Below are positions 1-64,000 of a stretch of 64,000 nucleotides of DNA, piece by piece. Where the stretch lies: positions 42,316 to 106,315 of the forward strand of contig JABSOI010000019.1 of NCBI GenBank assembly GCA_013216015.1, written 5' to 3'. The notes beneath the pieces were generated by a model. It was given only the letters and a program-made list of their open reading frames with translations, made no database searches and was not told the origin of the DNA. Made by a program: the position numbers and the translations under genes. This stretch comes from Alteromonadaceae bacterium. GTDB taxonomy: Bacteria > Pseudomonadota > Gammaproteobacteria > Enterobacterales > Alteromonadaceae. Positions within the stretch are counted from its first letter, which is position 1; the number at the start of each line of letters is the position of its first letter.

Positions 1-1
1 G

Positions 2-177
2 CTAACGCTTCCATTTCGCCTCAGACTGTTAAACACTGCGATGTTTGAGAACTCTGAGCATGACTTTCCTAAGAAAATAGTCTATCAACTCATTGATGGA
101 AATAACATGGAAGTATTGGTTACAGGTGATAAAACTGAGGGCTTTAAAATTGAATACACTCGTAAATACGATAACTA
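2..177 (+). CDS. 3' end of a hypothetical protein (gene begins upstream of window)
   Basis: Open frame from the window edge to TAA at 175-177 (…MFENSEHDFPKKIVYQLIDGNNMEVLVTGDKTEGFKIEYTRKYDN*). No recognisable domain. Confidence 0.3.
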
Positions 178-462
178 ACAAGACACTATTTTGAAGAATT
201 GCCGTTCTTAGTTTTAATTATTCCAAGGCTGCGTATTCCGGCGAAATCGCTCCCAAAGTGCTACAGAATTTTAATTTTAAATTTACTGAATATTGAATTT
301 CAGAGATACTTTTCTTATCTGGTTAAGATCAAAAAAATTAACCAGCTAGATTGTTTAACGTCAATTTTTAAGCGATTAGCGGAAGCAACATATTAATAAT
401 AAATTTGTATGTTTTGCTGCTTTGCTTTTAAGAGGAGTAAAGCAGCAAACGTTTAATGCAAG

Positions 463-1638
463 TTACAATATCTCGTACACTCTAACTTTATCACTCTCGC
501 TGCTCATTTGGGTCAGAGCTAACTTAATACTTGGTTGTAATTGTGCAAGGTTAGGCGAACGGTGAATAATATCGACAAGTGTATTCGCCAATTCATAATC
601 AGAGTCCATTTCTTTGGACGCCAGCTCAACAACTTTAATGGTTTGCAATGTGGCTAGTTTTTCGTAAGGCAACGTAGTCAATACTCGCTGTAGTTCATAG
701 TCAGAACCAATATCTTGACTAGCATTAAGTATTTTATCTATTGGGAAAATTCTGCTTTTTATTGCCAAATGCACCAATAAACGACGTTTTTCATAATCTG
801 AATCGATGGTTTTAGATACGTTTAGTAGTGCATCGTGAGCCTCAAAACTATTAGGAATAACAGTAGATAACTCCATCAACAACTCAGTAAGCTCGTAATC
901 TGAACCAATATTTTTGGTGCTTTCAAATAGTGTTATCCATACTTTATTTGCCTGTATTTTCTGATGCTTTGCAATGGAAGCTATCGTTTTAGCTTGCACA
1001 TAATCGCTGCTCAATAGTTTAGTGGCTTTAAGTAATGCTTGTTGTTGGTTTGGCGTAAGTTGGGTTAGTTTTGCAAGCTCTGTAATATATACGCCTTGGG
1101 TATCACCATTTTGTATTTGCTCGATCTCGTTTAGTACACCTTTAAGACCTTTTTTAGCAAATATTGTGTTTACACGATACTTGGAGTTTAAAGAGGTATT
1201 TCTAAAAATTGCCAACAAGGCTGCTTGTAGCTGTATGTGAGTTTGTTCGCTCTCTTGTATCGGCTTGTCATTAAGAGAAACACTTCGGACAGTACCAGAT
1301 TGTGAATTGCTAAAACTAAATGCCAGCTTTTCGTCTATCAGCCAAATGTTTAAGCTACTATTTTTTGGCAGCTCAATAATGTCGCTAGCATCTTCATTAA
1401 GCTCTATTTGGCCATTTAAGTTAGCCGTTACTTTGTACTCTGTGCCTGCGTAGGAAAAGTGGCGTTTCAGTTCGATAATCTCGCCTCTTGAGTCTGTTTT
1501 TGTATATTGGTTGTCGTATATATCAGCGCAAGCACTTAAACTCAACATAAAAAAAGCGATTATGAGCGTAATGAAAACGGATTCGTTTGTATTCTTTATC
1601 ATAAAAAGTGCCTGTAAAATAGAGGGTGATTGCTGCAT
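463..1638 (-). CDS. Repeat-containing lipoprotein (5x ~35-aa helical repeats with I/MxSDYE motif); true start possibly internal Met (MIKNT…)
   Basis: ORF 391 aa. Signal peptide with lipobox (FFMLSLSAC). Motifs IGSDYEL / IDSDYEK / IGSDYEL / MDSDYEL recur at ~35-aa period. Confidence 0.55.
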   Translation of the reverse strand: MQQSPSILQALFMIKNTNESVFITLIIAFFMLSLSACADIYDNQYTKTDSRGEIIELKRHFSYAGTEYKVTANLNGQIELNEDASDIIELPKNSSLNIWLIDEKLAFSFSNSQSGTVRSVSLNDKPIQESEQTHIQLQAALLAIFRNTSLNSKYRVNTIFAKKGLKGVLNEIEQIQNGDTQGVYITELAKLTQLTPNQQQALLKATKLLSSDYVQAKTIASIAKHQKIQANKVWITLFESTKNIGSDYELTELLMELSTVIPNSFEAHDALLNVSKTIDSDYEKRRLLVHLAIKSRIFPIDKILNASQDIGSDYELQRVLTTLPYEKLATLQTIKVVELASKEMDSDYELANTLVDIIHRSPNLAQLQPSIKLALTQMSSESDKVRVYEIL

Positions 1639-1800
1639 TTTACACCATTATTCATTAATTACTGTTGATTTAAAGTGGGTTGGAAAAAATTATGCCTTTA
1701 TTTAACCATTTGATTTTCAATTAATATGTTTATTTTTAACCTGCGTTTTTTTAGTGGACCCATTTTTTGGATAGAAATAGCTAAATTTTAGTGTAATAAG

Positions 1801-2883
1801 TTAACCGCTGCTTGTTTTGGAAGTAGGTCTTGTTGGTTTGTGTCGTGCAGATTCTCTGAATCGCCCCGGCGCTTCCCCTGTCCAGCGTTTGAATGCTCGT
1901 TGGAAAGCGGCAGGTGAGCCAAAGCCCAATAAATAAGCTATTTCCCCCAAGGTAAGTTGGGTATCGCAGACATAGCTTACAGATAAATCCCGGCGAGTAT
2001 TGTTAAGTGTTTGTTGAAAACTTCCTCCTTCTTCAACAAGTTTTCGTCTTACTGTCCAGGGGGCCATATTTAATTGTTTTGCAACTTGCTCCAACGTTGG
2101 CGTTGTACCATTTAATAAAGGACTAATAACATGGCTTACTTTTTCGTGAAAACTATAGCCCAGATATACTTTTTCCAGATCAGCATCAGCCTGCCTTTTC
2201 AGTAATTCAAAGGTTGAAATGCAATGATTTACACATGGCCATGTTAAGGCCTCTTTTTTGATAACCATGTAATTATTGGGCTGAGCAAATAAAACGTCGC
2301 AGTTAAAATAGTCTTTATATTTTTGTTCATATGCGGGGGCTGAGAATTCAAAACAAACCTTTTCAACAGCGCCTTCACGTCCAGACAAGTGTTGTAATAT
2401 TTGATACCAGCCAGACATTACAGAATCTACCACGAAATAATTATAATCGTTATAAGGGCTAATCGAATAAAATTCCAGAATGCCTTTGCCTTTGTGGGTG
2501 TGTAATTGTGGATCGCTGCCTCGTTGAATTTGAAAACTAGATTTACCTCTGGCATTAAAAGCCGTTAGTGCTTCGTATTTAGACAGTTGCTGACATGCAT
2601 GTTTGATATTTTGGGAGGAAAAGGCAAGCAAACCTGCTACACCCAAATTCGTTAATGAAGTTACTTGCCCCATTATTAAACCAAACCAGGGTATTTGGCT
2701 TTTTTTAATACAGGCGTGACCTAATCGCATGAATTTGGGAATACTTACCCGTGCATCAGGAGATGCTAAACTAGTGGTGTTCAAAGAAAATTTCTGCAAA
2801 ATATCATCAATATTATAATCAAGTTTTATCATTGCCTTGATCATAATATCAACATGAGAAACTGAAACGTCTCCAAGCTTCAT
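1801..2883 (-). CDS. AraC/XylS-family transcriptional regulator
   Basis: C-terminal AraC HTH (LGEIAYLLGFGSPAAFQRAFKRWTGEAPGRFR). Divergent from fadH. Confidence 0.8.
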   Translation of the reverse strand: MKLGDVSVSHVDIMIKAMIKLDYNIDDILQKFSLNTTSLASPDARVSIPKFMRLGHACIKKSQIPWFGLIMGQVTSLTNLGVAGLLAFSSQNIKHACQQLSKYEALTAFNARGKSSFQIQRGSDPQLHTHKGKGILEFYSISPYNDYNYFVVDSVMSGWYQILQHLSGREGAVEKVCFEFSAPAYEQKYKDYFNCDVLFAQPNNYMVIKKEALTWPCVNHCISTFELLKRQADADLEKVYLGYSFHEKVSHVISPLLNGTTPTLEQVAKQLNMAPWTVRRKLVEEGGSFQQTLNNTRRDLSVSYVCDTQLTLGEIAYLLGFGSPAAFQRAFKRWTGEAPGRFRESARHKPTRPTSKTSSG

Positions 2884-3011
2884 TAATACCCCCTCCCCAC
2901 CTTGTGCAAAGTATAGTCATCAAATTGTAATTATTGGTCATTGAGCTATATTACCATTCGCTTTATTGTTAACCAACTACATAATTTGAAAAATTTAATG
3001 GAATTGAAGCA

Positions 3012-5030
3012 ATGACCATAGCATACCCGCATTTAATGGAACCACTGGATTTAGGTTTTAGAATAATCAAAAATCGTAGCTTAATGGGCTCTATGCATAC
3101 CAGTTTAGAAGAAGCGCCTAATGGCTTTGTTAGAATGGCTGCTTATTATGCAGAGCGTGCAGCTGGTGGTATTGGTATTATAGTAACAGGTGGGTTTGCT
3201 CCAAATATTGAAGGTGGAGGGATGCCAAATGCAACGATGATCGCTACAGAGGATGATATCGAAAATCACCGACTGATCACTGATGCCGTTCATAAAGAAG
3301 ATGGGGTTATCTGTATGCAGATTTTGCATACGGGTCGTTATGCTTATCACCCTCAGTTAGTTAGTTGCTCTCCTGTGCAGGCACCAATAAATCAATTTGT
3401 ACCAAAAGAGCTTGATGAGGAAGGCATTGAAAAACAAATTCAAGACTTTGTCAGTTGTGCCATAAATGCTCAAAGTGCAGGGTATGACGGTGTCGAAATA
3501 ATGGGATCGGAAGGTTATTTTATTAATCAGTTTATTTGTAAACGCACTAATAAAAGAACTGATAGATGGGGTGGAAGTTATCAAAACCGTATCCGGTTGG
3601 CGTTAGAAATTGTTCGTCGTACCCGTGAAGCGGTTGGAGAAAAGTTCATCCTCATTTTTAGATTATCAATGCTGGATCTTGTTGAAGACGGAAGTACCTG
3701 GGAAGAAGTGGTTGAACTTGCAAAAGGTATAGAAAAAGTTGGAGCAACTATAATAAACACGGGTATAGGTTGGCATGAAGCACGTGTACCGACAATTTCG
3801 ACTAGTGTACCAAGAGGCGCATTTGTTGAAATAACTAAGCGGTTGAAAAGTGAAATTAATATTCCGTTATGTACAACAAATCGTATTAATACGCCTGAAG
3901 TTGCTGAAGATATATTGTCTGAAGGTAATGCTGATATTATTTCAATGGCCCGTCCTCTGTTGGCAGATCCACAATTTATGGTTAAAGCGGCTGCGAATAA
4001 AGCCGATGAAATCAATACGTGTATTGGGTGTAATCAGGCATGTTTAGATCATATTTTTGAAATGAAGCTGGCTTCTTGTTTGGTTAACCCGTTGGCCTGT
4101 CATGAAACTGAAATAATTATAAATCAAGCTATAAGTATTAAGAAAATAGCTGTTGTTGGTGCTGGTCCTGCAGGTCTTGCTGCGGCAACTACCGCAGCAA
4201 AAAGAGGTCATGATGTGACTTTATTTGAAGCTGATAACAAAATTGGCGGACAATTCAATATTGCTAAACAAGTGCCGGGTAAAGAAGAATTTGGGGAAAC
4301 AATCAGATATTTCAACAAACAGATAGAGCTTACGGGTGTTAAATTAAAACTTAATACTAAAGCTAACCTTGAAGATTTAACTAATTTTGACGAAGTGCTT
4401 CTTGCTACAGGTATTAGTCCTCGTTTACCTGATATTCCTGGTGTTGAACATGAAAAAGTAATGACTTATCTAGATGTATTACGAGACAAAAAACCTGTTG
4501 GTAAACGTGTGGCAATTATTGGTGCCGGCGGTATTGGTTTTGATGTTGGTGAATTTCTAACTCATCAGGGTAAGTTAACTTCTCTGGATAAAGCGGCCTA
4601 CATGAAAGAGTGGGGCGTTGATCTGAACTACTCAACACCGGGTGGTTTAATATCACCGAAAGTTGAGCCTTCACCGCGTGAAGTGTTTCTAATTCAGAGA
4701 AAATCATCAAAAGTGGGTGATGGTTTAGGAAAAAGTACAGGTTGGATCCACCGCACGGTATTAAAAAATAAAGGCGTAAAAATGATAAAAAGTGCGCAAT
4801 ATACCAAAATTGATAATGATGGTTTACACCTGTTAGTCGATGGTCAAGAGCATCTTTTATCGGTTGATAATATCATTATTTGTGCGGGTCAAAACTCTCA
4901 ACGTGAATTACAAGCCCAACTTGAATCTGCTAAAGTTAAAGTAACCTTAATTGGTGGTGCAGACGTTGCTGCGGAACTTGATGCTAAACGAGCGATTAAG
5001 CAAGGAACGATAGTAGCTGCAGCTATTTAA
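3012..5030 (+). CDS. fadH: 2,4-dienoyl-CoA reductase (NADPH), Old-Yellow-Enzyme TIM barrel plus FAD/NAD(P) Rossmann domains
   Basis: 672 aa, the same length as E. coli FadH. N-terminal LDLGF..KNR.LMGSMHT. Internal GxGxxG pairs (VVGAGPAGL, IIGAGGIG). 4Fe-4S Cys cluster CIGCNQAC. Confidence 0.9.
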   Translation: MTIAYPHLMEPLDLGFRIIKNRSLMGSMHTSLEEAPNGFVRMAAYYAERAAGGIGIIVTGGFAPNIEGGGMPNATMIATEDDIENHRLITDAVHKEDGVICMQILHTGRYAYHPQLVSCSPVQAPINQFVPKELDEEGIEKQIQDFVSCAINAQSAGYDGVEIMGSEGYFINQFICKRTNKRTDRWGGSYQNRIRLALEIVRRTREAVGEKFILIFRLSMLDLVEDGSTWEEVVELAKGIEKVGATIINTGIGWHEARVPTISTSVPRGAFVEITKRLKSEINIPLCTTNRINTPEVAEDILSEGNADIISMARPLLADPQFMVKAAANKADEINTCIGCNQACLDHIFEMKLASCLVNPLACHETEIIINQAISIKKIAVVGAGPAGLAAATTAAKRGHDVTLFEADNKIGGQFNIAKQVPGKEEFGETIRYFNKQIELTGVKLKLNTKANLEDLTNFDEVLLATGISPRLPDIPGVEHEKVMTYLDVLRDKKPVGKRVAIIGAGGIGFDVGEFLTHQGKLTSLDKAAYMKEWGVDLNYSTPGGLISPKVEPSPREVFLIQRKSSKVGDGLGKSTGWIHRTVLKNKGVKMIKSAQYTKIDNDGLHLLVDGQEHLLSVDNIIICAGQNSQRELQAQLESAKVKVTLIGGADVAAELDAKRAIKQGTIVAAAI

Positions 5031-5065
5031 TATTCGTTTGGATAGGGATGGCACTACTTAAACAC

Positions 5066-5110
5066 CCTGGAAATGCTGAAGCTTGCATTTCCAGGTGGTT
5101 TGGGTATATT
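5066..5110 (+). terminator. Rho-independent terminator after fadH
   Basis: Hairpin ccctggaaatgc-N8-gcatttccagg followed by a T-rich tract. Confidence 0.5.
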
Positions 5111-5167
5111 TTGGACATACAATTGGTCTATTACCTTGCTTTGCTTTAAAATAATTATTTAAGTTTT

Positions 5168-5992
5168 TTAACTTACCAGATAACGACGAAAACCAACCAG
5201 TAATAATGCAGTTAAAGCAATAAATGAAAGACTACCTCCATGTCCGCTACTATGGCTACGTCTATCTTCTTCTATATAATCATAATTTGCACTTTCTAAC
5301 GGTAAGGCAAATAATGTGTTGGTATCATCGCTGCTGATGGTGGCAACGGGATCGTTATAACCCACTTCGTATAAGTCAATTAACACATCATAATAATCAC
5401 TGCCATAACCATCATCTAACGTTGTGAGCACTTCATAGTTATCAGTGCTGCTGTCTGAATAAATGATGAAATCATCGGTGGTATAATAATGTAACCATTC
5501 GCCACCATTTTTACTTAGATATAACTCTGCATAAACCTCAACAAATTCAGAGCCGTAATAGTTATAAACATCAGCATCGAAGGTAACACTAAATTTTTGG
5601 TAGAAGCCGTCAAAGTCATTATCATAAAGTAAATGAGAATGGGCATCATAGATACTGAATTCGTGATGGCCAATTCTCGCAGCACGTGTAACGCTGGAAC
5701 CTGAGGTGGCACTAACAGTATTAGCTTGTTGTTGTTGTTTTAAAAGAAGAATTTCAGATCGAGTTTTTCCGGTTGCTTTACCCAATATTTGATCACTCAG
5801 GACGATGTTTTTACTCTGTTCAACATAGTTTTTTCGAACTTGTTCGGTAATTTCTTTTTGTGGTGCGCCAAAAGAAGTCGTTGTTTGAGTTTCATTTGCG
5901 CTAGCTGTGTTTATGCCCAAAACAGCAAAGCTTAAACATAATATTAATGTTTTGTGTGTGGCTAATTTATTTTCAAGTTTACTTTTGTTCAT
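5168..5992 (-). CDS. Secreted acidic D/Y-rich protein with GlyGly-CTERM-type sorting tail
   Basis: N-terminal signal peptide. C-terminus SSGHGGSLSFIALTALLLVGFRRYLVS (GG + TM + basic residues), typical of rhombosortase substrates. Confidence 0.6.
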   Translation of the reverse strand: MNKSKLENKLATHKTLILCLSFAVLGINTASANETQTTTSFGAPQKEITEQVRKNYVEQSKNIVLSDQILGKATGKTRSEILLLKQQQQANTVSATSGSSVTRAARIGHHEFSIYDAHSHLLYDNDFDGFYQKFSVTFDADVYNYYGSEFVEVYAELYLSKNGGEWLHYYTTDDFIIYSDSSTDNYEVLTTLDDGYGSDYYDVLIDLYEVGYNDPVATISSDDTNTLFALPLESANYDYIEEDRRSHSSGHGGSLSFIALTALLLVGFRRYLVS

Positions 5993-6269
5993 AACTTTAT
6001 CCCTAATAATTATCTATGCAGTTGTTGGCAATCATTAAAGCTTAATTTAACTGAACAAAGGCTGAACGTGATGTAAGGCTTTGTAGTGGAAATGTAAAAA
6101 GGTGTAAATTCACTAGATGGGTGCTCGTACTAATAGATTTAATCCTGCTATTCGAATAACAGATCCCTTTTTTCTGTTCAACAAATACCGTTCAGCAAAG
6201 GTTCAGTAAAGCAGTTGTATTCTGGTTCTATATCAAAACGAGTTAGATGTAGAAATACAGTTTCAATTT

Positions 6270-6827
6270 TTGGAGAATATTATGAAAGTACTTATTAATA
6301 CCATTTTAGCGTTAGTTATTTATTCGATATCAGCTAGTGCAAATGCTGCTCATCAGCAAAATTCAGTTTTTTATAAAAAAGCAGATGTTATAAAAGCCAC
6401 GCCAATTTATAAGAGAGTAACTGTTAAGCGCCCTGTGTATGGTTGTCAACACAACTTATCATCACGTCATTATCATCATAAAAATGCATTGGCAACCGTT
6501 TTAGGTGCAACTATAGGTGGTGTTATTGGTCATAAAATATTTAAAAAATCGCGATTAAAACATGTTGGTACTATTGCTGGCGCCGTTGTTGGTGGTGCTA
6601 TTGGTCATGATATCGGTACAAGACATCGTACTACTAGTCATAGAACCACTAGTCATAGAACCTCTCATCATAATCATCACACAAGTTGCGTATCTGAAAC
6701 AGAAGTGATAAAAAAATTAATGGGATATCGTGTTACTTATCGGTATCAGGGTGAATTGTTTACTACACGTACAAAACAGCACCCTGGAAAACGAATCAAC
6801 ATAAAAATTCAAGTTGAAGCAATATAG
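6270..6827 (+). CDS. Glycine-zipper (2TM/Rick_17kDa-like) outer-membrane/lipoprotein-like protein with His-rich TSHRT repeats
   Basis: Signal peptide. GATIGGVIGH and GTIAGAVVGGAIGH glycine zippers. HRTTSHRTTSHRTSHHNHH repeat. Confidence 0.5.
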   Translation: MENIMKVLINTILALVIYSISASANAAHQQNSVFYKKADVIKATPIYKRVTVKRPVYGCQHNLSSRHYHHKNALATVLGATIGGVIGHKIFKKSRLKHVGTIAGAVVGGAIGHDIGTRHRTTSHRTTSHRTSHHNHHTSCVSETEVIKKLMGYRVTYRYQGELFTTRTKQHPGKRINIKIQVEAI

Positions 6828-6920
6828 TTAAGGAGCATTTTAATTTGGGTATATATTTAAAAGAACCAATCTTTTACACTGTTATAAATACCAAATAATT
6901 TTAGTTACAGGCCTGATTTA

Positions 6921-7235
6921 ATGAAAACACTTGTTGCGCTTTTTATTTTTTGCTTTTTGTTAACCTCTCCAATAACTTGGGCGAAGTATGATGCGTATTC
7001 GCCTGCAGCAGCAGAACGTTCTGCAAAGTCAAATCAAAGTCAAAAAGCGTTAAAAGTACGCAGTTCACAGCAAGCCGCTAAGTTAGTCAAACAGCGATAT
7101 GGTGGCAAGGTATTAAAGGTGAGCAAGAAAAATGTAAATGGTCACAGTGGATATAAAGTTAAATTAATTAAGTCTAATGGGCATGTAGTTACTATTATAG
7201 TTGATGCTCAAACTGGCCGATTAAGTGGCAATTAA
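6921..7235 (+). CDS. PepSY-domain secreted protein
   Basis: Signal peptide. C-terminal YGGKVLKV…GYKVKLIKSNGHVVTIIVDAQTGRL PepSY-like motif. Immediately upstream of the TCS. Confidence 0.6.
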   Translation: MKTLVALFIFCFLLTSPITWAKYDAYSPAAAERSAKSNQSQKALKVRSSQQAAKLVKQRYGGKVLKVSKKNVNGHSGYKVKLIKSNGHVVTIIVDAQTGRLSGN

Positions 7236-7318
7236 TCTGTTGTGTATCATTAAATAACAGACCATTAAATATCAGAGATAGTACAAAAGAAACAAAGTAC
7301 ACGGAAAGGAAAAAAATT

Positions 7319-8005
7319 ATGCGTTTATTGTTGGTTGAAGACGATTTAGATCTACAAAATAACTTAAAACAGCATTTAATTGCTGAAAACTATTCAGTAG
7401 ACGTGGCAAGCGATGGCGAGACAGGTTTATTTCAAGGAACAGAGTATCCCTATGACGCCGCAATTATCGATGTTGGTTTACCCATTATTGACGGTATTAG
7501 CTTAATAAAATCATTACGCAGGCAAAATATTACTTTTCCAGTGTTAATTTTAACTGCACGAGATCGTTGGCAAGACAAAGTTGAAGGATTAGATGCTGGA
7601 GCCGACGACTACCTGACTAAACCTTTTCAAAATGAAGAATTATTAGCCCGGTTAAATGCGCTTATCCGACGTTCAGCAGGACAAGCCAGTCCGCTTATTG
7701 AAAATGGCCCCCTGACTTTAAACACCTTAAGTTTACAGGTACAAGTAAATAACCGGGAGATTAATTTAAGTAGTTCAGAATATAAATTACTGGAATATTT
7801 AATGTTGCATCTTGGTGAGGTTAAGTCTAAATCAGTACTTACAGAGCATATTTATGATCAAGATTTTGATCTCGACTCCAATGTTATTGAAGTTTTTATT
7901 CGCCGTTTACGTAAAAAATTAGATCCTGACAGTGAATTCAATTTTATTGAAACTTTGCGTGGTCAAGGATACAGACTAAAAATTATGGCAAAGAGTGAAT
8001 GCTGA
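7319..8005 (+). CDS. OmpR/PhoB-family response regulator (PhoP-like)
   Basis: Receiver domain (LLVEDD…D at IIDVGLP…TARD…K) plus winged-helix C-terminus (VFIRRLRKKLD…LRGQGYRL). Confidence 0.85.
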   Translation: MRLLLVEDDLDLQNNLKQHLIAENYSVDVASDGETGLFQGTEYPYDAAIIDVGLPIIDGISLIKSLRRQNITFPVLILTARDRWQDKVEGLDAGADDYLTKPFQNEELLARLNALIRRSAGQASPLIENGPLTLNTLSLQVQVNNREINLSSSEYKLLEYLMLHLGEVKSKSVLTEHIYDQDFDLDSNVIEVFIRRLRKKLDPDSEFNFIETLRGQGYRLKIMAKSEC

Positions 8006-9374
8006 TTTGAGTAAATATAGATTTTTACCTGTTTGGCGTTTAAATTCACTAAAAGTTAGATTAATGCTTAGTGCACTACTCATGATTATTATTGTATTAC
8101 CTATTATTGGTATTACATTAAATAATGCCTTTGAAGTACAAATAAGAAGCGCAGTAAAAAATGAATTAAGTGCTTATAGTTATTCTATTTTAACCGTAGC
8201 CGAGGTTGAATATAACCACTTGTTTATGCCAGAACAACTTCTGGAAAATCAATTTAATGTGACTGAATCCGGTTTGTATGCACTGATCACCTCAAAGGGT
8301 GAAGCAAGCGATGTTCTCTGGGCTTCAAGTTCATTGTTAGGTATTGATACACCAAGTGATTTAGCCTCACCACAAGTTGGTCAGTCTCAATTTTTAGAAG
8401 GCGTTATTGATGGAAGACCACATTTAATTTATAGCTTCAGTGCCAGTTTTACAAGTGATGTCTCTGATGGCGAAAAATCATTTCCGTTGACCCTGCACAT
8501 TATTAAAGATCAGGCTGATTTAATACAGGTTATTGATCAGTTTAAACAGCAACTCTGGTCTTGGTTGTTTATATTAATGCTGTTACTGATATTTGTACAA
8601 ATAGGTTGGTTAAAGTGGACGTTAAAGCCGCTATTAACATTAAAAAAAGAACTGGCTATGGTTGAGCAGGGAAAAGCAGAAAAGCTGCAGGCAAGTTACC
8701 CTCAAGAGTTAGAACAGGTAACTACTCAGGTAAATATTTTACTTCAAACCGAACAAACTCAACGAAAACGTTATAGAAATGCCTTGTCTGATTTGGCACA
8801 TAGTTTAAAAACCCCCTTAGCTGTTATGCAAAGTCAAAGTAATTTATCTGCGACCTCATCAGAGCAAATAACCGTTATTAATAACACGATAGAGCATCAA
8901 TTGAAACGTGCGCAAAGTGCGGGTGAATCATCTTGGCATTTAGGTATTTTGATTGAGCCTATTGCTAAAAAACTTTGCACTACGCTCGGAAAAATATATA
9001 GAGATAAAAAGTTAACTATTAGCGAACAAATTCCACAGCAGGCTATTTTTAAGGGCGATGAGGCTGATTTAATGGAAATACTCGGTAATTTAATGGACAA
9101 CGCTTGTAAAGCAGCTAAATCAGAAATCATTTTAAAAGTACAACAGACTGAAAATAAACTGGTTTTCTTTATTGAAGATGATGGTCAAGGCATTAGTGAT
9201 AGCCAAAAACAAACTATTTTGAATCGTGGCACCAGGGCTGATACGTATCAACAGGGGCATGGTATTGGTTTAGCGATTGTCAGAGATTTGGTTGCAAGTT
9301 ACCAGGGTCAATTAAGTATTGAAAAGTCACATGAACTTGGTGGTGCTAAATTTGTTGTGATCTTTGAGTCTTAA
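7995..9374 (+). CDS. Sensor histidine kinase (PhoQ-like)
   Basis: Two TMs flanking a periplasmic domain, HAMP, H-box LSDLAHSLKTPLAVM, and HATPase N/G boxes (NLMDNACKAA, GHGIGLAIV). The 11-nt overlap with the RR gene suggests one operon. Confidence 0.8.
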   Translation: MNADLSKYRFLPVWRLNSLKVRLMLSALLMIIIVLPIIGITLNNAFEVQIRSAVKNELSAYSYSILTVAEVEYNHLFMPEQLLENQFNVTESGLYALITSKGEASDVLWASSSLLGIDTPSDLASPQVGQSQFLEGVIDGRPHLIYSFSASFTSDVSDGEKSFPLTLHIIKDQADLIQVIDQFKQQLWSWLFILMLLLIFVQIGWLKWTLKPLLTLKKELAMVEQGKAEKLQASYPQELEQVTTQVNILLQTEQTQRKRYRNALSDLAHSLKTPLAVMQSQSNLSATSSEQITVINNTIEHQLKRAQSAGESSWHLGILIEPIAKKLCTTLGKIYRDKKLTISEQIPQQAIFKGDEADLMEILGNLMDNACKAAKSEIILKVQQTENKLVFFIEDDGQGISDSQKQTILNRGTRADTYQQGHGIGLAIVRDLVASYQGQLSIEKSHELGGAKFVVIFES

Positions 9375-9385
9375 GCTGTAAATTC

Positions 9386-10297
9386 CTATTTTGAATTTAA
9401 ATCTATTATTGAATGTTTATCCGATGCTTTGAAATACTTTTTTGGCGAGCAACTCATATGTTTTTTAAACATAGTAATGAAAGCAGACGCTGAATCGTAA
9501 CCCATATCTAAAGCAATTAAATTAATGGCTTCACCTCTATCAATTCTTTCTAAGGAATACAATATTCTTATTCTTTGTCGCCATTCGACAAATCCCATTT
9601 TAGTTTCTTTTTGAAATAACCTGTTGAGGGTTCTTGGTGTTGCTCCAATGGTTTCACTCCACTTCTCTAATGTGGTGCTATTGGCTGGATCGTTATTCAG
9701 TATTGATGATATTTTTTTCAGTCGTTTATCTTTGGGCATATTCAAGAAAAGAGGTGCAGTGCTAGCGGATTGAATTTGATCAATTAATACCGATAGCATA
9801 CGTTTGTTAGTTGAATTAACAGGATAATCAACAGGCCACTGAGTAACCGTGAAGATTAATTCTCTCAGCAAAGCGTTGACATTAATTGAGGTGGTGTTGC
9901 CTGGTAACGTTTTTGCCCAATCATTATCAATATACAAGCTTCTAAAGCTTGCGCAGTAGCGGGTTGAAATTTCGTGCGGAGTGTATTTAGGTAACCAGAG
10001 TGCGCGCTCAGGCGGGATAATAAAACTGGCATCAGGGAGGTTTACTTTTAAAATACCTTTGGATGCGTAGACAAGTTGTCCCCAAGGATGTTGATGTTCT
10101 TCGACAAAAAAATTTTCAGGCATTTCATAAACCCTGAAAAGAATAGGTCTTGCGAGTTCTTCTGGATAAGCGCCTGATTTTCCTTTTGTCCAGGTAGGTA
10201 TGTCTGAAATGATAAATAATCTGTCTTTAATGCGAAATACTGCATGGGAGTGTAACGATATAATAACCACCTGACAACGATTAGTCCTCAGTAACAA
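9386..10297 (-). CDS. AraC-family regulator with N-terminal cupin sensor domain (start uncertain)
   Basis: HQHPWGQLVYA cupin motif. C-terminal AraC HTH (ATPRTLNRLF…). Divergent from the MFS gene. Confidence 0.75.
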   Translation of the reverse strand: MLLRTNRCQVVIISLHSHAVFRIKDRLFIISDIPTWTKGKSGAYPEELARPILFRVYEMPENFFVEEHQHPWGQLVYASKGILKVNLPDASFIIPPERALWLPKYTPHEISTRYCASFRSLYIDNDWAKTLPGNTTSINVNALLRELIFTVTQWPVDYPVNSTNKRMLSVLIDQIQSASTAPLFLNMPKDKRLKKISSILNNDPANSTTLEKWSETIGATPRTLNRLFQKETKMGFVEWRQRIRILYSLERIDRGEAINLIALDMGYDSASAFITMFKKHMSCSPKKYFKASDKHSIIDLNSK

Positions 10298-10337
10298 TAT
10301 TAATTTATCTTACCTATTTCACCCATAAGGAGATTAG

Positions 10338-11507
10338 ATGATAACCGCACAAAATATGAAGAGTAAAAAGGCTTTTTTAATCGTCACTTCAATATTAATG
10401 TCTTTAACATTTTATGCCTGGCTGGCATTGCTCAATAATTTTGCTATTGAAAAAGTGGCATTTACCGGTGTAGAAATAGGAATGCTGCAAAGTTTACGTG
10501 AAGTGCCGGGGTTTTTGGCTTTTACAGCAATATTTTTATTATTGGTAGTGAGTGAGCAAACACTTGCATTAATATCGTTATGTATATTGAGTATTGGTGT
10601 TGCATTGACTGGATTGTTTCCTTTTGAAATTGGTTTATATGCGACAACAGTCTTGATGTCTGTCGGCTATCATTATTTTGAAACGATAAATACTTCGTTA
10701 TCTTTACAATGGTTATCTAAGGCTGAGGCTCCTAAAGTACTTGGGCAATTAATTTCAGTTAAATCAATGGCTGCATTATTTAGCTATGCAATGATATGGC
10801 TCTTTTTCTCAATACTAATGGTTGATTTTTCTACCGTATATTTATTTTTCGGTTTACTTGGTTTTTTATTGTTTTTGTGGCTGAAGTATAATTTTCCTCA
10901 ATTTGAAAACCCGGTAGAACAACACAAAAAACTGATACTTAGAAAGAAATATTGGTTGTATTATTTTCTGACGTTTTTAAGTGGTGCACGTAGGCAAATA
11001 TTTATGGTTTTTGCTGGCTTTATGATGGTGGAAAAATTCAATTATGATGTTTCTGATATTGCATTGCTTTATATCGCAAACCATTTACTTAATCTTTATA
11101 TTGCCCCCAAAGTTGGTAGTTGGATTGCCAGAGTAGGAGAACGTAAAGCACTTACCGTGGAATATTGTGGATTAATTTTGGTGTTTGTTGGTTATGCTGT
11201 GGTTGAAAATCCTGATATTGCCGCAGGTCTTTATATTATTGATCATGCATTTTTTGCTATGGCTATAGCAATTAAGACCTTCTTTCAAAAAATAGCAGAT
11301 CCAAAAGATATTGCGTCCACTGCAGGTGTTAGTTTTACCATTAATCATATTGCGGCGGTTATTATTCCTGCATTATTTGGTGTTCTTTGGATGGTTAATC
11401 CTTCTGCGGTATTTTATATCGGTGCAGCTATGGCAAGTATTTCATTATTATTAGCGCAAAAAATAGATCAGGAATTAAAGTTACATTACTCTGGAGATAA
11501 TGGATAA
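10338..11507 (+). CDS. MFS-type membrane transporter
   Basis: 389 aa with ~12 hydrophobic helices. Confidence 0.65.
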   Translation: MITAQNMKSKKAFLIVTSILMSLTFYAWLALLNNFAIEKVAFTGVEIGMLQSLREVPGFLAFTAIFLLLVVSEQTLALISLCILSIGVALTGLFPFEIGLYATTVLMSVGYHYFETINTSLSLQWLSKAEAPKVLGQLISVKSMAALFSYAMIWLFFSILMVDFSTVYLFFGLLGFLLFLWLKYNFPQFENPVEQHKKLILRKKYWLYYFLTFLSGARRQIFMVFAGFMMVEKFNYDVSDIALLYIANHLLNLYIAPKVGSWIARVGERKALTVEYCGLILVFVGYAVVENPDIAAGLYIIDHAFFAMAIAIKTFFQKIADPKDIASTAGVSFTINHIAAVIIPALFGVLWMVNPSAVFYIGAAMASISLLLAQKIDQELKLHYSGDNG

Positions 11508-11575
11508 CAAAGGCTTTTTATAATGCTTATTAGATAAAATCATATCAGCCTTTTTAAAGTCAAAATTTTACTGCA

Positions 11576-11677
11576 GGATGGGTTAGCCGCAGGCGTAACC
11601 AATAAAAACACCTGCTAATCATATGTTTACTGAGTGCTCACTAAATGTGATGGGTTACCCCGTTGGTTAACTCATCC
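11576..11677. repeat. R1 element (about 105 bp; both ends are hairpins GATGGGTTA…TAACCCATC)
   Basis: Near-identical copies at 19018-19129, 25945-26046 (degenerate) and 39939-40050. Confidence 0.7.
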
Positions 11678-11879
11678 AATTTTTATAGCTACAGTTAACT
11701 TGGAAATAGCCAATGATATTAAGAACTAGCTGTTAAAGTGCGCAACTGCTAGTTGTTGAAGTGCGTAACTGCTAGTTATTGAAAATATAATTAATGCATC
11801 CACTATCAAACGGTAACAATAACCACTGGCGAGATTTTTCTCTATTGGCTATTGTCAGTACCGCTAAAAAATAATTTAA

Positions 11880-13286
11880 TTAATCAACCTCAAGTAATTC
11901 ATTAATCTTAAAATATCCACCTTGGCCAAATTCAGCTGAAAGCTCTTGGTTTACCTTGTTGCTGGTGCCACTTGGCAGGTCATGGTTACTAACTATGCCA
12001 GCAACTAACCATTGATTAAGTTGTCGTGATATTTTAACTTCATTGTTTGCTGTTGTGATGAGTTTTTGCTGATAGTTATCAACTTCATTGAGGATTAATT
12101 CAATAACTTTTTCCCGACCCTTTACGTATAACATCTGTTTTAACTCATTGTTACTTTTTAACAATAATGGATCTTTATTTAATTCTATCTGTTGATGAGC
12201 AGCATGACTTTTATCACTATATTTAACTTGTAAGTGGTGTTCACGGGTGAAGTTAGCAAGGTCACCCTTTTGAACCGTATATGTTAGGCTTGATTTTGCT
12301 AATTGATTTACTGTTTTTACAGAATATTGATATTCAGTAAAAATGGGAACGTCAGCTAATTCAGGTGTATGCTGGGAAATATCAAATAAATTATCTAAGT
12401 TGCGCTCTTGTTTTTTGATTTTCTTTTGGGTTTTTAACAGTTGCTTTTCAGTTTTAGATCTAATTAATCGTTGTTTTGATATTTGAATGTGCAAATTTGA
12501 GATTTGTTTTTTTAAAGCTTTAAATTCAGAAGAGCCAGCACTGGTTTTCTCTAAATTTAATTGAGCAATTTCTTGATCTTTTTTTAACAGTAACAGTTCC
12601 TGATATTCTGCGTTGTCTAATTGCTCAAACTCCCATAACTGACTTCTTAATTCTTTTATATATGTTCTTTGGTCGATAATGTCGTGCTGTATTTCCTGAT
12701 ATTGAGGATTAACAATTGTATCGTATCCGCTGATATATTCTGCGCTTTGTCGGTCTTTATGTGTTTGAGTGGAAAGGTCAACTTTTGCTATTGAGAAAGC
12801 TAAAAAAATCTCATTCATTTTGTCTGTGTTAAGTGTATTGATGAATTTAACTTTATCTAATCTATGCCCGAACGTTTGGTTTAATTGAGGTTGGGCTATT
12901 GCTAACTTTATTTTTAAGCCAAAATCTTTAAGGTTCTGTTGATAAAGTTCCCTTTGTTTCTGTCTATAAAAACTGGTTTGACGATGTTTAGCTAGTTTTG
13001 AATAAAGAATTTGTGCTTTTGCGAAGTCATTATTTTGTTCTGCTTTTATTGCGCTACGCTCTACTTTATCTAACCAACCTTCGAATAAAATTTTTGTTTG
13101 CTCGAATTTTTGTTGTGTTTCCACGTTGTCAGGCTTTTCATTCATGGCGCGTTGGTATTTTTCAAAAGCGTGTTGATACTGACCTTGTGTTAAATAATCA
13201 TCTCCGGCATTTATTAACCGTTTATGGGTACAGCCTGAAGATAATACAGTTAAAAAAACAAGTATTGATAATAATATTATGCGCAT
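11880..13286 (-). CDS. Lipoprotein, coiled-coil/TPR-like, unknown function
   Basis: Signal peptide plus lipobox (LSSGC). K/Q/E-rich helical sequence. Confidence 0.5.
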   Translation of the reverse strand: MRIILLSILVFLTVLSSGCTHKRLINAGDDYLTQGQYQHAFEKYQRAMNEKPDNVETQQKFEQTKILFEGWLDKVERSAIKAEQNNDFAKAQILYSKLAKHRQTSFYRQKQRELYQQNLKDFGLKIKLAIAQPQLNQTFGHRLDKVKFINTLNTDKMNEIFLAFSIAKVDLSTQTHKDRQSAEYISGYDTIVNPQYQEIQHDIIDQRTYIKELRSQLWEFEQLDNAEYQELLLLKKDQEIAQLNLEKTSAGSSEFKALKKQISNLHIQISKQRLIRSKTEKQLLKTQKKIKKQERNLDNLFDISQHTPELADVPIFTEYQYSVKTVNQLAKSSLTYTVQKGDLANFTREHHLQVKYSDKSHAAHQQIELNKDPLLLKSNNELKQMLYVKGREKVIELILNEVDNYQQKLITTANNEVKISRQLNQWLVAGIVSNHDLPSGTSNKVNQELSAEFGQGGYFKINELLEVD

Positions 13287-13602
13287 GAAGATTTCCTGAT
13301 TGCTTTGATATCTTTAAAAATTAGCACAAGTGTAATACCTGAAAGCTGAATATGTGCTGAATAGTACGCTAATTTTAGCAGAGGAAAAATATCTATGCAC
13401 CGTTTTGTGATTGATTATTAATGTTTTTTTTATTTCTGATGGATATTTAATTTATTTTTCGATGGAGAATTAATTAGTGGGATTGGTATTAGTGCTATTT
13501 TTTGTATTTAAACAAATAAAAACGACTTGAAATGTGTTATCAAGTCGCTTGACTATAAGTGATTTTTATCACGTTAAAAATGACTTAATACGTCTTTTAA
13601 CG

Positions 13603-14619
13603 TTACTGAAATTGAATCGGTGCTAATTTAATGGTTTGATTTTTCGGAGTTTTATTGTTAACGGTATTCGCATTAAGAAAATCATAGATATTAGCGGTAA
13701 CATCCGGATGAGACATAAATAAGTTATGCCCGGCCCCTTCAATCGTTATTACCTGTCTGTTGGAGAAATTTTTCGTCAGCTCCATTTGGCTCTGGTATAG
13801 CGTACGACCGTCAAGCGTACCAGCTAAAAATAATGTCGGAATGTCGGTAACAACTTCCTCGCGAAATTCATCTCCTAAATCTTTTACGGGAATAACATGG
13901 TTAATGTCTGGAAAAGGGAAATTGGTAGTGCGACCAACCAGCGATGTTTTTGCCTCTTGTTGAACAAGCTTCCAGCGTTCTGCCGATATACCTGAGGCGC
14001 TGTCCATAGCAATGCCCATTGGGTTGTTGCTTGAAGACATTGATTTTATGTACGCAATATAGGATCCAATTTCAGCAAAATTTCCTTTATCCATATCATT
14101 GAACATTCTTGGCATTTGCTTTAAATATTCAGGATCTCTAAGAAATATATAACTTAACGCAAATTGCAGGTCTATTTTGCTAATACCCACAGTGATATCT
14201 TTTTTACGAAAACTTTTAGTTTTCACAATTTCTGGTTTAATTGAAACTTTGTCGAGTACGCGTTTCATCATACCGAGTAAATCAGGATATTTCTCAGCTG
14301 TGTCAGGGTCTTGTTTCAGCATAAGATCAACATTTTCCAATAAAGCCTGTACACGACCCGGACGTTTAATGGTGTGGTTTAAACCTTCTGAAGAAGCGAG
14401 CACCATTTTATTGATAATTGTCGGATGATATTTTGCTGTAGCAAAAGCTAAATGAGTTCCGTAACTTATGCCCCATAAGTTAACTTTGTCAACCCCTAGC
14501 GCCTTTGTCAGATCAACTAAATCCATCGCACTTTGTTTAGTATTATAACCATCTAGGTCGATACCCTGAGATTGCCATTGTTTTACACACTTTTTAATAT
14601 CATCGATGGTTGTCGTCAA
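13603..14619 (-). CDS. Alpha/beta-hydrolase-fold serine hydrolase (S33-like); N-terminus short/abutting repeat R4
   Basis: GISYG nucleophile elbow and C-terminal His (GAGHNLF). TTG start. The reading frame stays open upstream through R4. Confidence 0.6.
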   Translation of the reverse strand: MTTTIDDIKKCVKQWQSQGIDLDGYNTKQSAMDLVDLTKALGVDKVNLWGISYGTHLAFATAKYHPTIINKMVLASSEGLNHTIKRPGRVQALLENVDLMLKQDPDTAEKYPDLLGMMKRVLDKVSIKPEIVKTKSFRKKDITVGISKIDLQFALSYIFLRDPEYLKQMPRMFNDMDKGNFAEIGSYIAYIKSMSSSNNPMGIAMDSASGISAERWKLVQQEAKTSLVGRTTNFPFPDINHVIPVKDLGDEFREEVVTDIPTLFLAGTLDGRTLYQSQMELTKNFSNRQVITIEGAGHNLFMSHPDVTANIYDFLNANTVNNKTPKNQTIKLAPIQFQ

Positions 14620-14660
14620 TAATTTGCTTTCATCAGTAGGTAATGCGATATCTATTTTTG

Positions 14661-14752
14661 TTGTTTCATTATACCTAGGAAATCCCTCTTGGAGCCCTTT
14701 ATTAATAAGGGGTTCTTCTATGGAATATTTGCACCAGGTTAGATGATGGGGT
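14661..14752. repeat. R4 element (about 92 bp)
   Basis: Copies at 17062-17162, 56167-56256 (inverted) and 62687-62777. Confidence 0.7.
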
Positions 14753-15297
14753 TTTTGTTCTCTAAATAAGCGGTTCTATTTCCACAAAAAAATTATAAGT
14801 CATACGAAAAGAGTTTAAAAAACAACCAACATTTCAATAGACAGCTTTTGGCAAAATTATTATCCTTAAACCGTCATTATGAAGGTTGGAGTTATACAAC
14901 TGTACTTTTGACATTGAGTTGTGTACTAGTTTGGAGGGAATGGATGAATGGGACAGCTGTTACCCTCTAACTTTTTTAAAATATTTTTACATTTTAAAAA
15001 AGAGCTCTTGGATAAAAAAGATGAAGTTAATCTACTTATTTTTAATGCCCACAAACAGACATTTGAAACACTTTAAACATGTTTAGCAATGGGATGCATT
15101 TTTAACTTATATACCCTTTAAAATCGCTCTCAGAGACTTCTATGTTAGAAGGTTTTATATTTTATATCTTTTATATATATAACTTGTTTATTATTGTTAT
15201 TCTCGATCAACTATTTATAAAACAGTTATTTAAATCTAATAGTATTACCGTTATAGTGAAATTGCTCTCAGTCGGTTGTACAAACAAGGATAGTTAG

Positions 15298-16089
15298 ATG
15301 AAAAATAAAGAAAAAATAGCATTGTTTATAGACGCAGATAATGCACCTGCCTCCAAAATAGATATCATATTATATGAATTAGCATGATATTTTGTCGTTA
15401 ATATTCGTATAGCTTATGGTAATTGGAAAAACCCATGCATTAAGCCTTGGGAAGATGTTCTTCATGACTTTGCTATCCAACCTATTCAGCAATTTGACCT
15501 AACTAAAGGTAAAAATGCTACCGATATAGCTTTAGTGATTGATGCTATGGACATTCTCTATACCAAAGATGTTGATACTATATGTCTTGTTTCCTCTGAT
15601 TGTGATTTTACTCCCCTAGTAACACGCGCTCTTGCCGATGGAAAGTTTGTAATTGGCTTTGGTGAGCGAAAAGCGCCATCAGCCTTCGTGAATAGCTGTT
15701 CAACGTTTCTCTATTTAGATGAGATTGAAACAGAAAAAAAAATAGTTAATAAAAAAGAGGCAAGTATTAAGTGTGATACAAAATTAATAAATATGTTACG
15801 CCAAGCAGTCGAATCAGCGGAAGAAGATGATGGATGGGCAGCACTTGGATCTGTAGGTACTCATATTGCTAACCATGCTTCATTTGACCCCAGAAACTAT
15901 GGCTTTAAGAAATTAAGTGATTTATTTACGGCTATTGATTTGTTTGAGTTAAAACGAAGTAACTCAAAAATCACCTGGGTAAGGGATAGAAAAAAGGCAA
16001 AGCAAAAGGAGGTATCTATACCCATCACCATTCAAAATGCAGGTTTTGATTCGTTTAAAAAACATATTTACTGCGTTGCTGAATCTTAA
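15298..16089 (+). pseudogene. NYN (LabA-like) ribonuclease domain plus OST-HTH/LOTUS domain protein, interrupted by in-frame TGA at 15385-15387
   Basis: MKNKEKIALFIDADNAPASKIDIILYELA*YFVVNIRIAYGNWKN…KGKNATDIALVIDAMDIL…LVSSDCDFTPLV. C-terminal LOTUS-like segment. Same frame before and after the stop. Confidence 0.6.
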
Positions 16090-16136
16090 ATAAGAATAAC
16101 TTATCCGGCGAATCAGCGTCTTGTAACTATGCTTTT

Positions 16137-16177
16137 TAATTCACCTCAAATTCCCGCATTTTGAAAGGTAACGGGTA
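16137..16177. repeat. 5'-truncated fragment of MITE R3 (right TIR end)
   Basis: aattcacctcaaattcccgcat…acgggta matches the right end of the full R3 copies. Confidence 0.6.
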
Positions 16178-16384
16178 TAAATAATGATTTATGGTGTTGA
16201 TGTAAATGTAATTGGGGTCTAACTACAACGGGTCTGGTCGTAATAGGGGTTCCACCCAGATCGCCGCAAAATGTATCAAAGTCAACTGTAAGTCATATAT
16301 AATAATGCCTGTAGAGGCGACTAATATTTACCCTGCGTAAATTCCCCGTTAAATTAGCTTAAAATAGCCAAAAAAATATTTAAT

Positions 16385-17060
16385 TTACGAAGCTAAATTA
16401 ATTTTTTCAATTTCTGATTGTATATCCCAATGTTCATCATTATCTGATAAGTCATAATACCCATTTAAAATGACATTTTCCCAAGAGGCTGGGGATACAG
16501 ACTGGAGTTGTATTATTTGTTCATCAGCACCAATATCCAGGCAGTAAGATTTAAACGATGCCATGATAAAGGCATTCAGATTGACATGGCCACCTATGGT
16601 ACAGGGATATCTCCTGATCTTATTCCTGCTGCTAAATTCTCTAATATTTGTACGTACTTGTGAAACCCAGAATATCGCCTGCAAAGTAAATCCATCTCCG
16701 CTTCAGAAGTCGAATCCATTAGCGCTTTAAATTTTGGCATATAAGAAGTCAAGCCTGTTAAAATTTCTAGTTCGTCACTACCATGCTTAAGGAACCTGAT
16801 CACTTTTTTATGAATTCTCTCAGCTAAACGTACATGCTCAGGTTTTAGTTGTTGAACGATAGAATTTTCATGAGACGGTTTAATTTTCCCTGAAATGACT
16901 GAGTCAACTAGCTCAATTTCGTCCATTGCTATTATTTTGTCGATAGTATTGTGTTCTATACTTCTAACTAACTTTAAGATTTTCTCGCCATTTGTTTTAA
17001 GCTTTGGTAATTGTCCTATTAATCTATTAACTTCCTGTTCTTCGTTTGCTGATATTTTAT
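16385..17060 (-). pseudogene. Hypothetical protein gene with internal frameshift (two overlapping ORFs 16594-16926 and 16385-16684); frame stays open upstream through R4
   Basis: The two ORFs overlap in different frames. The junction lies near …GIRSGDIPVP / TIGGHVNLN…. Confidence 0.4.
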
Positions 17061-17061
17061 T

Positions 17062-17162
17062 ATACCTAGGGAATTCCTCCAGGAGCCCTTTGTAAATAAG
17101 AGGTACTTCTATGACATATTTGCACCAGGTTAGATGATGGGGTTTTTGTTCTTACACCTAGG
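17062..17162. repeat. R4 element
   Basis: Same family as 14661-14752. Confidence 0.7.
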
Positions 17163-17306
17163 AACCGGTGAAGAATATATTAAAACTAGAATGTCTGAAA
17201 GTTACGGTGCAAAATGGCAATATAAATCGCAATTGCAACAAGACGTATGGTTAACCTCTTTGGTGATACCTCGATTGGAAACTTAACACAATTGGTATAA
17301 TGCTTA

Positions 17307-18013
17307 ATGGATATTGTCATTGTTGAAGATGAACCTGTTATTGCTCAACGTTTGCAGCGGCAGGTAAAAGAAATATTGGTTGATCAGCAACCTAACATTA
17401 AATGGTTTGATAATTTTGATGATGCGCAGAGCTATTTGTTTGAACAGCCGTTGGACTTATTAATTCTGGATTTGAATTTGCACGGTGTTGATGGCTTCGA
17501 GTTATTGAAAACCGTGTCCGCAGAAAGCTTTCATACCATAATTGTTTCGGCCTACGCAGAAAAGGCAATAACAGCTTTTGAATATGGCGTGGTTGATTTT
17601 GTCGCTAAGCCATTTAATTTTGAAAGACTTCAGCAAGCGTTGTTAAGAGTAACGGGTAATGCACAAGAGTTCAGGCCCGGCAAAAGTGCTAAACAATTAA
17701 TGGTAAAAAATCTAAGGGTCTGGAAATTATTGCAGTTGAAGATGTCGAGTTCATAAAAGCTGATGGCCACTACACAGAATTACACATGGTCGATAAATCT
17801 ATTCATTTACATGACAAGGCAATAGATAAAATTGCTAAAATATTACCTTCGCAATTTGTAAGGATCCACCGTTCATATATTGCTAATCTTGAGCGCGCAA
17901 ACTCAATAAGTACAGCTTCAGGTGGCAGTTATCACTTAGTTTTGAGTAGTGAAGAGGCAATTCCTATTAGTCGGAGTCGTTACCAGCAAATAAGAGATAC
18001 AATTGGTTTTTAA
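17307..18013 (+). pseudogene. LytTR-family response regulator (REC plus LytTR) with -1 frameshift in an A6 run (~17704-17709)
   Basis: Frame 0 gives the REC domain (MDIVIVEDEP…DLNLHG…). Frame 2 from 17693 gives …GKKSKGLEIIAVEDVEFIKADGHYTELHMVDKS…FVRIHRSYIANL (LytTR). Restoring A7 yields one continuous ORF. Confidence 0.7.
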
Positions 18014-18080
18014 TGTGAATGTGAATTTTAACGTTAATGTTAGGGTGCAAATAGGGAATTGATGATAACACAGGTCTACA

Positions 18081-18935
18081 ATGTCAAATGATGATGCATT
18101 GCTTGCACATTACCGCCATGGAAATTTATTAGAAGCAATAGAGTCTTCTTTTAAAAAAACGGGTAAAAAAACGGGGCGAAAAATAGGAGCAAAAGTCAGT
18201 GATATTACTATCGATGATTTGTCTGCTGTAGATGAGTTTCATCTTGGTGGTCGTGAAGCTACTAAAAATATACTAAAACACGTTGAATTTTCTAATCAAG
18301 CTGACATTCTGGATATTGGTTGTGGTTTGGGGGGCGTTTCAAGGTTTATTGCAGATCATTACCGGCAATCAGTTACAGGTATAGATCTTAGTGCTGAATA
18401 TATTGAAACTGGTAATGTTTTGAGTCATTGGGTTGGTCTTGAGCAACAAGTTAACCTCCTGCAAGGAAATGTGCAGTCAATGCCTTTTCCGGATGAAACA
18501 TTCGGTGGCGCTGTAATGTTTCATGTTGGAATGAATATAGCGGATAAAACTAAACTTTTTAATGAAATTTACCGGGTATTACGTTCAGGATCATTTATTG
18601 TCATTTACGACATTATGTTAATTGGCGCCGACAAATTGAGTTATCCCGTTCCGTGGGCAACAAATGCTGAAACAAGTTTCTTAGCTACAACTTGTCAATA
18701 TAAAGAAGAGTTAACCAGTACAGGTTTTACGGTATCGTTGGAAAATAACCTTCGTGACTTTGCGCTTTCAGTTTTTGAAAAGCAACGTCGGGTATTGAAA
18801 GAAAATGGAGGATTGCCAGCAATTGGCCTTCATACTTTGATAGGCGAAAGTGCGCCAATAAAATTCCAAAATATGGTTAAAGGCATCAGCCAAGGTTGTA
18901 TTGCACCTGTTGAAATTATTGCTAAAAAGCTATGA
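18081..18935 (+). CDS. Class I SAM-dependent methyltransferase
   Basis: Motif I ILDIGCGLGG. Post-I acidic residue. Confidence 0.7.
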   Translation: MSNDDALLAHYRHGNLLEAIESSFKKTGKKTGRKIGAKVSDITIDDLSAVDEFHLGGREATKNILKHVEFSNQADILDIGCGLGGVSRFIADHYRQSVTGIDLSAEYIETGNVLSHWVGLEQQVNLLQGNVQSMPFPDETFGGAVMFHVGMNIADKTKLFNEIYRVLRSGSFIVIYDIMLIGADKLSYPVPWATNAETSFLATTCQYKEELTSTGFTVSLENNLRDFALSVFEKQRRVLKENGGLPAIGLHTLIGESAPIKFQNMVKGISQGCIAPVEIIAKKL

Positions 18936-19017
18936 AGTTTAATTGGTTTGGCTATGTACCAGTTAAGTGTGGCTACGACCATAATCCATTGTTTTATTCA
19001 TATTTATTTTTCAGCGC

Positions 19018-19129
19018 GTAGGATGGGTTAGCCGAAGGCGTAACCCATCAAACTACAGATTTTACCTGCGTAATTAAACAGTTGGCTGCCGTTAAATGAT
19101 GGGTTACGCCGTGGGCTAACCCATCCTAC
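19018..19129. repeat. R1 element
   Basis: TIR hairpins GGATGGGTTAGCCGAAGGCGTAACCCATC / GATGGGTTACGCCGTGGGCTAACCCATCC. Confidence 0.7.
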
Positions 19130-19134
19130 AACTG

Positions 19135-19282
19135 TTGCTGACTCATTAAGTTGTTATTTTTCAAACTTGTAGTTCGCACATTTATGTGCGCCTTAAAGTA
19201 ATGCGTGGATAAATCCACGTTCTACCCATTGATCGAATAAATTTACATGGATGTACTCTTCTCGGTGTTTAAATTTTAACAG
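19135..19282. repeat. R2 element (about 145 bp; palindromes GCGCACATTTATGTGCGC and CGTGGATAAATCCACG)
   Basis: Copies at 39729-39876 and 40067-40214. Here it lies directly 3' of R1. Confidence 0.7.
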
Positions 19283-19343
19283 CAACACTTAATCAGTACA
19301 TAGCCAATTGCTTTAGTTACTTAGATCCAACTAATAAGTGCAA

Positions 19344-22124
19344 TTAAATTTTAAAAAACGAAGTTTCTTTTTCCAGCAAGTTGGCTAAGCGAGCAAGTTT
19401 CACACTTGATTGCGCGACATTTTCTGTTGCTTGACTAGTTTCTGCAACACCTGAATTCAATGTTTTAACATTTTCCAGTATTTCTTCAACGATGGCTGAT
19501 TGTGCTTTAGCAGAAAGGGCTATTTTAGAACTTAATTCACTAATGCTGATAATTTTATTGGTGATAACCCTATTCAGTTCAGTCGCTTCTTTTGCATGTA
19601 CCTGTACGGTATTTGCTTGAGTAACACTACTGGCCATTACTTCTACCGATGAATTAGCCCCCTGGATAATGGTATTGATAGTATGATCAATTTCTTTGGT
19701 GCAATCCTGTGTTCGCAGGGCGATCTGTCGAACTTCATCGGCGACCACCGAAAACCCCCGACCTTGTTCGCCGGCTCTTGCTGCTTCAATGGCGGCATTG
19801 AGTGCTAATAAATTAGTTTGTTCTGCAATACCTTTAATGACATTAAGCACATTAACCACTTGTCTGAAATCATTTCTTACTCTTTGTACACTTTGCTCAG
19901 ATTGCTGAATTTGCTCAGTCATCGCTAAAATCGAGTTGTAGGTATGATCTAATTTTTCAGATCCGTCATTTACTATATTTTGAATTTCCGCGATAGCAGT
20001 TGAAGTATCGTTTGTATTTATTGTCACTTCATTGACCGTTACTCCCATTCCCTGCATAGCGGTAGTCAGTTGTTCTGATATTGATTGCTGCTGGTTAACT
20101 GTGTTCCTTGTTTGGGTGGTGATCGTAGAAAGTTCTTTAGACGTTGCTGTTTGCTGCAAGACAATGGCAGAAATATTTTTTACCATTTTAGCTGAATTAC
20201 CTATCATTTGCATAATGGCTTGTTGTAATTGTCCTACTTCGTTATTGGAAGTTTTTTCAATGGTAAAAGTCAGCTCACCATTAGCAACACGTTGCGCAAC
20301 ACCTGCTATTTCTTTAATTGGCGTTGTAATTCTTTTTGCGAACCAGTAGCCGATAGAAGTAACAACAACGACAATCACCAGCATAACAATACTCATAAAA
20401 GAGGTATTGTCACGAATTGAGGCGAAGGCTTCATGTTCATCTATTTCTGATAATATCGCCCAGTTGAATGAACCAAACGCTATGTGATCAAACGAAGATA
20501 ATACTGGATTGCCGTTATAGTCAATAATGATATCAGTACCATTTTCGTTGGCGTGAGCGCGTTTCGCAGCAGTGGTATTAACGCCATTGCCTGCTATAGA
20601 ACCAGCAAAGCTTGCTTTTACAGAATGGCCTTGTGGATCAATAAATGAATTACTTCGCATTTTCAAGTCTTCACCTATAAGGTAGCTATTACCAGTGTCA
20701 CCCATTCCTTCTCTCATACTCATTATTGTCTGAATGCCTTCAAGTGGTAACTGCAATGCAACATAAAGAATTGGTTGGCCATCGGCACCTAACAGTGGTT
20801 GAGCAATAAATGCTGCTGGATCATTATTGCTGGGAGAATATGGGGCAAAATCAACAATTCCATATTGTTTACTTTGGCTGACTTCCTTAATTAAGTTCCC
20901 TAAATTAGAGGACGAGTATTTGCCCTTGAATATATTGCTCTTAAAGTCATTTTTTTTAGCTACCGTATAGAAAATGTGACCATCAGGATTGATAAGGAAT
21001 AAATCGTAATAACCGTATTTCTCAATATAACTTTTATAGAATTCTTCATTGTTTAATGTTTTAGGATTAAAGGCTTGTGCAACATCTATTTCTGAGATAA
21101 TGGCCCAGCGAACCCCACTTCCCAGATTAATATAACCCCAGCTGCTGACGACAGGATTATTATTATAACCCTGAATCACCGCAGTATTTTTATCTCCCTG
21201 AAGTGCTTTTAGTACAGCGGTTGTTTCAATTTTATTGTTTTTGGCAAAAGAAGCTTTTACCAAATAGTCTGTAGGATTAAGATAAGAATCTGAACGCATT
21301 AATTTATCTTGTCCGACAACGTAAGATTCTCCGGTAACTCCCATCCCCGTACGGTTACTTAAAATATTGTTTACCTTCTCCAGTGATTGTTTAAAAGCAA
21401 TGTAGCCAAGTCGTTTACCTTTATCATCAATGACGGCTTTGACGGTAAAAGCTGCCGGATTATTATTACTGCGAGGGTAGGGGAGAAAATCGGCGAAATG
21501 AATATCAGATGACGATGACTTTTTCGCGAGAGTAAATGCCTGATAAAAAGAACTGCCAGTTAAATCATTTATTACGTTTTTACCAAGGTCATTTCTTCGT
21601 TTAACCGAGTAAATAATGTTGCCGTTATTATTTAATATAAAAAAATCAGACCAGCCAAAATGTTTTAACAATGACTTATACGATTTGTCATGTTTATTCA
21701 GTTTAGTCCACCAGCGTTTTTGTTTATGTTTTGAAAAGTAATGAGTTAACTCTTTAATCGCAAGATGAAGATAGGTTTGTGAGGCGAGCTGATCTAATTG
21801 AGCATTATTGTTTTCAATATACTCGGTTAACTGTGCTTTTTTCAGATCGTTTATGGCGGATAATTTTGAAAAGGCTTGCTGCTGCATGGTATCGGCAATA
21901 TTGATCAATACCCCCATATCACTTTGACGTTCATTAAAATATGTTTTCAGGGCTTGTTTTTTTATTTGATTGATTGTAGTTAATTGATTGTAAACCTTTG
22001 ACGTTAGATCATTAGAGTTATTAGATATTGAAATAATACTGACAATAATGGCTGGCATTAACCCAATAAGGATAAATAAAAGGGTGAATTTTGCCTTTAA
22101 ACTTAAGTTTGTAAGGTCAGTCAC
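19344..22124 (-). CDS. Methyl-accepting chemotaxis protein with large double periplasmic sensor (dCache-like) region
   Basis: 926 aa. TM, ~550-aa periplasmic region with two similar halves, a second TM, HAMP, and the MCP signalling domain ([28 protein letters not shown]). Confidence 0.85.
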
Positions 22125-22210
22125 TTAATGCTCCCGAAGGTACATCCTTGCCTATTTATGATGCTGATTGAATGTCGTTATTTAATTATTCATTTATGCT
22201 GGAATTACTA

Positions 22211-22367
22211 TACCCGTGGTCATTCAAGATGCGGGAATTTGAGGTGAATTTGAAAGTTTATCTAAAAGGCGCTTGATTGAGCAATAGCGGGCTATTGGGA
22301 TTGAAAGCAACGTAGTAGATAATCTTTTAAAACGCTTCAAAACCTGCATTTTGAATGATTACGGGTA
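22211..22367. mobile_element. MITE R3, 157 bp, 27-bp TIRs (TACCCGTRRTCATTCAAR…), flanked by TA/TA
   Basis: Same element at 31007-31163, with a fragment at 16137-16177. TA duplication at both ends. Confidence 0.7.
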
Positions 22368-22640
22368 TATATATTTCATTATTAAGTTTTATCAATAATG
22401 CTAGACCAGAACAAGGTAAAATCAAGTTGAATATTGCCTAAAAACCCAAAGGATACGTTAATCTTGTAGGTTATCTGTGAATTGATATTGTACCGATGGC
22501 GAGGAAGTAGTCTTGGTTTGAGTATCATCCACAATATCGTTACCCAAAAGTTAGGTGACAGCATAAAACTCAAGAGTATTATTAATAAAGGAGTCACCTC
22601 TGATATTTGCTTTCCAGCTTTAAATCAAACAGAAACTGTT

Positions 22641-23459
22641 TCAATAAGAGATAGGTAATCCATTAGCCCAACCCTTAGCCATACCTATTACGGCGCTATT
22701 GAAGTCTGTATTTTTACTGGCCTGATTTCTTTGTTGGCAATAAATAGCATTATTATTAAAAATTGATTTTGCCAGTTGACGACCTCCCATAATAACGCCG
22801 GTTGTTTTAGCTAGTCTTAGTTCAGTAAAACGGTTCAGTGCCTGATTAATATCTCCACCACTTTCTTTTAAACAATTAGCCAAATGCCATGCATCTTCCA
22901 GCGCTTGACACGCACCTTGACCAGATGTTGGTAACGGCGCATGGGCGGCATCGCCAATGAGCAATACATTATTTTTATGCCAACATTGAATAGGATCATG
23001 GTCGTGGACATATATTTTGTTAATACTCGATAATGGCGAATTGTTGATGATAGTGGTTATAGGATCGGGCCAATGTTTAAAACGTTTATTTAATTCATTT
23101 TTGTATTGGTCAGGGTTTTTTTTACTAATTTTGTCGGCAAGCACACCACCAGCCCAATAGGCTTTTTTAGCGGATATTGGTACGATACCAAAACGCTCTC
23201 CGGTCCCCCAATAATCTGAAACACAAAGATCAGAAAATAGTCGTTCATTGCTTTCAAATATGCCGACCCAATTAATGAAGCCTTGATAAATAGGTTTGTT
23301 GTCATTGTTTACATATTGCCGAGTGATTGAATTCATTCGTCCATCAGCACCAATAACCAGCTCAGCAGACAATTGCTTGCCATTGTCAAAGTTAATGATT
23401 GTTTCTTTATGTTTTCTAGTTTCTATTGCGACAATCACTTTCACCACCCAATAAAGCAA
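22641..23459 (-). pseudogene. Fragment of FAD-dependent aromatic monooxygenase (UbiH/salicylate-hydroxylase family); N-terminal Rossmann part missing
   Basis: GADGRMNSITR and GDAAHAPLPTSGQGACQALEDAWHLA motifs present. No N-terminal GxGxxG. Confidence 0.5.
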
Positions 23460-23823
23460 ACTCAGGAGGGATGCGCATAAGTCCCGGATTACGAAAGGTG
23501 AAACCTTCTTCAGACTTAACTACTTTAACTGAGGCTGACTGGCTATATTCGGCATGCACTAAGGTATTAATTAGTGCTTCACGCAAGGCTTGATGTATTA
23601 AGGTATCATCTTGGCGAATATTTTTTTTTATTGAAAAAGGGACTTTAATATCAGCTTCTAACTTGCGGATGATTTTTAAATAGAAATCAAAAATATTGCC
23701 TGACCAAGCGCCATCGGGGATTATTCTGTCAAGCCAGCGAATATTCTTATCATTACTTTTTTCTTGATAATCAATCATAAAATTTGGAAGTACATCTGTA
23801 ATATTGTTGTACTCACCAAACAT
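23416..23823 (-). pseudogene. Fragment resembling ATP-binding (HATPase_c_4-type) domain of putative transcriptional regulators
   Basis: LREALINTLVHAEYSQ motif. The ORF is short and overlaps the monooxygenase fragment. Confidence 0.35.
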
Positions 23824-24081
23824 AAGTAAGCCTGCTAAAGTTAGCCCTTCTTCAGAAATAAATTAAAAAATTTAAAGTGTCTATTAATTATCGCAATCGC
23901 TAAAGATAATGTGAATGAATATTATCAGATGTTTAATTCAAGTAATTTGTTTTTCCCGTTGATAAAATAGCACTAATCACAAGGGTTAGAAATATTAGTG
24001 TATGTATATTATAATAATTAAATACAAAGTTGTGGTTGTTGTTAATTAATCTCAATATTATAAGTAATTATTTCAACAACC

Positions 24082-25062
24082 TTGTTGGTTTGTGTTAATG
24101 ATGTGTTAAAGTGCGCTGGCGAGGAGGGTGTTTTGAAAAGTACAAAACCTAAAATATTGATTGTTGATGATGAAACTGCCAACTTAAAAATACTAAGAGA
24201 AATTCTTAGAGATGACGCTGACATTCAGGCGGCTAAAAGTGGTGAGCAGGCTTTGGCAATAGCATCTAAACAGCAACTGACTTTAATATTGCTGGATGTT
24301 GTGATGCCCGAAATGGACGGGTTTGAGGTGATAAAGCAGCTTAAAAGTGATGAAAGAACCAGAGCAATTCCGGTCATTTTTATTACAGGCCTCAGAGATG
24401 TCGATAATGAAGAAAAAGGCTTTGCTTTAGGTGCTTGTGATTATATCCAAAAGCCATTTCATGCAGCAATTGTATCAGCCCGTGTTAAGCTGCATTTGGA
24501 ATTGATACACCAACGCCAACTGTTGACTGAACTTGCGCATATTGATCCTTTAACCTCGTTGGGTAACAGGCGAAAATTTGATTATGTATTGGAACTTGAA
24601 TGGTCGATAGCAAAGCGGGAGCATACTTCCCTGGCTATTTTGATGATAGACATCGATTTTTTCAAAAACTTTAACGATAATTATGGCCATTCTGCTGGTG
24701 ATGAAGTTATTCAAACAGTCGGGATGGCGCTTAAAAATCAATTTTCTCGTCCAAGGGATTTTGTTGGTCGTTATGGCGGAGAGGAATTCGTAGTAGTGCT
24801 ACCCAATACCTGTGGAGAATTATTACAAGATAAAATCCAAAAATGTTGTGATGCAATTGCTAACTTAAACATTGAGCATGAACGTTCTGATGTCTGTAAC
24901 GTGGTGACTGTTAGCATTGGTGGAGCCTTATGTGAGCCAGTTGTCTCTGGATATGCTGAACAGGTCGTTAAGGCTGCCGACACTCAGTTATATCATGCTA
25001 AAAAAGGTGGGCGAAATCAGGTAAGGTGGCAAGAGTTTAAGACCAATTGTATTAAGGTATGA
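24082..25062 (+). CDS. Response regulator receiver plus GGDEF diguanylate cyclase
   Basis: REC (ILIVDDE…LLDVVMPEMDG…). GGDEF domain with RYGGEEFVV active-site motif. Confidence 0.85.
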   Translation: MLVCVNDVLKCAGEEGVLKSTKPKILIVDDETANLKILREILRDDADIQAAKSGEQALAIASKQQLTLILLDVVMPEMDGFEVIKQLKSDERTRAIPVIFITGLRDVDNEEKGFALGACDYIQKPFHAAIVSARVKLHLELIHQRQLLTELAHIDPLTSLGNRRKFDYVLELEWSIAKREHTSLAILMIDIDFFKNFNDNYGHSAGDEVIQTVGMALKNQFSRPRDFVGRYGGEEFVVVLPNTCGELLQDKIQKCCDAIANLNIEHERSDVCNVVTVSIGGALCEPVVSGYAEQVVKAADTQLYHAKKGGRNQVRWQEFKTNCIKV

Positions 25063-25245
25063 TTTTCAAGTATACCCCATCTATAGGGAACTTTCGTTCG
25101 ATATAGAATGGGATATTAAAATGGGTTTTGACTTCTTTGGCTTCTTTGACTTTAGTATGATTGAGAATCCCATGCCAGTCATTCTTAGCATGAGAAAAGC
25201 AGAGTTCTCTTTTTTCTAAGATAGTTATAGCCGATTGAAGTCCTG

Positions 25246-25737
25246 CTAATGATGGCTATCGTCTGTAGTCATTCCCTTTAAATGTTGTCGAATAAAATCC
25301 ATATCAATTTTAGTGCCGGGGCAAGTTTTACTTGTTCTGTATTGGGATGCAATTTCACCTGTTGCGACCAATTTATTAATTTCACTATGACCTATTACTT
25401 TTTCAACGGGTACAGAAAATTCGGCCATCAAATCCCTGATTAATTTATATAAGCTTTTATATTGATTTTCAGTAAAATTATTTTTATCACCATGACCAAC
25501 GCAGCAAATACCAACAGATCGGTTATTAAGACCTTTTACATGAGCTCCCTGCACGTTTGTCGCACGACCAAACTCTAATGTTCCGTCCGTTTTTGATGAG
25601 TGCTTGTTATTTAAAATAACGAAATGGTAGCCAATACCATTCCATTTTCTTGCTTTATGCCATTTATCGATTAAATCACGGTCACAATCCTGACCATCGA
25701 ACGCAGCGGTATGAACTACAATGTATTCGGGTGTCAT
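25246..25737 (-). CDS. N-acetylmuramoyl-L-alanine amidase (Amidase_2/AmpD-like)
   Basis: IVVHTAA…GYHFVI…H…C motifs of the amidase_2/PGRP fold. Confidence 0.65.
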   Translation of the reverse strand: MTPEYIVVHTAAFDGQDCDRDLIDKWHKARKWNGIGYHFVILNNKHSSKTDGTLEFGRATNVQGAHVKGLNNRSVGICCVGHGDKNNFTENQYKSLYKLIRDLMAEFSVPVEKVIGHSEINKLVATGEIASQYRTSKTCPGTKIDMDFIRQHLKGMTTDDSHH

Positions 25738-25944
25738 TGGTAAATCTCCATTTTAGGTATGCATAGTAATAGATCTGGTGTCGAACAAAAGTACATTGAT
25801 TATTACCTTGAATAACACCAGTTTATTATTCTTACCAGCGTGATCAAATATCCAATGCATGTCTTTAAATTTAGTACAGATATTAAATCTGTAAAGAATG
25901 GCTTTCTGCAATGTTATACCCATGGAGCGATATTTTACCGCGCA

Positions 25945-26046
25945 GATGGGTTAGCCGCGGGCGTAATCGACCAAAACTAATGTTTATCAATTAGGTAATG
26001 ACTTGGTGATCACCAAATGTGATGGGTTACACCGTTGTCTAATCTG
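25945..26046. repeat. Degenerate R1 element
   Basis: gatgggttagccgcgggcgtaatc…gtgatgggttacaccgttg. Confidence 0.5.
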
Positions 26047-26301
26047 AGTGAAATGCATGGGTATAATATTGAGTGTCATTGCTATAACTTATTTGGTGAA
26101 CAGAAATAGATAAATAATATTTTGTGTATATTATTAAAGAATTGTAAGTTTTCTTTAATGAGGACAGTTTCTAGTTTTTATTTCAGTACTATTAAAGTAA
26201 GTTGTGTGTAAATAAGTTGTAGGGCATACGGTTGGATCATTAAATCAAATGTTTACTGTATCCAAATTACAATAAAATATGAAAATAAAGGAGAAACTTA
26301 G

Positions 26302-28872
26302 ATGATACGAAAAATGATATCCAACAGGCTCAGTATTATGCTGCTACTATTTAGCCCTGTACTGTTAGCGGTAAAAGTTATTGCTTCAGAGCAAGTGCCT
26401 ACTGGCCAATTACCTGAAAATGTTGAACCCACACATTATCAATTAACCTTAAAAATAGATCCTGAACAGAAAAGGTTTTCTGGCCAAACGAGTATTAATC
26501 TTAAGATAAAAGAAGCAACAAGCCACTTTTACCTCAATGGTAAAGAGTTAACGATTAACTCGGTTGTCTTAAAAAACAGTCATGGTAAAACTTTTAAGGC
26601 GACGGTAAAAGACACCAGTGTTGAAGGAGTGATGAAAGTTACTGCAGATAAAAAATTATCAGCAGGAAATTACATTATTACTTTTGATTATAACGCTCCA
26701 TTTAATGAAAACCTTGAAGGATTGCACCGTGTAAAAGATGGTGATCAATATTATGCCTTCACACAAATGGAATCTATTTCAGCACGTTTAGCTTTCCCGT
26801 CATTTGATGAACCCCGCTTTAAAACAACATTTGATATAGAGTTTATTATCCCTGAAAAGCTCAAAGCTATTTCAAATACCCCAGAAGCTGAAACGAAGGA
26901 ATTAGCCGACGGTTGGAAAAAAGTTACCTTTGTTACCAGCAAACCATTACCAACTTATTTGGTTGCCTTTTTTGTTGGTGATTTTGACGTTGTTGAAATG
27001 CCTGATATGCCAGCAACAAGTTTAAGAAAAGATGCTATTCCGCTTCGAGGTATTGCAGCAAAAGGTAAAGGCAAAAAACTTGCTTATGCGCTGTCACAAA
27101 CCCAAACTGTGGTTGAAGCCCTGGAAGAATATTTTCAAGTTCCTTATCCCTATCGTAAATTAGACGTATTGGCGGTACCTGATTTTGCAGCCGGAGCTAT
27201 GGAAAATGCTGGCGCGATCACTTACCGTGAGCAACTGTTATTACTTGATGAAAAATCTTCAATTAATCAAAAACGTAATTCAATTTCTGTACAAGCACAT
27301 GAATTGGCACATCAATGGTTCGGTAATTTAGTCACACCAGTATGGTGGAATGATATTTGGTTAAACGAAGCATTTGCTACCTGGATGGCGGCAACTGTAT
27401 TAGAGCGTCAATTCCCCGGGGAGCAATGGCAGAGACAACAAATTCGAAGTTCAAAAAATGCGATGAACTCTGACTCTATTCCGTCAGCACGTAAAATTCG
27501 TAACCCGATAAAAAGTAATAGCGATATCATTACTGCGTTTGACGGCATTACTTATCAAAAAGGCTCAGGTGTGTTGTTCATGGTTGAAAACTTTATGGGT
27601 GAAGAAAATTTCCGTAAAGGTGTGCAAAAATACATGAATAAATATGCGTGGGGAAATACCACCGCGATTGATTTTTTTGAAACCATTGCCAGCGTATTAG
27701 AGCCCAAAAAAGCTGAAGCGGTTGTTAAATCTTTCAGAAATTTTGTTGAACAAGCAGGTGTACCTATTTTAAATATTGTTCAATCTTGCCAAAACGACAA
27801 AGCAGTATTAACCGTTGAACAACAAAGATATAAACCACTTGGTACTGAATATAAAGAAAATACTTTGTGGAGCATTCCTACTTGCATGAGTTATGAAGTC
27901 AATGGTGAAATCAAACAACAATGTGAAGTTATCTCAAAAGCTAAACAACAAATTACTCTGGATGGTGCAAGTTGTAATTCCTGGGTTATGCCTAACTCCA
28001 AAGCAGCGGGTTATTACCGTTTCAATTTTGACACTGCAGGTTGGCAAGCACTTCTTGTTAATTTGCATAAAGTAAGTTCTGTTGAAGCTAATGCCGTTGT
28101 AGACAGCATTAGCTCAGCATTTAACAGTGGTAATTTAACCGTACAAGATTTGATTGATGTTATTCCTTCAACATTATCGGCTGAGTCGTGGGAAGTAATC
28201 GTTTCAGGTACACGCACAATAGGGCTTTTGATCTTTTATGCAGATGAAGATGAGAAATCAACATTAAGAAAATTGGCGGGTGATTTATATCGTGAAAGTG
28301 CGAATCGAATTGGATTTGTTGATAATACTGAGTTAGATAAAAACAATCCGATAGACGCCAACCAGTTAAGAACGCGTTTAATTGATTTTATGGCCAGTAC
28401 AGCAAAAGATAAATTGTACCGCGAAAAATTAACGGCTATGGCGGTTAAATATATTGGTTATAAAGGTGATGGAAAGTTCCATGATGATGCGATAATTCCG
28501 GCATTGCGTGTTACGGCTATGTCTGTTGCTGTTCAAGAATTAGGACAACCTTACGTTGATGCTTTAATGGTGCATTTAAAAGCGTCTGCTGATGGCACAA
28601 TGCGTGGTCGTTTAATTAGCGCATTAACGGCAACTGAAGATCTGAAAATAGGTAAAGATTTAGTTGATTTTAGCTTAACGTCTGATGTTCGTGATAACGA
28701 AAAAACATCATTTTTATTTGGTTTAGTCAGGAAGAAAGAATTAGATGGAGTTATGTGGCCATGGTTAATGGCTAATTTTGATCAATTGATTGCTGGTTTA
28801 CCTACGAATTTTCAAAGTTTCACCCCTTACTTATTTTGGGTGATTGTAATGAAGTCAGGAACGAACGATTAG
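26302..28872 (+). CDS. Secreted M1-family aminopeptidase (aminopeptidase N-like); C-terminal end probably frameshifted (continues as ORF 28836-29021)
   Basis: Signal peptide. GAMEN exopeptidase motif. HELAHQWFGNLVT-X18-E zinc site. ERAP1-like C-terminal domain. Confidence 0.85.
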   Translation: MIRKMISNRLSIMLLLFSPVLLAVKVIASEQVPTGQLPENVEPTHYQLTLKIDPEQKRFSGQTSINLKIKEATSHFYLNGKELTINSVVLKNSHGKTFKATVKDTSVEGVMKVTADKKLSAGNYIITFDYNAPFNENLEGLHRVKDGDQYYAFTQMESISARLAFPSFDEPRFKTTFDIEFIIPEKLKAISNTPEAETKELADGWKKVTFVTSKPLPTYLVAFFVGDFDVVEMPDMPATSLRKDAIPLRGIAAKGKGKKLAYALSQTQTVVEALEEYFQVPYPYRKLDVLAVPDFAAGAMENAGAITYREQLLLLDEKSSINQKRNSISVQAHELAHQWFGNLVTPVWWNDIWLNEAFATWMAATVLERQFPGEQWQRQQIRSSKNAMNSDSIPSARKIRNPIKSNSDIITAFDGITYQKGSGVLFMVENFMGEENFRKGVQKYMNKYAWGNTTAIDFFETIASVLEPKKAEAVVKSFRNFVEQAGVPILNIVQSCQNDKAVLTVEQQRYKPLGTEYKENTLWSIPTCMSYEVNGEIKQQCEVISKAKQQITLDGASCNSWVMPNSKAAGYYRFNFDTAGWQALLVNLHKVSSVEANAVVDSISSAFNSGNLTVQDLIDVIPSTLSAESWEVIVSGTRTIGLLIFYADEDEKSTLRKLAGDLYRESANRIGFVDNTELDKNNPIDANQLRTRLIDFMASTAKDKLYREKLTAMAVKYIGYKGDGKFHDDAIIPALRVTAMSVAVQELGQPYVDALMVHLKASADGTMRGRLISALTATEDLKIGKDLVDFSLTSDVRDNEKTSFLFGLVRKKELDGVMWPWLMANFDQLIAGLPTNFQSFTPYLFWVIVMKSGTND

Positions 28873-29033
28873 ACAGTTTCTTACAACCACGTTTAGATAA
28901 ATTAGTGGGAGCTGACAGAAACTTTGTTAAAGCTAAAGATCATTTAAAACAATGTCTAGCGAAAAAAGCACATATTAAGCCTCAAATTAAAAAATTAGTT
29001 ATGATGCTTGAAGATAAGTAAGTAGCTATATTA

Positions 29034-29081
29034 GTTTAAGTTTAAGTTTAAGTTTAAGTTTAAATATAAATATAAATATAA
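29034..29081. repeat. Tandem hexanucleotide repeats (GTTTAA)x5 (ATATAA)x3
   Basis: Read directly from the sequence. Confidence 0.8.
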
Positions 29082-29129
29082 AGGCGCAATCCTGATTATT
29101 CCAAATGATTATTGCGCCTTTTTGTTTTT
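29081..29129 (+). terminator. Rho-independent terminator
   Basis: aaggcgcaat-N20-attgcgcctt followed by tttgttttt. Confidence 0.6.
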
Positions 29130-29231
29130 ATCACAAACCTATAATTAAAATCCGATAATTTATCTATTTTTATTTTCATTTAACCTTCATCCCTTAAAGT
29201 ATCTTCAAACGATAATTGTAAGGAACTAAAC

Positions 29232-29486
29232 ATGAACTTGAACACAAAAAAGATAGGTCAAATTATTTTATTGGCAAGCTCGCTTTTTACCATTAGTTAT
29301 ACCACGCAAGCAGAAACGCCGGAAAATCGAGCAAACAACAAGTTAGATTCAAACATTAATCAATTGTTAGCTTCTGAGAATCTGCCAGGTAGGGTGATGC
29401 TTGTGCGCAAAAATAATAAAATTATTCATCATGAAGCTTATGGATATGCAGACATTGAGTCACAAAAAGTAATATACGTGGTATAG
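29232..29486 (+). pseudogene. N-terminal fragment (84 aa) of a beta-lactamase/PBP-family serine hydrolase
   Basis: Signal peptide, then …LPGRVMLVRKNNKIIHHEAYGYADIESQK…. The ORF stops before the SxxK motif. Confidence 0.5.
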
Positions 29487-29513
29487 GTTATCAATTAACA
29501 ATACAGGCTTCTC

Positions 29514-29924
29514 ATGGCTAAAAAGTGTTTAGCTTCCATACTGAAATTGCAATGGTGGTTCCATACATTCCTGACCAGTTTATTTTTTATCGCTGTAACT
29601 TTCTTTTTTCTCTTTGTTATAGAAGATTACCTTTATGAAAAACAGTTGATCGATATTAGCAATATTGTTGCCCAAAATGAGTCGATAAAGGGGTTGCCAG
29701 CGCATATTCAAATAGTTACAACAAGTGAAATACCACAAGCCTGGATCACTCAACTAGCACAAGCAGCATTAAATGAAGCGATAGAAATAGATAATCACAA
29801 GGGTAATACCATTCATCTTATTCGCTCACAATTTAGCGACAATAAAGAAGAGTTTGTACTGGCGTTAGATACGGGTAAAACAAATTCTGTCTGGGACATA
29901 TCAGACAAGCATTATGTTAATTGA
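29514..29924 (+). CDS. Membrane-anchored hypothetical protein, translationally coupled to downstream RR
   Basis: One strong TM (FLTSLFFIAVTFFFLFVI). The stop overlaps the downstream ATG by 11 nt. Confidence 0.4.
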   Translation: MAKKCLASILKLQWWFHTFLTSLFFIAVTFFFLFVIEDYLYEKQLIDISNIVAQNESIKGLPAHIQIVTTSEIPQAWITQLAQAALNEAIEIDNHKGNTIHLIRSQFSDNKEEFVLALDTGKTNSVWDISDKHYVN

Positions 29925-30303
29925 TGATGACGAATCAATTCTGGCTTTAATAAAAAGACGATTGTCAGGATACGGTTATCAAGTAACAGAATTCAGTAAT
30001 TGCAGTGATGCATTAATTGCCTTTGCTGAGGCGCCTGACAACTTTGATCTGGTGATCTCTGACTTTAATATGCCAGAGATGACAGGCATAGAATTTACAG
30101 AAGCAGTACAAGCGATAGTTGTTGATCAGCCGGTAATTATTATAACGGCGACACCGGAGCAAGTGATTATTGATCCGGATCAGGATCAGGTGGTTATCAG
30201 TCATGTAATATCTAAACCAATAGCATTTAGCGAGCTGCAAACAGCAATTTTAGACTTATTTCCTCAGACCCAACCTCAGGCTAAGCCTAAACCTAAACTT
30301 TAG
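29914..30303 (+). CDS. Single-domain (CheY-like) response regulator
   Basis: DDDE acidic pocket, phospho-Asp in LVISDFNMPEMTG, then T and K (ISKP). No output domain. Confidence 0.7.
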   Translation: MLIDDDESILALIKRRLSGYGYQVTEFSNCSDALIAFAEAPDNFDLVISDFNMPEMTGIEFTEAVQAIVVDQPVIIITATPEQVIIDPDQDQVVISHVISKPIAFSELQTAILDLFPQTQPQAKPKPKL

Positions 30304-30358
30304 CCTTTACCTTAGCCTCTACCTTAGCTTTTACCTCAGTTTTACCTCAGAATAAGGC

Positions 30359-31219
30359 TTAAGTTGAAAGGGGCAGGCTGTCACAAAACCGAGAGCCTAT
30401 TCCCGACACAGTCTCCAGATATTTACCAGCAACGCCTAACTTTTTTCTTAATTTATAAATTTGGTTGTCGATGGCGCGATCGGTAATATAGTAGTTATCC
30501 CCTTTACTGTGAGAAATAATAGCATCCCGCGTAAATACGCGATTGGGCGATGACATTAATAAATATAGAATATCAAATTCCATTTTATGTAGTTTAACCG
30601 GCTCATCAAATAGCCTGACTTGTCGGGAAGGTACATCAATAAAAACACCGAGCAGTGAAAGTTGTTCGCTTGCGAGGGGGTCGGATAAACCCGATTGACG
30701 TCTTAAACTTGCTTTTATTCGGGCCACAAGCAGGCGGGGATTAAATGGTTTGGCAATGTAGTCGTCGGCATAACTTGCGAGTCCCTTTTCCATATCACTG
30801 ATATCTGCCTGATCAGTCAACATAATGATCAGTGGCATACTATTTCGGTGTTGTTGTAACAGTCGTTCGCAAAATTGATAGCCGTTCATACCCGGTAATT
30901 GAATATCAAGAACAATTAAATCAGGCTTTTCGTTGTTGCAATGTAACAATGCTGCTTCAGCGCTAATGACGCTCGCTACTGAGTAGTTTTCTTTTTGCAG
31001 GATATATACCCGTAATCATTCAAAATGCAGGTTTTGAAGCGTTTTAAAAGATTATCTACTACGTTGCTTTCAATCCCAATAGCCCGCTATTGCTCAATCA
31101 AGCGCCTTTTAGATAAACTTTCAAATTCACCTCAAATTCCCGCATCTTGAATGACCACGGGTATAAAGCACCATTTCACGGATATGCTCGTCATCTTCAA
31201 CTATTAATATTTTATTCAT
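30359..31219 (-). pseudogene. OmpR-family response regulator gene interrupted after codon 18 by MITE R3
   Basis: N-terminal piece 31166-31219 (MNKILIVEDDEHIREMVL). Then the 159-bp insertion. Then YILQKENYSVASV…PDLIVLDIQLPGMNG…winged helix. The inserted frame has a stop at 31016-31018. Confidence 0.7.
31007..31163. mobile_element. MITE R3 copy inserted in RR gene; TA target duplication (31005-06 / 31164-65)
   Basis: Ends are TACCCGT…ACGGGTA. Joining the flanks restores …REMVLYILQK…. Confidence 0.75.
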
Positions 31220-31350
31220 GGGTTTATTTCCGATCGAGTTAACAGTGAGTTATGGGTGATATGTGAAAAGAAGTTTTATTGTTATACCAATTGTATTATG
31301 TAAGTGTTCTATATTAAGTGAGGATAAAGCTTCCGCAGTTTGCATGCCTG

Positions 31351-32160
31351 TTACCCCAATGCCTTTATTAAATTACTTTTATGCTTTTTGCCAACCCGAT
31401 AGTGTTGACCACCTTTGAGGTAAACAATATTGTCTTCTATATAGTCTATGTAGGCTTTATTGACTATGGCTGATTTATGGACACGAATAAAATCTGTCTG
31501 TGGTAAATATTCAGCAATGCCAGTCAAGGTTTTCAGGGTAAGTAAACAAGACTGGTCACGCCATACTTTGACATAATTACCATAAGCTTCAAGGACACTA
31601 ATTTCGCTTAGATCCACCCTGATCTGTTTGCGATCTACCTTGATTAAAATATGGGTAAGATTTTTCTCAGCCTGTTCTTTGATATTTGCGGGTGCAGCGG
31701 GTGCTTTTTCAGTGGTATCTTCAGATTGCAGATCCTGTTGGTTTTGTTGAACCTGTTGGCCTTGCTGAACCTTTTGACCTTGCTGAGACATGAGGCTATT
31801 GTGGCGGCTCAGGGCTTTATTCGTTGCCTGAAGAAAGCGGTCATATCGAAAAGGTTTCAGCAGATAATCGGTGACATCTAATTCATATCCCTGCAGTGCA
31901 TATTCCTGGTAGGCTGAGGTAATGATAACCTGAGGTTTATTGGGCAATACTTTTAGTAATTCAATGCCGGTTAGCACTGGCATTTGAATATCCAAAAAGA
32001 TCAAATCTACTTGCTGGTTATTTAGCCGTGTTAATGCCTCGGTGGCACTATAACACTGGCCTACAATTTCTATAAATGGAACTTCTTTGGCAAAGGTTAA
32101 AATAACATCATGGGCCAGCGGCTCGTCATCGATTATAAGTGTGCGTAATGTCATTGACAC
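31351..32160 (-). CDS. LytTR-family response regulator (REC, Q-rich linker, LytTR DNA-binding domain)
   Basis: LIIDDEP…DLIFLDIQMP. C-terminal FIRVHKSAIVN. Confidence 0.85.
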   Translation of the reverse strand: MSMTLRTLIIDDEPLAHDVILTFAKEVPFIEIVGQCYSATEALTRLNNQQVDLIFLDIQMPVLTGIELLKVLPNKPQVIITSAYQEYALQGYELDVTDYLLKPFRYDRFLQATNKALSRHNSLMSQQGQKVQQGQQVQQNQQDLQSEDTTEKAPAAPANIKEQAEKNLTHILIKVDRKQIRVDLSEISVLEAYGNYVKVWRDQSCLLTLKTLTGIAEYLPQTDFIRVHKSAIVNKAYIDYIEDNIVYLKGGQHYRVGKKHKSNLIKALG

Positions 32161-33788
32161 TCCAGAGTGAGATGAACATGGAAAGCATGCTGTTCATGGT
32201 TTATTTTCAAGCTGTATTTATCTTCATAGATCAAGGCCAAACGGCGCTGCAGGTTTTCCAGTCCTATGCCTAGTTGCGATGGCTTATAGTTACTTTCCAC
32301 CGAGTTACCACAATAAAACTTCAACGTATTGCCCTGCCTGCTGAGTTTAACCTTGAGCCAGGCATCTTCAAGTGATGGTTCTACGCCATGTTTAAAGGCA
32401 TTTTCAATTAAAATGATCAGCAATAACGGCGTAATATTGATGTTAGTTTCACTGTCGGCTGACTCTTCTTCAAAATCTACTTCAAACTGACATTTGTTGC
32501 TGACACGTACTTGCTGCAAGTCGAGATAATCTCGCAGGTATTGTACTTCTTCGGATAAAGGCACCGTTTTTTGACCTCCTTTATAAACAACAAAGCGCAG
32601 CAAACTGGCCAGTTGTTGCACTAGTTCAGGTGCTTTCTCTGATTTGGTCAGGCAAAGGGAATAGAGATTATTGAGGGTATTAAACAAAAAATGCGGATTA
32701 ATTTGTTGTTGCAGCAATAATAGTTCGGTATGAATATTTTGCTTTTCCATCTCTGCTAACTGCTGGCTTTTTTGTGCCCATTCTAATGCCAGAATTACCG
32801 GCAAACTGGTCAGCATAACGGCTAAAGCAAAAGAGCCATTTTGCCAATCAAAAGGGTTCTGGTTTTCGCTGATGATCATAGTATGTTCACCACTATTTAA
32901 TGGCAGCCATAATACCAGCTGGGCGGCAAGTGGATAACTGAACAGGATAAATAAAGCAGTAAACCAAAGGTAGTTGAAAATGCCATATCTGGCCATCACT
33001 TTGTTTACTAATATATGCCGGTTTATGTAGTAATAAGCAAAAATAATGGAATAGGTCAGCTGAATTTGCGCCCAGTAAATTAGGAAGTTATCCCAATGGA
33101 ATATAACTAATTTCAGGTCGATGACCATGTTATGTCCCGATTCAATTATCGGGTCGTTAAGCGGAGCAAACACTGCTGCCCAAAACAGGCTGAAAATTAA
33201 AGTTAAGGCAAACAAGCCATGATCTAATGTGAATTTAAATCTGAGAGGCTTTTTCTGTCTGCTTTGCAGCCATTTATTAAACAGTAAAGATGCTTCGATT
33301 ATCCAGATGAAAACAAAAGTCTCTAGTTGAATAAAGGGTAAAGCAGCCAGTTCCGGCAGGTTGTTTTCCAATATAAGCACAAGCAACGGATAGCCGAGAA
33401 AGACCAGACACCAGCACAGAATAGTTAGCTTTTTATTGAGTTGGATGTTGAGTTTGCTGTTGAGTTTGCTATTTTGCTTCCCTGTGAAGTTTTTAAATAC
33501 CAGTACCGGAGATATGAACAGGGTAAGCTGCAATAGTAAAACGACAAAATACCACCAGTCAGAATGGCCTGCCTGATTGGTTATCATCAAAGCTGGCGCC
33601 AATATAGCCACAGTAAAAGGCCATACTTGCCAATTGAACACCCCATTAAGCGAAGTAATCAGCTTGTTTAACTTCTCAGCAATTGATTTATGGCGGGATC
33701 CTGTTAATAAATGCACAAGGGTTCTCTGCTCAGCGATATTCTGAAATAAGTCATCATTTTGAACACATTGAGTAGATTTGTCACCCAA
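32151..33788 (-). CDS. LytS/YehU-type sensor histidine kinase (multi-TM N-terminus, His_kinase plus HATPase)
   Basis: QINPHFLFNTLNNLYSL motif. C-terminal N/G boxes. 10-nt overlap with the RR gene. Confidence 0.8.
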   Translation of the reverse strand: MGDKSTQCVQNDDLFQNIAEQRTLVHLLTGSRHKSIAEKLNKLITSLNGVFNWQVWPFTVAILAPALMITNQAGHSDWWYFVVLLLQLTLFISPVLVFKNFTGKQNSKLNSKLNIQLNKKLTILCWCLVFLGYPLLVLILENNLPELAALPFIQLETFVFIWIIEASLLFNKWLQSRQKKPLRFKFTLDHGLFALTLIFSLFWAAVFAPLNDPIIESGHNMVIDLKLVIFHWDNFLIYWAQIQLTYSIIFAYYYINRHILVNKVMARYGIFNYLWFTALFILFSYPLAAQLVLWLPLNSGEHTMIISENQNPFDWQNGSFALAVMLTSLPVILALEWAQKSQQLAEMEKQNIHTELLLLQQQINPHFLFNTLNNLYSLCLTKSEKAPELVQQLASLLRFVVYKGGQKTVPLSEEVQYLRDYLDLQQVRVSNKCQFEVDFEEESADSETNINITPLLLIILIENAFKHGVEPSLEDAWLKVKLSRQGNTLKFYCGNSVESNYKPSQLGIGLENLQRRLALIYEDKYSLKINHEQHAFHVHLTLECQ

Positions 33789-33935
33789 AGAATGACTAAG
33801 AACCCAAAATCAATGACCAATGAGGTGAGGTGGCTGATTAACTCTTTTCAGCTAAATAGAGACGTTGGTCATGGAAATAATCGTGTTGGTCAATTAGCTG
33901 TTTGTTAATATATTTCACTGTGCTTTACTGTTTTT

Positions 33936-33990
33936 CAATTAGCAATTAGCAATTAGCAATTAGCAAATAACAAATAACAAATAGAAAATA
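33936..33990. repeat. Heptanucleotide SSR (CAATTAG)x4 then (CAAATAA)x2 in the divergent promoter region
   Basis: Lies 33-90 bp upstream of the ABC ATPase start. Confidence 0.8.
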
Positions 33991-34022
33991 CAAAAAGTGA
34001 ATAAACAAAGGGGTGAATAATA

Positions 34023-34904
34023 ATGCTGATGATTTCCAACCTGAATAAAACCTATGATAACGGTGTTAAGGCTCTCGTAGATATTAATTTAACGATAAAG
34101 CAGGGCATGTTTGGTTTACTGGGTCCTAACGGTGCAGGAAAATCGACCCTGATGCGAACTTTGGCAACATTGCAAAGTCCAGACAGTGGTGAAATTCTGT
34201 TCAATGGTCATAACATTCAGCATGATCCGCAAGCGGTGCGCAGCCACCTTGGTTATTTACCGCAGGAATTTGGTGTATACCCAAAAATATCTGCCTTTAA
34301 TTTGCTAAATCACTTTGCTATTTTAAAGGGATTAACCGATAAAGTGACACGGCTTGAACAAGTTAATGCGCTATTGCAGCAAACTAATCTTTATCAACAC
34401 AGGAAAAAAGCAGTCAGCAGCTTTTCCGGTGGTATGAAGCAGCGGTTTGGTATCGCACAGGCGCTGCTGGGAACACCAAAATTGGTGATTGTTGATGAAC
34501 CTACAGCAGGTTTGGATCCCGAAGAACGTAATCGGTTTCATAACGTATTGGCAGACATCAGCGAAAATACCATAGTGATCTTGTCTACCCATATTGTGGA
34601 AGATGTCAGCAACCTTTGTCCCGATATGGCGATCATGGCTGCAGGTTCTATTATCAAACAAGGGCCACCGCAAAAACTATTGGCTCAGCTGGCTGGAAGT
34701 ATTTGGCGTAAGCATGTCAACAAGCAGGAGATCAGCGAATACCAGCAACAATTCAAGGTGATCAGTCAGCGGCTGGTGGCGGGCAAGGTTCAGCTGCATG
34801 TGCTGAGTGAAAACTGCCCTGCGGCAGGTTTTGAACCGGTACAGGCGGATCTGGAAGACTTGTATTTCTCTGCGATTAATGGCATCGCGGCCAGAGGAAA
34901 TTAA
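34023..34904 (+). CDS. ABC transporter ATP-binding protein
   Basis: Walker A GPNGAGKST. Signature FSGGMKQR. Walker B LVIVDEPTAGLD. H-loop. Confidence 0.9.
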   Translation: MLMISNLNKTYDNGVKALVDINLTIKQGMFGLLGPNGAGKSTLMRTLATLQSPDSGEILFNGHNIQHDPQAVRSHLGYLPQEFGVYPKISAFNLLNHFAILKGLTDKVTRLEQVNALLQQTNLYQHRKKAVSSFSGGMKQRFGIAQALLGTPKLVIVDEPTAGLDPEERNRFHNVLADISENTIVILSTHIVEDVSNLCPDMAIMAAGSIIKQGPPQKLLAQLAGSIWRKHVNKQEISEYQQQFKVISQRLVAGKVQLHVLSENCPAAGFEPVQADLEDLYFSAINGIAARGN

Positions 34905-34905
34905 T

Positions 34906-37900
34906 ATGATGTTATCTTTGCTTAAATTTGAATGGCAGCTGCATTCCCGACAACCAGTATTTATGCTCGGGCTATTGGTCTGTGTTTTTTTTGGTGGTTT
35001 TTTAATTCAAAATCAATCGGTAGATTCAGATGTTTTGGTGGCTGGTCCCTATAACATGGCAAACAGTATCTGTATTCTGGCGTTAATGATAGTACCTTTT
35101 TTAGTTGGTGCATTTACTGGTAATGCCATTGTCAGAGACCGTAATGCCAGAATTACAGAACTGATATTCAGTACGCCCATAACCAAAATGCACTACCTAT
35201 TGTCAAGATGGTTGGGTCTGGTGGCTATCAGTAGTCTGGTATTTACATCTGCCATTATTGGTATTTTAGTCAGCTTGTTATTTTCCGACACTGGTGAAAT
35301 TGGCTTTGCCCATACTTTGTGGAGTTTGTTGTGGCCCTTGATAATTTTGATATTGCCAGGTATCGCGCTGCTGTCTAGTATATTGTTTGCAGTGGGTTTA
35401 TTCAGTAATCAAAACATTGCAGTATATATTGTCGCTGTCATAATTTTTTTGCTCTATCAATTATTGGCGGTCTATTCAGGTTCGCCGCTAATGGCTAATC
35501 CTATTGCACCCGACGAGACGCTAAAACAAATACTTTCTGGTATTGATCCTTATGGTGCCACCTCGTTTTTTGAACAGGTAAAATACTGGAGTCCAACGCA
35601 GCGTAATAGCCAGTTTTTTGAGTTAAAGGGGATGCTGTTATATAACCGGGTGGGGGTATTATTACTGTCTGTGGTTATTTTAGCTTTGTGTTATCGCAAG
35701 TTTGACTTTAAGTTAGCTAAGCATAAGACAGCCTCGAAAAGTAAAGCCGGCATTATTGAAAAATCGACTGTAGCAGAAATACAATACCGATATCAGCCCG
35801 TGCAACCCAATACCGGGATTAAGGCCAGCTGGCTGGCTTTTACTGAGCAATGTAAACTGGAATATTTATCAACCCTGAAAACGCGGGTGTTTTTTGCTGT
35901 ACTCGTTTTTTGGACTGTTGTGTTAGTGACCGAAATAATCGAAGGCCTTTCGTCACTTGAAAATTTGGGAACCACTCCAATTGCGTCCACCGCAGAGGCC
36001 TTGTGGCGCTTTCAATATGATGTTTTACCACGTTTTATCACCCTGTTTTTAGTCTATTTCGTGGCAGAAATGGCTTGGCGTGACGAAGAGAACAATGTCG
36101 CTAGTTTCATATATTCCAGCCCAGTTGCGAATATTAGTTTGTTTTTTGCCAAACTGATTGCATTACTGTTGATCCCCGTTACTTTTATAACTATTGCAAT
36201 TGGAATTTCATCCGGTTTACAAGTGATATACGGGGGGCAGGTTGAATGGTCATTATATTTGTCGCTCTATTATTATTCGGGACTGCCTATGGTGTGTATA
36301 GCGGCACTTTGTTTGTTTATTCACAGTGTCAGCCCTAATAAATTTGTCGGCATGAGTATTAGCTTTTCTCTGGTGATATTGGCGATAACCTCGTTAGGTG
36401 GCCAACTGGGACTTGAACATGGGTTGTTTAAATTCTCCACCAGTCCGCTAATGCAATATTCCGATCTCATCGGTTTTAATTCTACCTCTGATGCCTTTAA
36501 CGGTTATATAAAATACTGGCTCAGTTTGTCTGCCGTTATGGTGTTACTGGGTTATGGTTTCTACCGTCGTGGTGTTGGCGTACCTTTAAGGTTAAGAATA
36601 CAATATATTGGTAAACAAGGTGTTGGTAAACAAGGTGTTGGTAAACAATGGGGCTATCAAGGTCTGGCGTTGATGGTAGTTTCTGTATTGGCTTCAGGCT
36701 ATTTTGGCAGTGCGGTGTTTTATCAAACCAATGAAGTTGCCCATTATCAATCATCACAAGAGAGAGTGAACTGGCGTGCGGAGTATGAGCGTAAATATGA
36801 CCAATATGAACATATGCTCAGCCCGAAAGTAGTCAATATAAAAACTCACATGGCCTTGTACCCTGAGCAACACCGTTATCAAATGAAAGCTGACTTTACT
36901 TTGGTTAATTCCCACTTTGAGTCATTAAATCAGATTTTGGTCAGTACAGATGCCGATGTCCACTATCAGAATGTCGCCATTAGCGGTGCAACTCTGAGCC
37001 ATTACGACGCAGACTTTGGGCAATATTTGTTTAAATTAAATGCACCAATGTTACCTGGAGATCGCTTGCAGATGACTTTCACTGCTTCGCAAGTACAAAA
37101 TGGTTACCTGGGCCTGCAGCGAGATAACCTGATAACGCCCGGTTTCAGTTATGTACAAGCGCTGCGTTATATGCCGTTTTTTGGCTTTAACCATCATTAT
37201 CAGCTTAAATCTCCCTCGTTACGCCGGGATCAAGGTTTGCCAGAGCTGGCACCAGCATTGTCTTTAGAGCAAGCTGTTGATGAGGTTAAAGGAGACTTTT
37301 CTGCTGATTACGATTGGCTGGAATTTGAAACCGTACTGTCTACTTCGGCCGATGAAGTGGCTATAGCACCGGGTAAATTAATCAAAAAGTGGAAAAATAA
37401 TGATCGTAACTACTACCACTATAAAACAGCCGGACCGATCAGAAATGTGATCAGCTATATATCCGGCCGTTATAAGATGGCCAGCCGATTCGTAGACGGC
37501 ATTGAGTTACAAGTTTATTATCACGCAGAACATCAGGATAATGTTGAACATACCCTGGATGCCATGAGTGCATCGATAAATTATGCCAATAAGCATTTCG
37601 GTCGTTATCTTGGTGAACAACTGCGTTTGATGGAAGTGCCAAGGAATTTGGGATTGTCTGGTTATGCTATGCCTGAAACCATTTTAATCTCAGAGCTTGA
37701 GGGGTTTCGTACGGATCTGAGCAATAAAGAGGCGTTTGATCAGGTATTTCGTCGAACTGCCCATGAAGTTGCCCATCAATGGTGGGGACATGGGTTGGAC
37801 AGTGCAGCTGTAGAGGGTGGTACGGTTCTGGTGGAAACATTGGCAAAATACACCGAACTAGTACTATTGGAGCAGCGTTATGGCAATGAATATGTGAGAC

Positions 37901-38559
37901 GACTGATGAAATATGAACATCGGCGTTATTTTAATGGCCGTGGTTATAGCAGTGAGCATGAGTTACCTTTGTATCGGGCCGACGCAAGATATTTGGTTTA
38001 TAGCAAAGGGGCGGTGGCAATGTATGCGCTTAAGAACATTTTGGGAGAAGAGGCTATCAACCAGGCATTGCGTCAATTAATGCAAAACCATAAATATCCG
38101 AAAATACCTGCCACAACGCTAGACCTGATAGCAGCATTGAAACAGACGACTACAGCTAATAACTATCCGGTAATTGATCGCTGGTTAAAGCAAATTATTA
38201 TTGATGATTTGTCGATAACCTCGGCCAGTTATCAGCAACTCGGCAATAGTCACTATAAAGTAAATGTTTGTCTGCAAAGTCAGCAAACCAAGGAAGACGG
38301 GCTAGGCAACAGCTTTGCGATATCGACTGAAACCACAGCATGGTTAGGGGTTTTCAGTGAACATCCTGATAACTTGATTAGCAGGGGCTCGGATAGTGCG
38401 GTATTAAAAATAGCTAAAGTGGCGGTGAAATCAGAAGGTAATTGTCTGAGTTGGACAGTCGCTGGGAAACCAACTCATATCGCCATCGATCCTTTCTATC
38501 AGAAGTTGGATCAGCAACGTGACAACAATGTATCGGTTCCGGTCTTTGCATCAAAATAG
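34906..38559 (+). CDS. ABC-2-type permease fused to M1-family zinc-peptidase domain (about 1217 aa)
   Basis: ATG 1 nt after the ATPase stop, with a GGAAA RBS. About 12 TMs in the first ~620 aa. C-terminal HEVAHQWWGH…E zinc site and GYAMPE in place of GAMEN. Confidence 0.8.
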   Translation: MMLSLLKFEWQLHSRQPVFMLGLLVCVFFGGFLIQNQSVDSDVLVAGPYNMANSICILALMIVPFLVGAFTGNAIVRDRNARITELIFSTPITKMHYLLSRWLGLVAISSLVFTSAIIGILVSLLFSDTGEIGFAHTLWSLLWPLIILILPGIALLSSILFAVGLFSNQNIAVYIVAVIIFLLYQLLAVYSGSPLMANPIAPDETLKQILSGIDPYGATSFFEQVKYWSPTQRNSQFFELKGMLLYNRVGVLLLSVVILALCYRKFDFKLAKHKTASKSKAGIIEKSTVAEIQYRYQPVQPNTGIKASWLAFTEQCKLEYLSTLKTRVFFAVLVFWTVVLVTEIIEGLSSLENLGTTPIASTAEALWRFQYDVLPRFITLFLVYFVAEMAWRDEENNVASFIYSSPVANISLFFAKLIALLLIPVTFITIAIGISSGLQVIYGGQVEWSLYLSLYYYSGLPMVCIAALCLFIHSVSPNKFVGMSISFSLVILAITSLGGQLGLEHGLFKFSTSPLMQYSDLIGFNSTSDAFNGYIKYWLSLSAVMVLLGYGFYRRGVGVPLRLRIQYIGKQGVGKQGVGKQWGYQGLALMVVSVLASGYFGSAVFYQTNEVAHYQSSQERVNWRAEYERKYDQYEHMLSPKVVNIKTHMALYPEQHRYQMKADFTLVNSHFESLNQILVSTDADVHYQNVAISGATLSHYDADFGQYLFKLNAPMLPGDRLQMTFTASQVQNGYLGLQRDNLITPGFSYVQALRYMPFFGFNHHYQLKSPSLRRDQGLPELAPALSLEQAVDEVKGDFSADYDWLEFETVLSTSADEVAIAPGKLIKKWKNNDRNYYHYKTAGPIRNVISYISGRYKMASRFVDGIELQVYYHAEHQDNVEHTLDAMSASINYANKHFGRYLGEQLRLMEVPRNLGLSGYAMPETILISELEGFRTDLSNKEAFDQVFRRTAHEVAHQWWGHGLDSAAVEGGTVLVETLAKYTELVLLEQRYGNEYVRRLMKYEHRRYFNGRGYSSEHELPLYRADARYLVYSKGAVAMYALKNILGEEAINQALRQLMQNHKYPKIPATTLDLIAALKQTTTANNYPVIDRWLKQIIIDDLSITSASYQQLGNSHYKVNVCLQSQQTKEDGLGNSFAISTETTAWLGVFSEHPDNLISRGSDSAVLKIAKVAVKSEGNCLSWTVAGKPTHIAIDPFYQKLDQQRDNNVSVPVFASK

Positions 38560-38630
38560 ACTTTACGTATCTTCAAATAGCCAGAATAAGTCTGGCTATT
38601 CACCTCAGTTTTCTCATCAGCGCAATTATC

Positions 38631-39074
38631 ATGGTCCAAAGGAAAAATCTCAAAATGTTAAATAAAATTCTGCTCATGATATTAACCCTATCTTTGTCAA
38701 CAGGAGCTTTTTCAACAGTACATTTATCAACCGTAGCTAGCAGTAACTCTGCGCCTGATAACGAAATTTTAACTGCACAACATGCTTTTTTTCAGGGTGA
38801 TACCAGACTAGCCGAGAAACTGTTGGCTGGCGAGTCGGAGTATCAGTCATTGGCTTTAGCGCAACTGCAGGTGATGCTGTGGATCGGGCGGGAAGAAGCT
38901 GACAAAGCAACGGAGTTACTATTAAAGTTGCAAAAAAGATATAGTTCCAATGCAGACTATCATTATTTCGCTGGCGGTATGTGGCGACAATTAGGTCATC
39001 AGGTTAGCGTTTGTTCCAAGATTAAATATTATCGTCGAGCTGTTTTGCCGCCTATATTCTTGCCGGGAAATTAG
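38631..39074 (+). CDS. Secreted TPR-like protein, N-terminal part (likely same gene as 39125-39679, frameshifted)
   Basis: Signal peptide. A third frame bridges the two ORFs (…AAYILAGKLAPDNARYVTKQASVYGQLDMMGG…). Confidence 0.35.
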   Translation: MVQRKNLKMLNKILLMILTLSLSTGAFSTVHLSTVASSNSAPDNEILTAQHAFFQGDTRLAEKLLAGESEYQSLALAQLQVMLWIGREEADKATELLLKLQKRYSSNADYHYFAGGMWRQLGHQVSVCSKIKYYRRAVLPPIFLPGN

Positions 39075-39124
39075 CTCCGGACAACGCCAGATATGTAACG
39101 AAACAGGCCAGCGTTTACGGACAG

Positions 39125-39679
39125 TTGGATATGATGGGGGGTGACAGCAAAAAGCAACGGCCTATTCTAGCCAAAGTTCAGTCGCTGAACTCACAATATG
39201 GCTTAGTAGCGGCGATGGATTTAGCTCAAAACGAAGAAAACCATAAACTTGCAGCCCAATTGGCTGAACAAGCCGTCTCTCAATATCCCAATAGTTTTTT
39301 ACTGTTAGTTAGAGCCGCTAAAATGCATTCATCACCTTTAAAAAATAAGATAAAAGCTCAACAACTGTATGCTCAGGCTTGTCAGTTACCAGCCCAATCA
39401 GGGCTAGACAGAATAAACTGGATATCGAGTTGTTATCAAGTAGAACACTTGGCCGGGAAAACTAAAAATTTTGACTTAGTGGTTATTGCCATGCAACGCT
39501 TGTTGGCTGTTAATCAATTGGCAACAAGTGAAAATGATCAGGCTCGGTTGTATTTGGCCCAGATGGCAAATGAAGTTGGCCAAACAGCACTAGCTAAACA
39601 ACAATATAACCTCCTCGCTATTGGGGCACTGGACAAAAAGCTCCGCAAAAAAGCGAGGATGAAATTGAAAGATTTGTGA
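39125..39679 (+). CDS. TPR-like protein, C-terminal part
   Basis: Helical repeat sequence. Confidence 0.35.
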   Translation: MDMMGGDSKKQRPILAKVQSLNSQYGLVAAMDLAQNEENHKLAAQLAEQAVSQYPNSFLLLVRAAKMHSSPLKNKIKAQQLYAQACQLPAQSGLDRINWISSCYQVEHLAGKTKNFDLVVIAMQRLLAVNQLATSENDQARLYLAQMANEVGQTALAKQQYNLLAIGALDKKLRKKARMKLKDL

Positions 39680-39728
39680 CCCTAGTCTTCAAAGGATCTT
39701 AATTGAATTGGTTATGTCCCAGTTATCT

Positions 39729-39876
39729 GTTGCTGATTCATTAAGTTGTTATTTTTCAAACTCGTAGTGCGCACATTTATGTGCGCCTTAAAGTAATGCG
39801 TGGATAAATCCACGTTCTACGGATTGCTCGAATAAATTTACATGGATGTGTTCTTCTCGGTTTTTAAATTTTAACT
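39729..39876. repeat. R2 element
   Basis: See 19135-19282. Confidence 0.7.
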
Positions 39877-39938
39877 GTGTCTTCTGTCGTAATTCATTGT
39901 TTTATCTGTATTTATATCTAAGTTAAAGATTTCAGCGC

Positions 39939-40050
39939 GTAGGATGGGTTAGCCGAAGGCGTAACCCATCAAAACATAAGTTTATCACGTGGTTAACGCC
40001 TGGGTGGTCACCAAATGTGATGGGTTACGCCGTTGGCTAACCCATCCTAC
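39939..40050. repeat. R1 element
   Basis: See 19018-19129. Same 5' flank (ttcagcgcgta) as that copy. Confidence 0.7.
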
Positions 40051-40066
40051 AACTATTGTAGACACA

Positions 40067-40214
40067 TTTAACTGTGGCTGACTCATTAAGTCGTTATTTT
40101 TCAAGCTTGTAGTGCGCACATTTATGTGCGCCTTAAAGTAATGCGTGGATAAATCCACGTTCTGATTGCTCGAATAAATTTTCATGGATGTGTTCTTCTC
40201 GGTTTTTAAATTTA
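40067..40214. repeat. R2 element
   Basis: Third R2 copy, giving an R2-R1-R2 cluster. Confidence 0.7.
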
Positions 40215-40261
40215 ACAGCCACACTAAACTGCGACATAGCCAATAGAGTTGCCTATGTCGC

Positions 40262-43200
40262 TTATTTATCTTTTGATAATTCCCTGCTTATTTTTTGAAT
40301 ATGTGATTCTGAATTATTGCTCCTGTTTTGAGAGGAAACATTAAGTGTCTTTAAAGTATCTATCATTGCTAAATCAACATCTTTACGGCTTTGTAAAGTG
40401 GTTACCAGTGGCGTTAAGAAAGATTCAAGGCTTTGAGAAAACAAAGATAAAGTTTTTTCTAATTCAGTATTCTCAGTATTTTCGGGTTTTTCTACATTCA
40501 CTTGCAGTTTAAGTTTAGCGAGAGTTTCGTTCAGTTGCTCTAAACCACCTGATTGTGGCTGCTGTAATGCGCTGCCAATTGTAGATAGGCCTTGTTGTAA
40601 TAAAGATATTTGACTGGCAATAGTTGCCAGGGGATCACCACCATCCCCTAAGTTCTGATGACGAACAAAGTCGGCTTTAATTTGCTTCCAGCGCTCTGTT
40701 TGTTCTTTGGTTTGCTTATTACGTAATTCAGCCAGTTTCAGCAGATTTTCTTCAGCACCTACCGTTAAGGTTTGCGCTTCGCCACGGTAATGATCACTAA
40801 TAAGCTGTTCTAACTCTTCATCTGTCATCACAGGCACTACTTTTTCAGCCATTTTATTCATATTGCGGTAACTACCCTGCAATTTAAATGGTGGTTCAGT
40901 GCGATATTTATCGTCTTGGGCAGCCGAGGCAATATACTGTTCATTTGCCTTGAGTACGGTTTGCTGGATTTTACGGATCCGTTTGATCACAGCCACAATT
41001 TCATTAACTTCAGCTTGTGAATAGCCATACTTTAATTCGTTCAGCGAAATTGGTCCGCCATCTGCCATTTGAACCAGCTGATACAAATCATCCATATCAC
41101 GGGTAGCAAGTGGCGCTATATAAGAGTTACTGGTTAAACTGTTTTCAATGAAACTTAATGAAAATTCATGTTCACGGCCACTTAAAGTATCCCCTAAATT
41201 GTAAATGTCGGCACGGTTTGCCAGCATATCAGGAATAGTAAATGCCTCACCTGATTCCGTATACGGATTGCCCGCCATTACTACGGCAAACTTTTTACCG
41301 CGCATATCATAAGTTTTGCTTTCACCGTTCCAAACGCCGTCTACCCGTCTTGAGCCATCACAAAGGGAAATGAATTTTTGTAGAAACTCAGGATTAGTAT
41401 GCTGAATGTCATCTAGGTATAACATTACGTTATTGCCCATTTCAAAGGCTAAATTGATTTTTTCAACTTCACTTTTTGCTGTCGAGTTATTTGCCTGCGC
41501 GGGATCTAATGACAATTGGTCATGACCAATAGAAGGGCAGTTCACTTTGACGAATGTCATCCCCAGTTTACTGGCCACATATTCAATAAGTGTTGTTTTA
41601 CCGTAACCCGGAGGCGAAATAAGTAATAATAATCCCATTAAATCGGAACGTTTATTATTGCCTGCAGCCCCAATTTGTTTGGCTAAATTGGTGCCGATAA
41701 TAGGGAAGTAAACATCGTTGATTAATTTATTACGAACAAAAGAAGCTAATGCACTAGGTTTAAACTCATGTAATTTCAGTCGTTTACGCTGTTTCTCAAT
41801 TACTTGCTGTTTAAGTTGATGGAAATTAGTAAAAGCGGGTACTTGTTCATTGCAAAAACGTCGAAGTCGAGTGATGAATTCCTGGTAACTGATCAATATT
41901 TCACGTTCTTTAATACGTGCATGTTGACCAAGCAAGCCAGTAATTTTACCCTCGGTATTTGCCGTTGAGGAATAAAATTCCATTTGATTAGTGAATGTCA
42001 TGAAGCTTGCCGCTTCAATAAGCAAATCACTATCAACACCGTTTTCCTGATGATTGGCAAATGATTGTAACCAGCCAAGATGCAATTGATATTTCAGCGC
42101 CAGACTTGAGCATGCCCCCAGGGCAGAGTTTAATTGCGATGTCAGACTTTTATGTTTTAATTGAGTTTGCAGTTGTCTGACGAGTTCAGCACTGGCTTCT
42201 TTGTTTACAAATGTCTGTTTGCCCTGAGCGAATTCTTGGATCAGGTAGTCGGCTGCTAATGAAACATCACAACTTAACCAAGATTGCTCTGTTACAAGAC
42301 ATGCTAAAGCTTGTGCCAGTTCACCACAAAGTTGAGGACGTAATTGACTCGAACCAAAAGTTTCTTCCATAAGATGTAAATTAAGACAACGATTCACCAG
42401 ATCCTGACGGGTTTTCTCATTGAGTTCAGTTTGAAAATAAACCAAAGCTAATCGTCGCTCTGGTGCAGCATAAGCAAGTAAGCCTACGGATGCACGTAAA
42501 GTTAATAATTCAGCTAAAATTAAGCTGGCATCTGAGTCGTGCACGCCTTTGTCATAACCTTCCTGATAACGAGGTTCGGCAAATTTTTGTATAAGTTTAA
42601 GCAGTTTTTTATTATTCAGCGCATCAGTCAGCTCGTTAACTGCTGCTACGCCGTTAGCTTCAGCTTCAAATAAAATGCTGGCGGCTAAATATTCTGCCCG
42701 ATATACCTGATCACTTTCTGAAATTAAATTTTGTTGCCACAAATATTCACTGCCGGCGAATAAAGTTGGATCCAGTGATTCAAAATAATCACTGCCGCTG
42801 ATGTGCAATACCATTGCCTGACCCCGTGGCAATAACGTTAATTCTAATTTTTGTCGGTTAACAGAAAATTGATGTTCGCCAATTTTAACCAGGCTGCCAT
42901 CGGCTGAATAAATGTCGGTTTTATCACGCAGTGCGCGAATGCCTTGCTCTTTAGCATTTTTTAACTGGGCATCAATATCGTCCGCACGTACGTTGTCATC
43001 TAAACTGCGTAACTGTTCGCTGAGTGCACGTAATTTGGAGACCATAGGATCGGCGGCGAAATAACTATTGAGTTTGTCTTGATCATTGAAAGCCTGGCTT
43101 CGACGATTAACTCCGGCAATAATGCGTTCTGCTGCGGTCATTAAATTTAAACAACGACGTTGCTGAGCATCCATAAGTTGCTGTTTATGTTGTTCAAAGT

Positions 43201-45550
43201 TGTCGTATATTTCGTCTCTTTTAGCCAGAATTTCATTATAAAATTCATCGTAATCGCTAAATTGGCTTTCCAAATTTTCTAATTGGATCAGTAATTGAGA
43301 CAGTTGTTGGTCACATTCTTGAGGTGAATCACTGGCATTTAAAGCACTGGTGACACTTTGAGTCAGCAGCTTGAAACGTGCACCAAATTCAGCGCGGGCT
43401 TCTTCTGAGCCAACACTTTTTGTTGCAATATCAGCACTGGCTTTAACACGGTTTATTTGACTAAATATGCTGGAGATATCTTCTAAAATACGGGTGCGCT
43501 GACGGCTGTCGTCAATATTCAGCGATAACATGGTATGGTTCAGCAGTTCTAAGCCCTGTACCAGTTCGTCTACAGCTGTGCGAATAGGTTTTAATGCGGT
43601 AATTGACTGGGCTTGTGCTACTTCAGCATCTAATTGGGCAATTTTATTTTCGTAAGGAGCGAATGCTTGATCTTGCTGTAGAAAATCAGCCGTGGCTTGG
43701 CTTAAATTTGCTGACAAAGATGCTAATTCAGCCGCCATCAGGTCAATTTCAGTTAAATCGACATATTTCAGTTCTTTGTGAGAAATTAACTTGCCATTAA
43801 AGTTTGCTAGTTCTGACAAACCTTCAACATATTGTTGTGCGTTGTCAAAGACAGGTGCTTTCATTTGATTAATGAGCTGGTCAAGTTTTTCTCTTGCTTG
43901 CAACATAACCTGATCAGATTTATTTTTGATGCTGGTTACTTTTTCAAATTCATCCAGCACCAATTCTGAGGTGGTTACCACTTGTTTTAATATTTGATTA
44001 AGTTGAGCTAATTCAGGATCGGTTAACCAATGATATTTATCCAGTAATTGGCCTGATTGTTTTACTAAATCATTAAAATGGTAGGCACTGGGTTCCTGTG
44101 TTGAAATTAGCCTTGCAACACCGTATAAATCAGAAATACCACGGACTAATTCTGGGTTGCCAATTTTACCGAAGAAACTATTATCGGTTGGTTGCAAACT
44201 GGCGTGTTCTTCACTGCAAAAAGGAGTTTGCCATATTTGCATGGCATGTACCCGTGAAGGCTCTTCTTCGGCATTAAAAACGATAGCTCTACCGTTAATA
44301 TGTAAACTTTGCCCATGACCGTAAATTGGATTTTGCAGGGTTCGGGTGATCAAATTATAACTGAATAAGGCGTATTGACCTTCGTTCGGTTCATAAAAAA
44401 TATAGAGTACGTCTTCGCCATTTGGTGATTTAACGACACGATGTAATTGCAGATCTTTTGCGCTGTCATCAAAGCTTTTGTTTTCGCCACTTTGTAAGTA
44501 ATAGCCGCCGGGAAAAATAATACCGTGATCTTCCGGTAACTGAATACAGGCATGGGCGATGGCGTCTTGCCTGATAACTTTTTGGGTTTTTGAATTATAA
44601 ATCAGATGACGTGTTTGTTGCTCTCGGTAAGGCTTTATTTTAAGCAGAATTAACTCGCCAACTTTCGCATAGTGAATTTGTGCGTCATCCAAAGATTGAT
44701 GTTGGTCATCAACATTTTCTGAATAAATGCCTTCGCCGTCTTCGGTATTGTTTTCTATTTTTATGGTTAATGTGCCACCAATAGCTTCAACAAACAGGGT
44801 ATCAAATATATTAAAATGCGGATGTTTGCCTTTTTCTTGTTGCTCACGTGAAACTTTGCACCATTCAAAATCAAAGTTTTCCGGTTGCTTTATATCTCGT
44901 TCACCTCGGTTATCAATGTATTTAACCTGGTTGTCGGCATCAATACCCCAGCGAAAAACGCGTATATCATCCAGTCTTTCGCCAATACGGAAAATGGCGA
45001 ATACCTTGCTACCTTGACGATACACATGGCTAAGATAGGTTTTTTTATAATATGTATATAATTCGTCAAAATCGCGGACGAATTCCGGGTGTTCTAAAAA
45101 GCTGCCTTGCAGTGGCAGATCGATAATTTCCAACTCACTATTTTGCGGGTTATCAGGAGGTGAATTACCAGGAGGTGAATTATCAGGAGGTGAATTACCA
45201 GGAGGTGAATTACCAGAAACAGAAGCAGTGGTGCTTTCTTTTACTTGATGCAAACTAAAAACATCAGCAACGGTGATATTACGTTTTAATCCTAAAAAAA
45301 CGTTATAGCCAAAAAGTAAAGTATCACCAATTGCAGCAATATCCCGTGCGACACAATTATGTTCAGTACGCACCCGAACCCGTGCCGCCACTTTCATGTC
45401 GGTTGAGCCAAATGTCGACATTCGCTGGTCATTAAGCTGTTTTAGTTGAGTGTTTAACTCTTCACCAAGTGCAGTTAACCTACGCTGAATAAGCTCATAT
45501 GATCCGCCTTCTGCAACGGCTTGATTAGTGACTTTGTCCTTATCCGACAT
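40262..45550 (-). CDS. Giant (1762-aa) protein with a single MoxR/AAA_5-like AAA+ ATPase module near aa 1200-1400, coiled-coil regions and SPPGN/SPPDN tandem repeats
   Basis: Walker A LISPPGYGKTTL. Walker B VMLYLDDIQH. Long N-terminal region without recognisable motifs. Intact ORF. Confidence 0.7.
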   Translation of the reverse strand: MSDKDKVTNQAVAEGGSYELIQRRLTALGEELNTQLKQLNDQRMSTFGSTDMKVAARVRVRTEHNCVARDIAAIGDTLLFGYNVFLGLKRNITVADVFSLHQVKESTTASVSGNSPPGNSPPDNSPPGNSPPDNPQNSELEIIDLPLQGSFLEHPEFVRDFDELYTYYKKTYLSHVYRQGSKVFAIFRIGERLDDIRVFRWGIDADNQVKYIDNRGERDIKQPENFDFEWCKVSREQQEKGKHPHFNIFDTLFVEAIGGTLTIKIENNTEDGEGIYSENVDDQHQSLDDAQIHYAKVGELILLKIKPYREQQTRHLIYNSKTQKVIRQDAIAHACIQLPEDHGIIFPGGYYLQSGENKSFDDSAKDLQLHRVVKSPNGEDVLYIFYEPNEGQYALFSYNLITRTLQNPIYGHGQSLHINGRAIVFNAEEEPSRVHAMQIWQTPFCSEEHASLQPTDNSFFGKIGNPELVRGISDLYGVARLISTQEPSAYHFNDLVKQSGQLLDKYHWLTDPELAQLNQILKQVVTTSELVLDEFEKVTSIKNKSDQVMLQAREKLDQLINQMKAPVFDNAQQYVEGLSELANFNGKLISHKELKYVDLTEIDLMAAELASLSANLSQATADFLQQDQAFAPYENKIAQLDAEVAQAQSITALKPIRTAVDELVQGLELLNHTMLSLNIDDSRQRTRILEDISSIFSQINRVKASADIATKSVGSEEARAEFGARFKLLTQSVTSALNASDSPQECDQQLSQLLIQLENLESQFSDYDEFYNEILAKRDEIYDNFEQHKQQLMDAQQRRCLNLMTAAERIIAGVNRRSQAFNDQDKLNSYFAADPMVSKLRALSEQLRSLDDNVRADDIDAQLKNAKEQGIRALRDKTDIYSADGSLVKIGEHQFSVNRQKLELTLLPRGQAMVLHISGSDYFESLDPTLFAGSEYLWQQNLISESDQVYRAEYLAASILFEAEANGVAAVNELTDALNNKKLLKLIQKFAEPRYQEGYDKGVHDSDASLILAELLTLRASVGLLAYAAPERRLALVYFQTELNEKTRQDLVNRCLNLHLMEETFGSSQLRPQLCGELAQALACLVTEQSWLSCDVSLAADYLIQEFAQGKQTFVNKEASAELVRQLQTQLKHKSLTSQLNSALGACSSLALKYQLHLGWLQSFANHQENGVDSDLLIEAASFMTFTNQMEFYSSTANTEGKITGLLGQHARIKEREILISYQEFITRLRRFCNEQVPAFTNFHQLKQQVIEKQRKRLKLHEFKPSALASFVRNKLINDVYFPIIGTNLAKQIGAAGNNKRSDLMGLLLLISPPGYGKTTLIEYVASKLGMTFVKVNCPSIGHDQLSLDPAQANNSTAKSEVEKINLAFEMGNNVMLYLDDIQHTNPEFLQKFISLCDGSRRVDGVWNGESKTYDMRGKKFAVVMAGNPYTESGEAFTIPDMLANRADIYNLGDTLSGREHEFSLSFIENSLTSNSYIAPLATRDMDDLYQLVQMADGGPISLNELKYGYSQAEVNEIVAVIKRIRKIQQTVLKANEQYIASAAQDDKYRTEPPFKLQGSYRNMNKMAEKVVPVMTDEELEQLISDHYRGEAQTLTVGAEENLLKLAELRNKQTKEQTERWKQIKADFVRHQNLGDGGDPLATIASQISLLQQGLSTIGSALQQPQSGGLEQLNETLAKLKLQVNVEKPENTENTELEKTLSLFSQSLESFLTPLVTTLQSRKDVDLAMIDTLKTLNVSSQNRSNNSESHIQKISRELSKDK

Positions 45551-45751
45551 TTAAAACTCCATGAAATCTTTTGTATTTTTACACTTTAGTACTTTTACAG
45601 TTTTGTACTTCAGTACTAATATAATTGTTAGGTCGCTGTTTGCTTACATAAAAAGCTTCAATAAATAGCTTCGACAGCACGTTTCGAAAAAATCTTTTCG
45701 TGAACAGGCATGTCGAAGTTAACTTTTTACGACCTACGCAAGATGACGCGT

Positions 45752-47734
45752 TTATTTATCGTCAGAACCTTTTTGGCTGACTAAATTCAATAAACTTGCC
45801 AAGGCTCCTTTTTGTGAATCATCGGCATTATTCAAGGTTGCAAGTAATTTTGCCATATTGAAATTTTTCAATGTTTCACTTGAGTCAGAAGCTCCAGCCA
45901 ATACACCTTTAAGGTCTTCAACAATATTACGATCACCATTAAGGTGGTCTTTGAATAATGTTTGCACTGTCTCGCTTTCATTCACAAATGCATCAAGTGA
46001 TTTACCAACAGTGATAGATTTCATAAATTGATTCAGGAATTGGCCGTCGCCACCCATAATATTAATATTGGCTTCATGTAATGCTGCACATAATACCTGT
46101 GCTTGTTTCTCTGCCAATTCAACACTGTTGTCTATTTTGGCAAGGGTCAGTTCCCGCTCCTGGTTCAAACGTAAACCGAAGGTTTCAAACTCACGAGCTG
46201 AATCTGACATTGAATTGAGCACTTCTTGTTTCTCACGTAATCCAGTCGCTTCGGCTAAGGCTTTTTCTTTAATGCCTTTTGCTTCAGCCGTTAGTTTAAG
46301 CTCAAGGCCTTTAGCTTCGGCTTCGCCTTGTCTTTCATGGGCTTCGGCTTGTGCTAAGGTTACCTGAGCATCAGCAAGACCTGCTGATGCGGTTTCTGCT
46401 TGGTTACCTTCGGCTAATATTTTTTTAGATTCAGCTTGTTTGACCGCCGCTTTCAATTCTGCATCAGCAATGGTTTGAATTTTACGCGCGATATGTTCAG
46501 CGGCTTGTTCTTCTGCTTTTGCTGATTCAATGTCTTTTACTAATGATTCTTCGGCTTGAGCTTTGGCTCGGATAACTTGCTCTTCTTTTAAGCGGTTTGC
46601 TTCTGAAACAACGCGTAAGTCTTTAATCAACTCTTCTTCTTGTGCGACACTTTTTTCAACGGAAATTCGTTCACGTTGTACTTCGGCTATATTTTTTCTT
46701 TCAACTTCTAACGCTTTTTCTTTATTGATGCGTAATGTTTCCACTTCTTTTTCTCGAGCAATAGCTTCAACCTGACGAGCGCGTTTTACTTTCTCTTCTT
46801 CAATGGCAACCGCTCTCAGTCGATTCTGTTCGGCAATATCCGCTTCACGTTGTTTATTTTGTTCTGCTACTTCGATAGTTTGTTCCGTAGCAATACGTGC
46901 CTGTTCAGATTTAGAACGTTCCTCCTGAACAATTTTGGCTGTTTCGGCTTCTTCACGCGCTTGAACTGTGGAAATTTCCCGTTCTTGTCTTGCTGTTGCG
47001 TCAGCTAACTGACGATCTAATTCCAGACCTTTTTCTTTTGCTTCAATGTTCTGCCGTTTTATTTTTATTTCTTCCTGACGTTTTAAATCGTTTGTTTCAA
47101 CACTTTGCAAGGCCGTTAACTCGGTAATTCGACGAATACCTTCAGCATCCATAATGTTGTTTGGATCAAGATCATGTATTGAAGTTTGTTCAAGAAAATC
47201 AATAGCTACATCTTCTAATACATAACCCGATAAATCTTGTCCAATAACCTCTTTAATTTTGTCTCTGAAGTTATTACGTTGAGTAAATAATTCGGTGAAG
47301 TTAAGTTGTTTGCCAACTGTTTTTAAAGCTTCAGAAAACTTAGCTTCAAATAACTCCTGCAAAGTTTCAGGGAAAGAAGAACGTTCACAGCCGACTTGTT
47401 TAGCAACCCGTAATATATCTTCTTTCGTTTCGTTCACCCTTATGTAAAAAGTGATAGTTATGTCAGCTCGAATATTATCCTGACAAATTAGTCCTGAACG
47501 ACCTTTACGCTCAAGCATCATGCGTTTAGTTGAAATATCCATAATTTCTTTTTTATGGATAATAGGAATAACCATGCCACCTGTGGTACTAATTTCGGGT
47601 TCTGCGCGTAGTTTGTTAATAATAAGTGCTTGTCCTTGCTCTACCTTGATATAAAACTTAGCGATCATGATCAAAAGTGAAAAGACGAACAATACGCCTA
47701 TGCCAATCGCTAAATAAAGTGGTTCCATTACCAT
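45752..47734 (-). CDS. Flotillin-like SPFH/band-7 protein (YqiK-like) with long E/A/K-rich coiled coil
   Basis: N-terminal TM plus SPFH domain (…IINKLRAEPEISTTGGMVIPIIHK…). About 300-aa coiled-coil tail. Confidence 0.85.
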   Translation of the reverse strand: MVMEPLYLAIGIGVLFVFSLLIMIAKFYIKVEQGQALIINKLRAEPEISTTGGMVIPIIHKKEIMDISTKRMMLERKGRSGLICQDNIRADITITFYIRVNETKEDILRVAKQVGCERSSFPETLQELFEAKFSEALKTVGKQLNFTELFTQRNNFRDKIKEVIGQDLSGYVLEDVAIDFLEQTSIHDLDPNNIMDAEGIRRITELTALQSVETNDLKRQEEIKIKRQNIEAKEKGLELDRQLADATARQEREISTVQAREEAETAKIVQEERSKSEQARIATEQTIEVAEQNKQREADIAEQNRLRAVAIEEEKVKRARQVEAIAREKEVETLRINKEKALEVERKNIAEVQRERISVEKSVAQEEELIKDLRVVSEANRLKEEQVIRAKAQAEESLVKDIESAKAEEQAAEHIARKIQTIADAELKAAVKQAESKKILAEGNQAETASAGLADAQVTLAQAEAHERQGEAEAKGLELKLTAEAKGIKEKALAEATGLREKQEVLNSMSDSAREFETFGLRLNQERELTLAKIDNSVELAEKQAQVLCAALHEANINIMGGDGQFLNQFMKSITVGKSLDAFVNESETVQTLFKDHLNGDRNIVEDLKGVLAGASDSSETLKNFNMAKLLATLNNADDSQKGALASLLNLVSQKGSDDK

Positions 47735-47858
47735 GTGTATTTCCTCTTATAAAAACGGGCTGCCACGGTTGTCGTGGCAACTTAAACTAATATTTTGTAA
47801 ATGTATCGGTGCTTAATATGCTGGTGCTTAAATTATTGATGCTTAAATTTTTGAATAA

Positions 47859-48497
47859 TTATTGTGGGTAGGGGGCGACAATATAAGTATGATTGTCTTC
47901 TAGGTATGTTATCAATAAGACTTTGTCACCCATCTTTAACGAGTGTTCGCCCTCGCAGCGAACATCAAGTAAAATTTCAGCGCCTTCGTTGAATACCCGT
48001 GCCTGACCAAAAGTCTCGCTTACTGTGCCTGTAGCTATTGTGGCTTCTTTACCGACCAAATTTTGACTGGTGGTTGTTTCAACACTTTTAAACATGCCTT
48101 TAAGTGGGCGAATGATTATTGCTGTAATAGGTAAGGAAACTAAAAATACAATAAAGTCACTCACTGTGCCTATTAAGTAATAAAGCCAGCCTTCAGGCAG
48201 CCATGTTAAAATGTAAAATTGCAGGTAAAAGCTGATCAGCCAGCAAACAAGAATAATAATACTGATCACTAAAGTGAAGGGTACGCCAGTTAAACCGAAG
48301 GTGAGTAATAGTCCGGTTAATCCGCCAATACTTGTGTCGACATCGACATCAGCGTCTATATCCAGGTCGACATCACCAGCAAAATCGAGATCAATAAGAC
48401 CTAGCATTCCAACAAGCCAATAGATAACGACAATGCCAAGTAAGGTGGTGTATATAACAGTAGGGAATTGGGAAGCTACTTCGAATAACTGTGTCAT
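47859..48497 (-). CDS. NfeD/YqiJ-like inner-membrane protein
   Basis: Acidic DLDFAGDVDLDIDADVDVD segment. Several TMs. C-terminal OB-like beta region. Directly upstream of the flotillin gene. Confidence 0.6.
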   Translation of the reverse strand: MTQLFEVASQFPTVIYTTLLGIVVIYWLVGMLGLIDLDFAGDVDLDIDADVDVDTSIGGLTGLLLTFGLTGVPFTLVISIIILVCWLISFYLQFYILTWLPEGWLYYLIGTVSDFIVFLVSLPITAIIIRPLKGMFKSVETTTSQNLVGKEATIATGTVSETFGQARVFNEGAEILLDVRCEGEHSLKMGDKVLLITYLEDNHTYIVAPYPQ

Positions 48498-48845
48498 GAT
48501 TCATCCTTAAACATTTTATAACGGTCATTGTTTTGTTAAATTATTTGAAAATAATAGCTGTAATTTATTCTGATAATTTTACTGTGAGTCCAGAGACTCT
48601 ACTCACCATACGCGAATGACATATTATGTCAATAGGCTGAAGTGTGAATATTTCACTGTGAATATTAATGGGAGACAAATTATCATACTTGTTTTGAAAA
48701 ATCTTCGAAAATTTGTGTAAACACAATAAATAATCAATCTAATTTTCTCTGAGGGTTTCTATAGCATTCTTTAGATTATTAACGGTATGATGGGATGAAT
48801 TAGAAATTTACAGACAATAAAACCCAAGAAAGGATATATAAAAAA

Positions 48846-49394
48846 ATGAATTGTACAAGTTGTAAAATGGGTGAATTAATGCCAAGTTTCATTGATGGGC
48901 AATTCAGGGCCCATACATGTTCAAATTGTTATGGTAATTGGATTCTTATAGAAGACTATGTGTCATGGAAAGAGCGTAATCCGCAATATACATTTGACGA
49001 TAGTGTAACCTGTGAAATTGAAGAAACTACAACCGCATTATTATGTCCTGTAACCGGCACAATTATGAGAAAATTCCGCCTTTGTTCAAGTACTACGCAC
49101 CGTATTGATTATAGCGCTGGTGTGGGGGGTGTTTGGTTAGATAAAGGTGAATGGGAGTTGCTTAAAGAAAAAGGATTAGCGGGTTCATTAAATGCCATGT
49201 TGACAGCACACTGGCAACGAAATATCCGTATAAATAATACCAAAGAAAATTTTGCTGAAATTTATAAAGATAAATTTGGTCAAGAAACATATAACAAAAT
49301 AAAAGAACTTAGGGAATGGTTATACCAACAGCCAAACAAAGCTGATTTACGTGCTTACATATTAGCTGAAGATCCGTATTCAGCAGAAAAGTAA
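48846..49394 (+). CDS. Double zinc-ribbon (TFIIB-type) protein
   Basis: CTSC…CSNC and CPVTG…GVWLDKGEWELL motifs. Confidence 0.5.
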   Translation: MNCTSCKMGELMPSFIDGQFRAHTCSNCYGNWILIEDYVSWKERNPQYTFDDSVTCEIEETTTALLCPVTGTIMRKFRLCSSTTHRIDYSAGVGGVWLDKGEWELLKEKGLAGSLNAMLTAHWQRNIRINNTKENFAEIYKDKFGQETYNKIKELREWLYQQPNKADLRAYILAEDPYSAEK

Positions 49395-49445
49395 CAGATT
49401 GAAAATTATGCCAATTATACCAATTATATTACAGGGAGAATATGA

Positions 49446-49868
49446 ATGAGAGGTGCAGGTGGTACGGCTGGTGGCTTAGGTCATTTTTTTATTGGTCTCA
49501 TAATGATGTGTGGCGGTTTTTATATGCTGCTCAATGCTATTTCTGTCACTTCTAGTTTTGGTATGGGAATGCGATTGTATGGATTTTCTGGGGCGGGTGG
49601 AAATTATCAAATTACCAGCGGTATGATAATGATCCCTTTTATATTTGGTTTGGGGCTTATATTTTATAATAGTAAAAATATATTTGGCTGGTTGCTGGCG
49701 CTTGGTTCAATGACCGGCCTTATCTTTGGCGTTATTTCGTCAATACGTTTTACTTTCAAGACCATGAGTTCTTTTGATTTAATAGTGATACTCGTTTTAG
49801 CATTTGGTGGTTTAGGTTTATTTCTTCGTTCGCTAAAATCACTGGATGCAAATTTACCAGACGAGTAA
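49446..49868 (+). CDS. Small multi-TM membrane protein
   Basis: 140 aa, 4 hydrophobic helices. Confidence 0.4.
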   Translation: MRGAGGTAGGLGHFFIGLIMMCGGFYMLLNAISVTSSFGMGMRLYGFSGAGGNYQITSGMIMIPFIFGLGLIFYNSKNIFGWLLALGSMTGLIFGVISSIRFTFKTMSSFDLIVILVLAFGGLGLFLRSLKSLDANLPDE

Positions 49869-50125
49869 AATTACTAGCATGTTATCAATATTAATCTCAT
49901 CAATGATTAGGGTGGCTTGTGTTAACGTCTGGCGTCAGTGCTGTTAAAACAAGACACGACTGAAAAACCGCTATTCGCTTGTTTTTTAAGCTGGATCTGT
50001 ATAAAAAATAAATGGATTTTGTGGTTGGCAACATGTCCGCCAAATCATTTCTTTTATTTCCTCATTAAAAAGTTTATTGTTAATAGATACTTACTTTTTT
50101 TTTGTGGAATTATTGAGGTGGCGGA

Positions 50126-52450
50126 TTGATGTTTAGGCGTTCTCCAAAAGAGTATTTATTACTGGTTTTTACTTGTTTTACTGGTATTGCTATATTGCCC
50201 TTTATTGTTATTCGTGTTTCTCAACAAGACTGGATCACTGCTACCGTTGATACCATTATCTCGTGTGGAATGGCGATTATTTTTGCTTATGTATATAAAA
50301 CGAGAAAAATAGAAAAACCAAATAAAACTTTAGTTTTATTGGCAATAATTGGTGTGCTTGTAACCGTGTATGTGAAAGGTGTTTCGCATGTTTATTGGGT
50401 TCACCCAGCAATTATAGCAACCTATTATTTATATCAAACACGTAGGGCGGTTGTTATTAACGCATTGTTAGTGTTAATAATATCGATATTTATTTCCCCC
50501 CAAGTAGAGATTATTCAACTTTTAACGATTTTTACTACACTGGTAATGACAAGTATTTTTGCTTGTGTTTTTGCAGTAAGCGCAGGCAAGCAACATAAAG
50601 TTCTTATTGAAAATGAAAAGATCAGTCGTTTACGTAATAAAACACTTGAACTCATTGTTAACTCAGAAAAATTATCAGAAATTTTATATTCCATCGTACA
50701 AAATGTTGAGCTTGAATATGATGATATGATGTGTAGCATTTTGTTACTTGATGATTCAGGTAAGCATTTACTTGGTGGCGCTGCTCCGAGTTTACCTGAC
50801 TTCTATAATCAAGCTATTAACGGCGTTGAAATTGGTGACGGCGTTGGTAGCTGTGGTACAGCGGCTTATTTAGGCAAAAGAGTTGTTGTTGAAGATATTA
50901 TGACTCATCCATATTGGGCGCCATGGACTGATTTGGCAGCTAAAGCTGGACTAGGCTCGTGCTGGTCGGAGCCTATTATTAATTCACATGGTATTGTACT
51001 GGGTACTTTTGCCATTTATCACAAAGAGGTAAAACAACCGTCGTCGAAAGATTTTGAATTAATAAGTCAATTTGCCCACTTAGCCAGTATTTCCATTGAG
51101 AAAGAAAAAAGTAGTCAAATGATATGGCAACAGGCGAATTTTGATAATCTTACTGCTTTACCTAATCGCCGTATGATGTATGAACATTTAAAACAAGCAA
51201 TTAACAGTGCCAAACGCAATAAGAGTAAAGTCGCTGTGGCATTTCTGGATCTAGATGAATTTAAATATGTAAATGACACGCTAGGGCATGATATTGGTGA
51301 TGAATTATTAAAAGAAACAGCGATACGTATAAAAAACTGTATAAGAGACAATGATACGGTTGCGCGCCTGGGAGGTGATGAATTTGTTATTATTCTCTCT
51401 GATTTAAATGACATGGAAGGTGTTGAACATGTCGCTGATAAGTTACTGAAACAATTATCTCTTCCTTATTATTTGAATGAGGAAGTGGTACATAGTTCCG
51501 TTAGCATTGGCATCACAATTTATCCTGATGATACGCTTACAGTTGAATCGCTATTAAAAAATGCCGATCAAGCTATGTATGGTGCTAAAAATTTAGGCCG
51601 CAATAATTATCATTATTTTACCGAGAGTATGCGAGACAATGCATTAAGCAGAATGCAGTTGATTCAAGATCTACGTGACGCGATCAAAAATGAAGAGTTT
51701 TTTGTTGTATATCAACCTATTGTTAACTTACAAACGGGTAAAACAATTAAAGCGGAAGCACTTATTCGTTGGCAACACCCGTCCAGAGGGATTGTAAGTC
51801 CGTTAGATTTTATTCCATTAGCTGAAGAAACTGGGCTGATTATTGATATCAGCGATTGGATGTTCCAACAAATTTTACCTTTAGTTACCAAATGGAAACA
51901 GAATTATCATCCTGATTTTGAAGTCAGTATTAACACTTCCCCACTTCAATATAGGGATGATACAGGAAACATAAGGCAATGGATTAAACAGCTTAAAAAC
52001 AATAACCAAAATTCAACAGGTATTGCGTTTGAAATTACTGAACATTTATTGATGGAAAATAAAGATGACGTCGCAAAAATTTTAAAAGCAGCACAAAGTG
52101 AGGGGATCGCTATATCTATTGACAATTTTGGTACAGGGTATTCTTCGTTGTCATATTTACAGAATTACCAAACGGATTATTTGAAAATTGATATGAGTTT
52201 CGTGCAGAAACTGTCAACGAAATATGAAGATCTTGCTTTATGTGAAGCTATAGTTGCAATGGCCAATGTATTGAATATAAGGACTATTGCTGAAGGTGTT
52301 GAAACACAAGAACAAAAAGAGATACTCTGCAATATGGGGTGTGATTATGGGCAAGGTTATCTATTTTCAAAACCATTAATCGAAGAAGAGTTTGAATCAT
52401 TTTTAGGAATAAATGAAAGCAGTAAATTAGATTGTGAAATTGCTTTATAA
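50126..52450 (+). CDS. Membrane sensor-GAF-GGDEF-EAL c-di-GMP turnover protein
   Basis: 5-6 N-terminal TMs. GAF-like segment. RLGGDEFVI (GGDEF). EALIRW…DNFGTGYSS…EGVE (EAL). Confidence 0.85.
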   Translation: MMFRRSPKEYLLLVFTCFTGIAILPFIVIRVSQQDWITATVDTIISCGMAIIFAYVYKTRKIEKPNKTLVLLAIIGVLVTVYVKGVSHVYWVHPAIIATYYLYQTRRAVVINALLVLIISIFISPQVEIIQLLTIFTTLVMTSIFACVFAVSAGKQHKVLIENEKISRLRNKTLELIVNSEKLSEILYSIVQNVELEYDDMMCSILLLDDSGKHLLGGAAPSLPDFYNQAINGVEIGDGVGSCGTAAYLGKRVVVEDIMTHPYWAPWTDLAAKAGLGSCWSEPIINSHGIVLGTFAIYHKEVKQPSSKDFELISQFAHLASISIEKEKSSQMIWQQANFDNLTALPNRRMMYEHLKQAINSAKRNKSKVAVAFLDLDEFKYVNDTLGHDIGDELLKETAIRIKNCIRDNDTVARLGGDEFVIILSDLNDMEGVEHVADKLLKQLSLPYYLNEEVVHSSVSIGITIYPDDTLTVESLLKNADQAMYGAKNLGRNNYHYFTESMRDNALSRMQLIQDLRDAIKNEEFFVVYQPIVNLQTGKTIKAEALIRWQHPSRGIVSPLDFIPLAEETGLIIDISDWMFQQILPLVTKWKQNYHPDFEVSINTSPLQYRDDTGNIRQWIKQLKNNNQNSTGIAFEITEHLLMENKDDVAKILKAAQSEGIAISIDNFGTGYSSLSYLQNYQTDYLKIDMSFVQKLSTKYEDLALCEAIVAMANVLNIRTIAEGVETQEQKEILCNMGCDYGQGYLFSKPLIEEEFESFLGINESSKLDCEIAL

Positions 52451-52477
52451 GTGATTGCTTAATAACTAATGGGTATA

Positions 52478-52550
52478 AAAGTACTATTAAATAGTACGGA
52501 TAGTGTCAGTGGGATGTCCCTAGTAGACATCCCGTTCAGGACTGACACTC
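52478..52550. terminator. Bidirectional terminator region (two hairpins) between convergent genes
   Basis: agtactattaaatagtact and agtgtcagtgggatgtc…gacatccc…actgacact. Confidence 0.4.
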
Positions 52551-52551
52551 G

Positions 52552-53355
52552 TTATAAAAGCTGGCTAATTGTCCCGTCAGATTTTAATACCACAGCTTTG
52601 CTAAGAAGCTCATTGTTTTTTAAATACTGACCAATGGTTGTGAAGGTTGCTGTGTATACTTTTCGCGGATGATCTTTGGTTGAAACGTCATCCATGAACA
52701 AATTTCCTAATAGTAATTTAAAAGGGCTAGCCTTCACTTTCTGTGGCTTGAAATGTTGTTTTGAGTTGGCTTTTAGTTGTTCAATATCCGTAGTTTGATA
52801 AATACCGGAGTTAATCACATTCAAAGTATGCTCTGTACAATTTTGGAAGATATTGTTAAATGGATTAGCAATCACCGAATAGTTTTCGTTGTGCATTACT
52901 TTGTCTTTGCCGCTGGCTATAACGTCAATAATGCGCTGTTGAACGTTTGGTGCAGGAATAATTATTCCTACTTTCAGACTATTGACCCCCCAAAAAAAAT
53001 CTACCGGGTAATCAATAACTAGTTCACTTTTATCTAAATGATTTTCCTTTTGATAAAGGTTATGAATAGCATAGCCTTTAACATTTTCACCTGATTCAAG
53101 CGTAATTGAAGAATAAACAGCAATTGCCGTGTGGGTAAATTTTATCCCCTTGGGCAAGTCTTTTTCGGCTCGTCCTACTCTAGCAATAATAAAAGCCCTA
53201 GCGCCTTCATTTGCTGCATAATGCTCGACATTTTTAGCAAATTTTTCTACAGTTTCTACAGAGTATTTAATCTCTGTATTTTGTGCGCTACCTGCAAATA
53301 CCGGTAGAGAAACTAGTGCAGCAATAGCAAAAATAGACCGTAATAATTTATTCAT
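52552..53355 (-). CDS. Secreted hypothetical protein
   Basis: Signal peptide. No recognised motif. ATGA overlap with the upstream small gene. Confidence 0.45.
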   Translation of the reverse strand: MNKLLRSIFAIAALVSLPVFAGSAQNTEIKYSVETVEKFAKNVEHYAANEGARAFIIARVGRAEKDLPKGIKFTHTAIAVYSSITLESGENVKGYAIHNLYQKENHLDKSELVIDYPVDFFWGVNSLKVGIIIPAPNVQQRIIDVIASGKDKVMHNENYSVIANPFNNIFQNCTEHTLNVINSGIYQTTDIEQLKANSKQHFKPQKVKASPFKLLLGNLFMDDVSTKDHPRKVYTATFTTIGQYLKNNELLSKAVVLKSDGTISQLL

Positions 53356-53702
53356 TATATATTCCCCTGTGTATTTTTGTTTCTACTGTTATTTATCATT
53401 TGTTGTGGAGATGGGGCTGCGGTAATTGTCTTGTCAGTTATCTCCAGCGGCTTATTTTCAACAGCATTTTTCATCAGCGTACTTCCTGCTTGCAATGAAA
53501 CGTTTCCTACAGAGCCTGCAATAATTAATGGTGTTGCTATCACTGCGCTTCCTATTTTTGCACTGGCTAATGCTCCATGCGAAGCCGCTAATGCTGAGTG
53601 CTTACTAGCTGCACTGGCATTTTGTGACGCTCCACTGTCAGCTAAAGAATGGAAACTTGTCATTGTTAGTGCAATTAATAGAACTTTATTTAATGTTTTC
53701 AT
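53355..53702 (-). CDS. Small secreted Ala/Ser-rich protein
   Basis: Signal peptide. Coupled to the downstream gene. Confidence 0.4.
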   Translation of the reverse strand: MKTLNKVLLIALTMTSFHSLADSGASQNASAASKHSALAASHGALASAKIGSAVIATPLIIAGSVGNVSLQAGSTLMKNAVENKPLEITDKTITAAPSPQQMINNSRNKNTQGNI

Positions 53703-53818
53703 CTTGCTTCCTTTATGTATGTTAAAAACAAGATTGATTATGAACTAAGAATTGAATAAATAAACCTATGTGTGTAATGTATCGTTTAAATACACTATTG
53801 GTATAGGAATACAATACT

Positions 53819-54553
53819 ATGAGTCAGTTGGATGAAGTCTGTGATACATTGAAACGAACCCTGAAACAGCAAAACATCACGTATAAAGCGCTTGCTAAGC
53901 AGTTAAATATGAGTGAGGCGAATGTCAAAAGAATGTTCTCATTAAAACAATTCTCACTCGCTCGATTAGAAGATATTTGCCATGTTGCATGTATTAGTTT
54001 GTCTGACTTATTTGTGTTGATAGAAAAACAAAAAGACAAGCTTGTTCAGTTATCGCCTGAACAAGAGCAAGAATTAGTGGATGATGTTAAGTTATTCCTG
54101 GTAGCGGCCTGTGTGCGTGACGGATGGAGTTTTGATGAAATAATTCATCATTATCAAATTAATCAATTCGAATGTATCCAATTAATGGCTAAGTTAGATC
54201 GATTGAAAATCATTCAGTTATTACCAAATAATCAATATAAAATACTTATTGCTCAAGACTTTCAATGGATACCCAACGGACCACTTGAGCGATTTATGGA
54301 AAAAGAGGGTATTGGTAAATTTATGGCATCGAGTTTTGTTGGTGAAAATAGTTTCAGGTTTTATATACGTGGCACATACAGCCAAACTTCCATTGATATT
54401 ATTGAACGGAAATTAAATCAGTTAAAAAAAGAAGTGGCTTTATTAAATCAGGAAGATGCGTCATTACCTTTAGAAAATCGCCAGCATATCGGGTTGTTAT
54501 TGGCTATGCGCCCGTGGGAATTGTCGCAGTTTGAGCAACTGCGTAAATCCTGA
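53819..54553 (+). CDS. XRE-family HTH transcriptional regulator
   Basis: N-terminal ITYKALAKQLNMSEANVKRMF HTH. Confidence 0.6.
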   Translation: MSQLDEVCDTLKRTLKQQNITYKALAKQLNMSEANVKRMFSLKQFSLARLEDICHVACISLSDLFVLIEKQKDKLVQLSPEQEQELVDDVKLFLVAACVRDGWSFDEIIHHYQINQFECIQLMAKLDRLKIIQLLPNNQYKILIAQDFQWIPNGPLERFMEKEGIGKFMASSFVGENSFRFYIRGTYSQTSIDIIERKLNQLKKEVALLNQEDASLPLENRQHIGLLLAMRPWELSQFEQLRKS

Positions 54554-54697
54554 TACTTATACTTTTCATGATGTCTGCCCATTTAAGCCCAAATTTACTG
54601 AGGTATTTATGCCAGCGATTGGAATCATTGGGTTGAGACTGTAATGTTCGACTAACATTAAAAGGTAAAACGTAGTAAATAAATTAAGGAACTAATA

Positions 54698-55921
54698 ATG
54701 TGTAAAAATTATAACGTTATTGAGACTGAAGGAAGAGCAACTATCAAGGCTTGGACCAAGGGTGTTCCATTTGAAGAAAAAGCTAAGCAGCAATTAAATA
54801 ATATGGCGAGTATGTCATTAGTGCATTCACATATTGCGGTAATGCCAGACGTACATTTAGGTAAGGGTGCAACAATAGGTAGTGTTATTCCTTCGGTGAA
54901 AGCTGTTATACCGGCTGCGGTGGGAGTTGATATTGGTTGTGGAATGGTCGCTACAAAAACCACATTAACAGCTAGTCAGTTACCTGATAATTTATCGGCA
55001 ATCAGGCACGCTTTTGAGGCAGCAGTTCCACATGGAAGAACCAGCGGTCGTGGAAGAACTGATCGAGGTTCTTGGCATAACGTTCCTGATATTGTTGCCA
55101 GTGAGTGGTTAAAGTTACAAGCACGTTTTGAGCTAATTTGTGCAAAACATCCTGTAATCAAGAAAACCAATAATGTTATTCACTTAGGTACAATGGGTAC
55201 TGGCAATCACTTCTTGGAGCTATGTTTAGATGAAAATGATGCTGTGTGGATCATGTTGCACTCAGGTAGTCGTGGTGTTGGTAATAGAATAGGCACTTAT
55301 TTTATTGAGCTTGCCAAAAAAGAAATGATGCGTCATCAGATTAATTTACCTGATATGGACTTGGCTTATCTGGAAGAAGGGAGTGATTATTTTGATGACT
55401 ATGTTGAAGCGGTTGAATGGGCGCAAGATTTTGCCACTAAAAATCGTGAAATAATGATGTTTAATGCCATTGCGGCGCTCAGAAAACAATTACCTGTCAA
55501 GTTTTCAATCGCAGAGTTAGCGGTGAATTGTCATCATAACTATATATCGCGAGAGCATCATTTTGGTAAAGACTGTTATGTCACAAGAAAGGGAGCTGTT
55601 CGAGCTCGAAAAGGTGAAATGGGCATTATTCCCGGCAGTATGGGGGCTCGTTCTTTTATCGTTCGGGGATTAGGTAACCCGGAAAGTTTTAACAGCTGTA
55701 GTCATGGTGCCGGACGTGTGATGTCTAGAACACAGGCTAAAAAAATATATAACGTAGCGGATCAAATTGCGGCAACTCAAGGCGTAGAATGTAGAAAAGA
55801 TGCGTCGGTAATTGATGAAATTCCACATGCATACAAGGACATTGATAAAGTCATGGAAGCCCAGAAGGACTTAGTTGAAGTGGTACACACCTTGAAGCAA
55901 GTAGTTTGTGTGAAAGGATGA
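54698..55921 (+). CDS. rtcB: RNA-splicing ligase RtcB
   Basis: Near collinear match to E. coli RtcB motifs: KAWTKGVP…HIAVMPDVHLGKG…GTGNHF…HSGSRGVGN…CHHNY…GAGR…VVCVKG. 407 aa. Confidence 0.92.
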   Translation: MCKNYNVIETEGRATIKAWTKGVPFEEKAKQQLNNMASMSLVHSHIAVMPDVHLGKGATIGSVIPSVKAVIPAAVGVDIGCGMVATKTTLTASQLPDNLSAIRHAFEAAVPHGRTSGRGRTDRGSWHNVPDIVASEWLKLQARFELICAKHPVIKKTNNVIHLGTMGTGNHFLELCLDENDAVWIMLHSGSRGVGNRIGTYFIELAKKEMMRHQINLPDMDLAYLEEGSDYFDDYVEAVEWAQDFATKNREIMMFNAIAALRKQLPVKFSIAELAVNCHHNYISREHHFGKDCYVTRKGAVRARKGEMGIIPGSMGARSFIVRGLGNPESFNSCSHGAGRVMSRTQAKKIYNVADQIAATQGVECRKDASVIDEIPHAYKDIDKVMEAQKDLVEVVHTLKQVVCVKG

Positions 55922-56166
55922 TGATTAGTGAATGAAAGGATAAGAGTTAATGATAATAAAATTCTTGATGGTGCAATTTCATAACTACTTGAACGTAAAT
56001 GTGTCAGCTTGGGAAAAGCAATGGCTCTAGCTATTCCAATTCTGAATGAGTTTATTGAAATGGAGCTAGAACGGCTAGAAAGGTATGGTGAAAAATCTAA
56101 GGAAAGAAGCGTTGGTTTTAACGCTTTGAATGAATTGTTTCTTGAAATATTGGCGCATGATTGAAG

Positions 56167-56256
56167 GACAAAAACCCCATCATCTAACCTAGTGCAAATA
56201 TTCCATAGAAGAACCCCTTATTAATAAAGGGCTCCAAGAGGGATTTCCTAGGTATA
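56167..56256. repeat. R4 element (inverted orientation)
   Basis: caaaaaccccatcatctaacctagtgcaaat…cctaggtat. Confidence 0.7.
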
Positions 56257-56307
56257 AGGACAAGTTACCCGTATTCGTACGAGTAACTATAAAAATAACA
56301 ATGTAAA

Positions 56308-58338
56308 TTATTTACTCAATAAAAGCTCATTGATAAGAGAATGATGCTCTTGTAAAGAAATGTGCTTTAATGCCCTGACAAAATCCATCGAAGTGGCAGG
56401 TGTATTTGGGTAGGCATGCTGTAACCAAAGCGATTTAAGCGCTGCTATTATGGCCTTATCCCCTACAGTTTCGCGTAGTTTGGCAAACGCTAAGGTGGCT
56501 CGCGAATACACATCATGGTCTTGCATGGCATCTACAAGAGCGACTGGTGCCTGTAAATTATTGCGTTCGCTGAGATCAAAGCGTTTTTGTTCATACACGA
56601 CCAGAGAGAGCATAGCTTCTCGCCCATAATGTTTTTCAAGTAAAACCAGTTCGATGTATTTGACCAAAGATTCTGCAAGAAATGAGTGGTCTTCAGGAAC
56701 ACCATTACCAATGCCATGACCAAACCATTGATGCGAAGTTTCATGAACAGCTCGGCGATAACGTTGGTCAAAGCCTGCATTTGAGGATGGCACGGCGCGA
56801 AAACCTAATTTTTCACTTATCAGTATAATCTCCGGCAAGGTATAGCCAGCAGGACCTAAATCAGGTGTAGCGACTAAGTTAAGCTGAGCAGCGTTATAAG
56901 GAGATATGTGTTTGGCAAACCAATCTAATGTATCTGTTATTGCCTTAATGTGTAATTGGGCGGCTTGGTTTTTATGCGGAGTATACACATTGATGGTGGT
57001 ACCCTTGATGGTTTTGGATACGGCAGAATAAGGCACTGATAACCACGCTGGAATGGCGCGAACAGGCTTTTTAGTTTGGTATTTAAAGTAAGAGCGTTTG
57101 TTGTCTTGCCAGCTGCTTATTAACTCACCCTGGCTAATCGCATAATGGCCTTTGAGGGTTGAAATTACAGTACTCAGAGACGACCATTGATAAGCCCCAG
57201 AGTTATTGGTTTCATCTTTAAAAAGTACAGAAGGCAACTGTCGCTTAATTTCTTTCAGGTTATACTTTGCTCGGACTTGTGCATTTTTTAACTGATAATC
57301 AACTTGATAGCCGATAGTTGGTAGCAGTGTGAAAGAGCGAAGATAGGTAAACTCTGGCTTAACGACTTGATGTGAACGATGTGGCCATACTTGTGGTTGT
57401 TTAAAGGTAAACTCTGCGTGCAAAATACGCTGCTCGTTCGGTAATATTGCCTGTGAGAACTGGTAAGTTCCTTGGTTAAGATCAGCATTAAATTCAACCA
57501 GTGTGGCTCCATCGAGCGTGATATCACCAAAACCGTAATTGCCATATCGCCCGACTAAAACCTGTTTGATTGGTGTGCGGGTACGATTTTCTAACGTGTA
57601 ACTAAGTTTGAAATTGGCAAGTTGCTGCTCTGGGTAAATATCAATTTTAGAATCAATGTGAACAACTGAAGGTTGTGGTTTGTGCTGCCAGTCATCTAAG
57701 TCAGTTTCATACTGTGCTTTCCATGCTTCACGTTTGTCAGAATTAACCAATGGTTTTTCGCTGATCAGTGATAGATGCAAGTTCAAGCCGATAAATAAAG
57801 TAATAAAACACGAGACGAGTATTCTTCCTGGTAAGTGCTTTATTGAGGCTCTTCCAAGGCCTGTTCCGCGATGTGAAAAGTTAGTGGCAAGTAAAAACAG
57901 GCTAATACAAGCTGCTAACCATACAGTCATGTAGGGCAAGTAAACTGACGCACTGGCGCTATAACCCCAAAAGTTATCAGGAGCTTGAAGGGGGGAGTCA
58001 GCAATATTCCAAAGTGTATGGGTCATCCCTAACGAAGTGGCGAGTCCGGTAAATTTTATCAATAAAATTAGGGCGATAATAATGCCGGATATAACGCTTG
58101 AGCGATAAATGTGATGTATGCAAATAAATATGGTGCCAAGCAATAGTAGCGGTAAACCCGTTAGGCTTAACTGCACCACATAGTGATGAAATAACAATTC
58201 ACTGCCAGCAAACAGTTCAGCAATGCTGCTGCCGACGAAAGTAAGCAAAAGAAGCAATGCCAGCATCACAGTAAGCGCAATAACTTGAGCCAAAACAAGT
58301 TGGATATTGGAAATTGGTGAAGCGGCGATCAGCTCCAA
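56308..58338 (-). CDS. Membrane M1-family zinc-peptidase-like protein (TM N-terminus plus M1 domain); paralogue of C-terminal half of 34906-38559
   Basis: HETSHQWFGHG…E. GYTLPE in place of GAMEN. TTG start. 10-nt overlap with the upstream permease ORF. Confidence 0.7.
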   Translation of the reverse strand: MELIAASPISNIQLVLAQVIALTVMLALLLLLTFVGSSIAELFAGSELLFHHYVVQLSLTGLPLLLLGTIFICIHHIYRSSVISGIIIALILLIKFTGLATSLGMTHTLWNIADSPLQAPDNFWGYSASASVYLPYMTVWLAACISLFLLATNFSHRGTGLGRASIKHLPGRILVSCFITLFIGLNLHLSLISEKPLVNSDKREAWKAQYETDLDDWQHKPQPSVVHIDSKIDIYPEQQLANFKLSYTLENRTRTPIKQVLVGRYGNYGFGDITLDGATLVEFNADLNQGTYQFSQAILPNEQRILHAEFTFKQPQVWPHRSHQVVKPEFTYLRSFTLLPTIGYQVDYQLKNAQVRAKYNLKEIKRQLPSVLFKDETNNSGAYQWSSLSTVISTLKGHYAISQGELISSWQDNKRSYFKYQTKKPVRAIPAWLSVPYSAVSKTIKGTTINVYTPHKNQAAQLHIKAITDTLDWFAKHISPYNAAQLNLVATPDLGPAGYTLPEIILISEKLGFRAVPSSNAGFDQRYRRAVHETSHQWFGHGIGNGVPEDHSFLAESLVKYIELVLLEKHYGREAMLSLVVYEQKRFDLSERNNLQAPVALVDAMQDHDVYSRATLAFAKLRETVGDKAIIAALKSLWLQHAYPNTPATSMDFVRALKHISLQEHHSLINELLLSK

Positions 58339-59402
58339 AGGGCAATTATAAACGCGCCTATGACTGGAAGCACCTCAAAAGCAACACGGTTGAGCGCATC
58401 TATACTATTTGGCACGATGACAGACAGTGGCTCTACATATTGGATGCCAGGGAGCACCTCATTAAAGATTAAAATTGGCCAAATGAAGAGTATGACTTGC
58501 GTTACCCGGCTGTACAACAGGGTAAAGAGCGGTATTTTAATTAACTGCATGAGAGGCGACTTGGGCAACCAGTATTTTGACCTTGGTTGATCTTTGGCGA
58601 GTTCAGGCTGTGCAGCAAAAGTATCGAGCTGTTTTTTAGTCGTCTTTGACTTTATTTTTATAGTTAGCGTGAAATACACAAGCGCAACACTTACCAGCAG
58701 ATACGCTAAGCGGTTTGCCATCAGTTCACCGCTAATATAGCTATTTGCTGACTTTATGCTATCGAGTACAGCACTGAGGCCATAGGGATCAAACCATAAC
58801 ATAGCGTTATAAAAAGTATCGTTGACCAGACTGCTACCGGCAATGATCACAGAACCTGTCATGCTGGCCAGAACCAGGTAACCCATACCAAATACCGCGA
58901 AGCTGACATAAATAACCATGACACTTTGCAGGTAAATCGAGAGCCAGAGCGCAAGCGCTGTACCAAATAATACCCCAGGTAATACCAGAAATATTAGGTT
59001 GAGCATTGTCAGGGTGAAAAACTCCGTAACAAAGCCCATCTGAAGCGAATACAAGCAAAACGTAATAAGAAAGCTTGAAATAAATATCAGCATAATAAGG
59101 CTGACAATAGCACAATAGCGGAGTAACCAGCGTTTATTACTGGTTATGGGTGTGCTGTGGATAAGCTCCGTCATGTTGGCTGCCGTATCGCGCAGGTATA
59201 CAACGGGCGATAACATCCCCAGCAAGATAGGCAATGCTAAAATAATGAGGGTGAATTGGGTGAAATGTAGCTGATTTTCCGGGCTATAATCACCTTCAGG
59301 AATGCCTACTGAGAGTAAATAGGCAAAAAGCGGCATAATGAACAGGCTCAACAATACGAGCGGCTGACGTAAACAAAATCGCAATTCATTGATAAACAAC
59401 AT
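58329..59402 (-). CDS. ABC-2-type permease-like membrane protein; paralogue of N-terminal half of 34906-38559
   Basis: MLFINELRFCLRQPLVLLSLF… aligns with MMLSLLKFEWQLHSRQPVFMLGLL…. GGAG RBS upstream. No ATPase gene adjacent. Confidence 0.65.
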   Translation of the reverse strand: MLFINELRFCLRQPLVLLSLFIMPLFAYLLSVGIPEGDYSPENQLHFTQFTLIILALPILLGMLSPVVYLRDTAANMTELIHSTPITSNKRWLLRYCAIVSLIMLIFISSFLITFCLYSLQMGFVTEFFTLTMLNLIFLVLPGVLFGTALALWLSIYLQSVMVIYVSFAVFGMGYLVLASMTGSVIIAGSSLVNDTFYNAMLWFDPYGLSAVLDSIKSANSYISGELMANRLAYLLVSVALVYFTLTIKIKSKTTKKQLDTFAAQPELAKDQPRSKYWLPKSPLMQLIKIPLFTLLYSRVTQVILFIWPILIFNEVLPGIQYVEPLSVIVPNSIDALNRVAFEVLPVIGAFIIALWS

Positions 59403-59496
59403 TAGCTATTCTCCTTTGCCATAAGTTCAAAAAAATACCTGTCTTGCAAACTTGCTTCAGCCAAAGTGGCATCTTCAGCAGGTTTGGTTTTGCTGA

Positions 59497-59745
59497 TATT
59501 ACATTGCAGAAGCCTACGGCAACTATGTAAAGCTTTGGCGGGGCGATGATATTACATTAGTTAGCAGTAGTTTGAAGCTAGTAATTGAACAACTGCCAAA
59601 TAAACAGTTTACTCAGGTGCACAAGTCTTTCGTCGTTAACAATTCTAAAGTTGCGGCGGTGGAAACAGAGTTTCTCACACTTGAATGTGGTCGAATTATT
59701 AAAGTCGGGAAGTCGTTTAAGAAAATGGTGCAGCAGCTGCTTTAA
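59497..59745 (+). pseudogene. C-terminal fragment of a LytTR DNA-binding domain gene
   Basis: YYIAEAYGNYVKLWRGDDITLVSSSLKLVIEQLPNKQFTQVHKSFVVN… No receiver domain or start upstream. Confidence 0.5.
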
Positions 59746-60046
59746 CTGTTGAAATTCCTCAATGGCGTTTACCATTATTAAAATAATAGGCTGTATCTAG
59801 CTTTTATATTTCTGGGCTTGGTTTTTAATTTTAATGGTATGATCTGGTGTCATTTGTTAGTTTGATCTTCATCGTCATTGAGTTTAAAAATAAAGCACAA
59901 TAAATCCATTTCAAAGTTACTCAATAAACTGACAGGTAGCTTGTTTTTGTGTTTTGGTATTAAAATGGCGCTTAGTTAGAAAAGCTAATAAAACATTTAA
60001 CATTTAATGCTTAGCACCAAACGGCATATTGTAAGGAGAATTTAGG

Positions 60047-60607
60047 TTGAACTTTCCAGAATTTGAAACACGGCGTTTAAAACTAACCATGTTGTCCAGA
60101 CACGATGTGAATAGTATATATAAATTATTTTCTGATGAGTCAGTCATTCAATATTATGATCTTGAAGCTTTTATAAGTGAGTCTCAAGCATTGAATCTAA
60201 TTGATTTTTTCAATACTCGTTTTACGGACGAACTTGGAATCAGGTGGGGAATTCGGTTAAAGGAAACTGATCAATTAATTGGCACGTGTGGTTTTAATTC
60301 ATGGAGTGTCCCAATGAAAAATGCTGTTCTAGGTTATGATTTATACCCTTCTTTTTGGGGAAAGGGGTATACAACAGAGGCGGTTCATCGAATTGTAAAA
60401 GCGGTATTTTCAGGCGAATTAGTTTGTGGCGAGCTTAATCGAATTCAGGCAGATACCGTGCCTGGTAATACGGCCTCCGAATCGTTATTGTTAAAAATTG
60501 GTTTTAAGGAAGAAGGGCTTCGTCGCCAGAGCGGTTATTGGAAAGGTCAATTTCATGATCTTAAATGCTTTGGGTTAATTAAGTCCGAGTACAGTGAAAT
60601 AAAATAA
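60047..60607 (+). CDS. GNAT-family N-acetyltransferase (RimJ/RimL-like)
   Basis: WGKGYTTEAV motif A region. 186 aa. Confidence 0.75.
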   Translation: MNFPEFETRRLKLTMLSRHDVNSIYKLFSDESVIQYYDLEAFISESQALNLIDFFNTRFTDELGIRWGIRLKETDQLIGTCGFNSWSVPMKNAVLGYDLYPSFWGKGYTTEAVHRIVKAVFSGELVCGELNRIQADTVPGNTASESLLLKIGFKEEGLRRQSGYWKGQFHDLKCFGLIKSEYSEIK

Positions 60608-60723
60608 TAGTGAACCCACAAGGCGTGGTTTTTTGCATAAATTCTTAAAAGTACGCCAATAATCTGTGTAGCAAATGTAGAAATAATAAGGCAGAATAAA
60701 AGAATAAAAAGGAGGATATTTGT

Positions 60724-61800
60724 ATGGAAGAAAAATCACTTTCTCAATTTGACGCTCAAAGTCGTGTTGATCAAATTCAGTCATTTCAACGGGAATTTGT
60801 TGAGCTGACAAATAACGGTATTATTAATGTTCCTCAAGAACAATCAGATAATATTAGTTCATATCATACCCTGTTACTTAAAAAGCTTTCAGCAACTTAT
60901 GACGTAGACATAAACAAACAGTCTAAACAGTTAACGATAGGAATGAAAATAGCGTCATTGTTTGGTGCTTTAGCTATGGCTATCAGTATTTTCTTTTTGT
61001 TTTATCAATTTTGGGGACATATTGGTACTACGACTCAAGTGAGTATATTAATAGCTGCACCAGTTTCATTATTTTTGTTGTCACTTCATTTAGCTAAAAC
61101 AGAAAAAAATGCGTACTTTTCAAAAATAGCGGCACTAGTAAGTTTCTCCTGTTTTGTACTTAATCTTTCTATGTTAGGGGCTATTTTTAATCTCACGCCA
61201 TCACCGAATGCTCTTGTTATATGGGGTGCATTTAGTTTTATACTCGCCTACGCATGTAATGCGCGCTTAATGTTGTTTTTTGGCATAGTCAGTATTTGTT
61301 GTTTTATTGCAATGAAAGTTGGTACGTGGAGTGGAATGTATTGGATAAGTTTTGGTCAACGACCAGAGAATTTTTTCATTCCAGGCTTTATTATATTTAT
61401 GCTGCCTCAATTTATTAATCACAGACGTTACACAGGTTTCGATGTTATCTATAGAGTGATGGCGATGATAATAGTGTTTATGCCGATATTAATATTGTCT
61501 AACTGGGGGGGAATAAGTTATTTAACTTGGGCCGCAGATATTATTGAAGGCTCTTATCAGTTCATTGGATTTGTACTTTCTGTTATTGCTATTTGGCTTG
61601 GTATTAAGCTCCATTGGAGTCATGTTACTCAAACAGGTAATGTATTTTTCATTTTATTTCTTTATACAAAATTTTTCGATTGGTGGTGGGAATGGATGCC
61701 TAAATATATATTTTTCTTTATTTTGGGTTTATCAGCATTACTGGCTTTAATTGTATTTAAACGACTACGTTTAACCAATTTAAATGAAGGAAACGCATAA
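60724..61800 (+). CDS. Multi-TM membrane protein of unknown function
   Basis: Soluble N-terminal ~60 aa, then ~9 TMs. Confidence 0.5.
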   Translation: MEEKSLSQFDAQSRVDQIQSFQREFVELTNNGIINVPQEQSDNISSYHTLLLKKLSATYDVDINKQSKQLTIGMKIASLFGALAMAISIFFLFYQFWGHIGTTTQVSILIAAPVSLFLLSLHLAKTEKNAYFSKIAALVSFSCFVLNLSMLGAIFNLTPSPNALVIWGAFSFILAYACNARLMLFFGIVSICCFIAMKVGTWSGMYWISFGQRPENFFIPGFIIFMLPQFINHRRYTGFDVIYRVMAMIIVFMPILILSNWGGISYLTWAADIIEGSYQFIGFVLSVIAIWLGIKLHWSHVTQTGNVFFILFLYTKFFDWWWEWMPKYIFFFILGLSALLALIVFKRLRLTNLNEGNA

Positions 61801-62588
61801 TGAAAAAGTATTTGTATGTTGGTTTATTTATTCTCATAGGTACAAATGTAGTGGCATTAAGTGGTGTAGCGTTAAACCGGACAGGAGAGCAAACATCGCA
61901 ATTAACCTTGACCGAAAGAGAATTAGAATTGCCATATAATAGCGATGCCCAAAGTGAAAACTCAGGAATATCACTTACTATTAACTGGCGTACTTCCAGT
62001 AGATCCTATTCCTATAGTTTGAAAAATATTGAAATTTCAGAAAAAGAACTATTTGATTTGGGGTTTAGGGAGTCCAACGAAAAGAAGAAATTCAGCTCAG
62101 AGTCACGTGAACTATATTGGGCATTAGAGTTCGATGGCGAGTTACACGACGCTGAAATTAAAAAAGTAGAAACAAGCTATCAAGAAGCTCAGATCGTGTT
62201 TAATAACGACCCGAACGATGTTAATAAACGAAAAAAAGAAGAACTGAAAAATAGTCTTGCTAGAGAAAAAACAACTAGAAGCCGATTGTTTTTTATGGAA
62301 GGGGCAGTTGATTATGAAACATTAGCTGCAAAATATTCAGATCAGGATAATGTGTTAATTGTTAAAGGATTGGCAGAATCTAATTACGATAGTGATAATA
62401 AAACTTATCGTCTTTCACTTAACCAGTTATTGATATTAAATATTATGGTGCCATTGGAATATGCTGATGTATTTAAGGGTTTGAAGACCCTGGATTGGAA
62501 AACTATTTCAAAACCTCGCTATGCAGTGAATGTAAAGTGGGGCAGTCGTTTAGAGCCTTGGATTATTGATGTTCATGGGTTAAATTAA
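61800..62588 (+). CDS. Membrane-anchored/secreted hypothetical protein, coupled (ATGA) to upstream gene
   Basis: N-terminal hydrophobic helix. No recognised motif. Confidence 0.45.
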   Translation: MKKYLYVGLFILIGTNVVALSGVALNRTGEQTSQLTLTERELELPYNSDAQSENSGISLTINWRTSSRSYSYSLKNIEISEKELFDLGFRESNEKKKFSSESRELYWALEFDGELHDAEIKKVETSYQEAQIVFNNDPNDVNKRKKEELKNSLAREKTTRSRLFFMEGAVDYETLAAKYSDQDNVLIVKGLAESNYDSDNKTYRLSLNQLLILNIMVPLEYADVFKGLKTLDWKTISKPRYAVNVKWGSRLEPWIIDVHGLN

Positions 62589-62686
62589 TAATTTGATGAA
62601 ATCAGCTTCGCTACCTTAGCTTTATTTTTAGTGATATCAATTAAGAAGCTGTTTGATTAACAAACTATTTAATTCTCTTTTTATTA

Positions 62687-62777
62687 TACTTAGGGAATCC
62701 CTCTTGGAGCCCTTTATTCATAAGGGATTAAGCTATAACATATTTGCAACTGGCTAGATGGTTTGGGTTTTTGTTCT
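62687..62777. repeat. R4 element
   Basis: atacttagggaatccctcttggagccctttattcataaggg…. Confidence 0.65.
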
Positions 62778-63282
62778 AATGCTTATACATAAAGGTTTGC
62801 CGCTTTATCGTTAACTTGGGTGTCTGTTTTTTTCCTAATGAAATCAATGATTGTTGTTCAGCGACTTTTTGGTAAGGAATTACTTTGCTTGGTTACTATG
62901 ATTTTTGCACATATGAGTCAATTACTTATAATTTTAGGTCAAAGAAATTACAATGCTTGTAGGATTGCTTTTATTCACTAACCATCAATCAAAAATAGTT
63001 ATACCTAATAATTTCAAACAGGACTAAATACAGTTAGCTGCGTTTCGCTACACATTTTAGCCAACTATTACTAAGTCCATTAATTGGACGTTGGTACTAA
63101 ATTTTTGGTTGAGTAACATGATAACCATCTGGAATTGTTAGCTTTATTGTTACTTCACAAATCACTTTACATTATCATCACTTATTATAAGATACCCCCC
63201 TGTAAAATCACACTAAATAAGCAATGCTTACAGTTAGTGTAATGCTTAATTTAACACGCCAATACATAAAAAGGGTTTTCCA

Positions 63283-64000
63283 CTTGAATACACATCGTTT
63301 ACTGGGTTTGTTTTTTATATTTATTTTACTGGTTGGTTGCGGTAGAGAAGGTAATAACAGTGACGTCACTGTTATTACGACAATAAGAAATTTGGCTAAT
63401 AGCCCTCAAGTGATTTTAATCACGGCCACGCCAGGTACTGTATTAGATACCACTGCTCCAATTATCACTTTGTTGGACGACAAAATAGTTTATGTGAAAA
63501 AAGGGGCAAGCTACACCGATTTAGGTGTAACGGTGACAGACAATATTGATAATGACGTAACAGTTAAAATCAATAATGTTGTCAACACATCAGTTTTAGG
63601 CACTTATATCATCACGTATACCGCCACTGACAATGCTGGTAATACTTCTTCCGTTACAAGAACGGTTAATGTGGTGCTCTATCTAGCCATAAGCGAAGTA
63701 CCCTTTATTGATGAAAATTTTAAAATCTGTGTTCTAGCCGCTAAAGAAGAGAATGGCTGGGAACTCATCAGTGAGGTCGACGAACTTAGTTGCACTGAAA
63801 GCATTACAAATTTTTCAGGGCTAGAAAACTTAACTTCATTAACGGTGTTGTATCTTGATACAAATAATCAAATCAGTGATATTTCTGCCTTGGCTAACTT
63901 AACATCATTAACGACTTTGTATCTTGCGAGTAATCCAATCAGTGATATTTCTGCCTTGGCTAACTTAACATCATTAACGACTTTGTATCTTATTAATAAT
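63283..64000 (+). CDS. Lipoprotein with Ig-like (DUF5011-type) domain followed by leucine-rich repeats; continues beyond window
   Basis: TTG start, lipobox LLVGC. APIITLLDDKIVYVKKGASYTDLGVTVTDNIDNDVTV…. Then 21-22-aa LRRs (NLTSLTTLYLASNPISDISALA), also seen as 66-nt DNA tandem repeats. Confidence 0.6.

Follow-up and report, generated by a model that had tools for sequence, protein, structure and literature searches.

The Correia/NEMIS repeats of Neisseria include a 155-bp class that has inverted repeats of about 25 nt and 5'-TA-3' termini, duplicates a TA, is closed in its reading frames, and is transcribed as a long stem-loop. These repeats are mostly intergenic, often lie just upstream of genes, occasionally disrupt a gene in particular strains, and are without a known parent. 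The RPE of Rickettsia and the in-frame ERIC/YPAL elements are also palindromic; they lie inside protein-coding genes, have a length that is a multiple of three, and contribute open frames of their own, which are translated in the host protein. The RUP elements of Streptococcus pneumoniae and other IS630-derived MITEs are small and TIR-bounded, insert at TA with duplication of the target, and are presumed to be mobilised in trans by an IS630 enzyme (PMC2229807). RUP was assigned from the similarity of its inverted repeats to IS630-Spn1, and it is the exception in this respect, as most bacterial MITEs have no known similarity to the ends of insertion sequences (Delihas review, PMC2229807).

The locus described here compares with each of these systems in a different way. 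It lies in a 64-kb stretch of the genome of a marine Alteromonadaceae bacterium, and we refer to this whole analysed stretch as the window. We are highly confident that a MITE, accompanied by a TA duplication, disrupts an OmpR/PhoB-type response-regulator gene in this genome. A natural empty site, found in a close relative of the interrupted allele, allowed the boundaries of the insertion to be read directly. How the element was mobilised, how old the insertion is, and what it meant for a pathway that had already lost its kinase can be stated with different degrees of assurance, and each is considered below.

Results

A response-regulator gene split by a 157-bp element

An OmpR-type response-regulator gene on the minus strand is split after codon 18 by a 157-bp palindromic element. 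Along the minus strand the order is an ATG at 31219, 18 codons, TA, the element (from 31163 to 31007), TA, and the remainder of the gene, which ends with a stop at 30359:

31166-31219, minus strand: 5' fragment of the response-regulator gene, ATG and codons 1-18 (MNKILIVEDDEHIREMVL), placed by N-terminal alignment with orthologues
31164-31165, no strand: target-site duplication TA, upstream copy in gene orientation; a single TA at the empty site
31007-31163, minus strand: the MITE, 157 bp, with ends TACCCGT...ACGGGTA and TA on both sides; absent from the empty-site contig L001
31127-31129, minus strand: first in-frame stop in the MITE, which limits the product of the native ATG to 30 aa
31016-31018, minus strand: last of seven in-frame stops (TGA), from sequence and frame translation
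31005-31006, no strand: target-site duplication TA, second copy; in the healed gene, the first two bases of codon 19 (TAT, Tyr)
30359-31004, minus strand: 3' part of the response-regulator gene, from the remainder of codon 19 to codon 233 and the stop, from the ORF list and the healed translation

When 159 bp (the element and one TA) were deleted in silico, a 702-nt ORF of 233 aa was restored, reading ...REMVL-YILQKENY... across the junction. The healed protein has the N-terminal receiver and C-terminal winged helix of an OmpR/PhoB-type regulator. Response_reg (PF00072, E 9e-29) covers residues 4-116 and profile positions 1-111 of 111, a complete receiver, and Trans_reg_C (PF00486, E 2e-18) covers residues 153-223. 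Codons 1-18, which include the Mg2+-binding Asp pair of the acidic pocket (D9 and D10), are cut off from the remainder of the gene, and the phospho-acceptor Asp (in LIVLDIQLPG) stays in the part downstream of the insertion. The residual ORF (30359-30949, minus strand) encodes 196 aa from a TTG start at 30947-30949, or 176 aa from an alternative ATG 20 codons further on. Public annotation of an Alteromonadaceae MAG presents this remnant as a 196- or 176-aa "response regulator transcription factor".

The empty site was found through the healed protein. Among public proteins it was 100% identical over its full length to a 233-aa protein (P0001) from the Logan assembly of SRR7632671, which is encoded by an uninterrupted gene on a 4,097-bp contig (L001). 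This contig aligns with window positions 33296-31162 (2,135 bp) at 99.5% identity and with 31006-29041 at 99.9% (100% over the 1,907 bp of 31006-29100), and the two blocks overlap by 4 bases. At the junction, L001 reads GTGCTT-TA-TATCCTGC and the window reads GTGCTT-TA-(157 bp)-TA-TATCCTGC, so that exactly 159 bp are missing. The single TA and the 159-bp gap thus demonstrate an insertion, give its exact size, and show the 2-bp TA duplication directly. We also considered a TATA duplication around a 153-bp element, which fits the flanks of all copies; it was excluded because it predicts a difference of 157 bp and not 159 bp.

The alignment with orthologues of Colwellia and Thalassotalea (63-79% identity) is ungapped at the junction, where Y19, I20, and L21 are invariant, and the uninterrupted gene is therefore the ancestral state. 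The insertion itself was present in nine independent metagenome assemblies, namely the window and eight from ENA (L002, L003, L004, L076-L079, and L081). Two further Logan contigs (L080 and L082) end 23 bp inside the element, for a total of 11 occupied contigs including the window. Contig ends inside an element are expected when a repeat breaks a de Bruijn assembly. A metagenome scan with the junction-proximal 19-mer CGTGAAATGGTGCTTTATA, intended to count empty and filled alleles, returned four unrelated genes only.

The initial annotation had proposed a MITE with a TA duplication in an OmpR-family response-regulator gene, and the empty site bears this out. It had placed the ORF at 30359-30949, the missing 18 codons at 31166-31219, and the element ends and flanking TAs correctly, and the joined flanks do restore REMVL-YILQKENY in a 702-nt ORF with complete domains. 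Its comparison of choice was with the intact gene in relatives, which L001 and the gapless orthologues now provide. The stop that it had noted at 31016-31018 is real and is the last of seven. The insertion had also been called in-frame; 159 bp do preserve the frame arithmetically, but with seven stops this has no functional meaning.

A TA-flanked repeat family

All six frames of the MITE are closed by stops, and its 157 bp are non-coding. The inverted-repeat arms, counted with the flanking TA, occupy 31005-31031 and 31139-31165 (27 nt, imperfect, 85% complementary). Folded as RNA, the whole element forms a single long hairpin (-76 kcal/mol, z = -12.7). The window contains the 24-nt terminus two times (0 expected from shuffles) and, besides the regulator copy, two more copies of the element:

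22211-22367, plus strand: MITE copy 2, 157 bp, 100% identical, TA-flanked, intergenic
16019-16177, minus strand: MITE copy 3, older and diverged (74% identity), 159 bp, TA-flanked, overlapping the 3' end of ORF 15535-16089

A near-identical 157-bp copy lies at an unrelated TA site with different flanks on L043, a 2.2-kb scaffold that was binned as Flavobacteriaceae and is possibly mis-binned. TA is found on both sides in four of four copies of this 157-159-bp subfamily (three in the window and that of L043). The regulator copy, the copy at 22 kb, and the L043 copy are at least 98.7% identical, and the 157-bp subfamily is young. A methyl-accepting chemotaxis protein gene starts at 22124, and the copy at 22211-22367 lies 87 bp before this start. 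An empty site for this copy was also sought; the sole other contig, L083 from Logan, breaks about 22 bp inside the element, so the site is occupied there too.

The element thus combines everything by which a bacterial MITE is recognised: it is small and non-coding, has inverted repeats, duplicates TA in a filled-versus-empty comparison, and occurs in dispersed copies. An Rfam scan gave no relevant match. A plant miRNA hairpin model scored below threshold (28.5 bits vs a gathering score of 119), which is generic hairpin similarity, and Rfam showed neither covariance nor sequence similarity to Correia, ERIC, or other named repeat families.

Two local details of these copies deserve mention. The ORF at 15535-16089 encodes an N-terminally truncated NYN domain (profile positions 83-145 of 145) and OST-HTH and runs into the diverged MITE at 16019-16177, which provides its final ~23 codons and its stop. 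Position 31061 is T in the regulator copy of the window, as in the 22-kb and L043 copies, and C in eight of eight other fully assembled occupied contigs; it is the sole difference between the window and L002 across 6.5 kb. The T could be due to repeat-driven consensus polishing or to gene conversion between copies.

An exact-pattern scan with the inverted-repeat consensus, applied to one genome per species, identified at least 64 loci, about 30 of them in CP182631.1, the complete genome of Colwellia sp. RE-S-Sl-9. Among the matches listed, the hosts are Colwellia, Pseudocolwellia, Thalassotalea, a Colwelliaceae isolate, and several Methylophagaceae/Piscirickettsiaceae genomes, and the elements fall into size classes of about 157, 260, 307-310, and 350-375 bp, with none longer than about 375 bp. 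Family members have 35-60 bp of terminal sequence in common, and the termini are conserved across the at least 64 loci. Among the matches listed, TA directly precedes TACCCGT at 61 of 65 ends, against a background of 9% (p = 8e-59). These elements are a multi-copy MITE family that is TIR-bounded, TA-duplicating, and non-coding. The Methylophagaceae/Piscirickettsiaceae sequences that carry the family terminal sequence (L009, L031, L036, and L061) include a complete chromosome, OZ252593.1. The occurrence of family termini outside Colwelliaceae suggests horizontal spread of the element or of a mobilising enzyme. A literature search found nothing linking Colwellia with MITEs, the sample accessions gave no relevant publication, and the family (157-375 bp, TA-flanked, in several genera and in Methylophagaceae) appears to be undescribed in the literature searched.

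Just one of the 18 complete elements examined is truly intragenic, and this is the regulator copy. Random TA sites, by comparison, are in long open frames in about 76% of cases (p = 5e-10). That the family is nearly all intergenic implies that genic insertions are normally purged. The copies on L025 and L065 were considered as further genic insertions, as healing gave long open frames, yet in each case the real start codon follows the junction, and they are thus promoter-proximal and not intragenic. These copies (L025 1245-1505 and L065 6505-6765) are placed 15-24 codons' worth before start codons. Together with the copy at 22211-22367, these start-proximal elements recall the way in which Correia elements sit near promoters; effects on expression are putative. 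L023 has a cluster of family members at 4364-6458, in which several elements follow one another head to tail and surround a 342-aa gene; pneumococcal repeats are reported to cluster in a similar way.

Mobilisation of the element

Transposition of the IS630/Tc1-mariner type leaves a strict 2-bp TA duplication as its signature. A parent of this type would be a longer segment bounded by the inverted repeats TACCCGTTAYCATTCAAGATGCAGG. Neither the at least 64 loci nor the window, the viral contigs, and the plasmids yielded a transposase-bearing parent with MITE ends; the scan of viral contigs with the inverted-repeat pattern and the plasmid BLAST with the MITE gave no matches. The sole IS-like spacing among the matches listed, an inverted-repeat pair of 1,728 bp on L023, proved to be separate short elements around the ordinary 342-aa gene and not an IS. 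The sole 1.1-kb repeat among the matches listed is an IS630-family element of Colwellia sp. RE-S-Sl-9 (L013 6426-7537 and L024 6392-7505, 99% identical). It has an HTH and a DDE region with ...PYSPELNPIE..., the motif from which the family was assigned, and it is frameshifted. This element was rejected as the parent, as its ends read TA followed by TACCATTCC... and TA followed by TACCAATTAG..., and only TA followed by TACC is common to it and the MITE. A tblastn search of the 64-kb window with a Colwellia IS630-type transposase also gave no matches.

Since no parent was found, we infer IS630 mobilisation from the TA duplication, and on this basis we lean towards an IS630-family transposase as the enzyme that mobilises the MITE. 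A serious, if tentative, alternative is that the MITE is not an IS630 derivative: it would either be moved by a transposase of a different family or be a TA-flanked palindromic orphan, as are the Correia and ERIC repeats, which have no known parent transposase. The strict 2-bp TA duplication speaks against this alternative, and the absence of a parent holds among the matches listed, where a rare parent could easily be missed. Nevertheless, all of the at least 64 family loci are at most 375 bp and none is a parent, the IS630-family element in the MITE-rich Colwellia genome has different ends, and similarity to insertion-sequence ends has not been found for most bacterial MITEs, with RUP excepted (PMC2229807). 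The derivation from IS630/Tc1-mariner elements given in the initial annotation therefore retains the TA duplication and the inverted repeats as its grounds, with no parent among the sequences searched.

Haplotypes and the history of the insertion

The occupied allele is present on at least four haplotypes that are up to about 1% apart. The occupied contig L004, for example, is about 1% divergent and carries SNPs at distances of 81 and 123 bp from the ends of the element. The empty contig L001 differs from the occupied L077 at 1 of 3,284 sites and from the occupied L004 at 30 of 3,229. Residue 223 can be polarised by the orthologues (Y is ancestral), and all four combinations of MITE state and residue exist in a four-gamete test. 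This pattern calls for recombination, for two insertions at one and the same TA, or for precise excision in the lineage of L001. Sites 31861 and 31804 also show all four combinations, and as they are only 57 bp apart, recombination or chimeric consensus contigs must be at work.

These haplotype data do not agree with a simple history of one recent insertion in a clonal population. "Recent," the term used in the initial annotation, is thus only partly right, given the number and divergence of the occupied haplotypes and their conflict with the polarised SNP. We favour an older polymorphism that would have been shuffled by recombination. It is also conceivable, although unlikely, that the polymorphism records a loss. 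The insertion would then be old and have been present in the ancestor of all sampled strains, and L001 would be a revertant in which precise excision of the MITE and one TA restored the frame. L001 is indeed nested among occupied haplotypes, being far closer to L077 than to L004, and the ancestral Y223 is found on occupied alleles only (L004 and L081), with the derived S223 on the empty allele. A near-perfect hairpin between direct TA repeats is, moreover, a structure prone to slippage-type deletion. However, a repeat of 2 bp lends itself very poorly to precise deletion, short-range recombination or chimeric consensus alone can put an ancestral empty allele on the common background, and a restored gene would bring no obvious benefit with the kinase gone. 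If precise excision were true, a Colwelliaceae MITE would be able to leave a coding sequence without a footprint and could be a reversible insertional switch. An older polymorphism shuffled by recombination is the reading that we carry forward.

State of the signalling pathway

At the Colwellia locus, the orthologous regulator (76-79% identical) is convergent to a hybrid kinase of 576-584 aa with HisKA, HATPase_c, and REC. The corresponding part of the window holds two kinase fragments:

29914-30303, plus strand: receiver tail of a hybrid histidine kinase, 129-aa ORF, with 61% identity to residues 461-574 of the 576-aa kinase of L071
29514-29924, plus strand: first 133 residues of another kinase, a classical histidine kinase of ~420 aa; 136-aa ORF, with homologues of 412-436 aa

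Homology to the Colwellia hybrid kinase starts at window position 29896. The 136-aa ORF was considered as the N-terminus of the orthologous hybrid kinase, to which it has no similarity; it is the N-terminus of a different kinase, whose homologues match over the first 133 residues only and have HisKA and HATPase_c further on. A single deletion has taken both catalytic cores, with a junction that joins the 136-aa ORF to the receiver tail (29514-30303). The kinase-core deletion is present in every sampled strain, including L001 with its empty site.

Variation among the strains gives a similar picture of the regulator. The interrupted gene has no synonymous and five non-synonymous variants, among them D10G and N59K at residues that are invariant in orthologues. 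The neighbouring LytTR regulator has nine synonymous and five non-synonymous variants (one-sided Fisher p = 0.022 vs the interrupted regulator, on few sites), and when the two non-synonymous variants of the kinase tail are added to those of the regulator, the comparison gives p = 0.007, again on few sites. Y223 is conserved in seven of seven orthologues and is Ser both in the window and in the "intact" L001. As the kinase core is lost in all strains, and as the regulator and the kinase tail have only amino-acid-changing variants, the regulator was already an orphan under relaxed selection, and the insertion struck a decaying gene. The initial annotation had stated that the insertion inactivated a signalling gene. 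The gene is disrupted, but the impact was overstated, as every strain had lost the core of the cognate kinase beforehand.

Other fragments are found in the neighbourhood. Between the stop of the regulator and the tail of the kinase, at 30240-30358, is a degenerate short tandem repeat (GGCTAAGGTAAA-like, minus strand) in which strain L078 has two SNPs. The 129-aa ORF takes its PQ/KP-rich end from this repeat. The 84-aa ORF at 29232-29486 matches the first 42 profile positions of a Beta-lactamase/serine-hydrolase (E 6.5e-4, below the curated cutoff) and is probably another gene fragment; the corresponding position in Colwellia has a Peptidase_S41 gene. Two further fragments lie at 22641-23823: one covers profile positions 144-320 of the 349 of FAD_binding_3, and the other, 135 aa long, is weakly AbiGii-like. 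Decayed genes seem to be numerous in the window.

Consequences for the regulator

The sequence of events begins with a non-autonomous, TIR-bounded 157-bp element that integrated at the TA in codon 19 and duplicated it. Recognition of the inverted repeats probably falls to a transposase whose gene lies elsewhere and which would carry out cut-and-paste integration at TA; because of the 2-bp duplication, an IS630-family enzyme is the most likely candidate. From the native start, a 30-aa peptide only would be produced. A product of the downstream TTG or ATG would have neither the first strand and first helix of the receiver nor the D9/D10 pocket and, without that strand and helix, should not be phosphorylated normally. 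The MITE would also add the -76 kcal/mol hairpin to the mRNA. With seven stops in the read-through frame, the gene is disrupted, and we infer a loss of function of the regulator. The insertion was tolerated because the pathway had already died.

It is very improbable that the interrupted gene still works, with a promoter in the MITE and the downstream TTG or ATG giving a truncated regulator of altered, possibly constitutive activity. A weak promoter-like site (9/12 matches) does lie inside the MITE at 31079-31051 and is directed toward the gene, but two such sites were found in the element against 2.0 expected from shuffles. Gene callers do annotate 196- and 176-aa products; the truncated product, however, is without the first strand, helix, and acidic pocket (Response_reg profile positions 1-35), and all five coding variants are non-synonymous, with D10G and N59K at invariant residues. 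We give practically no weight to the idea that an ancestral intervening sequence or an error of assembly accounts for the 159 bp, or that the 18 upstream codons come from another gene: a natural empty site exists in L001, all orthologues are without the insert and align through the junction, a 100% identical sequence lies elsewhere in the window, and the occupied site was assembled independently in nine samples. The two findings by which the initial annotation would have been overturned, an ancestral intron-like region and 18 codons of a different gene, are thus both contradicted by the empty site and the gapless orthologues.

Discussion

The locus offers a clean natural filled/empty pair for a bacterial MITE in a coding sequence, and this pair fixes both the 157-bp boundaries and the 2-bp TA duplication. 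It also anchors a large Colwelliaceae repeat family that is undescribed in the literature searched. As an event, it is a well-documented yet ordinary gene disruption and would be no surprise to specialists in mobile elements. For annotation, the locus advises caution: the "response regulator transcription factor" is a 3' remnant, and the regulator, the kinase, and several neighbours are fragments. The locus also shows how one pseudogenisation leads to the next: with the kinase lost, an element that selection otherwise removes from genes could settle safely in the orphan regulator.

The comparison with described systems can now be made at the level of the gene and of the element. The OmpR/PhoB regulator and hybrid kinase locus of Colwellia has the same receiver and winged-helix domains as the healed gene, and its kinase is complete, whereas in the source lineage the kinase consists of a receiver tail joined to the N-terminus of another kinase, and the regulator is split. 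Like RPE and the in-frame ERIC/YPAL elements, the MITE is palindromic, lies inside a protein-coding gene, and interrupts it by a multiple of three. Those elements bring translated open frames. The MITE is closed in every one of its six frames, with seven stops in that of the host gene, and it is thus not an RPE-type translated insert. With RUP and other IS630-derived MITEs it has in common its small size, its TIR boundaries, its insertion at and duplication of TA, and a presumed mobilisation in trans. It differs from RUP in having no matching insertion sequence among the matches listed and has no sequence relationship to RUP-type elements.

The likeness to Correia/NEMIS extends further. The two are similar in size (155 vs 157 bp), in the length of the inverted repeats, in the TA termini and TA duplication, in the closed frames, and in the long stem-loop of the transcript. 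Both are mostly intergenic and often just upstream of genes, both occasionally disrupt a gene in particular strains, and neither has a known parent. They differ in host lineage (Colwelliaceae/Alteromonadaceae for the MITE) and in the sequence of the inverted repeats, and Rfam shows no sequence relationship between them. An IHF site, promoter activity, and RNase III processing are further points of comparison that Correia/NEMIS provides for an element known here from its sequence alone. In function and structure, the 157-bp MITE is closest to the 155-bp class of Correia/NEMIS.

Follow-up and report, generated by a model that had tools for sequence, protein, structure and literature searches.

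Organisation of the locus

The window, that is, the whole 64-kb stretch of Alteromonadaceae DNA analysed here, holds a genuine, intact gene module in which a sensor pair is divergent from two exporter genes, the second of which encodes a permease fused to a peptidase.

31351-32160, minus strand: response regulator (RR) ORF as called, with REC and LytTR domains (Pfam)
31351-32154, minus strand: probable revised extent of RR, with REC, a Q-rich repeat linker and the LytTR DNA-binding domain
32151-33788, minus strand: histidine kinase (HK) ORF as called, PF06580 His_kinase
32151-33716, minus strand: more plausible extent of HK, with about 8 TM and the PF06580 catalytic core; the frame is open to TTG 33788
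34023-34904, plus strand: ABC ATPase (Pfam ABC_tran, 2.2e-32)
34906-38559, plus strand: fusion ORF, start ATG 34906, 1217 aa
38631-39679, plus strand: frameshifted copy, in two ORFs, of the gene for a 345-aa secreted TPR-like protein

The first four genes are as an earlier sequence-only reading of this DNA had described them, including the spacing of exactly 1 nt between the ATPase stop (TAA, 34902-34904) and the fusion ATG found in the ORF check. The fifth is different. What had been taken for a secreted TPR-like gene is split into two ORFs, 38631-39074 and 39125-39679, that lie in separate frames; the T-run 39043-39046 marks the shift. By tblastn, the intact proteins of two related loci (L084 and L085) match the window in two segments, in frames +2 and +1, at 45-57% identity (E 1e-91 to 1e-93), and the intact homologues match Pfam TPR_14. 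The gene is confined to one clade, being intact in relatives and broken in the window, and a 99.7%-identical contig (L082) carries the identical frameshift. The window also holds a disrupted OmpR-type regulator gene.

The sensor pair and the shared intergenic region

RR is matched by Pfam Response_reg (2.6e-19) and LytTR (2.7e-14); the NCBIfam LytR and BtsR models match it as well, yet far under their cut-offs. Its start is probably ATG 32154, favoured because of the ATGA overlap with the HK stop, and GTG 32160 is also possible. TRF places an 18-nt in-frame repeat inside the gene at 31726-31786.

HK (Pfam His_kinase, 6e-26) had been called a LytS-type kinase. This holds for its catalytic core, which is of the LytS/YehU type, and not for its sensor part, as a Pfam profile search gave no match to 5TMR-LYT even at E<=10. 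The protein has about 8 TM segments by hydropathy, and neither a recognisable sensor domain nor a large periplasmic loop. When it is aligned with five orthologues, conservation begins only about NWQVWPF. A start at TTG 33788 is unlikely, because LytTR boxes abut that codon; GTG 33716 is more plausible and gives a 521-aa HK, as called on L082. The intergenic region, 234 bp between the ORFs as called, is then about 306 nt long. The expectation that LytTR systems typically respond to peptides belongs to AgrC/ComD-type kinases and does not extend to PF06580 kinases such as HK. To our knowledge, PF06580 kinases of known signal sense small metabolites or the membrane state, not peptides. YpdA/YpdB, for instance, is a pyruvate-sensing system with such a kinase (PMC4847170).

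The region between the two operons contains the following features.

33793-33841, minus strand: three putative LytTR-type half-sites, TTAATCA / TTGGTCA / TTAGTCA, in a 21-bp register, toward the HK-RR operon
33864-33892, plus strand: putative LytTR box GTTGGTCAT-N12-GTTGGTCAA, toward the ABC operon
33887-33914, plus strand: candidate sigma-70-like promoter of the ABC operon, TGGTCA-16-TATATT (consensus scan)
33936-33994, no strand assigned: heptanucleotide SSR, (CAATTAG)4(CAAATAA)2 CAAATAG AAAATAC (TRF)

Conserved LytTR-type direct repeats (GTTGGTCA, 21-bp register) thus face both operons, in the architecture of published LytTR sites (PMC4847170). The pattern TTRRTCA-N14-TTRRTCA occurs three times in the 64-kb window, against 0.02 expected, and all three occurrences are in this region. 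The HK-facing half-sites form a putative autoregulation site and have minus-strand equivalents in L001, L083, L084 and L085, while the ABC-facing repeat precedes the ATPase ATG by 96-104 nt in L083, L087, L086 and Pedobacter L006. A more general pattern, GTTNNTCA-N13-GTTNNTCA, gave nine matches in 7 of 90 loci; in the six of these with a located ATPase start, the matches are upstream of it, and L082 has the window's own sequence.

The proximal half-site of the plus-strand box overlaps the -35-like TGGTCA of the candidate promoter, whose position is suggested by the consensus match. The heptanucleotide SSR, noticed earlier, is real. It is a 59-nt lineage-specific insertion and, being sited between the putative promoter and the RBS, is probably in the 5' UTR; the distance from box to ATG is 159 nt in the window versus 96-104 nt in the relatives. 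L082 is broken at this SSR, and its right-hand contig end is 21 nt shorter.

The ATPase and the membrane part of the fusion

The ATPase motifs are intact (Walker A, the signature SGGMKQR, Walker B with the catalytic Glu, and the H-loop), and its identity to related loci is 51-82%. It is directly upstream of the fusion in nearly all related loci with DNA reaching there, and downstream in L023. The fusion itself begins with a complete membrane unit.

34906-36723, plus strand: fusion residues 1-606, two tandem ABC-2 membrane domains (TM1-6, TM7-12) and TM13
36608-36648, plus strand: 15-nt in-frame tandem repeat, GKQGV x3 (TRF, 100% matches)

Pfam ABC2_membrane_2/3/4 match above their curated cut-offs, and the fold is that of the type V exporters (NosY, PmtD, Rv1217c). 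Where about 12 TMs had been counted before, there are 13, namely 6+6 and an extra anchor at residues 587-605. In 77 homologues, the loops 267-322 (net +6.2) and 553-586 (net +5.0) are rich in K/R, whereas alternate loops are net negative. With 13 helices, not 12, and by the positive-inside rule, TM13 is predicted to lead the chain out, so that the topology prediction places the M1 domain in the periplasm. The GKQGV repeat sits in the basic cytoplasmic loop preceding TM13, where AF2 confidence is low at 572-579.

The M1 peptidase domain

The rest of the chain is a peptidase.

36724-38559, plus strand: fusion residues 607-1217, M1 metallopeptidase module, predicted periplasmic (Foldseek, secondary structure)
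37660-37677, plus strand: GYAMPE, residues 919-924, aligned to GAMEN of ERAP2 (HMMER)
37762-37836, plus strand: zinc site HEVAH (953-957) ... E977, HEXXH-X19-E (sequence motif)
37999-38001, plus strand: catalytic Tyr1032 (alignment)

It comprises M1 domains I (beta), II (catalytic) and III (beta-sandwich) and lacks domain IV. Pfam Peptidase_M1 matches residues 937-1093 above its curated cut-off, and Foldseek finds ERAP2, ERAP1, APN and PepN (E 3e-18 to 1e-16, about 600 columns). Conservation across the fusion protein is highest in the catalytic domain. Its zinc site is intact as had been proposed, though with a spacing of X19, one residue over the canonical X18. Across 77 sequences E977 and Y1032 do not vary, nor does HEXXH, although those loci were retrieved by the pattern HEx[AG]HQWW; in the independently found set A1, H953, E954, H957, E977 and Y1032 are all invariant. 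The motifs thus indicate that the catalytic centre is complete.

The alteration of GAMEN, also seen before, is borne out by the ERAP2 alignment: the Glu which holds the amino group of the substrate is Pro in GYAMPE. At this position, the consensus is G-x-A-[ML]-P-x in the subfamily and AQ[AS]F[AP][NG] in the main clade, and the Glu is found in no family member aligned. The whole family is without both this residue and domain IV. Since the glutamate that anchors the free N-terminus and the capping domain IV are both absent, the cleft is probably open and not confined to classical aminopeptidase action.

Distribution and linkage to the sensor pair

A transporter-tethered peptidase under LytTR control had been thought an unusual module, yet the fusion architecture is widespread among bacteria and already has a database name. 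About 1339 homologue clusters (50% identity) were found at E<=1e-30 in Bacteroidota, Proteobacteria, Acidobacteriota and Gemmatimonadota; among the 150 best, all but a few shorter fragments have a length of about 1200 aa. Relatives occur in at least 443 species genomes, and 26 full-length homologues are 24-62% identical. RefSeq calls them "ABC transporter permease/M1 family aminopeptidase". The literature search found no paper on the permease/M1 fusion and no functional study of any family member, in keeping with the earlier belief that the architecture exists in databases but is functionally uncharacterised. An artefactual fusion was ruled out by the independent full-length homologues and the RefSeq naming.

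The window protein belongs to a deep subfamily, in which the divergent sensor pair is present in 15 of 16 loci; together with the conserved boxes, this upholds the proposed link to LytTR regulation. Most family members, which form the main clade, have neither a LytTR partner nor a dedicated regulator, and members of the two subfamilies occur together in some genomes or genera. On clustering the neighbours of 75 loci, HK and RR were the sole recurrent ones, always divergent, and no conserved precursor or biosynthetic gene was found beside the module.

Comparison with known systems

The closest relatives are the RefSeq family members, such as WP_057499785.1 (Stenotrophomonas maltophilia) and WP_115901588.1 (Tenacibaculum gallaicum). 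They share its full-length layout of about 1200 aa, in which a double ABC-2 permease is followed by an anchor helix and M1 domains I-III, and have the same ATPase gene directly upstream; the window protein aligns with them end to end at 25-31% identity. However, in place of GAMEN the window subfamily reads G-x-A-[ML]-P and not AQ[AS]F[AP]N, and it is almost always accompanied by the divergent LytTR two-component system.

Among the type V exporters, Rv1217c of Mycobacterium tuberculosis (Rv1217c-Rv1218c, PDB 8K1M-8K1P) is, like the fusion, a single-chain double permease. It exports a hydrophobic drug, rifampicin and not a known peptide, from a periplasm-facing cavity (PMC11406275). Unlike the fusion, to which it is 12-15% identical, it lacks both a 13th helix and a periplasmic enzyme domain. 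PmtCD of Staphylococcus aureus is under the GntR-type repressor PmtR and is not known to be controlled by a LytTR system. In this Gram-positive exporter (PDB 6XJH) the half-size permeases are separate and there is no peptidase. PMC12623860 and PMC7527219 describe export of amphipathic PSM peptides and immunity of the producer to them, and PMC9974410 concerns secretion of amphipathic peptides from cytoplasmic and membranous milieus. NosDFY (PDB 7O0Y) is an ABC-2 complex serving the periplasmic NosD, which is a separate beta-helix protein and not a fused peptidase; it is dedicated to N2O reductase assembly, and nos genes are absent here.

With regard to regulation, NatR is a LytTR-family regulator and NatAB an ABC-2 type transporter, and the nat loci are neighbours. 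The NatK-NatR system controls the NatAB operon in Bacillus subtilis (Ogura et al. 2007, Microbiology 153:667, as given in PMC3498285). The likeness is one of arrangement, with a two-component system over an ABC transporter operon; NatB, however, lacks a peptidase domain, and Na+ is the substrate reported. Peptidase-containing ABC transporters (PCATs) share the concept of an ABC transporter with a peptidase, and Bce-type modules for the sensing of peptide antibiotics share another, in that an ABC transporter and a two-component system are regulated together in response to membrane-active peptides.

PepN, ERAP1/2 and APN have in common with the fusion the fold of domains I-III, the zinc ligands and the catalytic Glu and Tyr. 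The fusion differs from canonical M1 enzymes in its X19 spacing, in lacking the GAMEN glutamate and the ERAP1_C domain IV, and in being membrane-tethered. A secreted PepN-like gene elsewhere in the window (26302-28872) has all canonical M1 features.

Possible functions of the module

For the module as a whole, we infer tentatively that its likeliest task is to expel peptides embedded in the membrane, using ATP, and to couple this expulsion with their hydrolysis. The choice of substrate class is an extrapolation: the structural analogues of the membrane domain on which it draws also number exporters of compounds other than peptides (ABCG2, Rv1217c) and, in NosDFY, a partner machine that does not transport.

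It is unlikely that the ATP cycle in the NBDs acts by mechanotransmission, moving the helices so as to open, close or position the tethered peptidase. In that case the complex would act as a periplasmic protease gated by ATP, and no substrate would pass through the membrane.

Rather doubtful, too, is a housekeeping role, in which extraction and hydrolysis would clear endogenous membrane peptides, constitutively and not in defence; cleaved signal peptides and membrane-protein fragments would be the candidates. The wide spread of the ATPase-fusion pair, mostly without a dedicated regulator or other conserved neighbours, the co-occurrence of both subfamilies and the tie of EcsAB, an ABC-2 transporter of B. 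subtilis, to membrane peptide/protease homeostasis all argue for it. The window copy, however, is under a dedicated two-component system with a positive-feedback architecture, which suggests induction by a specific signal; in a housekeeping family, the sensor-linked subfamily would be the inducible paralogue. The main clade, being without a dedicated regulator, is as compatible with housekeeping as with a stress response.

The export/processing idea of the sequence-only reading, taken here as export of a peptide product of the cell itself (a bacteriocin or signal) with the periplasmic M1 domain trimming the precursor, is quite improbable. It would make the module an outside-the-membrane analogue of the LytTR-quorum-regulated, peptidase-containing ABC transporters, and several Firmicutes peptide-export loci are indeed controlled by LytTR regulators. 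The peptidase is, moreover, fused to an exporter. Nevertheless, export and processing are disfavoured because no conserved precursor or biosynthetic gene adjoins the module, kinase and regulator being the only conserved partners; nor was any conserved small ORF found in the window flanks or in six close loci. The kinase is of the PF06580 type, not the AgrC/ComD pheromone-receptor type, and the transporter is of type V, whereas PCATs have the type IV fold.

Finally, the broken genes in the same window might hint that the fusion arose by misassembly or a spurious frameshift, or that its M1 domain is a dead relic. The chance of this is negligible: hundreds of independent genomes, complete chromosomes included, encode the full-length protein of about 1200 aa in a single ORF, the independent contig L082 encodes an identical protein, and the catalytic residues are invariant in the most conserved region.

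Under the preferred reading, expulsion coupled to hydrolysis, the polytopic, intramembrane-type PF06580 kinase would report membrane disturbance or transporter load and phosphorylate the LytTR regulator. The latter would bind the direct repeats (consensus GTT[GA][GA]TCA, 21-bp spacing), which point toward both operons from the promoter region that these share, and switch on its own operon together with the two-gene ABC operon. The resulting machine would consist of two copies of one ATPase and one 1217-aa chain, in which the pair of type V (ABC-2) membrane domains would be followed, via the 13th helix, by the periplasmic M1 domain. Fuelled by ATP, it would expel hydrophobic or amphipathic peptides, either foreign membrane-active ones or endogenous membrane-trapped ones, from the inner membrane or cytoplasm into the periplasm, and the tethered peptidase would hydrolyse them at the exit, preventing re-insertion. 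The module would be a self-contained and probably autoregulated one in the envelope.

Organisation of the module

The module occupies two divergent operons in the window, and all four of its genes are intact: the histidine kinase and the LytTR response regulator (the sensor pair), the ABC ATPase, and the fusion of an ABC-2 double permease with an M1 peptidase domain.

Features of the module and of its intergenic region
31351-32160, minus strand: response regulator, REC and LytTR domains (Pfam)
32151-33788, minus strand: histidine kinase, PF06580 His_kinase domain (Pfam)
33793-33841, minus strand: three LytTR-type half-sites in a 21-bp register
33864-33892, plus strand: LytTR-type box, GTTGGTCAT-N12-GTTGGTCAA
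33936-33994: heptanucleotide SSR
34023-34904, plus strand: ABC ATPase (ORF map, Pfam)
34906-38559, plus strand: fusion ORF, 1217 aa (ORF map, Pfam)

Given a regulator start at the ATG at 32154, the kinase and regulator genes share an ATGA overlap. The TAA stop of the ATPase gene is separated from the fusion ORF by 1 nt, and the layout drawn earlier from the sequence alone, this spacing included, is matched by the ORF map.

The fusion family

The first homologue search gave 26 full-length relatives of the fusion (1098-1234 aa, 24-62% identity). Besides these, an identical copy is present on an independent metagenome contig. With phmmer, 1339 clusters were found at E<=1e-30 among 1.84 billion cluster representatives, the count of more than 1300 referring to clusters at 50% identity. 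Among the best 150 of the 1339, nearly all are about 1200 aa long and align end to end, with a few shorter fragments. With each species represented by a single genome, at least 443 genomes carry a relative, and these belong to the Bacteroidota, the Alpha-, Beta- and Gammaproteobacteria, the Acidobacteriota and the Gemmatimonadota. The carriers include Stenotrophomonas maltophilia, Tenacibaculum, Sphingobacterium, Janthinobacterium and Brevundimonas. The closest relatives (42-62% identity) all come from uncultured metagenome contigs or MAGs. In RefSeq, these proteins are named "ABC transporter permease/M1 family aminopeptidase".

The full-length relatives, the clusters, the genomes and the RefSeq name together rule out an assembly or frameshift artefact, which the sequence-only reading had named among the outcomes that would refute it. 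Because the homologues are so widespread and already named, the architecture is also not rare, and "unusual" is an overstatement for the fusion. The accompanying belief, that the architecture exists in databases yet is functionally uncharacterised, was borne out: the name exists, and a literature search on the fusion found no study of it.

The membrane part and its topology

Three Pfam models, ABC2_membrane_2, _3 and _4, match the fusion at 49.1, 42.9 and 36.8 bits, each over its curated cut-off. Hydropathy and an AlphaFold2 model of residues 1-1200 (mean pLDDT 83.9, pTM 0.78) agree on two modules of six helices each, with a basic linker (267-322) between them. A second basic loop (553-586), which holds GKQGV three times in frame, is followed by a thirteenth helix (587-605). 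Across 77 homologues, the N-terminus and the loops L2-3, L4-5, L6-7 (+6.2), L10-11 and L12-13 (+5.0) are net-positive, and L1-2, L3-4, L5-6, L7-8, L9-10 and L11-12 are net-negative. By the positive-inside rule, TM13 would take the chain outward, and hence residues 607-1217, with the M1 domain, are predicted to be periplasmic. The earlier count of about 12 helices thus gives way to 13, while the side of the M1 domain, which it had left between periplasm and cytoplasm, is now placed by prediction in the periplasm. Conserved periplasmic loops were also considered as an interface for the peptidase; these loops are not better conserved than the rest, and the claim was dropped.

The fold of the membrane part is like that of the solved type V exporters and unlike other ABC types. 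Its best Foldseek match is the single-chain double permease Rv1217c, over about 600 columns. In the Rv1217c-Rv1218c complex, a single permease chain is paired with two copies of the ATPase (PMC11406275). By analogy, one ATPase gene next to one double permease implies that the complex of this module would likewise hold two ATPase copies per permease chain. The motifs of the ATPase are intact (Walker A GPNGAGKS, signature SGGMKQR, Walker B LVIVDE and the H-loop His), and among subfamily models a DrrA-like one fits it best, at 1.9e-55 and under the cut-off of that model.

The M1 peptidase part

Pfam Peptidase_M1 matches residues 937-1093 at 43.2 bits against a cut-off of 27.7. Similarly, Foldseek aligns the peptidase part with ERAP2, ERAP1, APN and PepN over about 600 columns, with E values of 3e-18 to 1e-16. 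In the model, the N-terminal beta domain, the catalytic domain and the beta-sandwich of M1 enzymes are present, and the chain ends after the beta-sandwich; the helical domain IV (ERAP1_C) is missing. In free M1 enzymes, this domain caps the cleft. Some M1 members likewise lack it, and its absence is compatible with M1 membership.

Along the entire fusion protein, conservation is highest in the catalytic domain. Residues H953, E954, H957, E977 and Y1032 are invariant in all three alignments of homologues (A1, A2 and the 77-sequence set). The zinc motif reads HEXXH-X19-E and exceeds the canonical form by one residue; the intact HEXXH-X18-E reported earlier therefore holds for the ligands but not for the spacing.

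In the exopeptidase motif of M1 enzymes (GAMEN, or GXMEN), the Glu binds the free amino group of the substrate. The window has GYAMPE at this position, as had been noticed before, with Pro in place of Glu, and the loss extends to the family, since Glu is found there in 0 of 77 members. The consensus is G-x-A-[ML]-P-x in the sensor-linked subfamily to which the window belongs and AQ[AS]F[AP][NG] in the main clade. Because this Glu is absent family-wide, classical aminopeptidase specificity cannot be assumed from the sequence of the fusion, and the loss of the anchor residue predicts a non-classical one. An internal control is offered by a secreted PepN-like gene of the window (26302-28872, plus strand) with GAMEN, HEXXH-X18-E and ERAP1_C. 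This four-domain M1 protein has a signal peptide and its GAMEN at residue 298, and its gene is 2.5 kb away from the sensor pair.

The sensor pair and its linkage to the fusion

About eight helices with short loops between them span the membrane in the kinase. No sensor domain can be recognised in it, and 5TMR-LYT gave no match to it even at E<=10. It is probably an intramembrane sensor. The regulator scores 104.5 bits against the LytR equivalog model (cut-off 375) and 116.1 against BtsR (cut-off 246), and neither protein of the pair attains the LytSR or BtsSR cut-offs. By these profiles the pair belongs to the LytSR/BtsSR superfamily and is an orthologue of neither system. The original label of a LytS/LytTR system thus survives for the REC-LytTR regulator and the PF06580 kinase, but not for the LytS part, with 5TMR-LYT and a LytSR equivalog match both missing.

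The ATPase gene lies directly upstream of the fusion gene in nearly all related loci with enough DNA, at 51-82% identity; in L023 it lies downstream instead. Apart from it, only two neighbours recur among 75 loci: the kinase, in 10 of them, and the LytTR regulator, in 9, nearly always upstream and on the opposite strand. Clustering of ORFs of at least 90 aa around these 75 loci gave no other partner conserved in more than five, and no conserved small ORF of 20-120 aa was found around the module in six close loci.

In a neighbour-joining tree, the window forms a deep subclade with L001, L083-L087, L002, L004-L007 and L010. A divergent sensor pair is present in every member except L010. Three more relatives, at 30-37% identity and outside the tree, also have it, so that, with these counted, the pair is linked to the fusion in 15 of 16 loci. 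Only four scattered loci of the main clade have it. A profile of LytS/LytTR neighbours had been proposed earlier as a check, and these counts tie the pair to the subfamily of the window.

Some individual loci may be recorded here. L010 has no adjacent sensor pair, yet GTTGGTCA-like boxes stand upstream of its ATPase gene. The Algicola MAG DT_2 holds two fusion paralogues, L003 and L010. Tenacibaculum species differ in carrying either the sensor-linked or the main-clade form (L004 versus L070). At L090, a second His_kinase and LytTR pair (8629-10424) lies directly 3' of the fusion gene.

Putative operator repeats and the SSR

Published LytTR sites consist of two repeats of 9-11 nt, 11-13 nt apart (PMC4847170). 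The repeats of the window fit this layout and stand beside a putative promoter: the proximal plus-strand repeat overlaps a -35-like TGGTCA, with TATATT 16 nt further on. The predicted operator motif is made of GTTGGTCA repeats in a 21-bp register. The pattern TTRRTCA-N14-TTRRTCA has three matches in the 64-kb window against 0.02 expected, all of them in the 33793-33892 region. Matching repeats are present in the intergenic regions of L001, L083-L087 and the Pedobacter locus L006, and in L083, L086, L087 and L006 the ATPase start codon follows the plus-strand pair at a distance of 96-104 nt. Since the repeats are conserved and have the architecture of published LytTR sites, we infer that the regulator would directly control the kinase-regulator operon as well as the ABC operon through these predicted sites.

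The heptanucleotide SSR noted earlier in this region was confirmed. The distance from box to start codon is 159 nt in the window and about 100 nt in the relatives, and the difference equals the 59-nt heptamer array. On this basis the SSR is best described as an insertion particular to this lineage; it follows the putative -10 and probably lies in the 5' UTR. In L082, a 99.7%-identical contig, a gap falls exactly at the array, and the right-hand contig end appears 21 nt shorter, which suggests that the copy number varies between the two, with assembly collapse as the alternative. In a phase-variable locus, the copy number of an SSR would alter promoter spacing or reading frame and would differ between close strains; the array is at most a tentative candidate for such a role. 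As a source of extra LytTR half-sites the SSR was rejected, its unit TTAGCAA agreeing at only 5 of 7 half-site positions.

In-frame tandem repeats are found at 31726-31786 (18 nt; Q-rich linker of the regulator), 33436-33470 (12 nt; kinase), 36608-36648 (15 nt; the GKQGV repeats in the cytoplasmic loop of the fusion) and 38693-38735 (15 nt; the TPR-like gene downstream). In an alignment of kinase orthologues, the repeat insertion is missing from the relatives. Together with the heptamer array, these repeats point to a repeat-prone genome.

Neighbouring genes

The secreted TPR-like gene described downstream of the fusion is real as a family, with homologues intact in L084 and L085, but the window copy is a frameshifted version of that 345-aa secreted protein. 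The frameshift, at the T-run 39043-39046, is common to L082. The gene is confined to the closest clade and is split or truncated also in L086 and L087; it is thus accessory and outside the core of the module. A repeat element of about 100-150 bp with the hairpin CGTGGATTTATCCACG occurs at 19009-19280, 39720-39818 and 40065-40216, two of the copies being just 3' of the TPR-like gene.

On the other side, an OmpR-type response regulator (30359-31219, minus strand) is apparently disrupted. Its 196-aa ORF (30359-30949) is without the first 37 or so receiver-domain residues, and a separate small ORF (31127-31219) holds the matching N-terminus, MNKILIVEDDEHIREMVLY. The short repeat at 31112-31165 recurs, identical but inverted, at 22209-22262, and this points to the insertion of a small mobile repeat. 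An 84-aa ORF (29232-29486, plus strand), which matches only the first 42 positions of a beta-lactamase family profile, is probably a gene fragment and a further sign of gene decay in the window.

In the segment at 40262-48497 (minus strand), a protein of 1762 aa combines DUF3686 ('ATPase involved in DNA repair') and DUF7902 with an AAA domain, and proteins of 660 and 212 aa with no Pfam match follow it. None of the three matched the PADLOC defence models. Peptidase genes near the module comprise M61 with PDZ (L085, 498-2309), M13 and M19 (L083, 1-2687), PepQ/M24 (L010, 2738-4063), M23 (L089, 1-911) and the PepN-like gene of the window. A peptide-catabolic island was considered for them, and by inspection they were judged compatible with chance.

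Proposed function

The module may, tentatively, be read as a machine for the defence or cleaning of the envelope. The kinase would sense a signal at the level of the membrane, possibly with the transporter as co-sensor, and the phosphorylated regulator would bind the repeats and switch on both operons. Powered by ATP, the type V exporter would then expel a substrate of hydrophobic or amphipathic character, such as a membrane-embedded peptide, from the membrane or the cytoplasm. At the periplasmic face, the tethered peptidase with its open cleft would cleave the exported substrate as an endo- or exopeptidase.

Peptides are favoured as the substrate because the fixed partner of the exporter is a peptidase under strong purifying selection. 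The second reason is by analogy: published accounts (PMC7527219, PMC9974410, PMC12623860) describe PmtCD-type ABC-2 exporters as expelling amphipathic peptides and protecting the producer.

Two other explanations are credible. The module could be an ATP-gated protease that transports nothing, following a logic like that of NosDFY, or it could carry out the housekeeping clearance of endogenous membrane peptides. Maturation of an exported peptide product of the cell itself is argued against, as no conserved biosynthetic or precursor gene lies beside the module in the 75 loci or in the six close ones; clearance or detoxification is therefore preferred over it.

Comparison with known systems and significance

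The peptidase-containing transporters known as PCATs have an N-terminal cytoplasmic C39 peptidase, a type IV exporter and an adjacent gene for a double-glycine precursor. The fusion, in contrast, has no C39 match, a type V fold and no conserved small ORF nearby, and the two thus differ in peptidase class, peptidase position, membrane side and transporter fold. Bce-type modules combine an FtsX-family permease bearing a large extracellular domain with an OmpR-type regulator and an intramembrane-sensing kinase. The permease of the window is ABC-2 and not FtsX, and its regulator is of the LytTR type; the sole likeness is a kinase without a large periplasmic sensor loop. With NatKR/NatAB the module shares the idea of a two-component system beside an ABC-2 pump. 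NatAB has no peptidase, and the likeness drawn here concerns the regulatory idea. The components are all of known kinds, and the fusion family is already catalogued. To our knowledge, however, no characterised system joins a type V exporter to a covalently attached periplasmic metallopeptidase.

If the extract-and-destroy reading is true, the module would be the Gram-negative answer to LanFEG, PmtCD and Bce, which confer peptide resistance, and the more than 1300 protein clusters of the family would gain a function. If the exporter hands its substrate to its own peptidase, no ABC exporter known before it would link translocation with extracytoplasmic hydrolysis, and the hand-over would plausibly be a new mechanism of resistance against membrane-active peptides. 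The family is large, bears only a descriptive database name, and is present in Stenotrophomonas maltophilia and in many soil and marine Bacteroidota and Proteobacteria; the genus Tenacibaculum, also a carrier, includes fish pathogens. Experimental handles are provided by the predicted topology, the operator motif, the family-wide loss of the anchor residue and a subfamily that includes the cultured Tenacibaculum gallaicum DSM 18841, with Pedobacter among its MAG-derived loci. The observation is solid, and its value lies not in rarity but in predictions that can be put to the test across a large, functionally uncharacterised family.

Follow-up and report, generated by a model that had tools for sequence, protein, structure and literature searches.

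What does a very large AAA+ protein do beside a flotillin and its NfeD-like partner? The question is raised by three co-oriented genes in the stretch of DNA analyzed here (64 kb in full, termed the window). A preliminary description had placed three open reading frames of 212, 660 and 1762 residues on the minus strand, and their coordinates and lengths are exactly as given there. It had also recognized a YqiJ/NfeD-like protein, a YqiK-like flotillin and a single MoxR/AAA_5-like AAA+ module, and profile, BLASTP, Pfam and Foldseek matches show these identities to be right. The locus represents an operon widespread among bacteria, in its short version of three genes, with the order yqiJ-like gene, flotillin gene, DUF3686 AAA+ gene:

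47859..48497, minus strand: gene 1, YqiJ-type short NfeD-like inner-membrane protein, 212 residues (open reading frame; orthologue of BacC, PA3730)
45752..47734, minus strand: gene 2, flotillin, 660 residues (Band_7 match, BLASTP match to YqiK; orthologue of BacD/PaFlo3, PA3729)
40262..45550, minus strand: gene 3, DUF3686-DUF7902-AAA+ protein, 1762 residues (Pfam; orthologue of BacE, PA3728)

The first two proteins were identified by comparison with their E. coli counterparts. The 212-residue protein contains an acidic DxD stretch (DLDFAGDVDLDIDADVDVD), about three hydrophobic TM segments and a C-terminal OB-like domain. As a single sequence it matches the Pfam families YqiJ_N and YqiJ_OB below threshold (E 0.06-0.08); a profile of 30 sequences from its family aligns with E. 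coli YqiJ at 92% probability in hhalign (E 6.7e-7), covering both the TM and the OB regions. The flotillin is composed of one N-terminal TM segment, an SPFH/Band-7 domain (residues 30-190), a helix of ~300 residues rich in E, A, K and Q, and a C-terminal region. No match was obtained with the full-length protein in the Pfam and NCBIfam searches. The Band_7/SPFH match (E 8e-11) appeared with residues 1-228 alone and thus depended on removal of the coiled coil; the match to the Flot domain is weak (E 0.01). E. coli YqiK is 30% identical over 450 residues (BLASTP, E 3e-46), and residues 1-480 of the flotillin are free of insertions and deletions among 73 homologues. A sequence search of solved structures returned no match for either protein. 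In domain types and gene order the two agree with the NfeD-flotillin pairs yqiJ-yqiK of E. coli and yuaF-floT of B. subtilis. What differs is the next gene: in E. coli K-12 yqiK is followed by the sibD/ibsD locus, not by an AAA+ gene as in the window.

The ~1150 N-terminal residues of the giant protein, in which the preliminary description had recognized no catalytic motif, contain two Pfam families and precede a single ATPase module:

44030..45460, minus strand: DUF3686 region, residues 31-507, one N-terminal helix and then a beta-rich, propeller-like domain (Pfam, E 2e-189)
43424..43669, minus strand: DUF7902, residues 628-709, inside a long helical region of residues ~459-877 (Pfam, E 2.4e-23; long helices in the AF2 model)
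40676..41683, minus strand: AAA+ module, residues ~1290-1625 (invariant columns in 67 homologues; AAA, AAA_5 and Foldseek matches)

The ATPase module carries the motifs SPPGYGKTT (Walker A, residues 1312-1320), LYLDD (Walker B, residues 1377-1381), GNPY, PDMLANRAD and FKLQGSYRNM, with the Walker motifs GYGKTT and LYLDD at the positions first assigned to them. Walker A, Walker B, GNPY and NRAD do not vary among 67 diverse homologues, and the Pfam scores are 1e-9 for AAA and 1.3e-7 for AAA_5. Both signatures of the AAA+ superfamily, GxxGxGK[ST] and hhhhD[DE], are present. The second acidic residue of Walker B is Asp rather than the usual catalytic Glu, which makes it uncertain how fast, or even whether, this protein hydrolyzes ATP. 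A C-terminal tail exists, but it is shorter than the ~350 residues originally proposed: conservation extends to residue ~1620, including the invariant FKLQGSYRxM, and only the last ~140 residues are variable.

AF2 models of the giant protein are moderately confident (mean pLDDT 71.7 and 65.9) and, compared with known structures by Foldseek, give an AAA+ fold of which the MoxR type is nearest, as the preliminary description had suggested. The matches are NorQ/CbbQ (MoxR type), HslU, dynein AAA and MCM, with target-normalized TM scores of 0.4-0.49; in the sequence search of solved structures, the protein gave P-loop matches to Rix7 only. The likeness to the MoxR family (NorQ, CbbQ, RavA) thus lies in the best fold matches, the AAA_5 match and the GNPY sensor-1 region, which is preceded by a beta-hairpin. 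The giant protein differs from this family in being about six times longer, in having a propeller and coiled-coil N-terminus, and in a Walker B that ends in DD instead of DE. In the DUF3686 model about 22 strands lie between residues 53 and 441, mostly with pLDDT of 65-85. Foldseek returned weak matches (TM scores no higher than 0.2) to seven-bladed propellers, among them the clathrin terminal domain and IFT-A; the model supports the term ‘beta-propeller-like’ at most. We also considered a protocoatomer-like N-terminus, a propeller joined to a solenoid. This was rejected, as clathrin, IFT-A and nucleoporins match with TM scores of at most 0.2 and RMSD above 17 Å, and the helical part consists of long helices, not short solenoid repeats.

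Two elements seen in the DNA turned out to be local to this lineage:

45150..45216, minus strand: 15-nt tandem repeat, 4.5 copies, encoding NSPPG/NSPPD pentapeptides (TRF)
45669..45718, minus strand: imperfect hairpin in the spacer between the flotillin and ATPase genes (folding)

The Pro-rich pentapeptides and their DNA repeat of period 15 are present as first reported. There are four units in the window protein, two in a 99%-identical protein and none in other genera, and the repeat sits in a disordered loop (pLDDT below 50 at residues 107-138). It is a lineage-specific insertion with varying copy number, not a family feature. The 201-nt gap with its imperfect hairpin is likewise present, and the entire spacer folds with z = -4.0. 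The hairpin is not followed by a T-run and was not called terminator-like in the promoter and terminator scan; an Rfam scan of the window gave no match. A role as a conserved regulatory element was rejected, as the hairpin is not conserved even in comparison with a relative that has a 91%-identical giant protein, where the TGGAG ribosome-binding site is the only conserved element of the spacer.

Are the three genes functionally linked, as had been supposed from their adjacency? Homologues of the giant protein number more than 5000, with 262 clusters at 50% identity and E<=1e-30; the representative-library search used residues 1-720 as the query. The operon is present in at least 586 species genomes. 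We analyzed the best-scoring 80 of these loci, all 42-53% identical to the query, and counted synteny in the 74 with at least 3.2 kb of upstream DNA. The order NfeD-like, SPFH, giant on one strand is kept in 73 of the 74, a strongly positive result that supports functional linkage across several phyla. In 71 loci the SPFH gene ends within 1 kb of the start of the giant gene, with a median spacing of 93 nt; 21 of the gaps do not exceed 30 nt, and six are overlaps. Secondary insertions are present in the three exceptions and consist of transposase-like genes, a toxin-antitoxin pair, or surface-protein genes. Taxonomically, the loci come from Gamma-, Beta- and Zetaproteobacteria, Myxococcota, Actinomycetota and Acidobacteriota, and Bacteroidota and Deinococcus were found among plasmid matches. 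The flanking genes vary between genera while the cassette remains constant.

The system, first put forward as a candidate undescribed one, was already known. Operons of Band-7/flotillin, YqiJ/YuaF and novel AAA+ ATPase genes were described from comparative genomics, together with ‘abbreviated operons’ that lack CesT/Tir-PspA and are more widely distributed (Ravi et al., 2024, PMC11237479). Their domain architectures and gene content agree with the window, the abbreviated form included: a YqiJ/YuaF-type protein comes first, followed in co-oriented order by a protein with TM, Band-7/SPFH, coiled-coil and flotillin regions, and by the DUF3686-DUF7902-AAA giant. On the role of the operon, gene context led these authors to the same general view as the one we favor below. 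That study is comparative genomics only and proposes no mechanism; what we add is the rate of synteny, a promoter palindrome, a Zn-ribbon gene and structure models. An account of SPFH evolution leaves an ATPase partner unmentioned (Hinderhofer, 2009).

Judged by sequence, the window genes correspond to P. aeruginosa bacC, bacD and bacE (PA3730 to PA3728), with identities of 35% for BacC, 50.6% for BacD and 47.8% over the full length for BacE. The P. aeruginosa locus encodes DUF2170, PspA, a 213-residue protein, a 688-residue protein, a 1746-residue DUF3686/AAA protein and PLD, followed by YaeQ, RecJ and an M4 peptidase, and matches bacABCDEF. Within this operon (PA3732-PA3727; Mace 2008, PMC2587700; Wallart 2024, PMC10948618), bacCDE have the same order and strand as the window genes. 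In contrast, bacA (DUF2170/YjfI), bacB (PspA) and bacF (PLD) have no counterpart in the window. In strain PA14, RT-PCR products span every junction of bacABCDEF, showing co-transcription, and the operon is co-regulated, all six Bac proteins increasing 6- to 13-fold in a bacA mutant (PMC10948618). Deletion of the flotillin paFlo3 in PA14 lowers biofilm by only about 20% and has little other effect (PMC13086221).

The upstream region of gene 1 contains a promoter and a candidate operator, beyond which two open reading frames diverge from the operon:

48605..48632, minus strand: sigma-70-like promoter, TTGACA-16-TATGGT, 5' of gene 1 (promoter scan)
48617-48631, minus strand: perfect palindrome TGACATATTATGTCA, candidate operator, overlapping the promoter (palindrome search)
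48846..49394, plus strand: divergent Zn-ribbon protein, 182 residues (Pfam PF13453)
49446..49868, plus strand: hydrophobic, probably membrane, open reading frame of 140 residues, co-oriented with the Zn-ribbon gene (homologues beside the cassette)

The promoter differs in type from the sigma-54 promoter proposed for bacA by Wallart et al.: no sigma-54 match was found in 48498-48845, and window-wide matches are at chance level. The palindrome occurs once in the window, with none expected by chance. Its ACAT-N3-ATGT core is found 25 times in the 38 kb that lie upstream of related operons versus three times in the remaining 1.52 Mb. Conservation of this promoter palindrome, TGACAT-N3-ATGTCA, is a new observation.

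A second new observation is that the Zn-ribbon gene recurs beside the cassette. Its homologues adjoin the cassette in nine other loci: inside the operon, with the flotillin gene before and the ATPase gene after it, in L041, L047, L055, L059 (a shorter open reading frame of 123 residues) and L056 (an over-extended call), divergent in L001 and L086, and downstream in L021 and L083. In L080 the match is only a 54-residue fragment. The 182-residue protein is probably an accessory component or a regulator of the cassette. It is only a tentative candidate for a regulator that would bind the palindrome, as no consistent co-occurrence of the two was seen among the loci. The 140-residue open reading frame, which has no Pfam match, is possibly an accessory gene; its homologues are found beside the cassette in two loci, divergent in L087 and, in L014, 60 nt 3' of the ATPase gene.

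The recurrent neighbors of the cassette bear on what the ATPase may act upon. A PspA gene is attached in 31 of about 76 loci (about 40%), plus L089; the DUF2170(YjfI)-PspA pair immediately precedes the cassette in 29 loci and diverges from it in two more. A Hymenobacter plasmid has the order Tir-chaperone, PspA, YqiJ, flotillin, ATPase, and on pQBR103 the cassette comes after yjfL/M/C-type genes. PLD-family genes were matched in 13 loci, in most directly 3' of the ATPase gene, and rhomboid genes in nine, of which eight are downstream of the ATPase gene and four of these eight overlap its stop codon. The window contains no PspA, YjfI, PLD or rhomboid gene. A six-frame hmmsearch of its 64 kb, using HMMs from the 31 loci, detected no CesT/Tir (DUF2170/YjfI) and PspA/IM30 pair at E<=0.01; any PspA partner would therefore be encoded elsewhere. 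PspA belongs to the ESCRT-III superfamily, and its repeated attachment to the cassette suggests ATP-driven remodeling of polymers, in likeness to ESCRT-III and Vps4. Unlike Vps4, which has MIT and oligomerization domains, the giant protein has neither by Pfam, and it belongs to a different AAA+ group.

The most likely role of the giant protein, which we favor with moderate confidence, is that of a cytoplasmic AAA+ remodeler whose targets, under envelope stress, would be membrane assemblies of flotillin and of the PspA type. The YqiJ/NfeD-like protein and flotillin would assemble an SPFH scaffold at the cytoplasmic face of the inner membrane. Their 1762-residue partner would be a soluble AAA+ machine of the MoxR/AAA_5 type, docked to the scaffold through its propeller-like N-terminal domain and long helical region. 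Its ATPase would remodel, assemble or disassemble membrane-bound protein polymers, namely flotillin itself and, where present or encoded elsewhere, YjfJ-type PspA, a bacterial relative of ESCRT-III. Such remodeling would form part of an envelope or membrane stress response. That the proteins interact physically, what the substrate is and in which direction remodeling runs are inferences here. A more specific version can be put forward only tentatively. The DUF3686 giant may be the first dedicated ATP-driven remodeler of flotillin/SPFH assemblies, its propeller and helical arm docking on YqiJ-flotillin and its AAA+ ring driving cycles of assembly, disassembly or membrane repair. It might then be a bacterial counterpart of Vps4 in its action on ESCRT-III, shared with YjfJ-type PspA and controlled by a regulator that binds the TGACAT-N3-ATGTCA operator.

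Alternatively, the ATPase could act not on the scaffold but on client membrane proteins concentrated by the flotillin/YqiJ microdomain, chaperoning, extracting or maturing them, much as MoxR proteins mature target complexes or as FtsH works inside the HflK/C cage, minus the protease domain. The nearest folds, NorQ and CbbQ, are indeed maturation factors and the AAA_5 match agrees with them, but the VWA/MIDAS adaptor, the usual partner of MoxR proteins, is absent from the conserved neighbors in an unbiased clustering of flanking open reading frames, and Pfam detects no VWA domain in the window neighbors. In S. aureus, FloA-NfeD is reported to stabilize unfolded membrane proteins (PMC11222466), and HflK/C-FtsH sets a precedent for pairing an SPFH cage with an AAA+ enzyme (PMC13220708). 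The likeness to HflK/C-FtsH would lie in joining an SPFH scaffold at the inner membrane with an AAA+ enzyme that forms a hexamer. FtsH is membrane-anchored and carries an M41 protease domain, whereas the giant protein has no convincing TM segment and no Peptidase_M41 match or other protease domain, and the affinity of its AAA+ module is more with MoxR/AAA_5 than with the classic clade. The overlap of a rhomboid protease gene with the ATPase stop codon in several loci would suit action on clients, yet no client gene is conserved within the operon, and the recurrent PspA link favors polymer remodeling over client maturation. We consider action on clients unlikely.

A role of the cassette in anti-phage defense or abortive infection, in which it would sense or execute membrane damage during infection, is quite improbable. 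Phage infection induces PA3728-PA3732, which rise in all phage-infected P. aeruginosa samples (PMC12041424), but the PspA-type envelope stress response itself takes its name from phage induction. Large AAA+/STAND-like repeat-domain proteins are common in defense systems, and PLD-family nucleases or phospholipases sometimes come after the operon. Against this, a search of PADLOC-DB 2.0 with the three proteins yielded a weak P-loop match, to mad8 (E 0.0013), and no other, and homologues number zero in 50,697 phage records and 13 in 72,556 plasmid records, mostly megaplasmids or chromids. The neighbors are ordinary metabolic and regulatory genes rather than defense islands, and identities of 40-50% across phyla with a fixed architecture are unlike those of fast-evolving defense genes.

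That the giant protein is a DNA repair ATPase is suggested by names (Pfam PF12458, ‘ATPase involved in DNA repair’; NCBI, ‘DNA repair ATPase’) and by weak RuvB_N matches confined to the P-loop, and is highly improbable: it is a single contiguous AAA+ module and not an ATPase of the SMC/Rad50/RecN ABC type, with no SMC_N or AAA_23 match; Pfam detects no nuclease, helicase or DNA-binding domain; its invariant neighbors are two membrane proteins; no nuclease neighbor was found; recJ, near the P. aeruginosa locus, is not conserved at other loci; and literature searches for DUF3686 and PF12458 found no paper. The name probably derives from coiled-coil similarity to SbcC-type proteins. We found no support for this label, which sits on thousands of proteins.

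Flotillins are usually regarded as passive, ATP-independent scaffolds, and to our knowledge no energy-consuming partner has been characterized. The operon described here, often joined to PspA, unites a flotillin and its NfeD partner with a very large AAA+ enzyme and thereby makes active remodeling of bacterial membrane microdomains a directly testable question. P. aeruginosa offers a tractable model, as the operon that encodes BacE (PA3728) has links to biofilm formation and virulence, and BacE is listed as a target of recurrent mutation in cystic fibrosis isolates (PMC8190622).

The cassette consists of three open reading frames on the minus strand, at exactly the positions given in the preliminary description.

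Genes of the cassette
47859-48497, minus strand, YqiJ/NfeD-like protein, 212 aa
45752-47734, minus strand, flotillin, 660 aa
40262-45550, minus strand, giant ATPase, 1762 aa

The 212-aa protein contains an acidic DLDFAGDVDLDIDADVDVD stretch and three hydrophobic segments. With its sequence alone, YqiJ_N and YqiJ_OB fall under the Pfam threshold (E 0.06-0.08); a 30-member profile of the family matches E. coli YqiJ over both the membrane and the OB parts with 92% probability (E 6.7e-7). Searched at full length, the 660-aa flotillin has no match in Pfam or NCBIfam. Residues 1-228 match Band_7/SPFH in Pfam (E 8e-11), and the E. coli flotillin YqiK aligns with the protein at 30% identity over 450 residues (E 3e-46). 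Its one TM segment is N-terminal, and residues 1-480 are free of indels among the 73 sequences compared.

The giant ATPase has a single AAA/AAA_5 module by Pfam and no convincing TM segment. We modelled it with AlphaFold2 as two pieces, which were predicted with moderate confidence (mean pLDDT 71.7 and 65.9).

Regions of the giant ATPase, by residue
17-47, N-terminal helix (AlphaFold2)
31-507, DUF3686 (Pfam, E 2e-189)
53-441, beta-rich, propeller-like domain (AlphaFold2)
459-877, long helices (AlphaFold2)
628-709, DUF7902 (Pfam)
887-926, small beta domain (AlphaFold2)
951-1290, helical domain (AlphaFold2)
~1290-1625, AAA+ core (AlphaFold2)
C-terminus, helical, low-confidence end (AlphaFold2)

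The AAA+ fold is closest to the MoxR-type ATPases NorQ and CbbQ, followed by HslU, dynein AAA modules and MCM, at target-normalised TM values of 0.4-0.49 (Foldseek). Matches of the N-terminal part to 7-bladed propellers are weak (TM <=0.2); we therefore describe this predicted domain as propeller-like and claim nothing more. When 67 diverse full-length members (31-71% identical to the query) are aligned, the motifs SPPGYGKTT, LYLDDIQH, GNPY, PDMLxNRAD and FKLQGSYRxM are invariant or nearly so, and the Walker B motif carries Asp-Asp instead of Asp-Glu. The C-terminal tail had been put at about 350 residues. Because conservation extends to approximately residue 1620, its variable part is only about 140 residues long.

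The whole giant protein has more than 5000 protein matches, and its N-terminal 720 residues match 262 clusters (50% identity, E<=1e-30), mostly of 1600-1900 aa. Relatives are encoded in at least 586 species genomes. Among 72,556 plasmid records, 13 have one, and most of these are megaplasmids or chromids. We analyzed synteny in the 80 best-scoring loci from these genomes, in which the giant is 42-53% identical to the query, by searching their ORFs with profiles built from the flotillin and NfeD-like proteins of the window. Both genes lie upstream of the ATPase gene, on the same strand and in the same order, in 73 of the 74 non-redundant loci with at least 3.2 kb of upstream sequence. Represented among the loci are Gamma-, Beta- and Zetaproteobacteria, Myxococcota, Actinomycetota and Acidobacteriota, and the genes flanking the cassette vary even among related genera. 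Flotillin ends less than 1 kb from the ATPase start in 71 of the 74 loci (median gap 93 nt); the gap is 30 nt or less in 21, and the two genes overlap in six. Synteny, the check on which the preliminary description had made its proposal depend, thus supports a functional linkage of the three cassette genes. In the three loci where the gap is long, secondary insertions have brought in transposase-like genes, surface-protein genes or a HepT toxin pair. Insertions split the flotillin-ATPase junction in two genomes (L024, 6009-7909, and L039, 4865-7959; L numbers denote related loci), with two PD-(D/E)XK transposase-like genes in one and NYN-domain and HepT-like toxin genes in the other.

The P. 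aeruginosa locus encodes DUF2170, PspA, proteins of 213 and 688 aa, a 1746-aa DUF3686/AAA protein, PLD, YaeQ, RecJ and an M4 peptidase. Taking recJ to be PA3725 and lasB to be PA3724, the locus is PA3732-PA3727, that is, bacABCDEF. The genes bacC, bacD and bacE are orthologous to those for the NfeD-like protein, flotillin and giant ATPase of the window; identity is 35% for BacC, 50.6% for BacD and 47.8% over the full length of BacE. RT-PCR products span every junction of bacABCDEF, BacB-F accumulate 6- to 13-fold in a bacA mutant, and a sigma-54 promoter has been proposed (Wallart et al. 2024, PMC10948618). Deletion of PaFlo3 (BacD) causes only mild phenotypes (PMC13086221), and PA3728 is listed as an ATPase that has been hit by mutation repeatedly in isolates from cystic fibrosis (PMC8190622). 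Operons uniting CesT/Tir-PspA with three further genes have been described; abbreviated, PspA-less operons are more widely distributed and may use PspA encoded elsewhere (Ravi et al. 2024, PMC11237479). The cassette is thus not the undescribed system it was first proposed to be, since it belongs to a documented operon type (PMC11237479; bacABCDEF): it is a Colwelliaceae member of this functionally uncharacterised type. In the literature we found no paper addressing the action of the giant ATPase.

Recurring neighbours were found by unbiased clustering of flanking ORFs and then Pfam. A pair of DUF2170 (YjfI, CesT/Tir-like) and PspA/IM30 genes lies directly upstream of the cassette in 29 loci and is divergent in two. 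A PLD-family gene was matched in 13 loci, mostly immediately downstream of the ATPase gene, and a rhomboid gene in nine, of which eight are downstream of the ATPase gene and four overlap its stop codon. On a Hymenobacter plasmid, the order is Tir-chaperone, PspA, DUF1449 (YqiJ), flotillin and ATPase. No DUF2170/YjfI, PspA, PLD or rhomboid gene was found in the 64 kb of the window, where the cassette is a three-gene short form. In C. psychrerythraea (L086), the ATPase gene is followed after 270 nt by a co-oriented gene for a PLD protein of 521 aa; the window has none. On pQBR103, a megaplasmid of P. fluorescens SBW25 (L090, 87437-102356), the cassette directly follows DUF350, DUF1190 and glutathionylspermidine-synthase-like genes, which are of the E. 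coli yjfL/M/C types; this locus joins two PspA-linked operon classes of Ravi et al. (PMC11237479).

A five-gene module adjoins the cassette both in the window (31351-38559) and, in inverted orientation, on the plasmid of Hymenobacter, a member of the Bacteroidota (L089, 9888-14875). Its genes encode a LytTR response regulator, a histidine kinase and an ABC ATPase, together with an ABC-2 permease that has an M1 aminopeptidase either fused to it or encoded next. The proteins of the module are closely similar in the two places (ABC E 6e-106). As none of the other ~85 loci showed it, the arrangement may be coincidental or may hint at a function. Genes for GGDEF/EAL or EAL proteins are found near the cassette in the window (50126-52450, plus strand), L003 (15416-16180) and L017 (13275-14513), which may be chance because such genes are common in these genomes. 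Downstream of the ATPase gene, the intergenic region 39720-40213 contains a ~150-bp direct repeat in two copies, which are 93-98% identical, lie 345 bp apart and flank a 33-nt inverted repeat with 94% complementarity. As both elements recur in the window at 11576-11604 and 19021-19219, the repeats are a dispersed REP/MITE-like family.

Upstream of the cassette, a promoter scan gave only one good candidate, and two genes diverge from the operon.

Features upstream of the cassette
48632-48605, minus strand, sigma-70-like promoter ahead of the first cassette gene
48617-48631, perfect palindrome TGACATATTATGTCA, overlapping the promoter's -35 element
48846-49394, plus strand, Zn-ribbon protein (PF13453), 182 aa, divergent from the cassette
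49446-49868, plus strand, hydrophobic, probably membrane ORF, 140 aa, beside the Zn-ribbon gene, no Pfam match

The palindrome is unique within the window. In the upstream regions of related operons, 38 kb in all, its core, ACAT-N3-ATGT, was counted 25 times, and the other 1.52 Mb yielded 3 occurrences, which makes a more than 300-fold enrichment upstream of the first operon gene. The core is present in 18 of 78 loci, where it often forms tandem arrays of 2-4 copies, including L004, L013, L041, L047, L055, L067, L072, L080 and L085-L088 (Gamma- and Betaproteobacteria). Two copies of TTACATGTGA upstream of bacA in P. aeruginosa represent a Pseudomonas variant. Homologues of the Zn-ribbon protein adjoin the cassette in nine other loci, and L080 adds a 54-aa fragment match. 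The gene lies between those for flotillin and the ATPase in L041, L047 and L055, all Burkholderiales, and also in the Pseudomonas locus L059, where the ORF is shorter (123 aa), and in L056, where the ORF call is over-extended. The Zn-ribbon protein is probably an accessory component of the cassette; in B. subtilis pspA-ydjGHI, too, an SPFH protein is accompanied by Zn-ribbon proteins (Ravi et al. 2024, PMC11237479). Homologues of the 140-aa ORF are found beside the cassette in two loci: the one in Litorilituus (L087) is divergent, and the one in Paraglaciecola (L014) follows the ATPase gene after 60 nt.

Two further elements lie within the cassette.

Elements within the cassette
45150-45216, 15-nt tandem repeat, 4.5 copies
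45669-45718, hairpin in the flotillin-ATPase spacer

The window protein has four NSPPG/NSPPD pentapeptide units and P0001, a protein 99% identical to it, has two; this variation between near-identical strains suggests recent slippage, in what the AlphaFold2 model places as a disordered loop. The repeat is degenerate in a 91%-identical relative and absent from the other genera compared. The 201-nt spacer (45551-45751) has a stable fold (z = -4.0); in related Colwelliaceae it measures 77-117 nt, and nothing but the TGGAG ribosome-binding site can be aligned. Judged by these comparisons, both repeat and hairpin are local rather than family features. Rfam detected no known RNAs anywhere in the 64-kb window.

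The best-supported reading of the cassette is a membrane-stress module. The results above show what the genes are, that the operon is conserved, that it is linked with PspA, and that the ATPase has an AAA+ fold; protein binding, substrate and direction of action we infer as follows. YqiJ and flotillin would form an SPFH scaffold on the cytoplasmic side of the inner membrane. The soluble giant ATPase would attach to this scaffold via its propeller-like domain and helical arm, and its AAA+ ring would reshape membrane-bound polymers: flotillin and, where available, PspA. That the ATPase works instead on client membrane proteins, and not on the scaffold, we consider unlikely. A role in defence is much less probable still, although phage infection induces PA3728-PA3732 (PMC12041424): PADLOC returned nothing meaningful for the cassette proteins, and 50,697 phage records held no homologue of the giant ATPase. 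The annotated DNA-repair role, for which the name alone speaks, we find barely credible. What the giant AAA+ enzyme does with flotillin is a real and testable question, but one already raised in 2024.

What the first reader, a model, noticed from the sequence alone, without database searches (positions are those of the whole stretch)
56308..59745. Second, split paralogue of the permease::M1 module next to a LytTR gene remnant; the ATPase and TCS are lost
58329-59402 is a permease-like ORF and 56308-58338 is a membrane M1-like ORF. They overlap by 10 nt in different frames. Residue by residue they align with the N- and C-halves of the fused 34906-38559 protein, for example EVLPVIGAFIIAL versus DVLPRFITLFLVY. 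The split copy lacks about 15 residues at the junction. Immediately upstream, 59497-59745 encodes only the C-terminal half of a LytTR domain, with no receiver domain or start. No ABC ATPase is adjacent. This suggests an ancestral TCS-ATPase-permease-M1 module duplicated within this region. One copy is decaying, or it underwent gene fission.
Basis: seen in the sequence. Interest (0 to 1): 0.65.

Follow-up and report, generated by a model that had tools for sequence, protein, structure and literature searches.

The report
Decaying second copy of transporter-peptidase module
The two overlapping genes are the halves of one transporter-peptidase gene broken by a 43-base deletion, in a copy that had already lost its regulators and ATPase to a roughly 2.9-kb deletion, so this is ordinary gene decay and not a new split-gene design.

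Summary
ORFs 58329-59402(-) and 56308-58338(-) overlap by 10 nt and match the fused permease::M1 protein at 34906-38559 (E 1e-20 and 2e-105). The split is a recent lesion. Other assemblies of the same population, at least 99.5% identical, carry one 1045-aa ORF. The window differs by a 43-nt deletion between two GGAGCTG repeats. It removes 13 conserved residues (WFICSRDKSCNIA), shifts the frame and creates a TGA. All 46 related genome loci with enough flank, plus four further orthologue loci, have one uninterrupted fused ORF. Each has an ABC ATPase directly upstream and a divergent histidine kinase and LytTR response regulator. In the window a single deletion of about 2.9 kb joined the regulator's LytTR domain (59492-59745, +) to the last 30 codons of the ATPase (59402-59495, -). 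It removed the receiver domain, the kinase, the divergent intergenic region and most of the ATPase. One same-population contig still has the ATPase, two have the large deletion only, and the window has both deletions. So "decaying" is right and "gene fission" is rejected. "Duplicated within this region" is not supported: the copies are 26-29% identical and belong to old, separate clades. Interest is low. The four-gene cassette itself appears uncharacterised.

The parts
58329..59402 (-). 5' fragment of the permease::M1 pseudogene: codons 1-357 of the 1045-aa gene (TM1 to a truncated TM8), ending in a premature TGA created by the frameshift
58330..58336 (-). Deletion scar: the single remaining copy of the 7-nt direct repeat GGAGCTG. 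The intact allele has GGAGCTG, 36 nt, then GGAGCTG here, so 43 nt are missing
   Evidence: the L070 scaffold has a run of N exactly between the two repeats
56308..58338 (-). 3' fragment of the pseudogene. From 58335 it corresponds to codons 371-1045 of the intact gene (short inside helix, TM9-TM13, two-domain M1 metallopeptidase with HETSH). The listed ORF begins at a TTG that I read as having no Shine-Dalgarno sequence upstream
59402..59495 (-). 3' remnant of the ABC ATPase gene: the last 30 codons, SKTKPAEDATLAEASLQDRYFFELMAKENS, plus a TAA that overlaps the permease ATG as TAATG
   Evidence: 100% identical to the C-terminus of the intact ATPase on L068
59492..59745 (+). Remnant of the response-regulator gene, about residues 155-238 of 238, which is most of the LytTR domain. 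ADITL is read in one frame. A 1-nt gap relative to orthologues follows near 59507, then EAYGNYVKLW...QQLL and the stop. There is no receiver domain and no ATG/GTG/TTG start before 59572
   Evidence: annotated at NCBI as an 80-aa LytTR regulator
31351..33788 (-). Intact paralogous module (copy 1): LytTR response regulator at 31351-32160 and PF06580 histidine kinase at 32151-33788
34023..38559 (+). Intact paralogous module (copy 1): ABC ATPase at 34023-34904 and fused ABC-2 permease::M1 protein at 34906-38559 (1217 aa)

Best explanation
The locus is the wreck of a second four-gene cassette. In relatives the cassette has this layout: LytTR response regulator and LytS-type (PF06580) histidine kinase on one strand, and ABC ATPase followed by an ABC-2 permease::M1-peptidase fusion on the other. 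Two deletions destroyed it in order. First, a single deletion of about 2.9 kb joined codon ~155 of the response regulator to codon ~255 of the ATPase. That removed the receiver domain, the whole kinase, the divergent intergenic region (inferred to hold the promoters) and most of the ATPase. Second, in the window's strain only, 43 nt were lost between two GGAGCTG direct repeats inside the permease::M1 gene, the pattern expected of replication slippage or microhomology-mediated deletion. This removed 13 conserved residues at the end of TM8 and the start of the TM8-TM9 inside loop, shifted the frame and produced an immediate TGA. The two 'genes' are therefore the fragments of a pseudogene. Shown: both deletions, their order, the polymorphism within the population, and the fused ancestral state. 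Inferred: that the fragments are not expressed or not functional, and what the intact cassette does.
For: (1) P0001, a 1045-aa fused ORF, comes from the same population. Its DNA (L005) is 99.6-99.8% identical to the window and colinear apart from the 43-nt segment flanked by GGAGCTG repeats.
(2) The cluster of sequences at least 90% identical holds six distinct 1045-aa variants alongside the 357-aa and 676-aa forms.
(3) The deletion allele appears in four other assemblies: one ENA sample assembly and three Logan assemblies of separate runs (L001-L004). It is also the deposited NCBI MAG sequence.
(4) 59 of the 61 homologues found are 953-1131 aa; the two shorter ones are a record marked partial (696 aa) and a 776-aa metagenome protein that I did not examine. 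All 46 genome loci with enough flank have one uninterrupted ORF of 1046-1303 aa with the ATPase upstream and HK+RR divergent. The same holds for L006-L009.
(5) The window's minus strand upstream of the permease ATG encodes the last 30 aa of the ATPase, and the plus strand encodes RR residues ~155-238.
(6) L068, with the same downstream flank (47-aa ORF, RtcB, HTH_26) and 99.7-99.8% identity to the window and to L005, still has the ATPase gene. L005 and L066 have the large deletion with an intact fused ORF.
(7) The deleted residues fall in a conserved block, ALWSW.IC.RDK..NIAELIAA, in 18 orthologues. They lie inside the second membrane half: the end of helix 333-365 and the start of short helix 367-375 in the model.
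(8) Another strain, L069, has a separate 1-nt deletion at codon 898, just before HEXXH, in the large-deletion background.
(9) A Cognaticolwellia MAG keeps only a 400-nt fragment of this gene, readable in three frames.
Against: No expression data exist. The TTG at 58338 lies 7 nt upstream of the TGA, so low-level termination-reinitiation cannot be excluded. The fused ORF has stayed open in several strains that already lack the ATPase. That may only reflect how recent the deletion is, but it could also mean residual use. The SNP pattern does not separate the hypotheses: 6 nonsynonymous to 2 synonymous in the gene, against 19 to 8 in the flanking genes. No raw reads were examined. The regulator-side breakpoint is mapped only against orthologues, because no same-species full-length regulator was found.
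Confidence: 0.9

Rival explanations
1. Functional gene fission: the two ORFs are translated separately, the second by coupling at the overlapping TTG, and they assemble into a working permease-peptidase.
For: There is a 10-nt overlap of stop and start. The allele is present in several assemblies. The 3' fragment keeps the HEXXH motif and all M1 parts.
Against: The break removes 13 conserved residues and truncates TM8 to about 14 hydrophobic residues. It lies inside a membrane domain, not between domains. None of the 46 genome loci, nor L006-L009, is split, and all but two homologues are 953 aa or longer. The cognate ATPase, kinase, regulator and divergent intergenic region are gone. I see no Shine-Dalgarno sequence before the TTG (my reading). 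The intact fused allele coexists at at least 99.5% identity, so the split is very young.
Confidence: 0.03
2. Assembly or sequencing artefact: the 43-nt deletion is not present in any real genome.
For: Everything comes from metagenome assemblies. One scaffold (L070) has a run of N exactly at this site.
Against: The same junction appears in four other assemblies (one ENA sample assembly, three Logan run assemblies) and in the deposited MAG sequence. A 7-nt repeat is, from general knowledge of assemblers, too short to collapse a de Bruijn graph. The N-run fits two alleles coexisting in one sample.
Confidence: 0.03
3. The orphan fused gene (large deletion only) was still functional, powered by the ATPase of copy 1 and transcribed from a fortuitous promoter. 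On this view the 43-nt deletion is a loss-of-function allele of a live gene, not a second hit on a dead one.
For: Six distinct intact 1045-aa variants persist, and at least two of them sit in the large-deletion background. The two ATPases are 50% identical. The permease keeps what I read as its AAGGAG ribosome-binding site (my reading).
Against: The whole divergent intergenic region was deleted. Promoter-like sites in the region are fewer than in shuffled sequence, 5 against 11.9. In every relative the permease start overlaps or abuts the stop of its own ATPase, which suggests a dedicated pairing. Two independent disruptive lesions are seen in this background.
Confidence: 0.12

Closest known systems
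Fused ABC-2 permease / M1 peptidase proteins (source names: 'ABC transporter permease/M1 family aminopeptidase', 'M1 family aminopeptidase', 'ABC-2 type transport system permease protein'), e.g. Pseudoalteromonas tunicata P0027 and Neptunicella sp. P0030
   Same: The reconstructed intact allele is 55-72% identical to these proteins over its full length. It has the same layout: about 13 predicted membrane helices followed by a two-domain M1 metallopeptidase. Relatives share the same neighbours, an ATPase plus a PF06580 kinase and a LytTR regulator.
   Different: The window copy is broken by a 43-nt frameshifting deletion and has lost its ATPase, kinase and regulator. Two full-text searches found no functional study of the family.
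Two-domain M1 zinc metallopeptidase of Deinococcus radiodurans (PDB 6a8z, 6ifg) and other M1 aminopeptidases (ERAP1/2, IRAP, LTA4H)
   Same: The C-terminal ~480 residues of the model match these folds, with Foldseek E about 1e-14 and TM-score 0.62 normalised to the target. Weak profile matches cover the HEXXH region. There is a Pfam Peptidase_M1 hit.
   Different: Sequence identity is only 12-15%. The domain is tethered to a transporter by an extra membrane helix. The GXMEN-like motif is degenerate: GYTLPE here and GYALPQ in most orthologues. The glutamate follows the second histidine of HEXXH by 19 residues by my count, not 18.
Bce-type modules of Firmicutes (BceRS-BceAB), in which an ABC transporter is genetically and functionally coupled to a two-component system for sensing and resisting peptide antibiotics. 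This comparison is from my own knowledge and serves only as a working analogy.
   Same: A two-component system is placed divergently next to an ABC ATPase and permease, and the cassette occurs as several paralogues per genome.
   Different: The permease family differs (ABC-2, not FtsX-type), as do the kinase (PF06580 LytS-type) and the regulator (LytTR, not OmpR-type). This cassette also has a fused M1 peptidase. No functional link has been tested. It is not a member.
Ordinary bacterial pseudogenes formed by slippage or microhomology-mediated deletion between short direct repeats (general knowledge)
   Same: One repeat copy plus the intervening sequence is lost exactly (7 + 36 nt), giving a frameshift and an immediate stop. 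The event follows loss of the partner genes.
   Different: Nothing unusual. The only bonus is that three successive states are caught in one natural population.

Membership tests
ABC-2 permease::M1 peptidase fusion family (copy-2 clade) | A single uninterrupted ORF of about 1050 aa joining the membrane domain and the M1 domain | tested here: not met
   The window has two ORFs in different frames. The intact allele P0001 and all 46 genome loci with enough flank are single ORFs. The window copy descends from the family but is a broken member.
ABC-2 permease::M1 peptidase fusion family (copy-2 clade) | Full-length sequence homology to family members | tested here: met
   The 676-aa fragment is 65-72% identical to P0002-P0027 over 100% of its length. 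The N-terminal fragment is the first 357 residues of P0001, apart from three substitutions.
ABC-2 permease::M1 peptidase fusion family (copy-2 clade) | Cognate ABC ATPase gene directly upstream, with its stop overlapping or abutting the permease start | tested here: not met
   Only the last 30 codons remain, at 59402-59495. The ATPase is present in all 46 relatives and in the same-population contig L068.
ABC-2 permease::M1 peptidase fusion family (copy-2 clade) | Divergent PF06580 histidine kinase plus Response_reg-LytTR regulator | tested here: not met
   The kinase is absent, and the regulator is reduced to about 84 residues of its LytTR domain with a frameshift.
Peptidase family M1 | HEXXH zinc motif with a downstream glutamate, on the M1 catalytic-domain fold preceded by the beta-rich N-domain | tested here: met
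   HETSH with a downstream E in FLAES. Pfam PF01433 gives E=8e-9, above the gathering score. The fold matches two-domain M1 peptidases.
Peptidase family M1 | GXMEN exopeptidase motif | tested here: inconclusive
   The aligned position reads GYTLPE, GYALPQ in most orthologues and GYAMPE in copy 1. The motif is degenerate, so aminopeptidase specificity is uncertain.
Pseudogene (non-functional remnant) | A disrupting mutation relative to an intact, conserved ancestral reading frame | tested here: met
   A 43-nt deletion with frameshift and premature stop relative to an intact allele at least 99.5% identical. The partner genes are truncated by a deletion of about 2.9 kb.
Pseudogene (non-functional remnant) | Absence of expression or function | not testable with these tools
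   No transcript, protein or read data are available. The promoter scan is uninformative.
Bce-type transporter/two-component resistance module | FtsX-type permease with a large extracellular domain, an intramembrane-sensing kinase and an OmpR-type regulator | tested here: not met
   Pfam shows ABC2_membrane families, PF06580 and LytTR instead. The comparison is an analogy only.

The most novel reading that the evidence does not exclude
The conserved four-gene cassette is an uncharacterised envelope system. It comprises a LytS-type kinase, a LytTR regulator, an ABC ATPase and an ABC-2 permease carrying a probably periplasmic M1 peptidase, and it occurs as several old paralogues per genome in Alteromonadales. 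It may couple peptide sensing or export to peptide trimming. On this reading the window population is a natural knock-out series (intact, then the large deletion, then both deletions), which shows that one paralogue is dispensable in situ and that the permease::M1 gene decays once its ATPase is lost.
Probability: 0.3. Interest if true: 0.45.

Novelty: new member of a known kind. Interest (0 to 1): 0.2.

Why it matters
The main value is as a correction. The two NCBI 'hypothetical proteins' (NQY34791.1 and NQY34792.1) and the 80-aa 'LytTR family transcriptional regulator' on this MAG are pseudogene fragments, not a split-gene architecture or a stand-alone regulator. A secondary point is that the locus documents, within one marine population, the order in which a regulated transporter cassette decays: the regulators and ATPase go first, and the orphaned permease-peptidase follows. 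It also draws attention to a widespread four-gene cassette for which two full-text searches found no functional study.

Tried and rejected
- A genome-contig scan with the single protein P0001 found nothing. Repeating it with an 18-sequence alignment worked.
- phmmer of P0001 against PDB sequences found nothing. The profile search gave only weak M1 hits.
- NCBIfam has no model for either fragment.
- I searched with the LytTR remnant to find a same-species full-length regulator and so map the left breakpoint at the DNA level. It returned only the remnant's own NCBI annotation.
- The dN/dS-type SNP count was meant to show relaxed selection. It gave 6 nonsynonymous to 2 synonymous in the gene, but the flanking genes show the same ratio (19 to 8), so I dropped it as evidence.
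- The promoter scan found fewer sites than shuffled sequence and is uninformative.
- Two full-text literature searches for the fusion family or cassette returned nothing relevant.
- A search for the sample accessions found only a data-availability list of marine metagenomes.
- L070's 572-aa product first looked like another lesion, but it results from a scaffold gap of Ns at the indel site.
Full report
**1.

On the minus strand there is a 357-aa ORF (59402 to 58329, ATG start) and a 676-aa ORF (58338 to 56308, TTG start). They overlap by 10 nt in different frames. BLASTP against the fused protein at 34906-38559 gives E=1e-20 (26% identity) for the first ORF against the N-terminal 375 residues. 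It gives E=2e-105 (29% identity over 696 columns) for the second ORF against residues 401-1094. The second ORF matches Pfam Peptidase_M1 above the gathering score. The translation of 59497-59745(+) matches LytTR model positions 13-97 of 98, so most of that domain is present and not half of it.

**2. What split the gene**

A database search with the 676-aa ORF returned P0001, a 1045-aa protein that matches the query at a reported 100% (three substitutions on closer comparison). It also returned 54 orthologues at 40-72% identity. All but two of these are 953-1131 aa long and fused: one of the two is a record marked partial, and the other is a 776-aa metagenome protein I did not examine. Six more distant homologues of 1056-1180 aa were also found.

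P0001 reads ...EVLPVIGAFIIALWS-WFICSRDKSCNIA-ELIAASPIS..., so it joins the two window ORFs through 13 extra residues. Its contig, L005, has the same flanking genes as the window and is 99.6-99.8% identical to it. The only structural difference is a 43-nt segment:
- intact allele: CCCTTT GGAGCTG GTTTATTTGCTCGCGCGATAAAAGCTGTAATATCGC GGAGCTG ATCGCC
- window: CCCTTT GGAGCTG ATCGCC

One repeat copy and the 36 nt between the repeats are missing. That is the pattern expected of slippage or microhomology-mediated deletion. Because 43 is not a multiple of three, the frame shifts and a TGA follows at once. The downstream 'ORF' starts only because a TTG happens to lie in the new frame. I see no Shine-Dalgarno sequence ahead of it (my reading).

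**3. The deletion is unlikely to be an artefact of one assembly**

The same junction appears in one ENA sample assembly and in three Logan assemblies of separate runs (L001-L004). The window's sequence is itself the deposited NCBI MAG ('Alteromonadaceae bacterium', NQY34791.1 and NQY34792.1). The 90%-identity cluster also contains six distinct 1045-aa variants, so both alleles circulate. One scaffold, L070, has a run of N exactly between the two GGAGCTG copies, as expected if the assembler met both alleles in one sample. I could not inspect raw reads.

**4. The break is not at a domain boundary**

Hydropathy analysis and an AlphaFold model (mean pLDDT 75.7) indicate two six-helix membrane halves, a thirteenth helix, and then the peptidase. 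The K/R-rich loops at 71-98, 251-289, 363-371 and 525-537 place the peptidase on the periplasmic side. This placement is an inference from the positive-inside rule.

The deleted residues 358-370 form the end of TM8 and the start of a short inside helix. That helix repeats the LRDxxxNMxELIxxTP motif of the first half. The block ALWSW.IC.RDK..NIAELIAA is conserved across 18 orthologues. I infer that this loop is the contact with the ATPase, by analogy with ABC-2 exporters. The analogy is from my own knowledge and was not tested. The window allele also carries S318P at a column that is invariant in the alignment.

**5. The neighbours**

In orthologues at 72% and 65% identity (L006-L009, including Pseudoalteromonas tunicata), the layout relative to the permease strand is RR (Response_reg+LytTR, opposite strand), HK (PF06580, opposite strand), then ABC ATPase (286 aa) followed by the fused gene, whose start overlaps the ATPase stop.

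A scan of species-representative genomes gave 53 loci. All 46 with enough upstream sequence have this arrangement and one uninterrupted ORF. They come from Pseudoalteromonas, Rheinheimera, Paraglaciecola, Thalassotalea, Colwellia, Neptunicella, Alteromonas, Psychrosphaera, Arsukibacterium and Alishewanella, plus one record labelled Flavobacterium and several unclassified MAGs. The other 7 loci are cut by contig ends or are fragments.

In the window, the minus strand just upstream of the permease ATG encodes SKTKPAEDATLAEASLQDRYFFELMAKENS*, the last 30 residues of the ATPase, with TAATG overlap. The plus strand encodes ADITL / EAYGNYVKLW...QQLL*, which corresponds to regulator residues ~155-238. 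A 1-nt gap relative to orthologues lies near 59507. The two remnants abut at 59492-59495 (GCTG). One deletion of about 2.9 kb therefore removed the receiver domain, the kinase, the divergent intergenic region and about 255 codons of the ATPase.

**6. Order of events**

Three states exist at this locus in the same population:
- L068 has the same downstream genes and is 99.7-99.8% identical to the window and to L005. It still carries the ATPase gene (281 codons visible before the contig ends), and its C-terminus is identical to the window remnant.
- L005 and L066 have the large deletion with an intact fused ORF.
- The window and L001-L004 have both deletions.

The large deletion therefore came first.

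A further contig, L069, has a different lesion in the large-deletion background: a 1-nt deletion at codon 898, just before HEXXH. It rests on one contig only. A Cognaticolwellia MAG retains only a 400-nt fragment of this gene, readable in three frames. These observations fit a gene that decays once its partners are lost.

SNP counts do not add to this. The gene shows 6 nonsynonymous to 2 synonymous differences, and the flanking genes show 19 to 8.

**7. Paralogy**

Copy 1 (34906-38559) has its own orthologues at 42-62% identity and about 1200 aa, each with the same four-gene layout. In a neighbour-joining tree the two copies fall into separate multi-genus clades that are 23-27% identical to each other. 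The duplication is therefore old and did not arise locally in this region. Paraglaciecola arctica carries two paralogous cassettes about 80 kb apart on one contig.

**8. What the intact cassette may do (inference only)**

It looks like a two-component system controlling an ABC-2 type transporter whose permease carries a periplasmic two-domain M1 zinc peptidase. The peptidase fold matches Deinococcus M1 peptidase, ERAP and LTA4H at E about 1e-14. HEXXH is conserved in 16 of 18 orthologues, and the GXMEN motif is degenerate. A role in sensing, exporting or trimming peptides at the envelope is plausible, loosely like Bce-type modules, but it is untested. I found no literature on it.

**9. Verdict**

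'Gene fission' and 'local duplication' are not supported. This is ordinary pseudogenisation, neatly documented. Interest is low.

Noticed in passing
window 30359-31040 (-): The OmpR-type response-regulator ORF 30359-30949 starts inside its receiver domain. Just upstream, a different frame reads AIGIESNVVDNLLKRFKTCILNDYGYIS, which looks like the missing receiver N-terminus. This may be another frameshifted gene.
   Followed up: partly
window 38631-39679 (+): Two short ORFs (147 and 184 aa) lie directly downstream of the copy 1 permease::M1 gene. I did not check whether they are one interrupted gene or two genes.
   Followed up: no
L063 497-896 (Cognaticolwellia sp. MAG, JBAROR010000087.1): Only a 400-nt fragment of the copy-2 M1 domain (residues 846-977) remains, readable in three different frames. 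It is an independent, more advanced decay of the same gene in a related genome.
   Followed up: partly
L069 about 7282 (gene codon 898): Another strain of the same population has a G>T change plus a 1-nt deletion just before the HEXXH motif, giving a 970-aa product. It rests on a single contig, so an assembly error is not excluded.
   Followed up: partly
orthologues P0009 and P0024 (alignment A1, HEXXH region): Two metagenomic orthologues have N in place of the first zinc-binding His (AVNETAH, AVNQTAH), so some family members may be catalytically inactive.
   Followed up: no
window 34906-38559 (+), protein residues about 560-580; window 40262-45550 (-): There are short tandem peptide repeats: GKQGVGKQGVGKQ in the inside loop before the last membrane helix of copy 1, and SGNSPPGNSPPDNSPPGNSPPDN near the N-terminus of the 1762-aa ORF.
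   Followed up: no
L067 position 1 (SRR7648289 contig): This Logan contig begins about three bases inside the ATPase remnant, next to the 2.9-kb deletion breakpoint. An assembly-graph branch there would suggest that deleted and undeleted alleles coexist in that sample.
   Followed up: no
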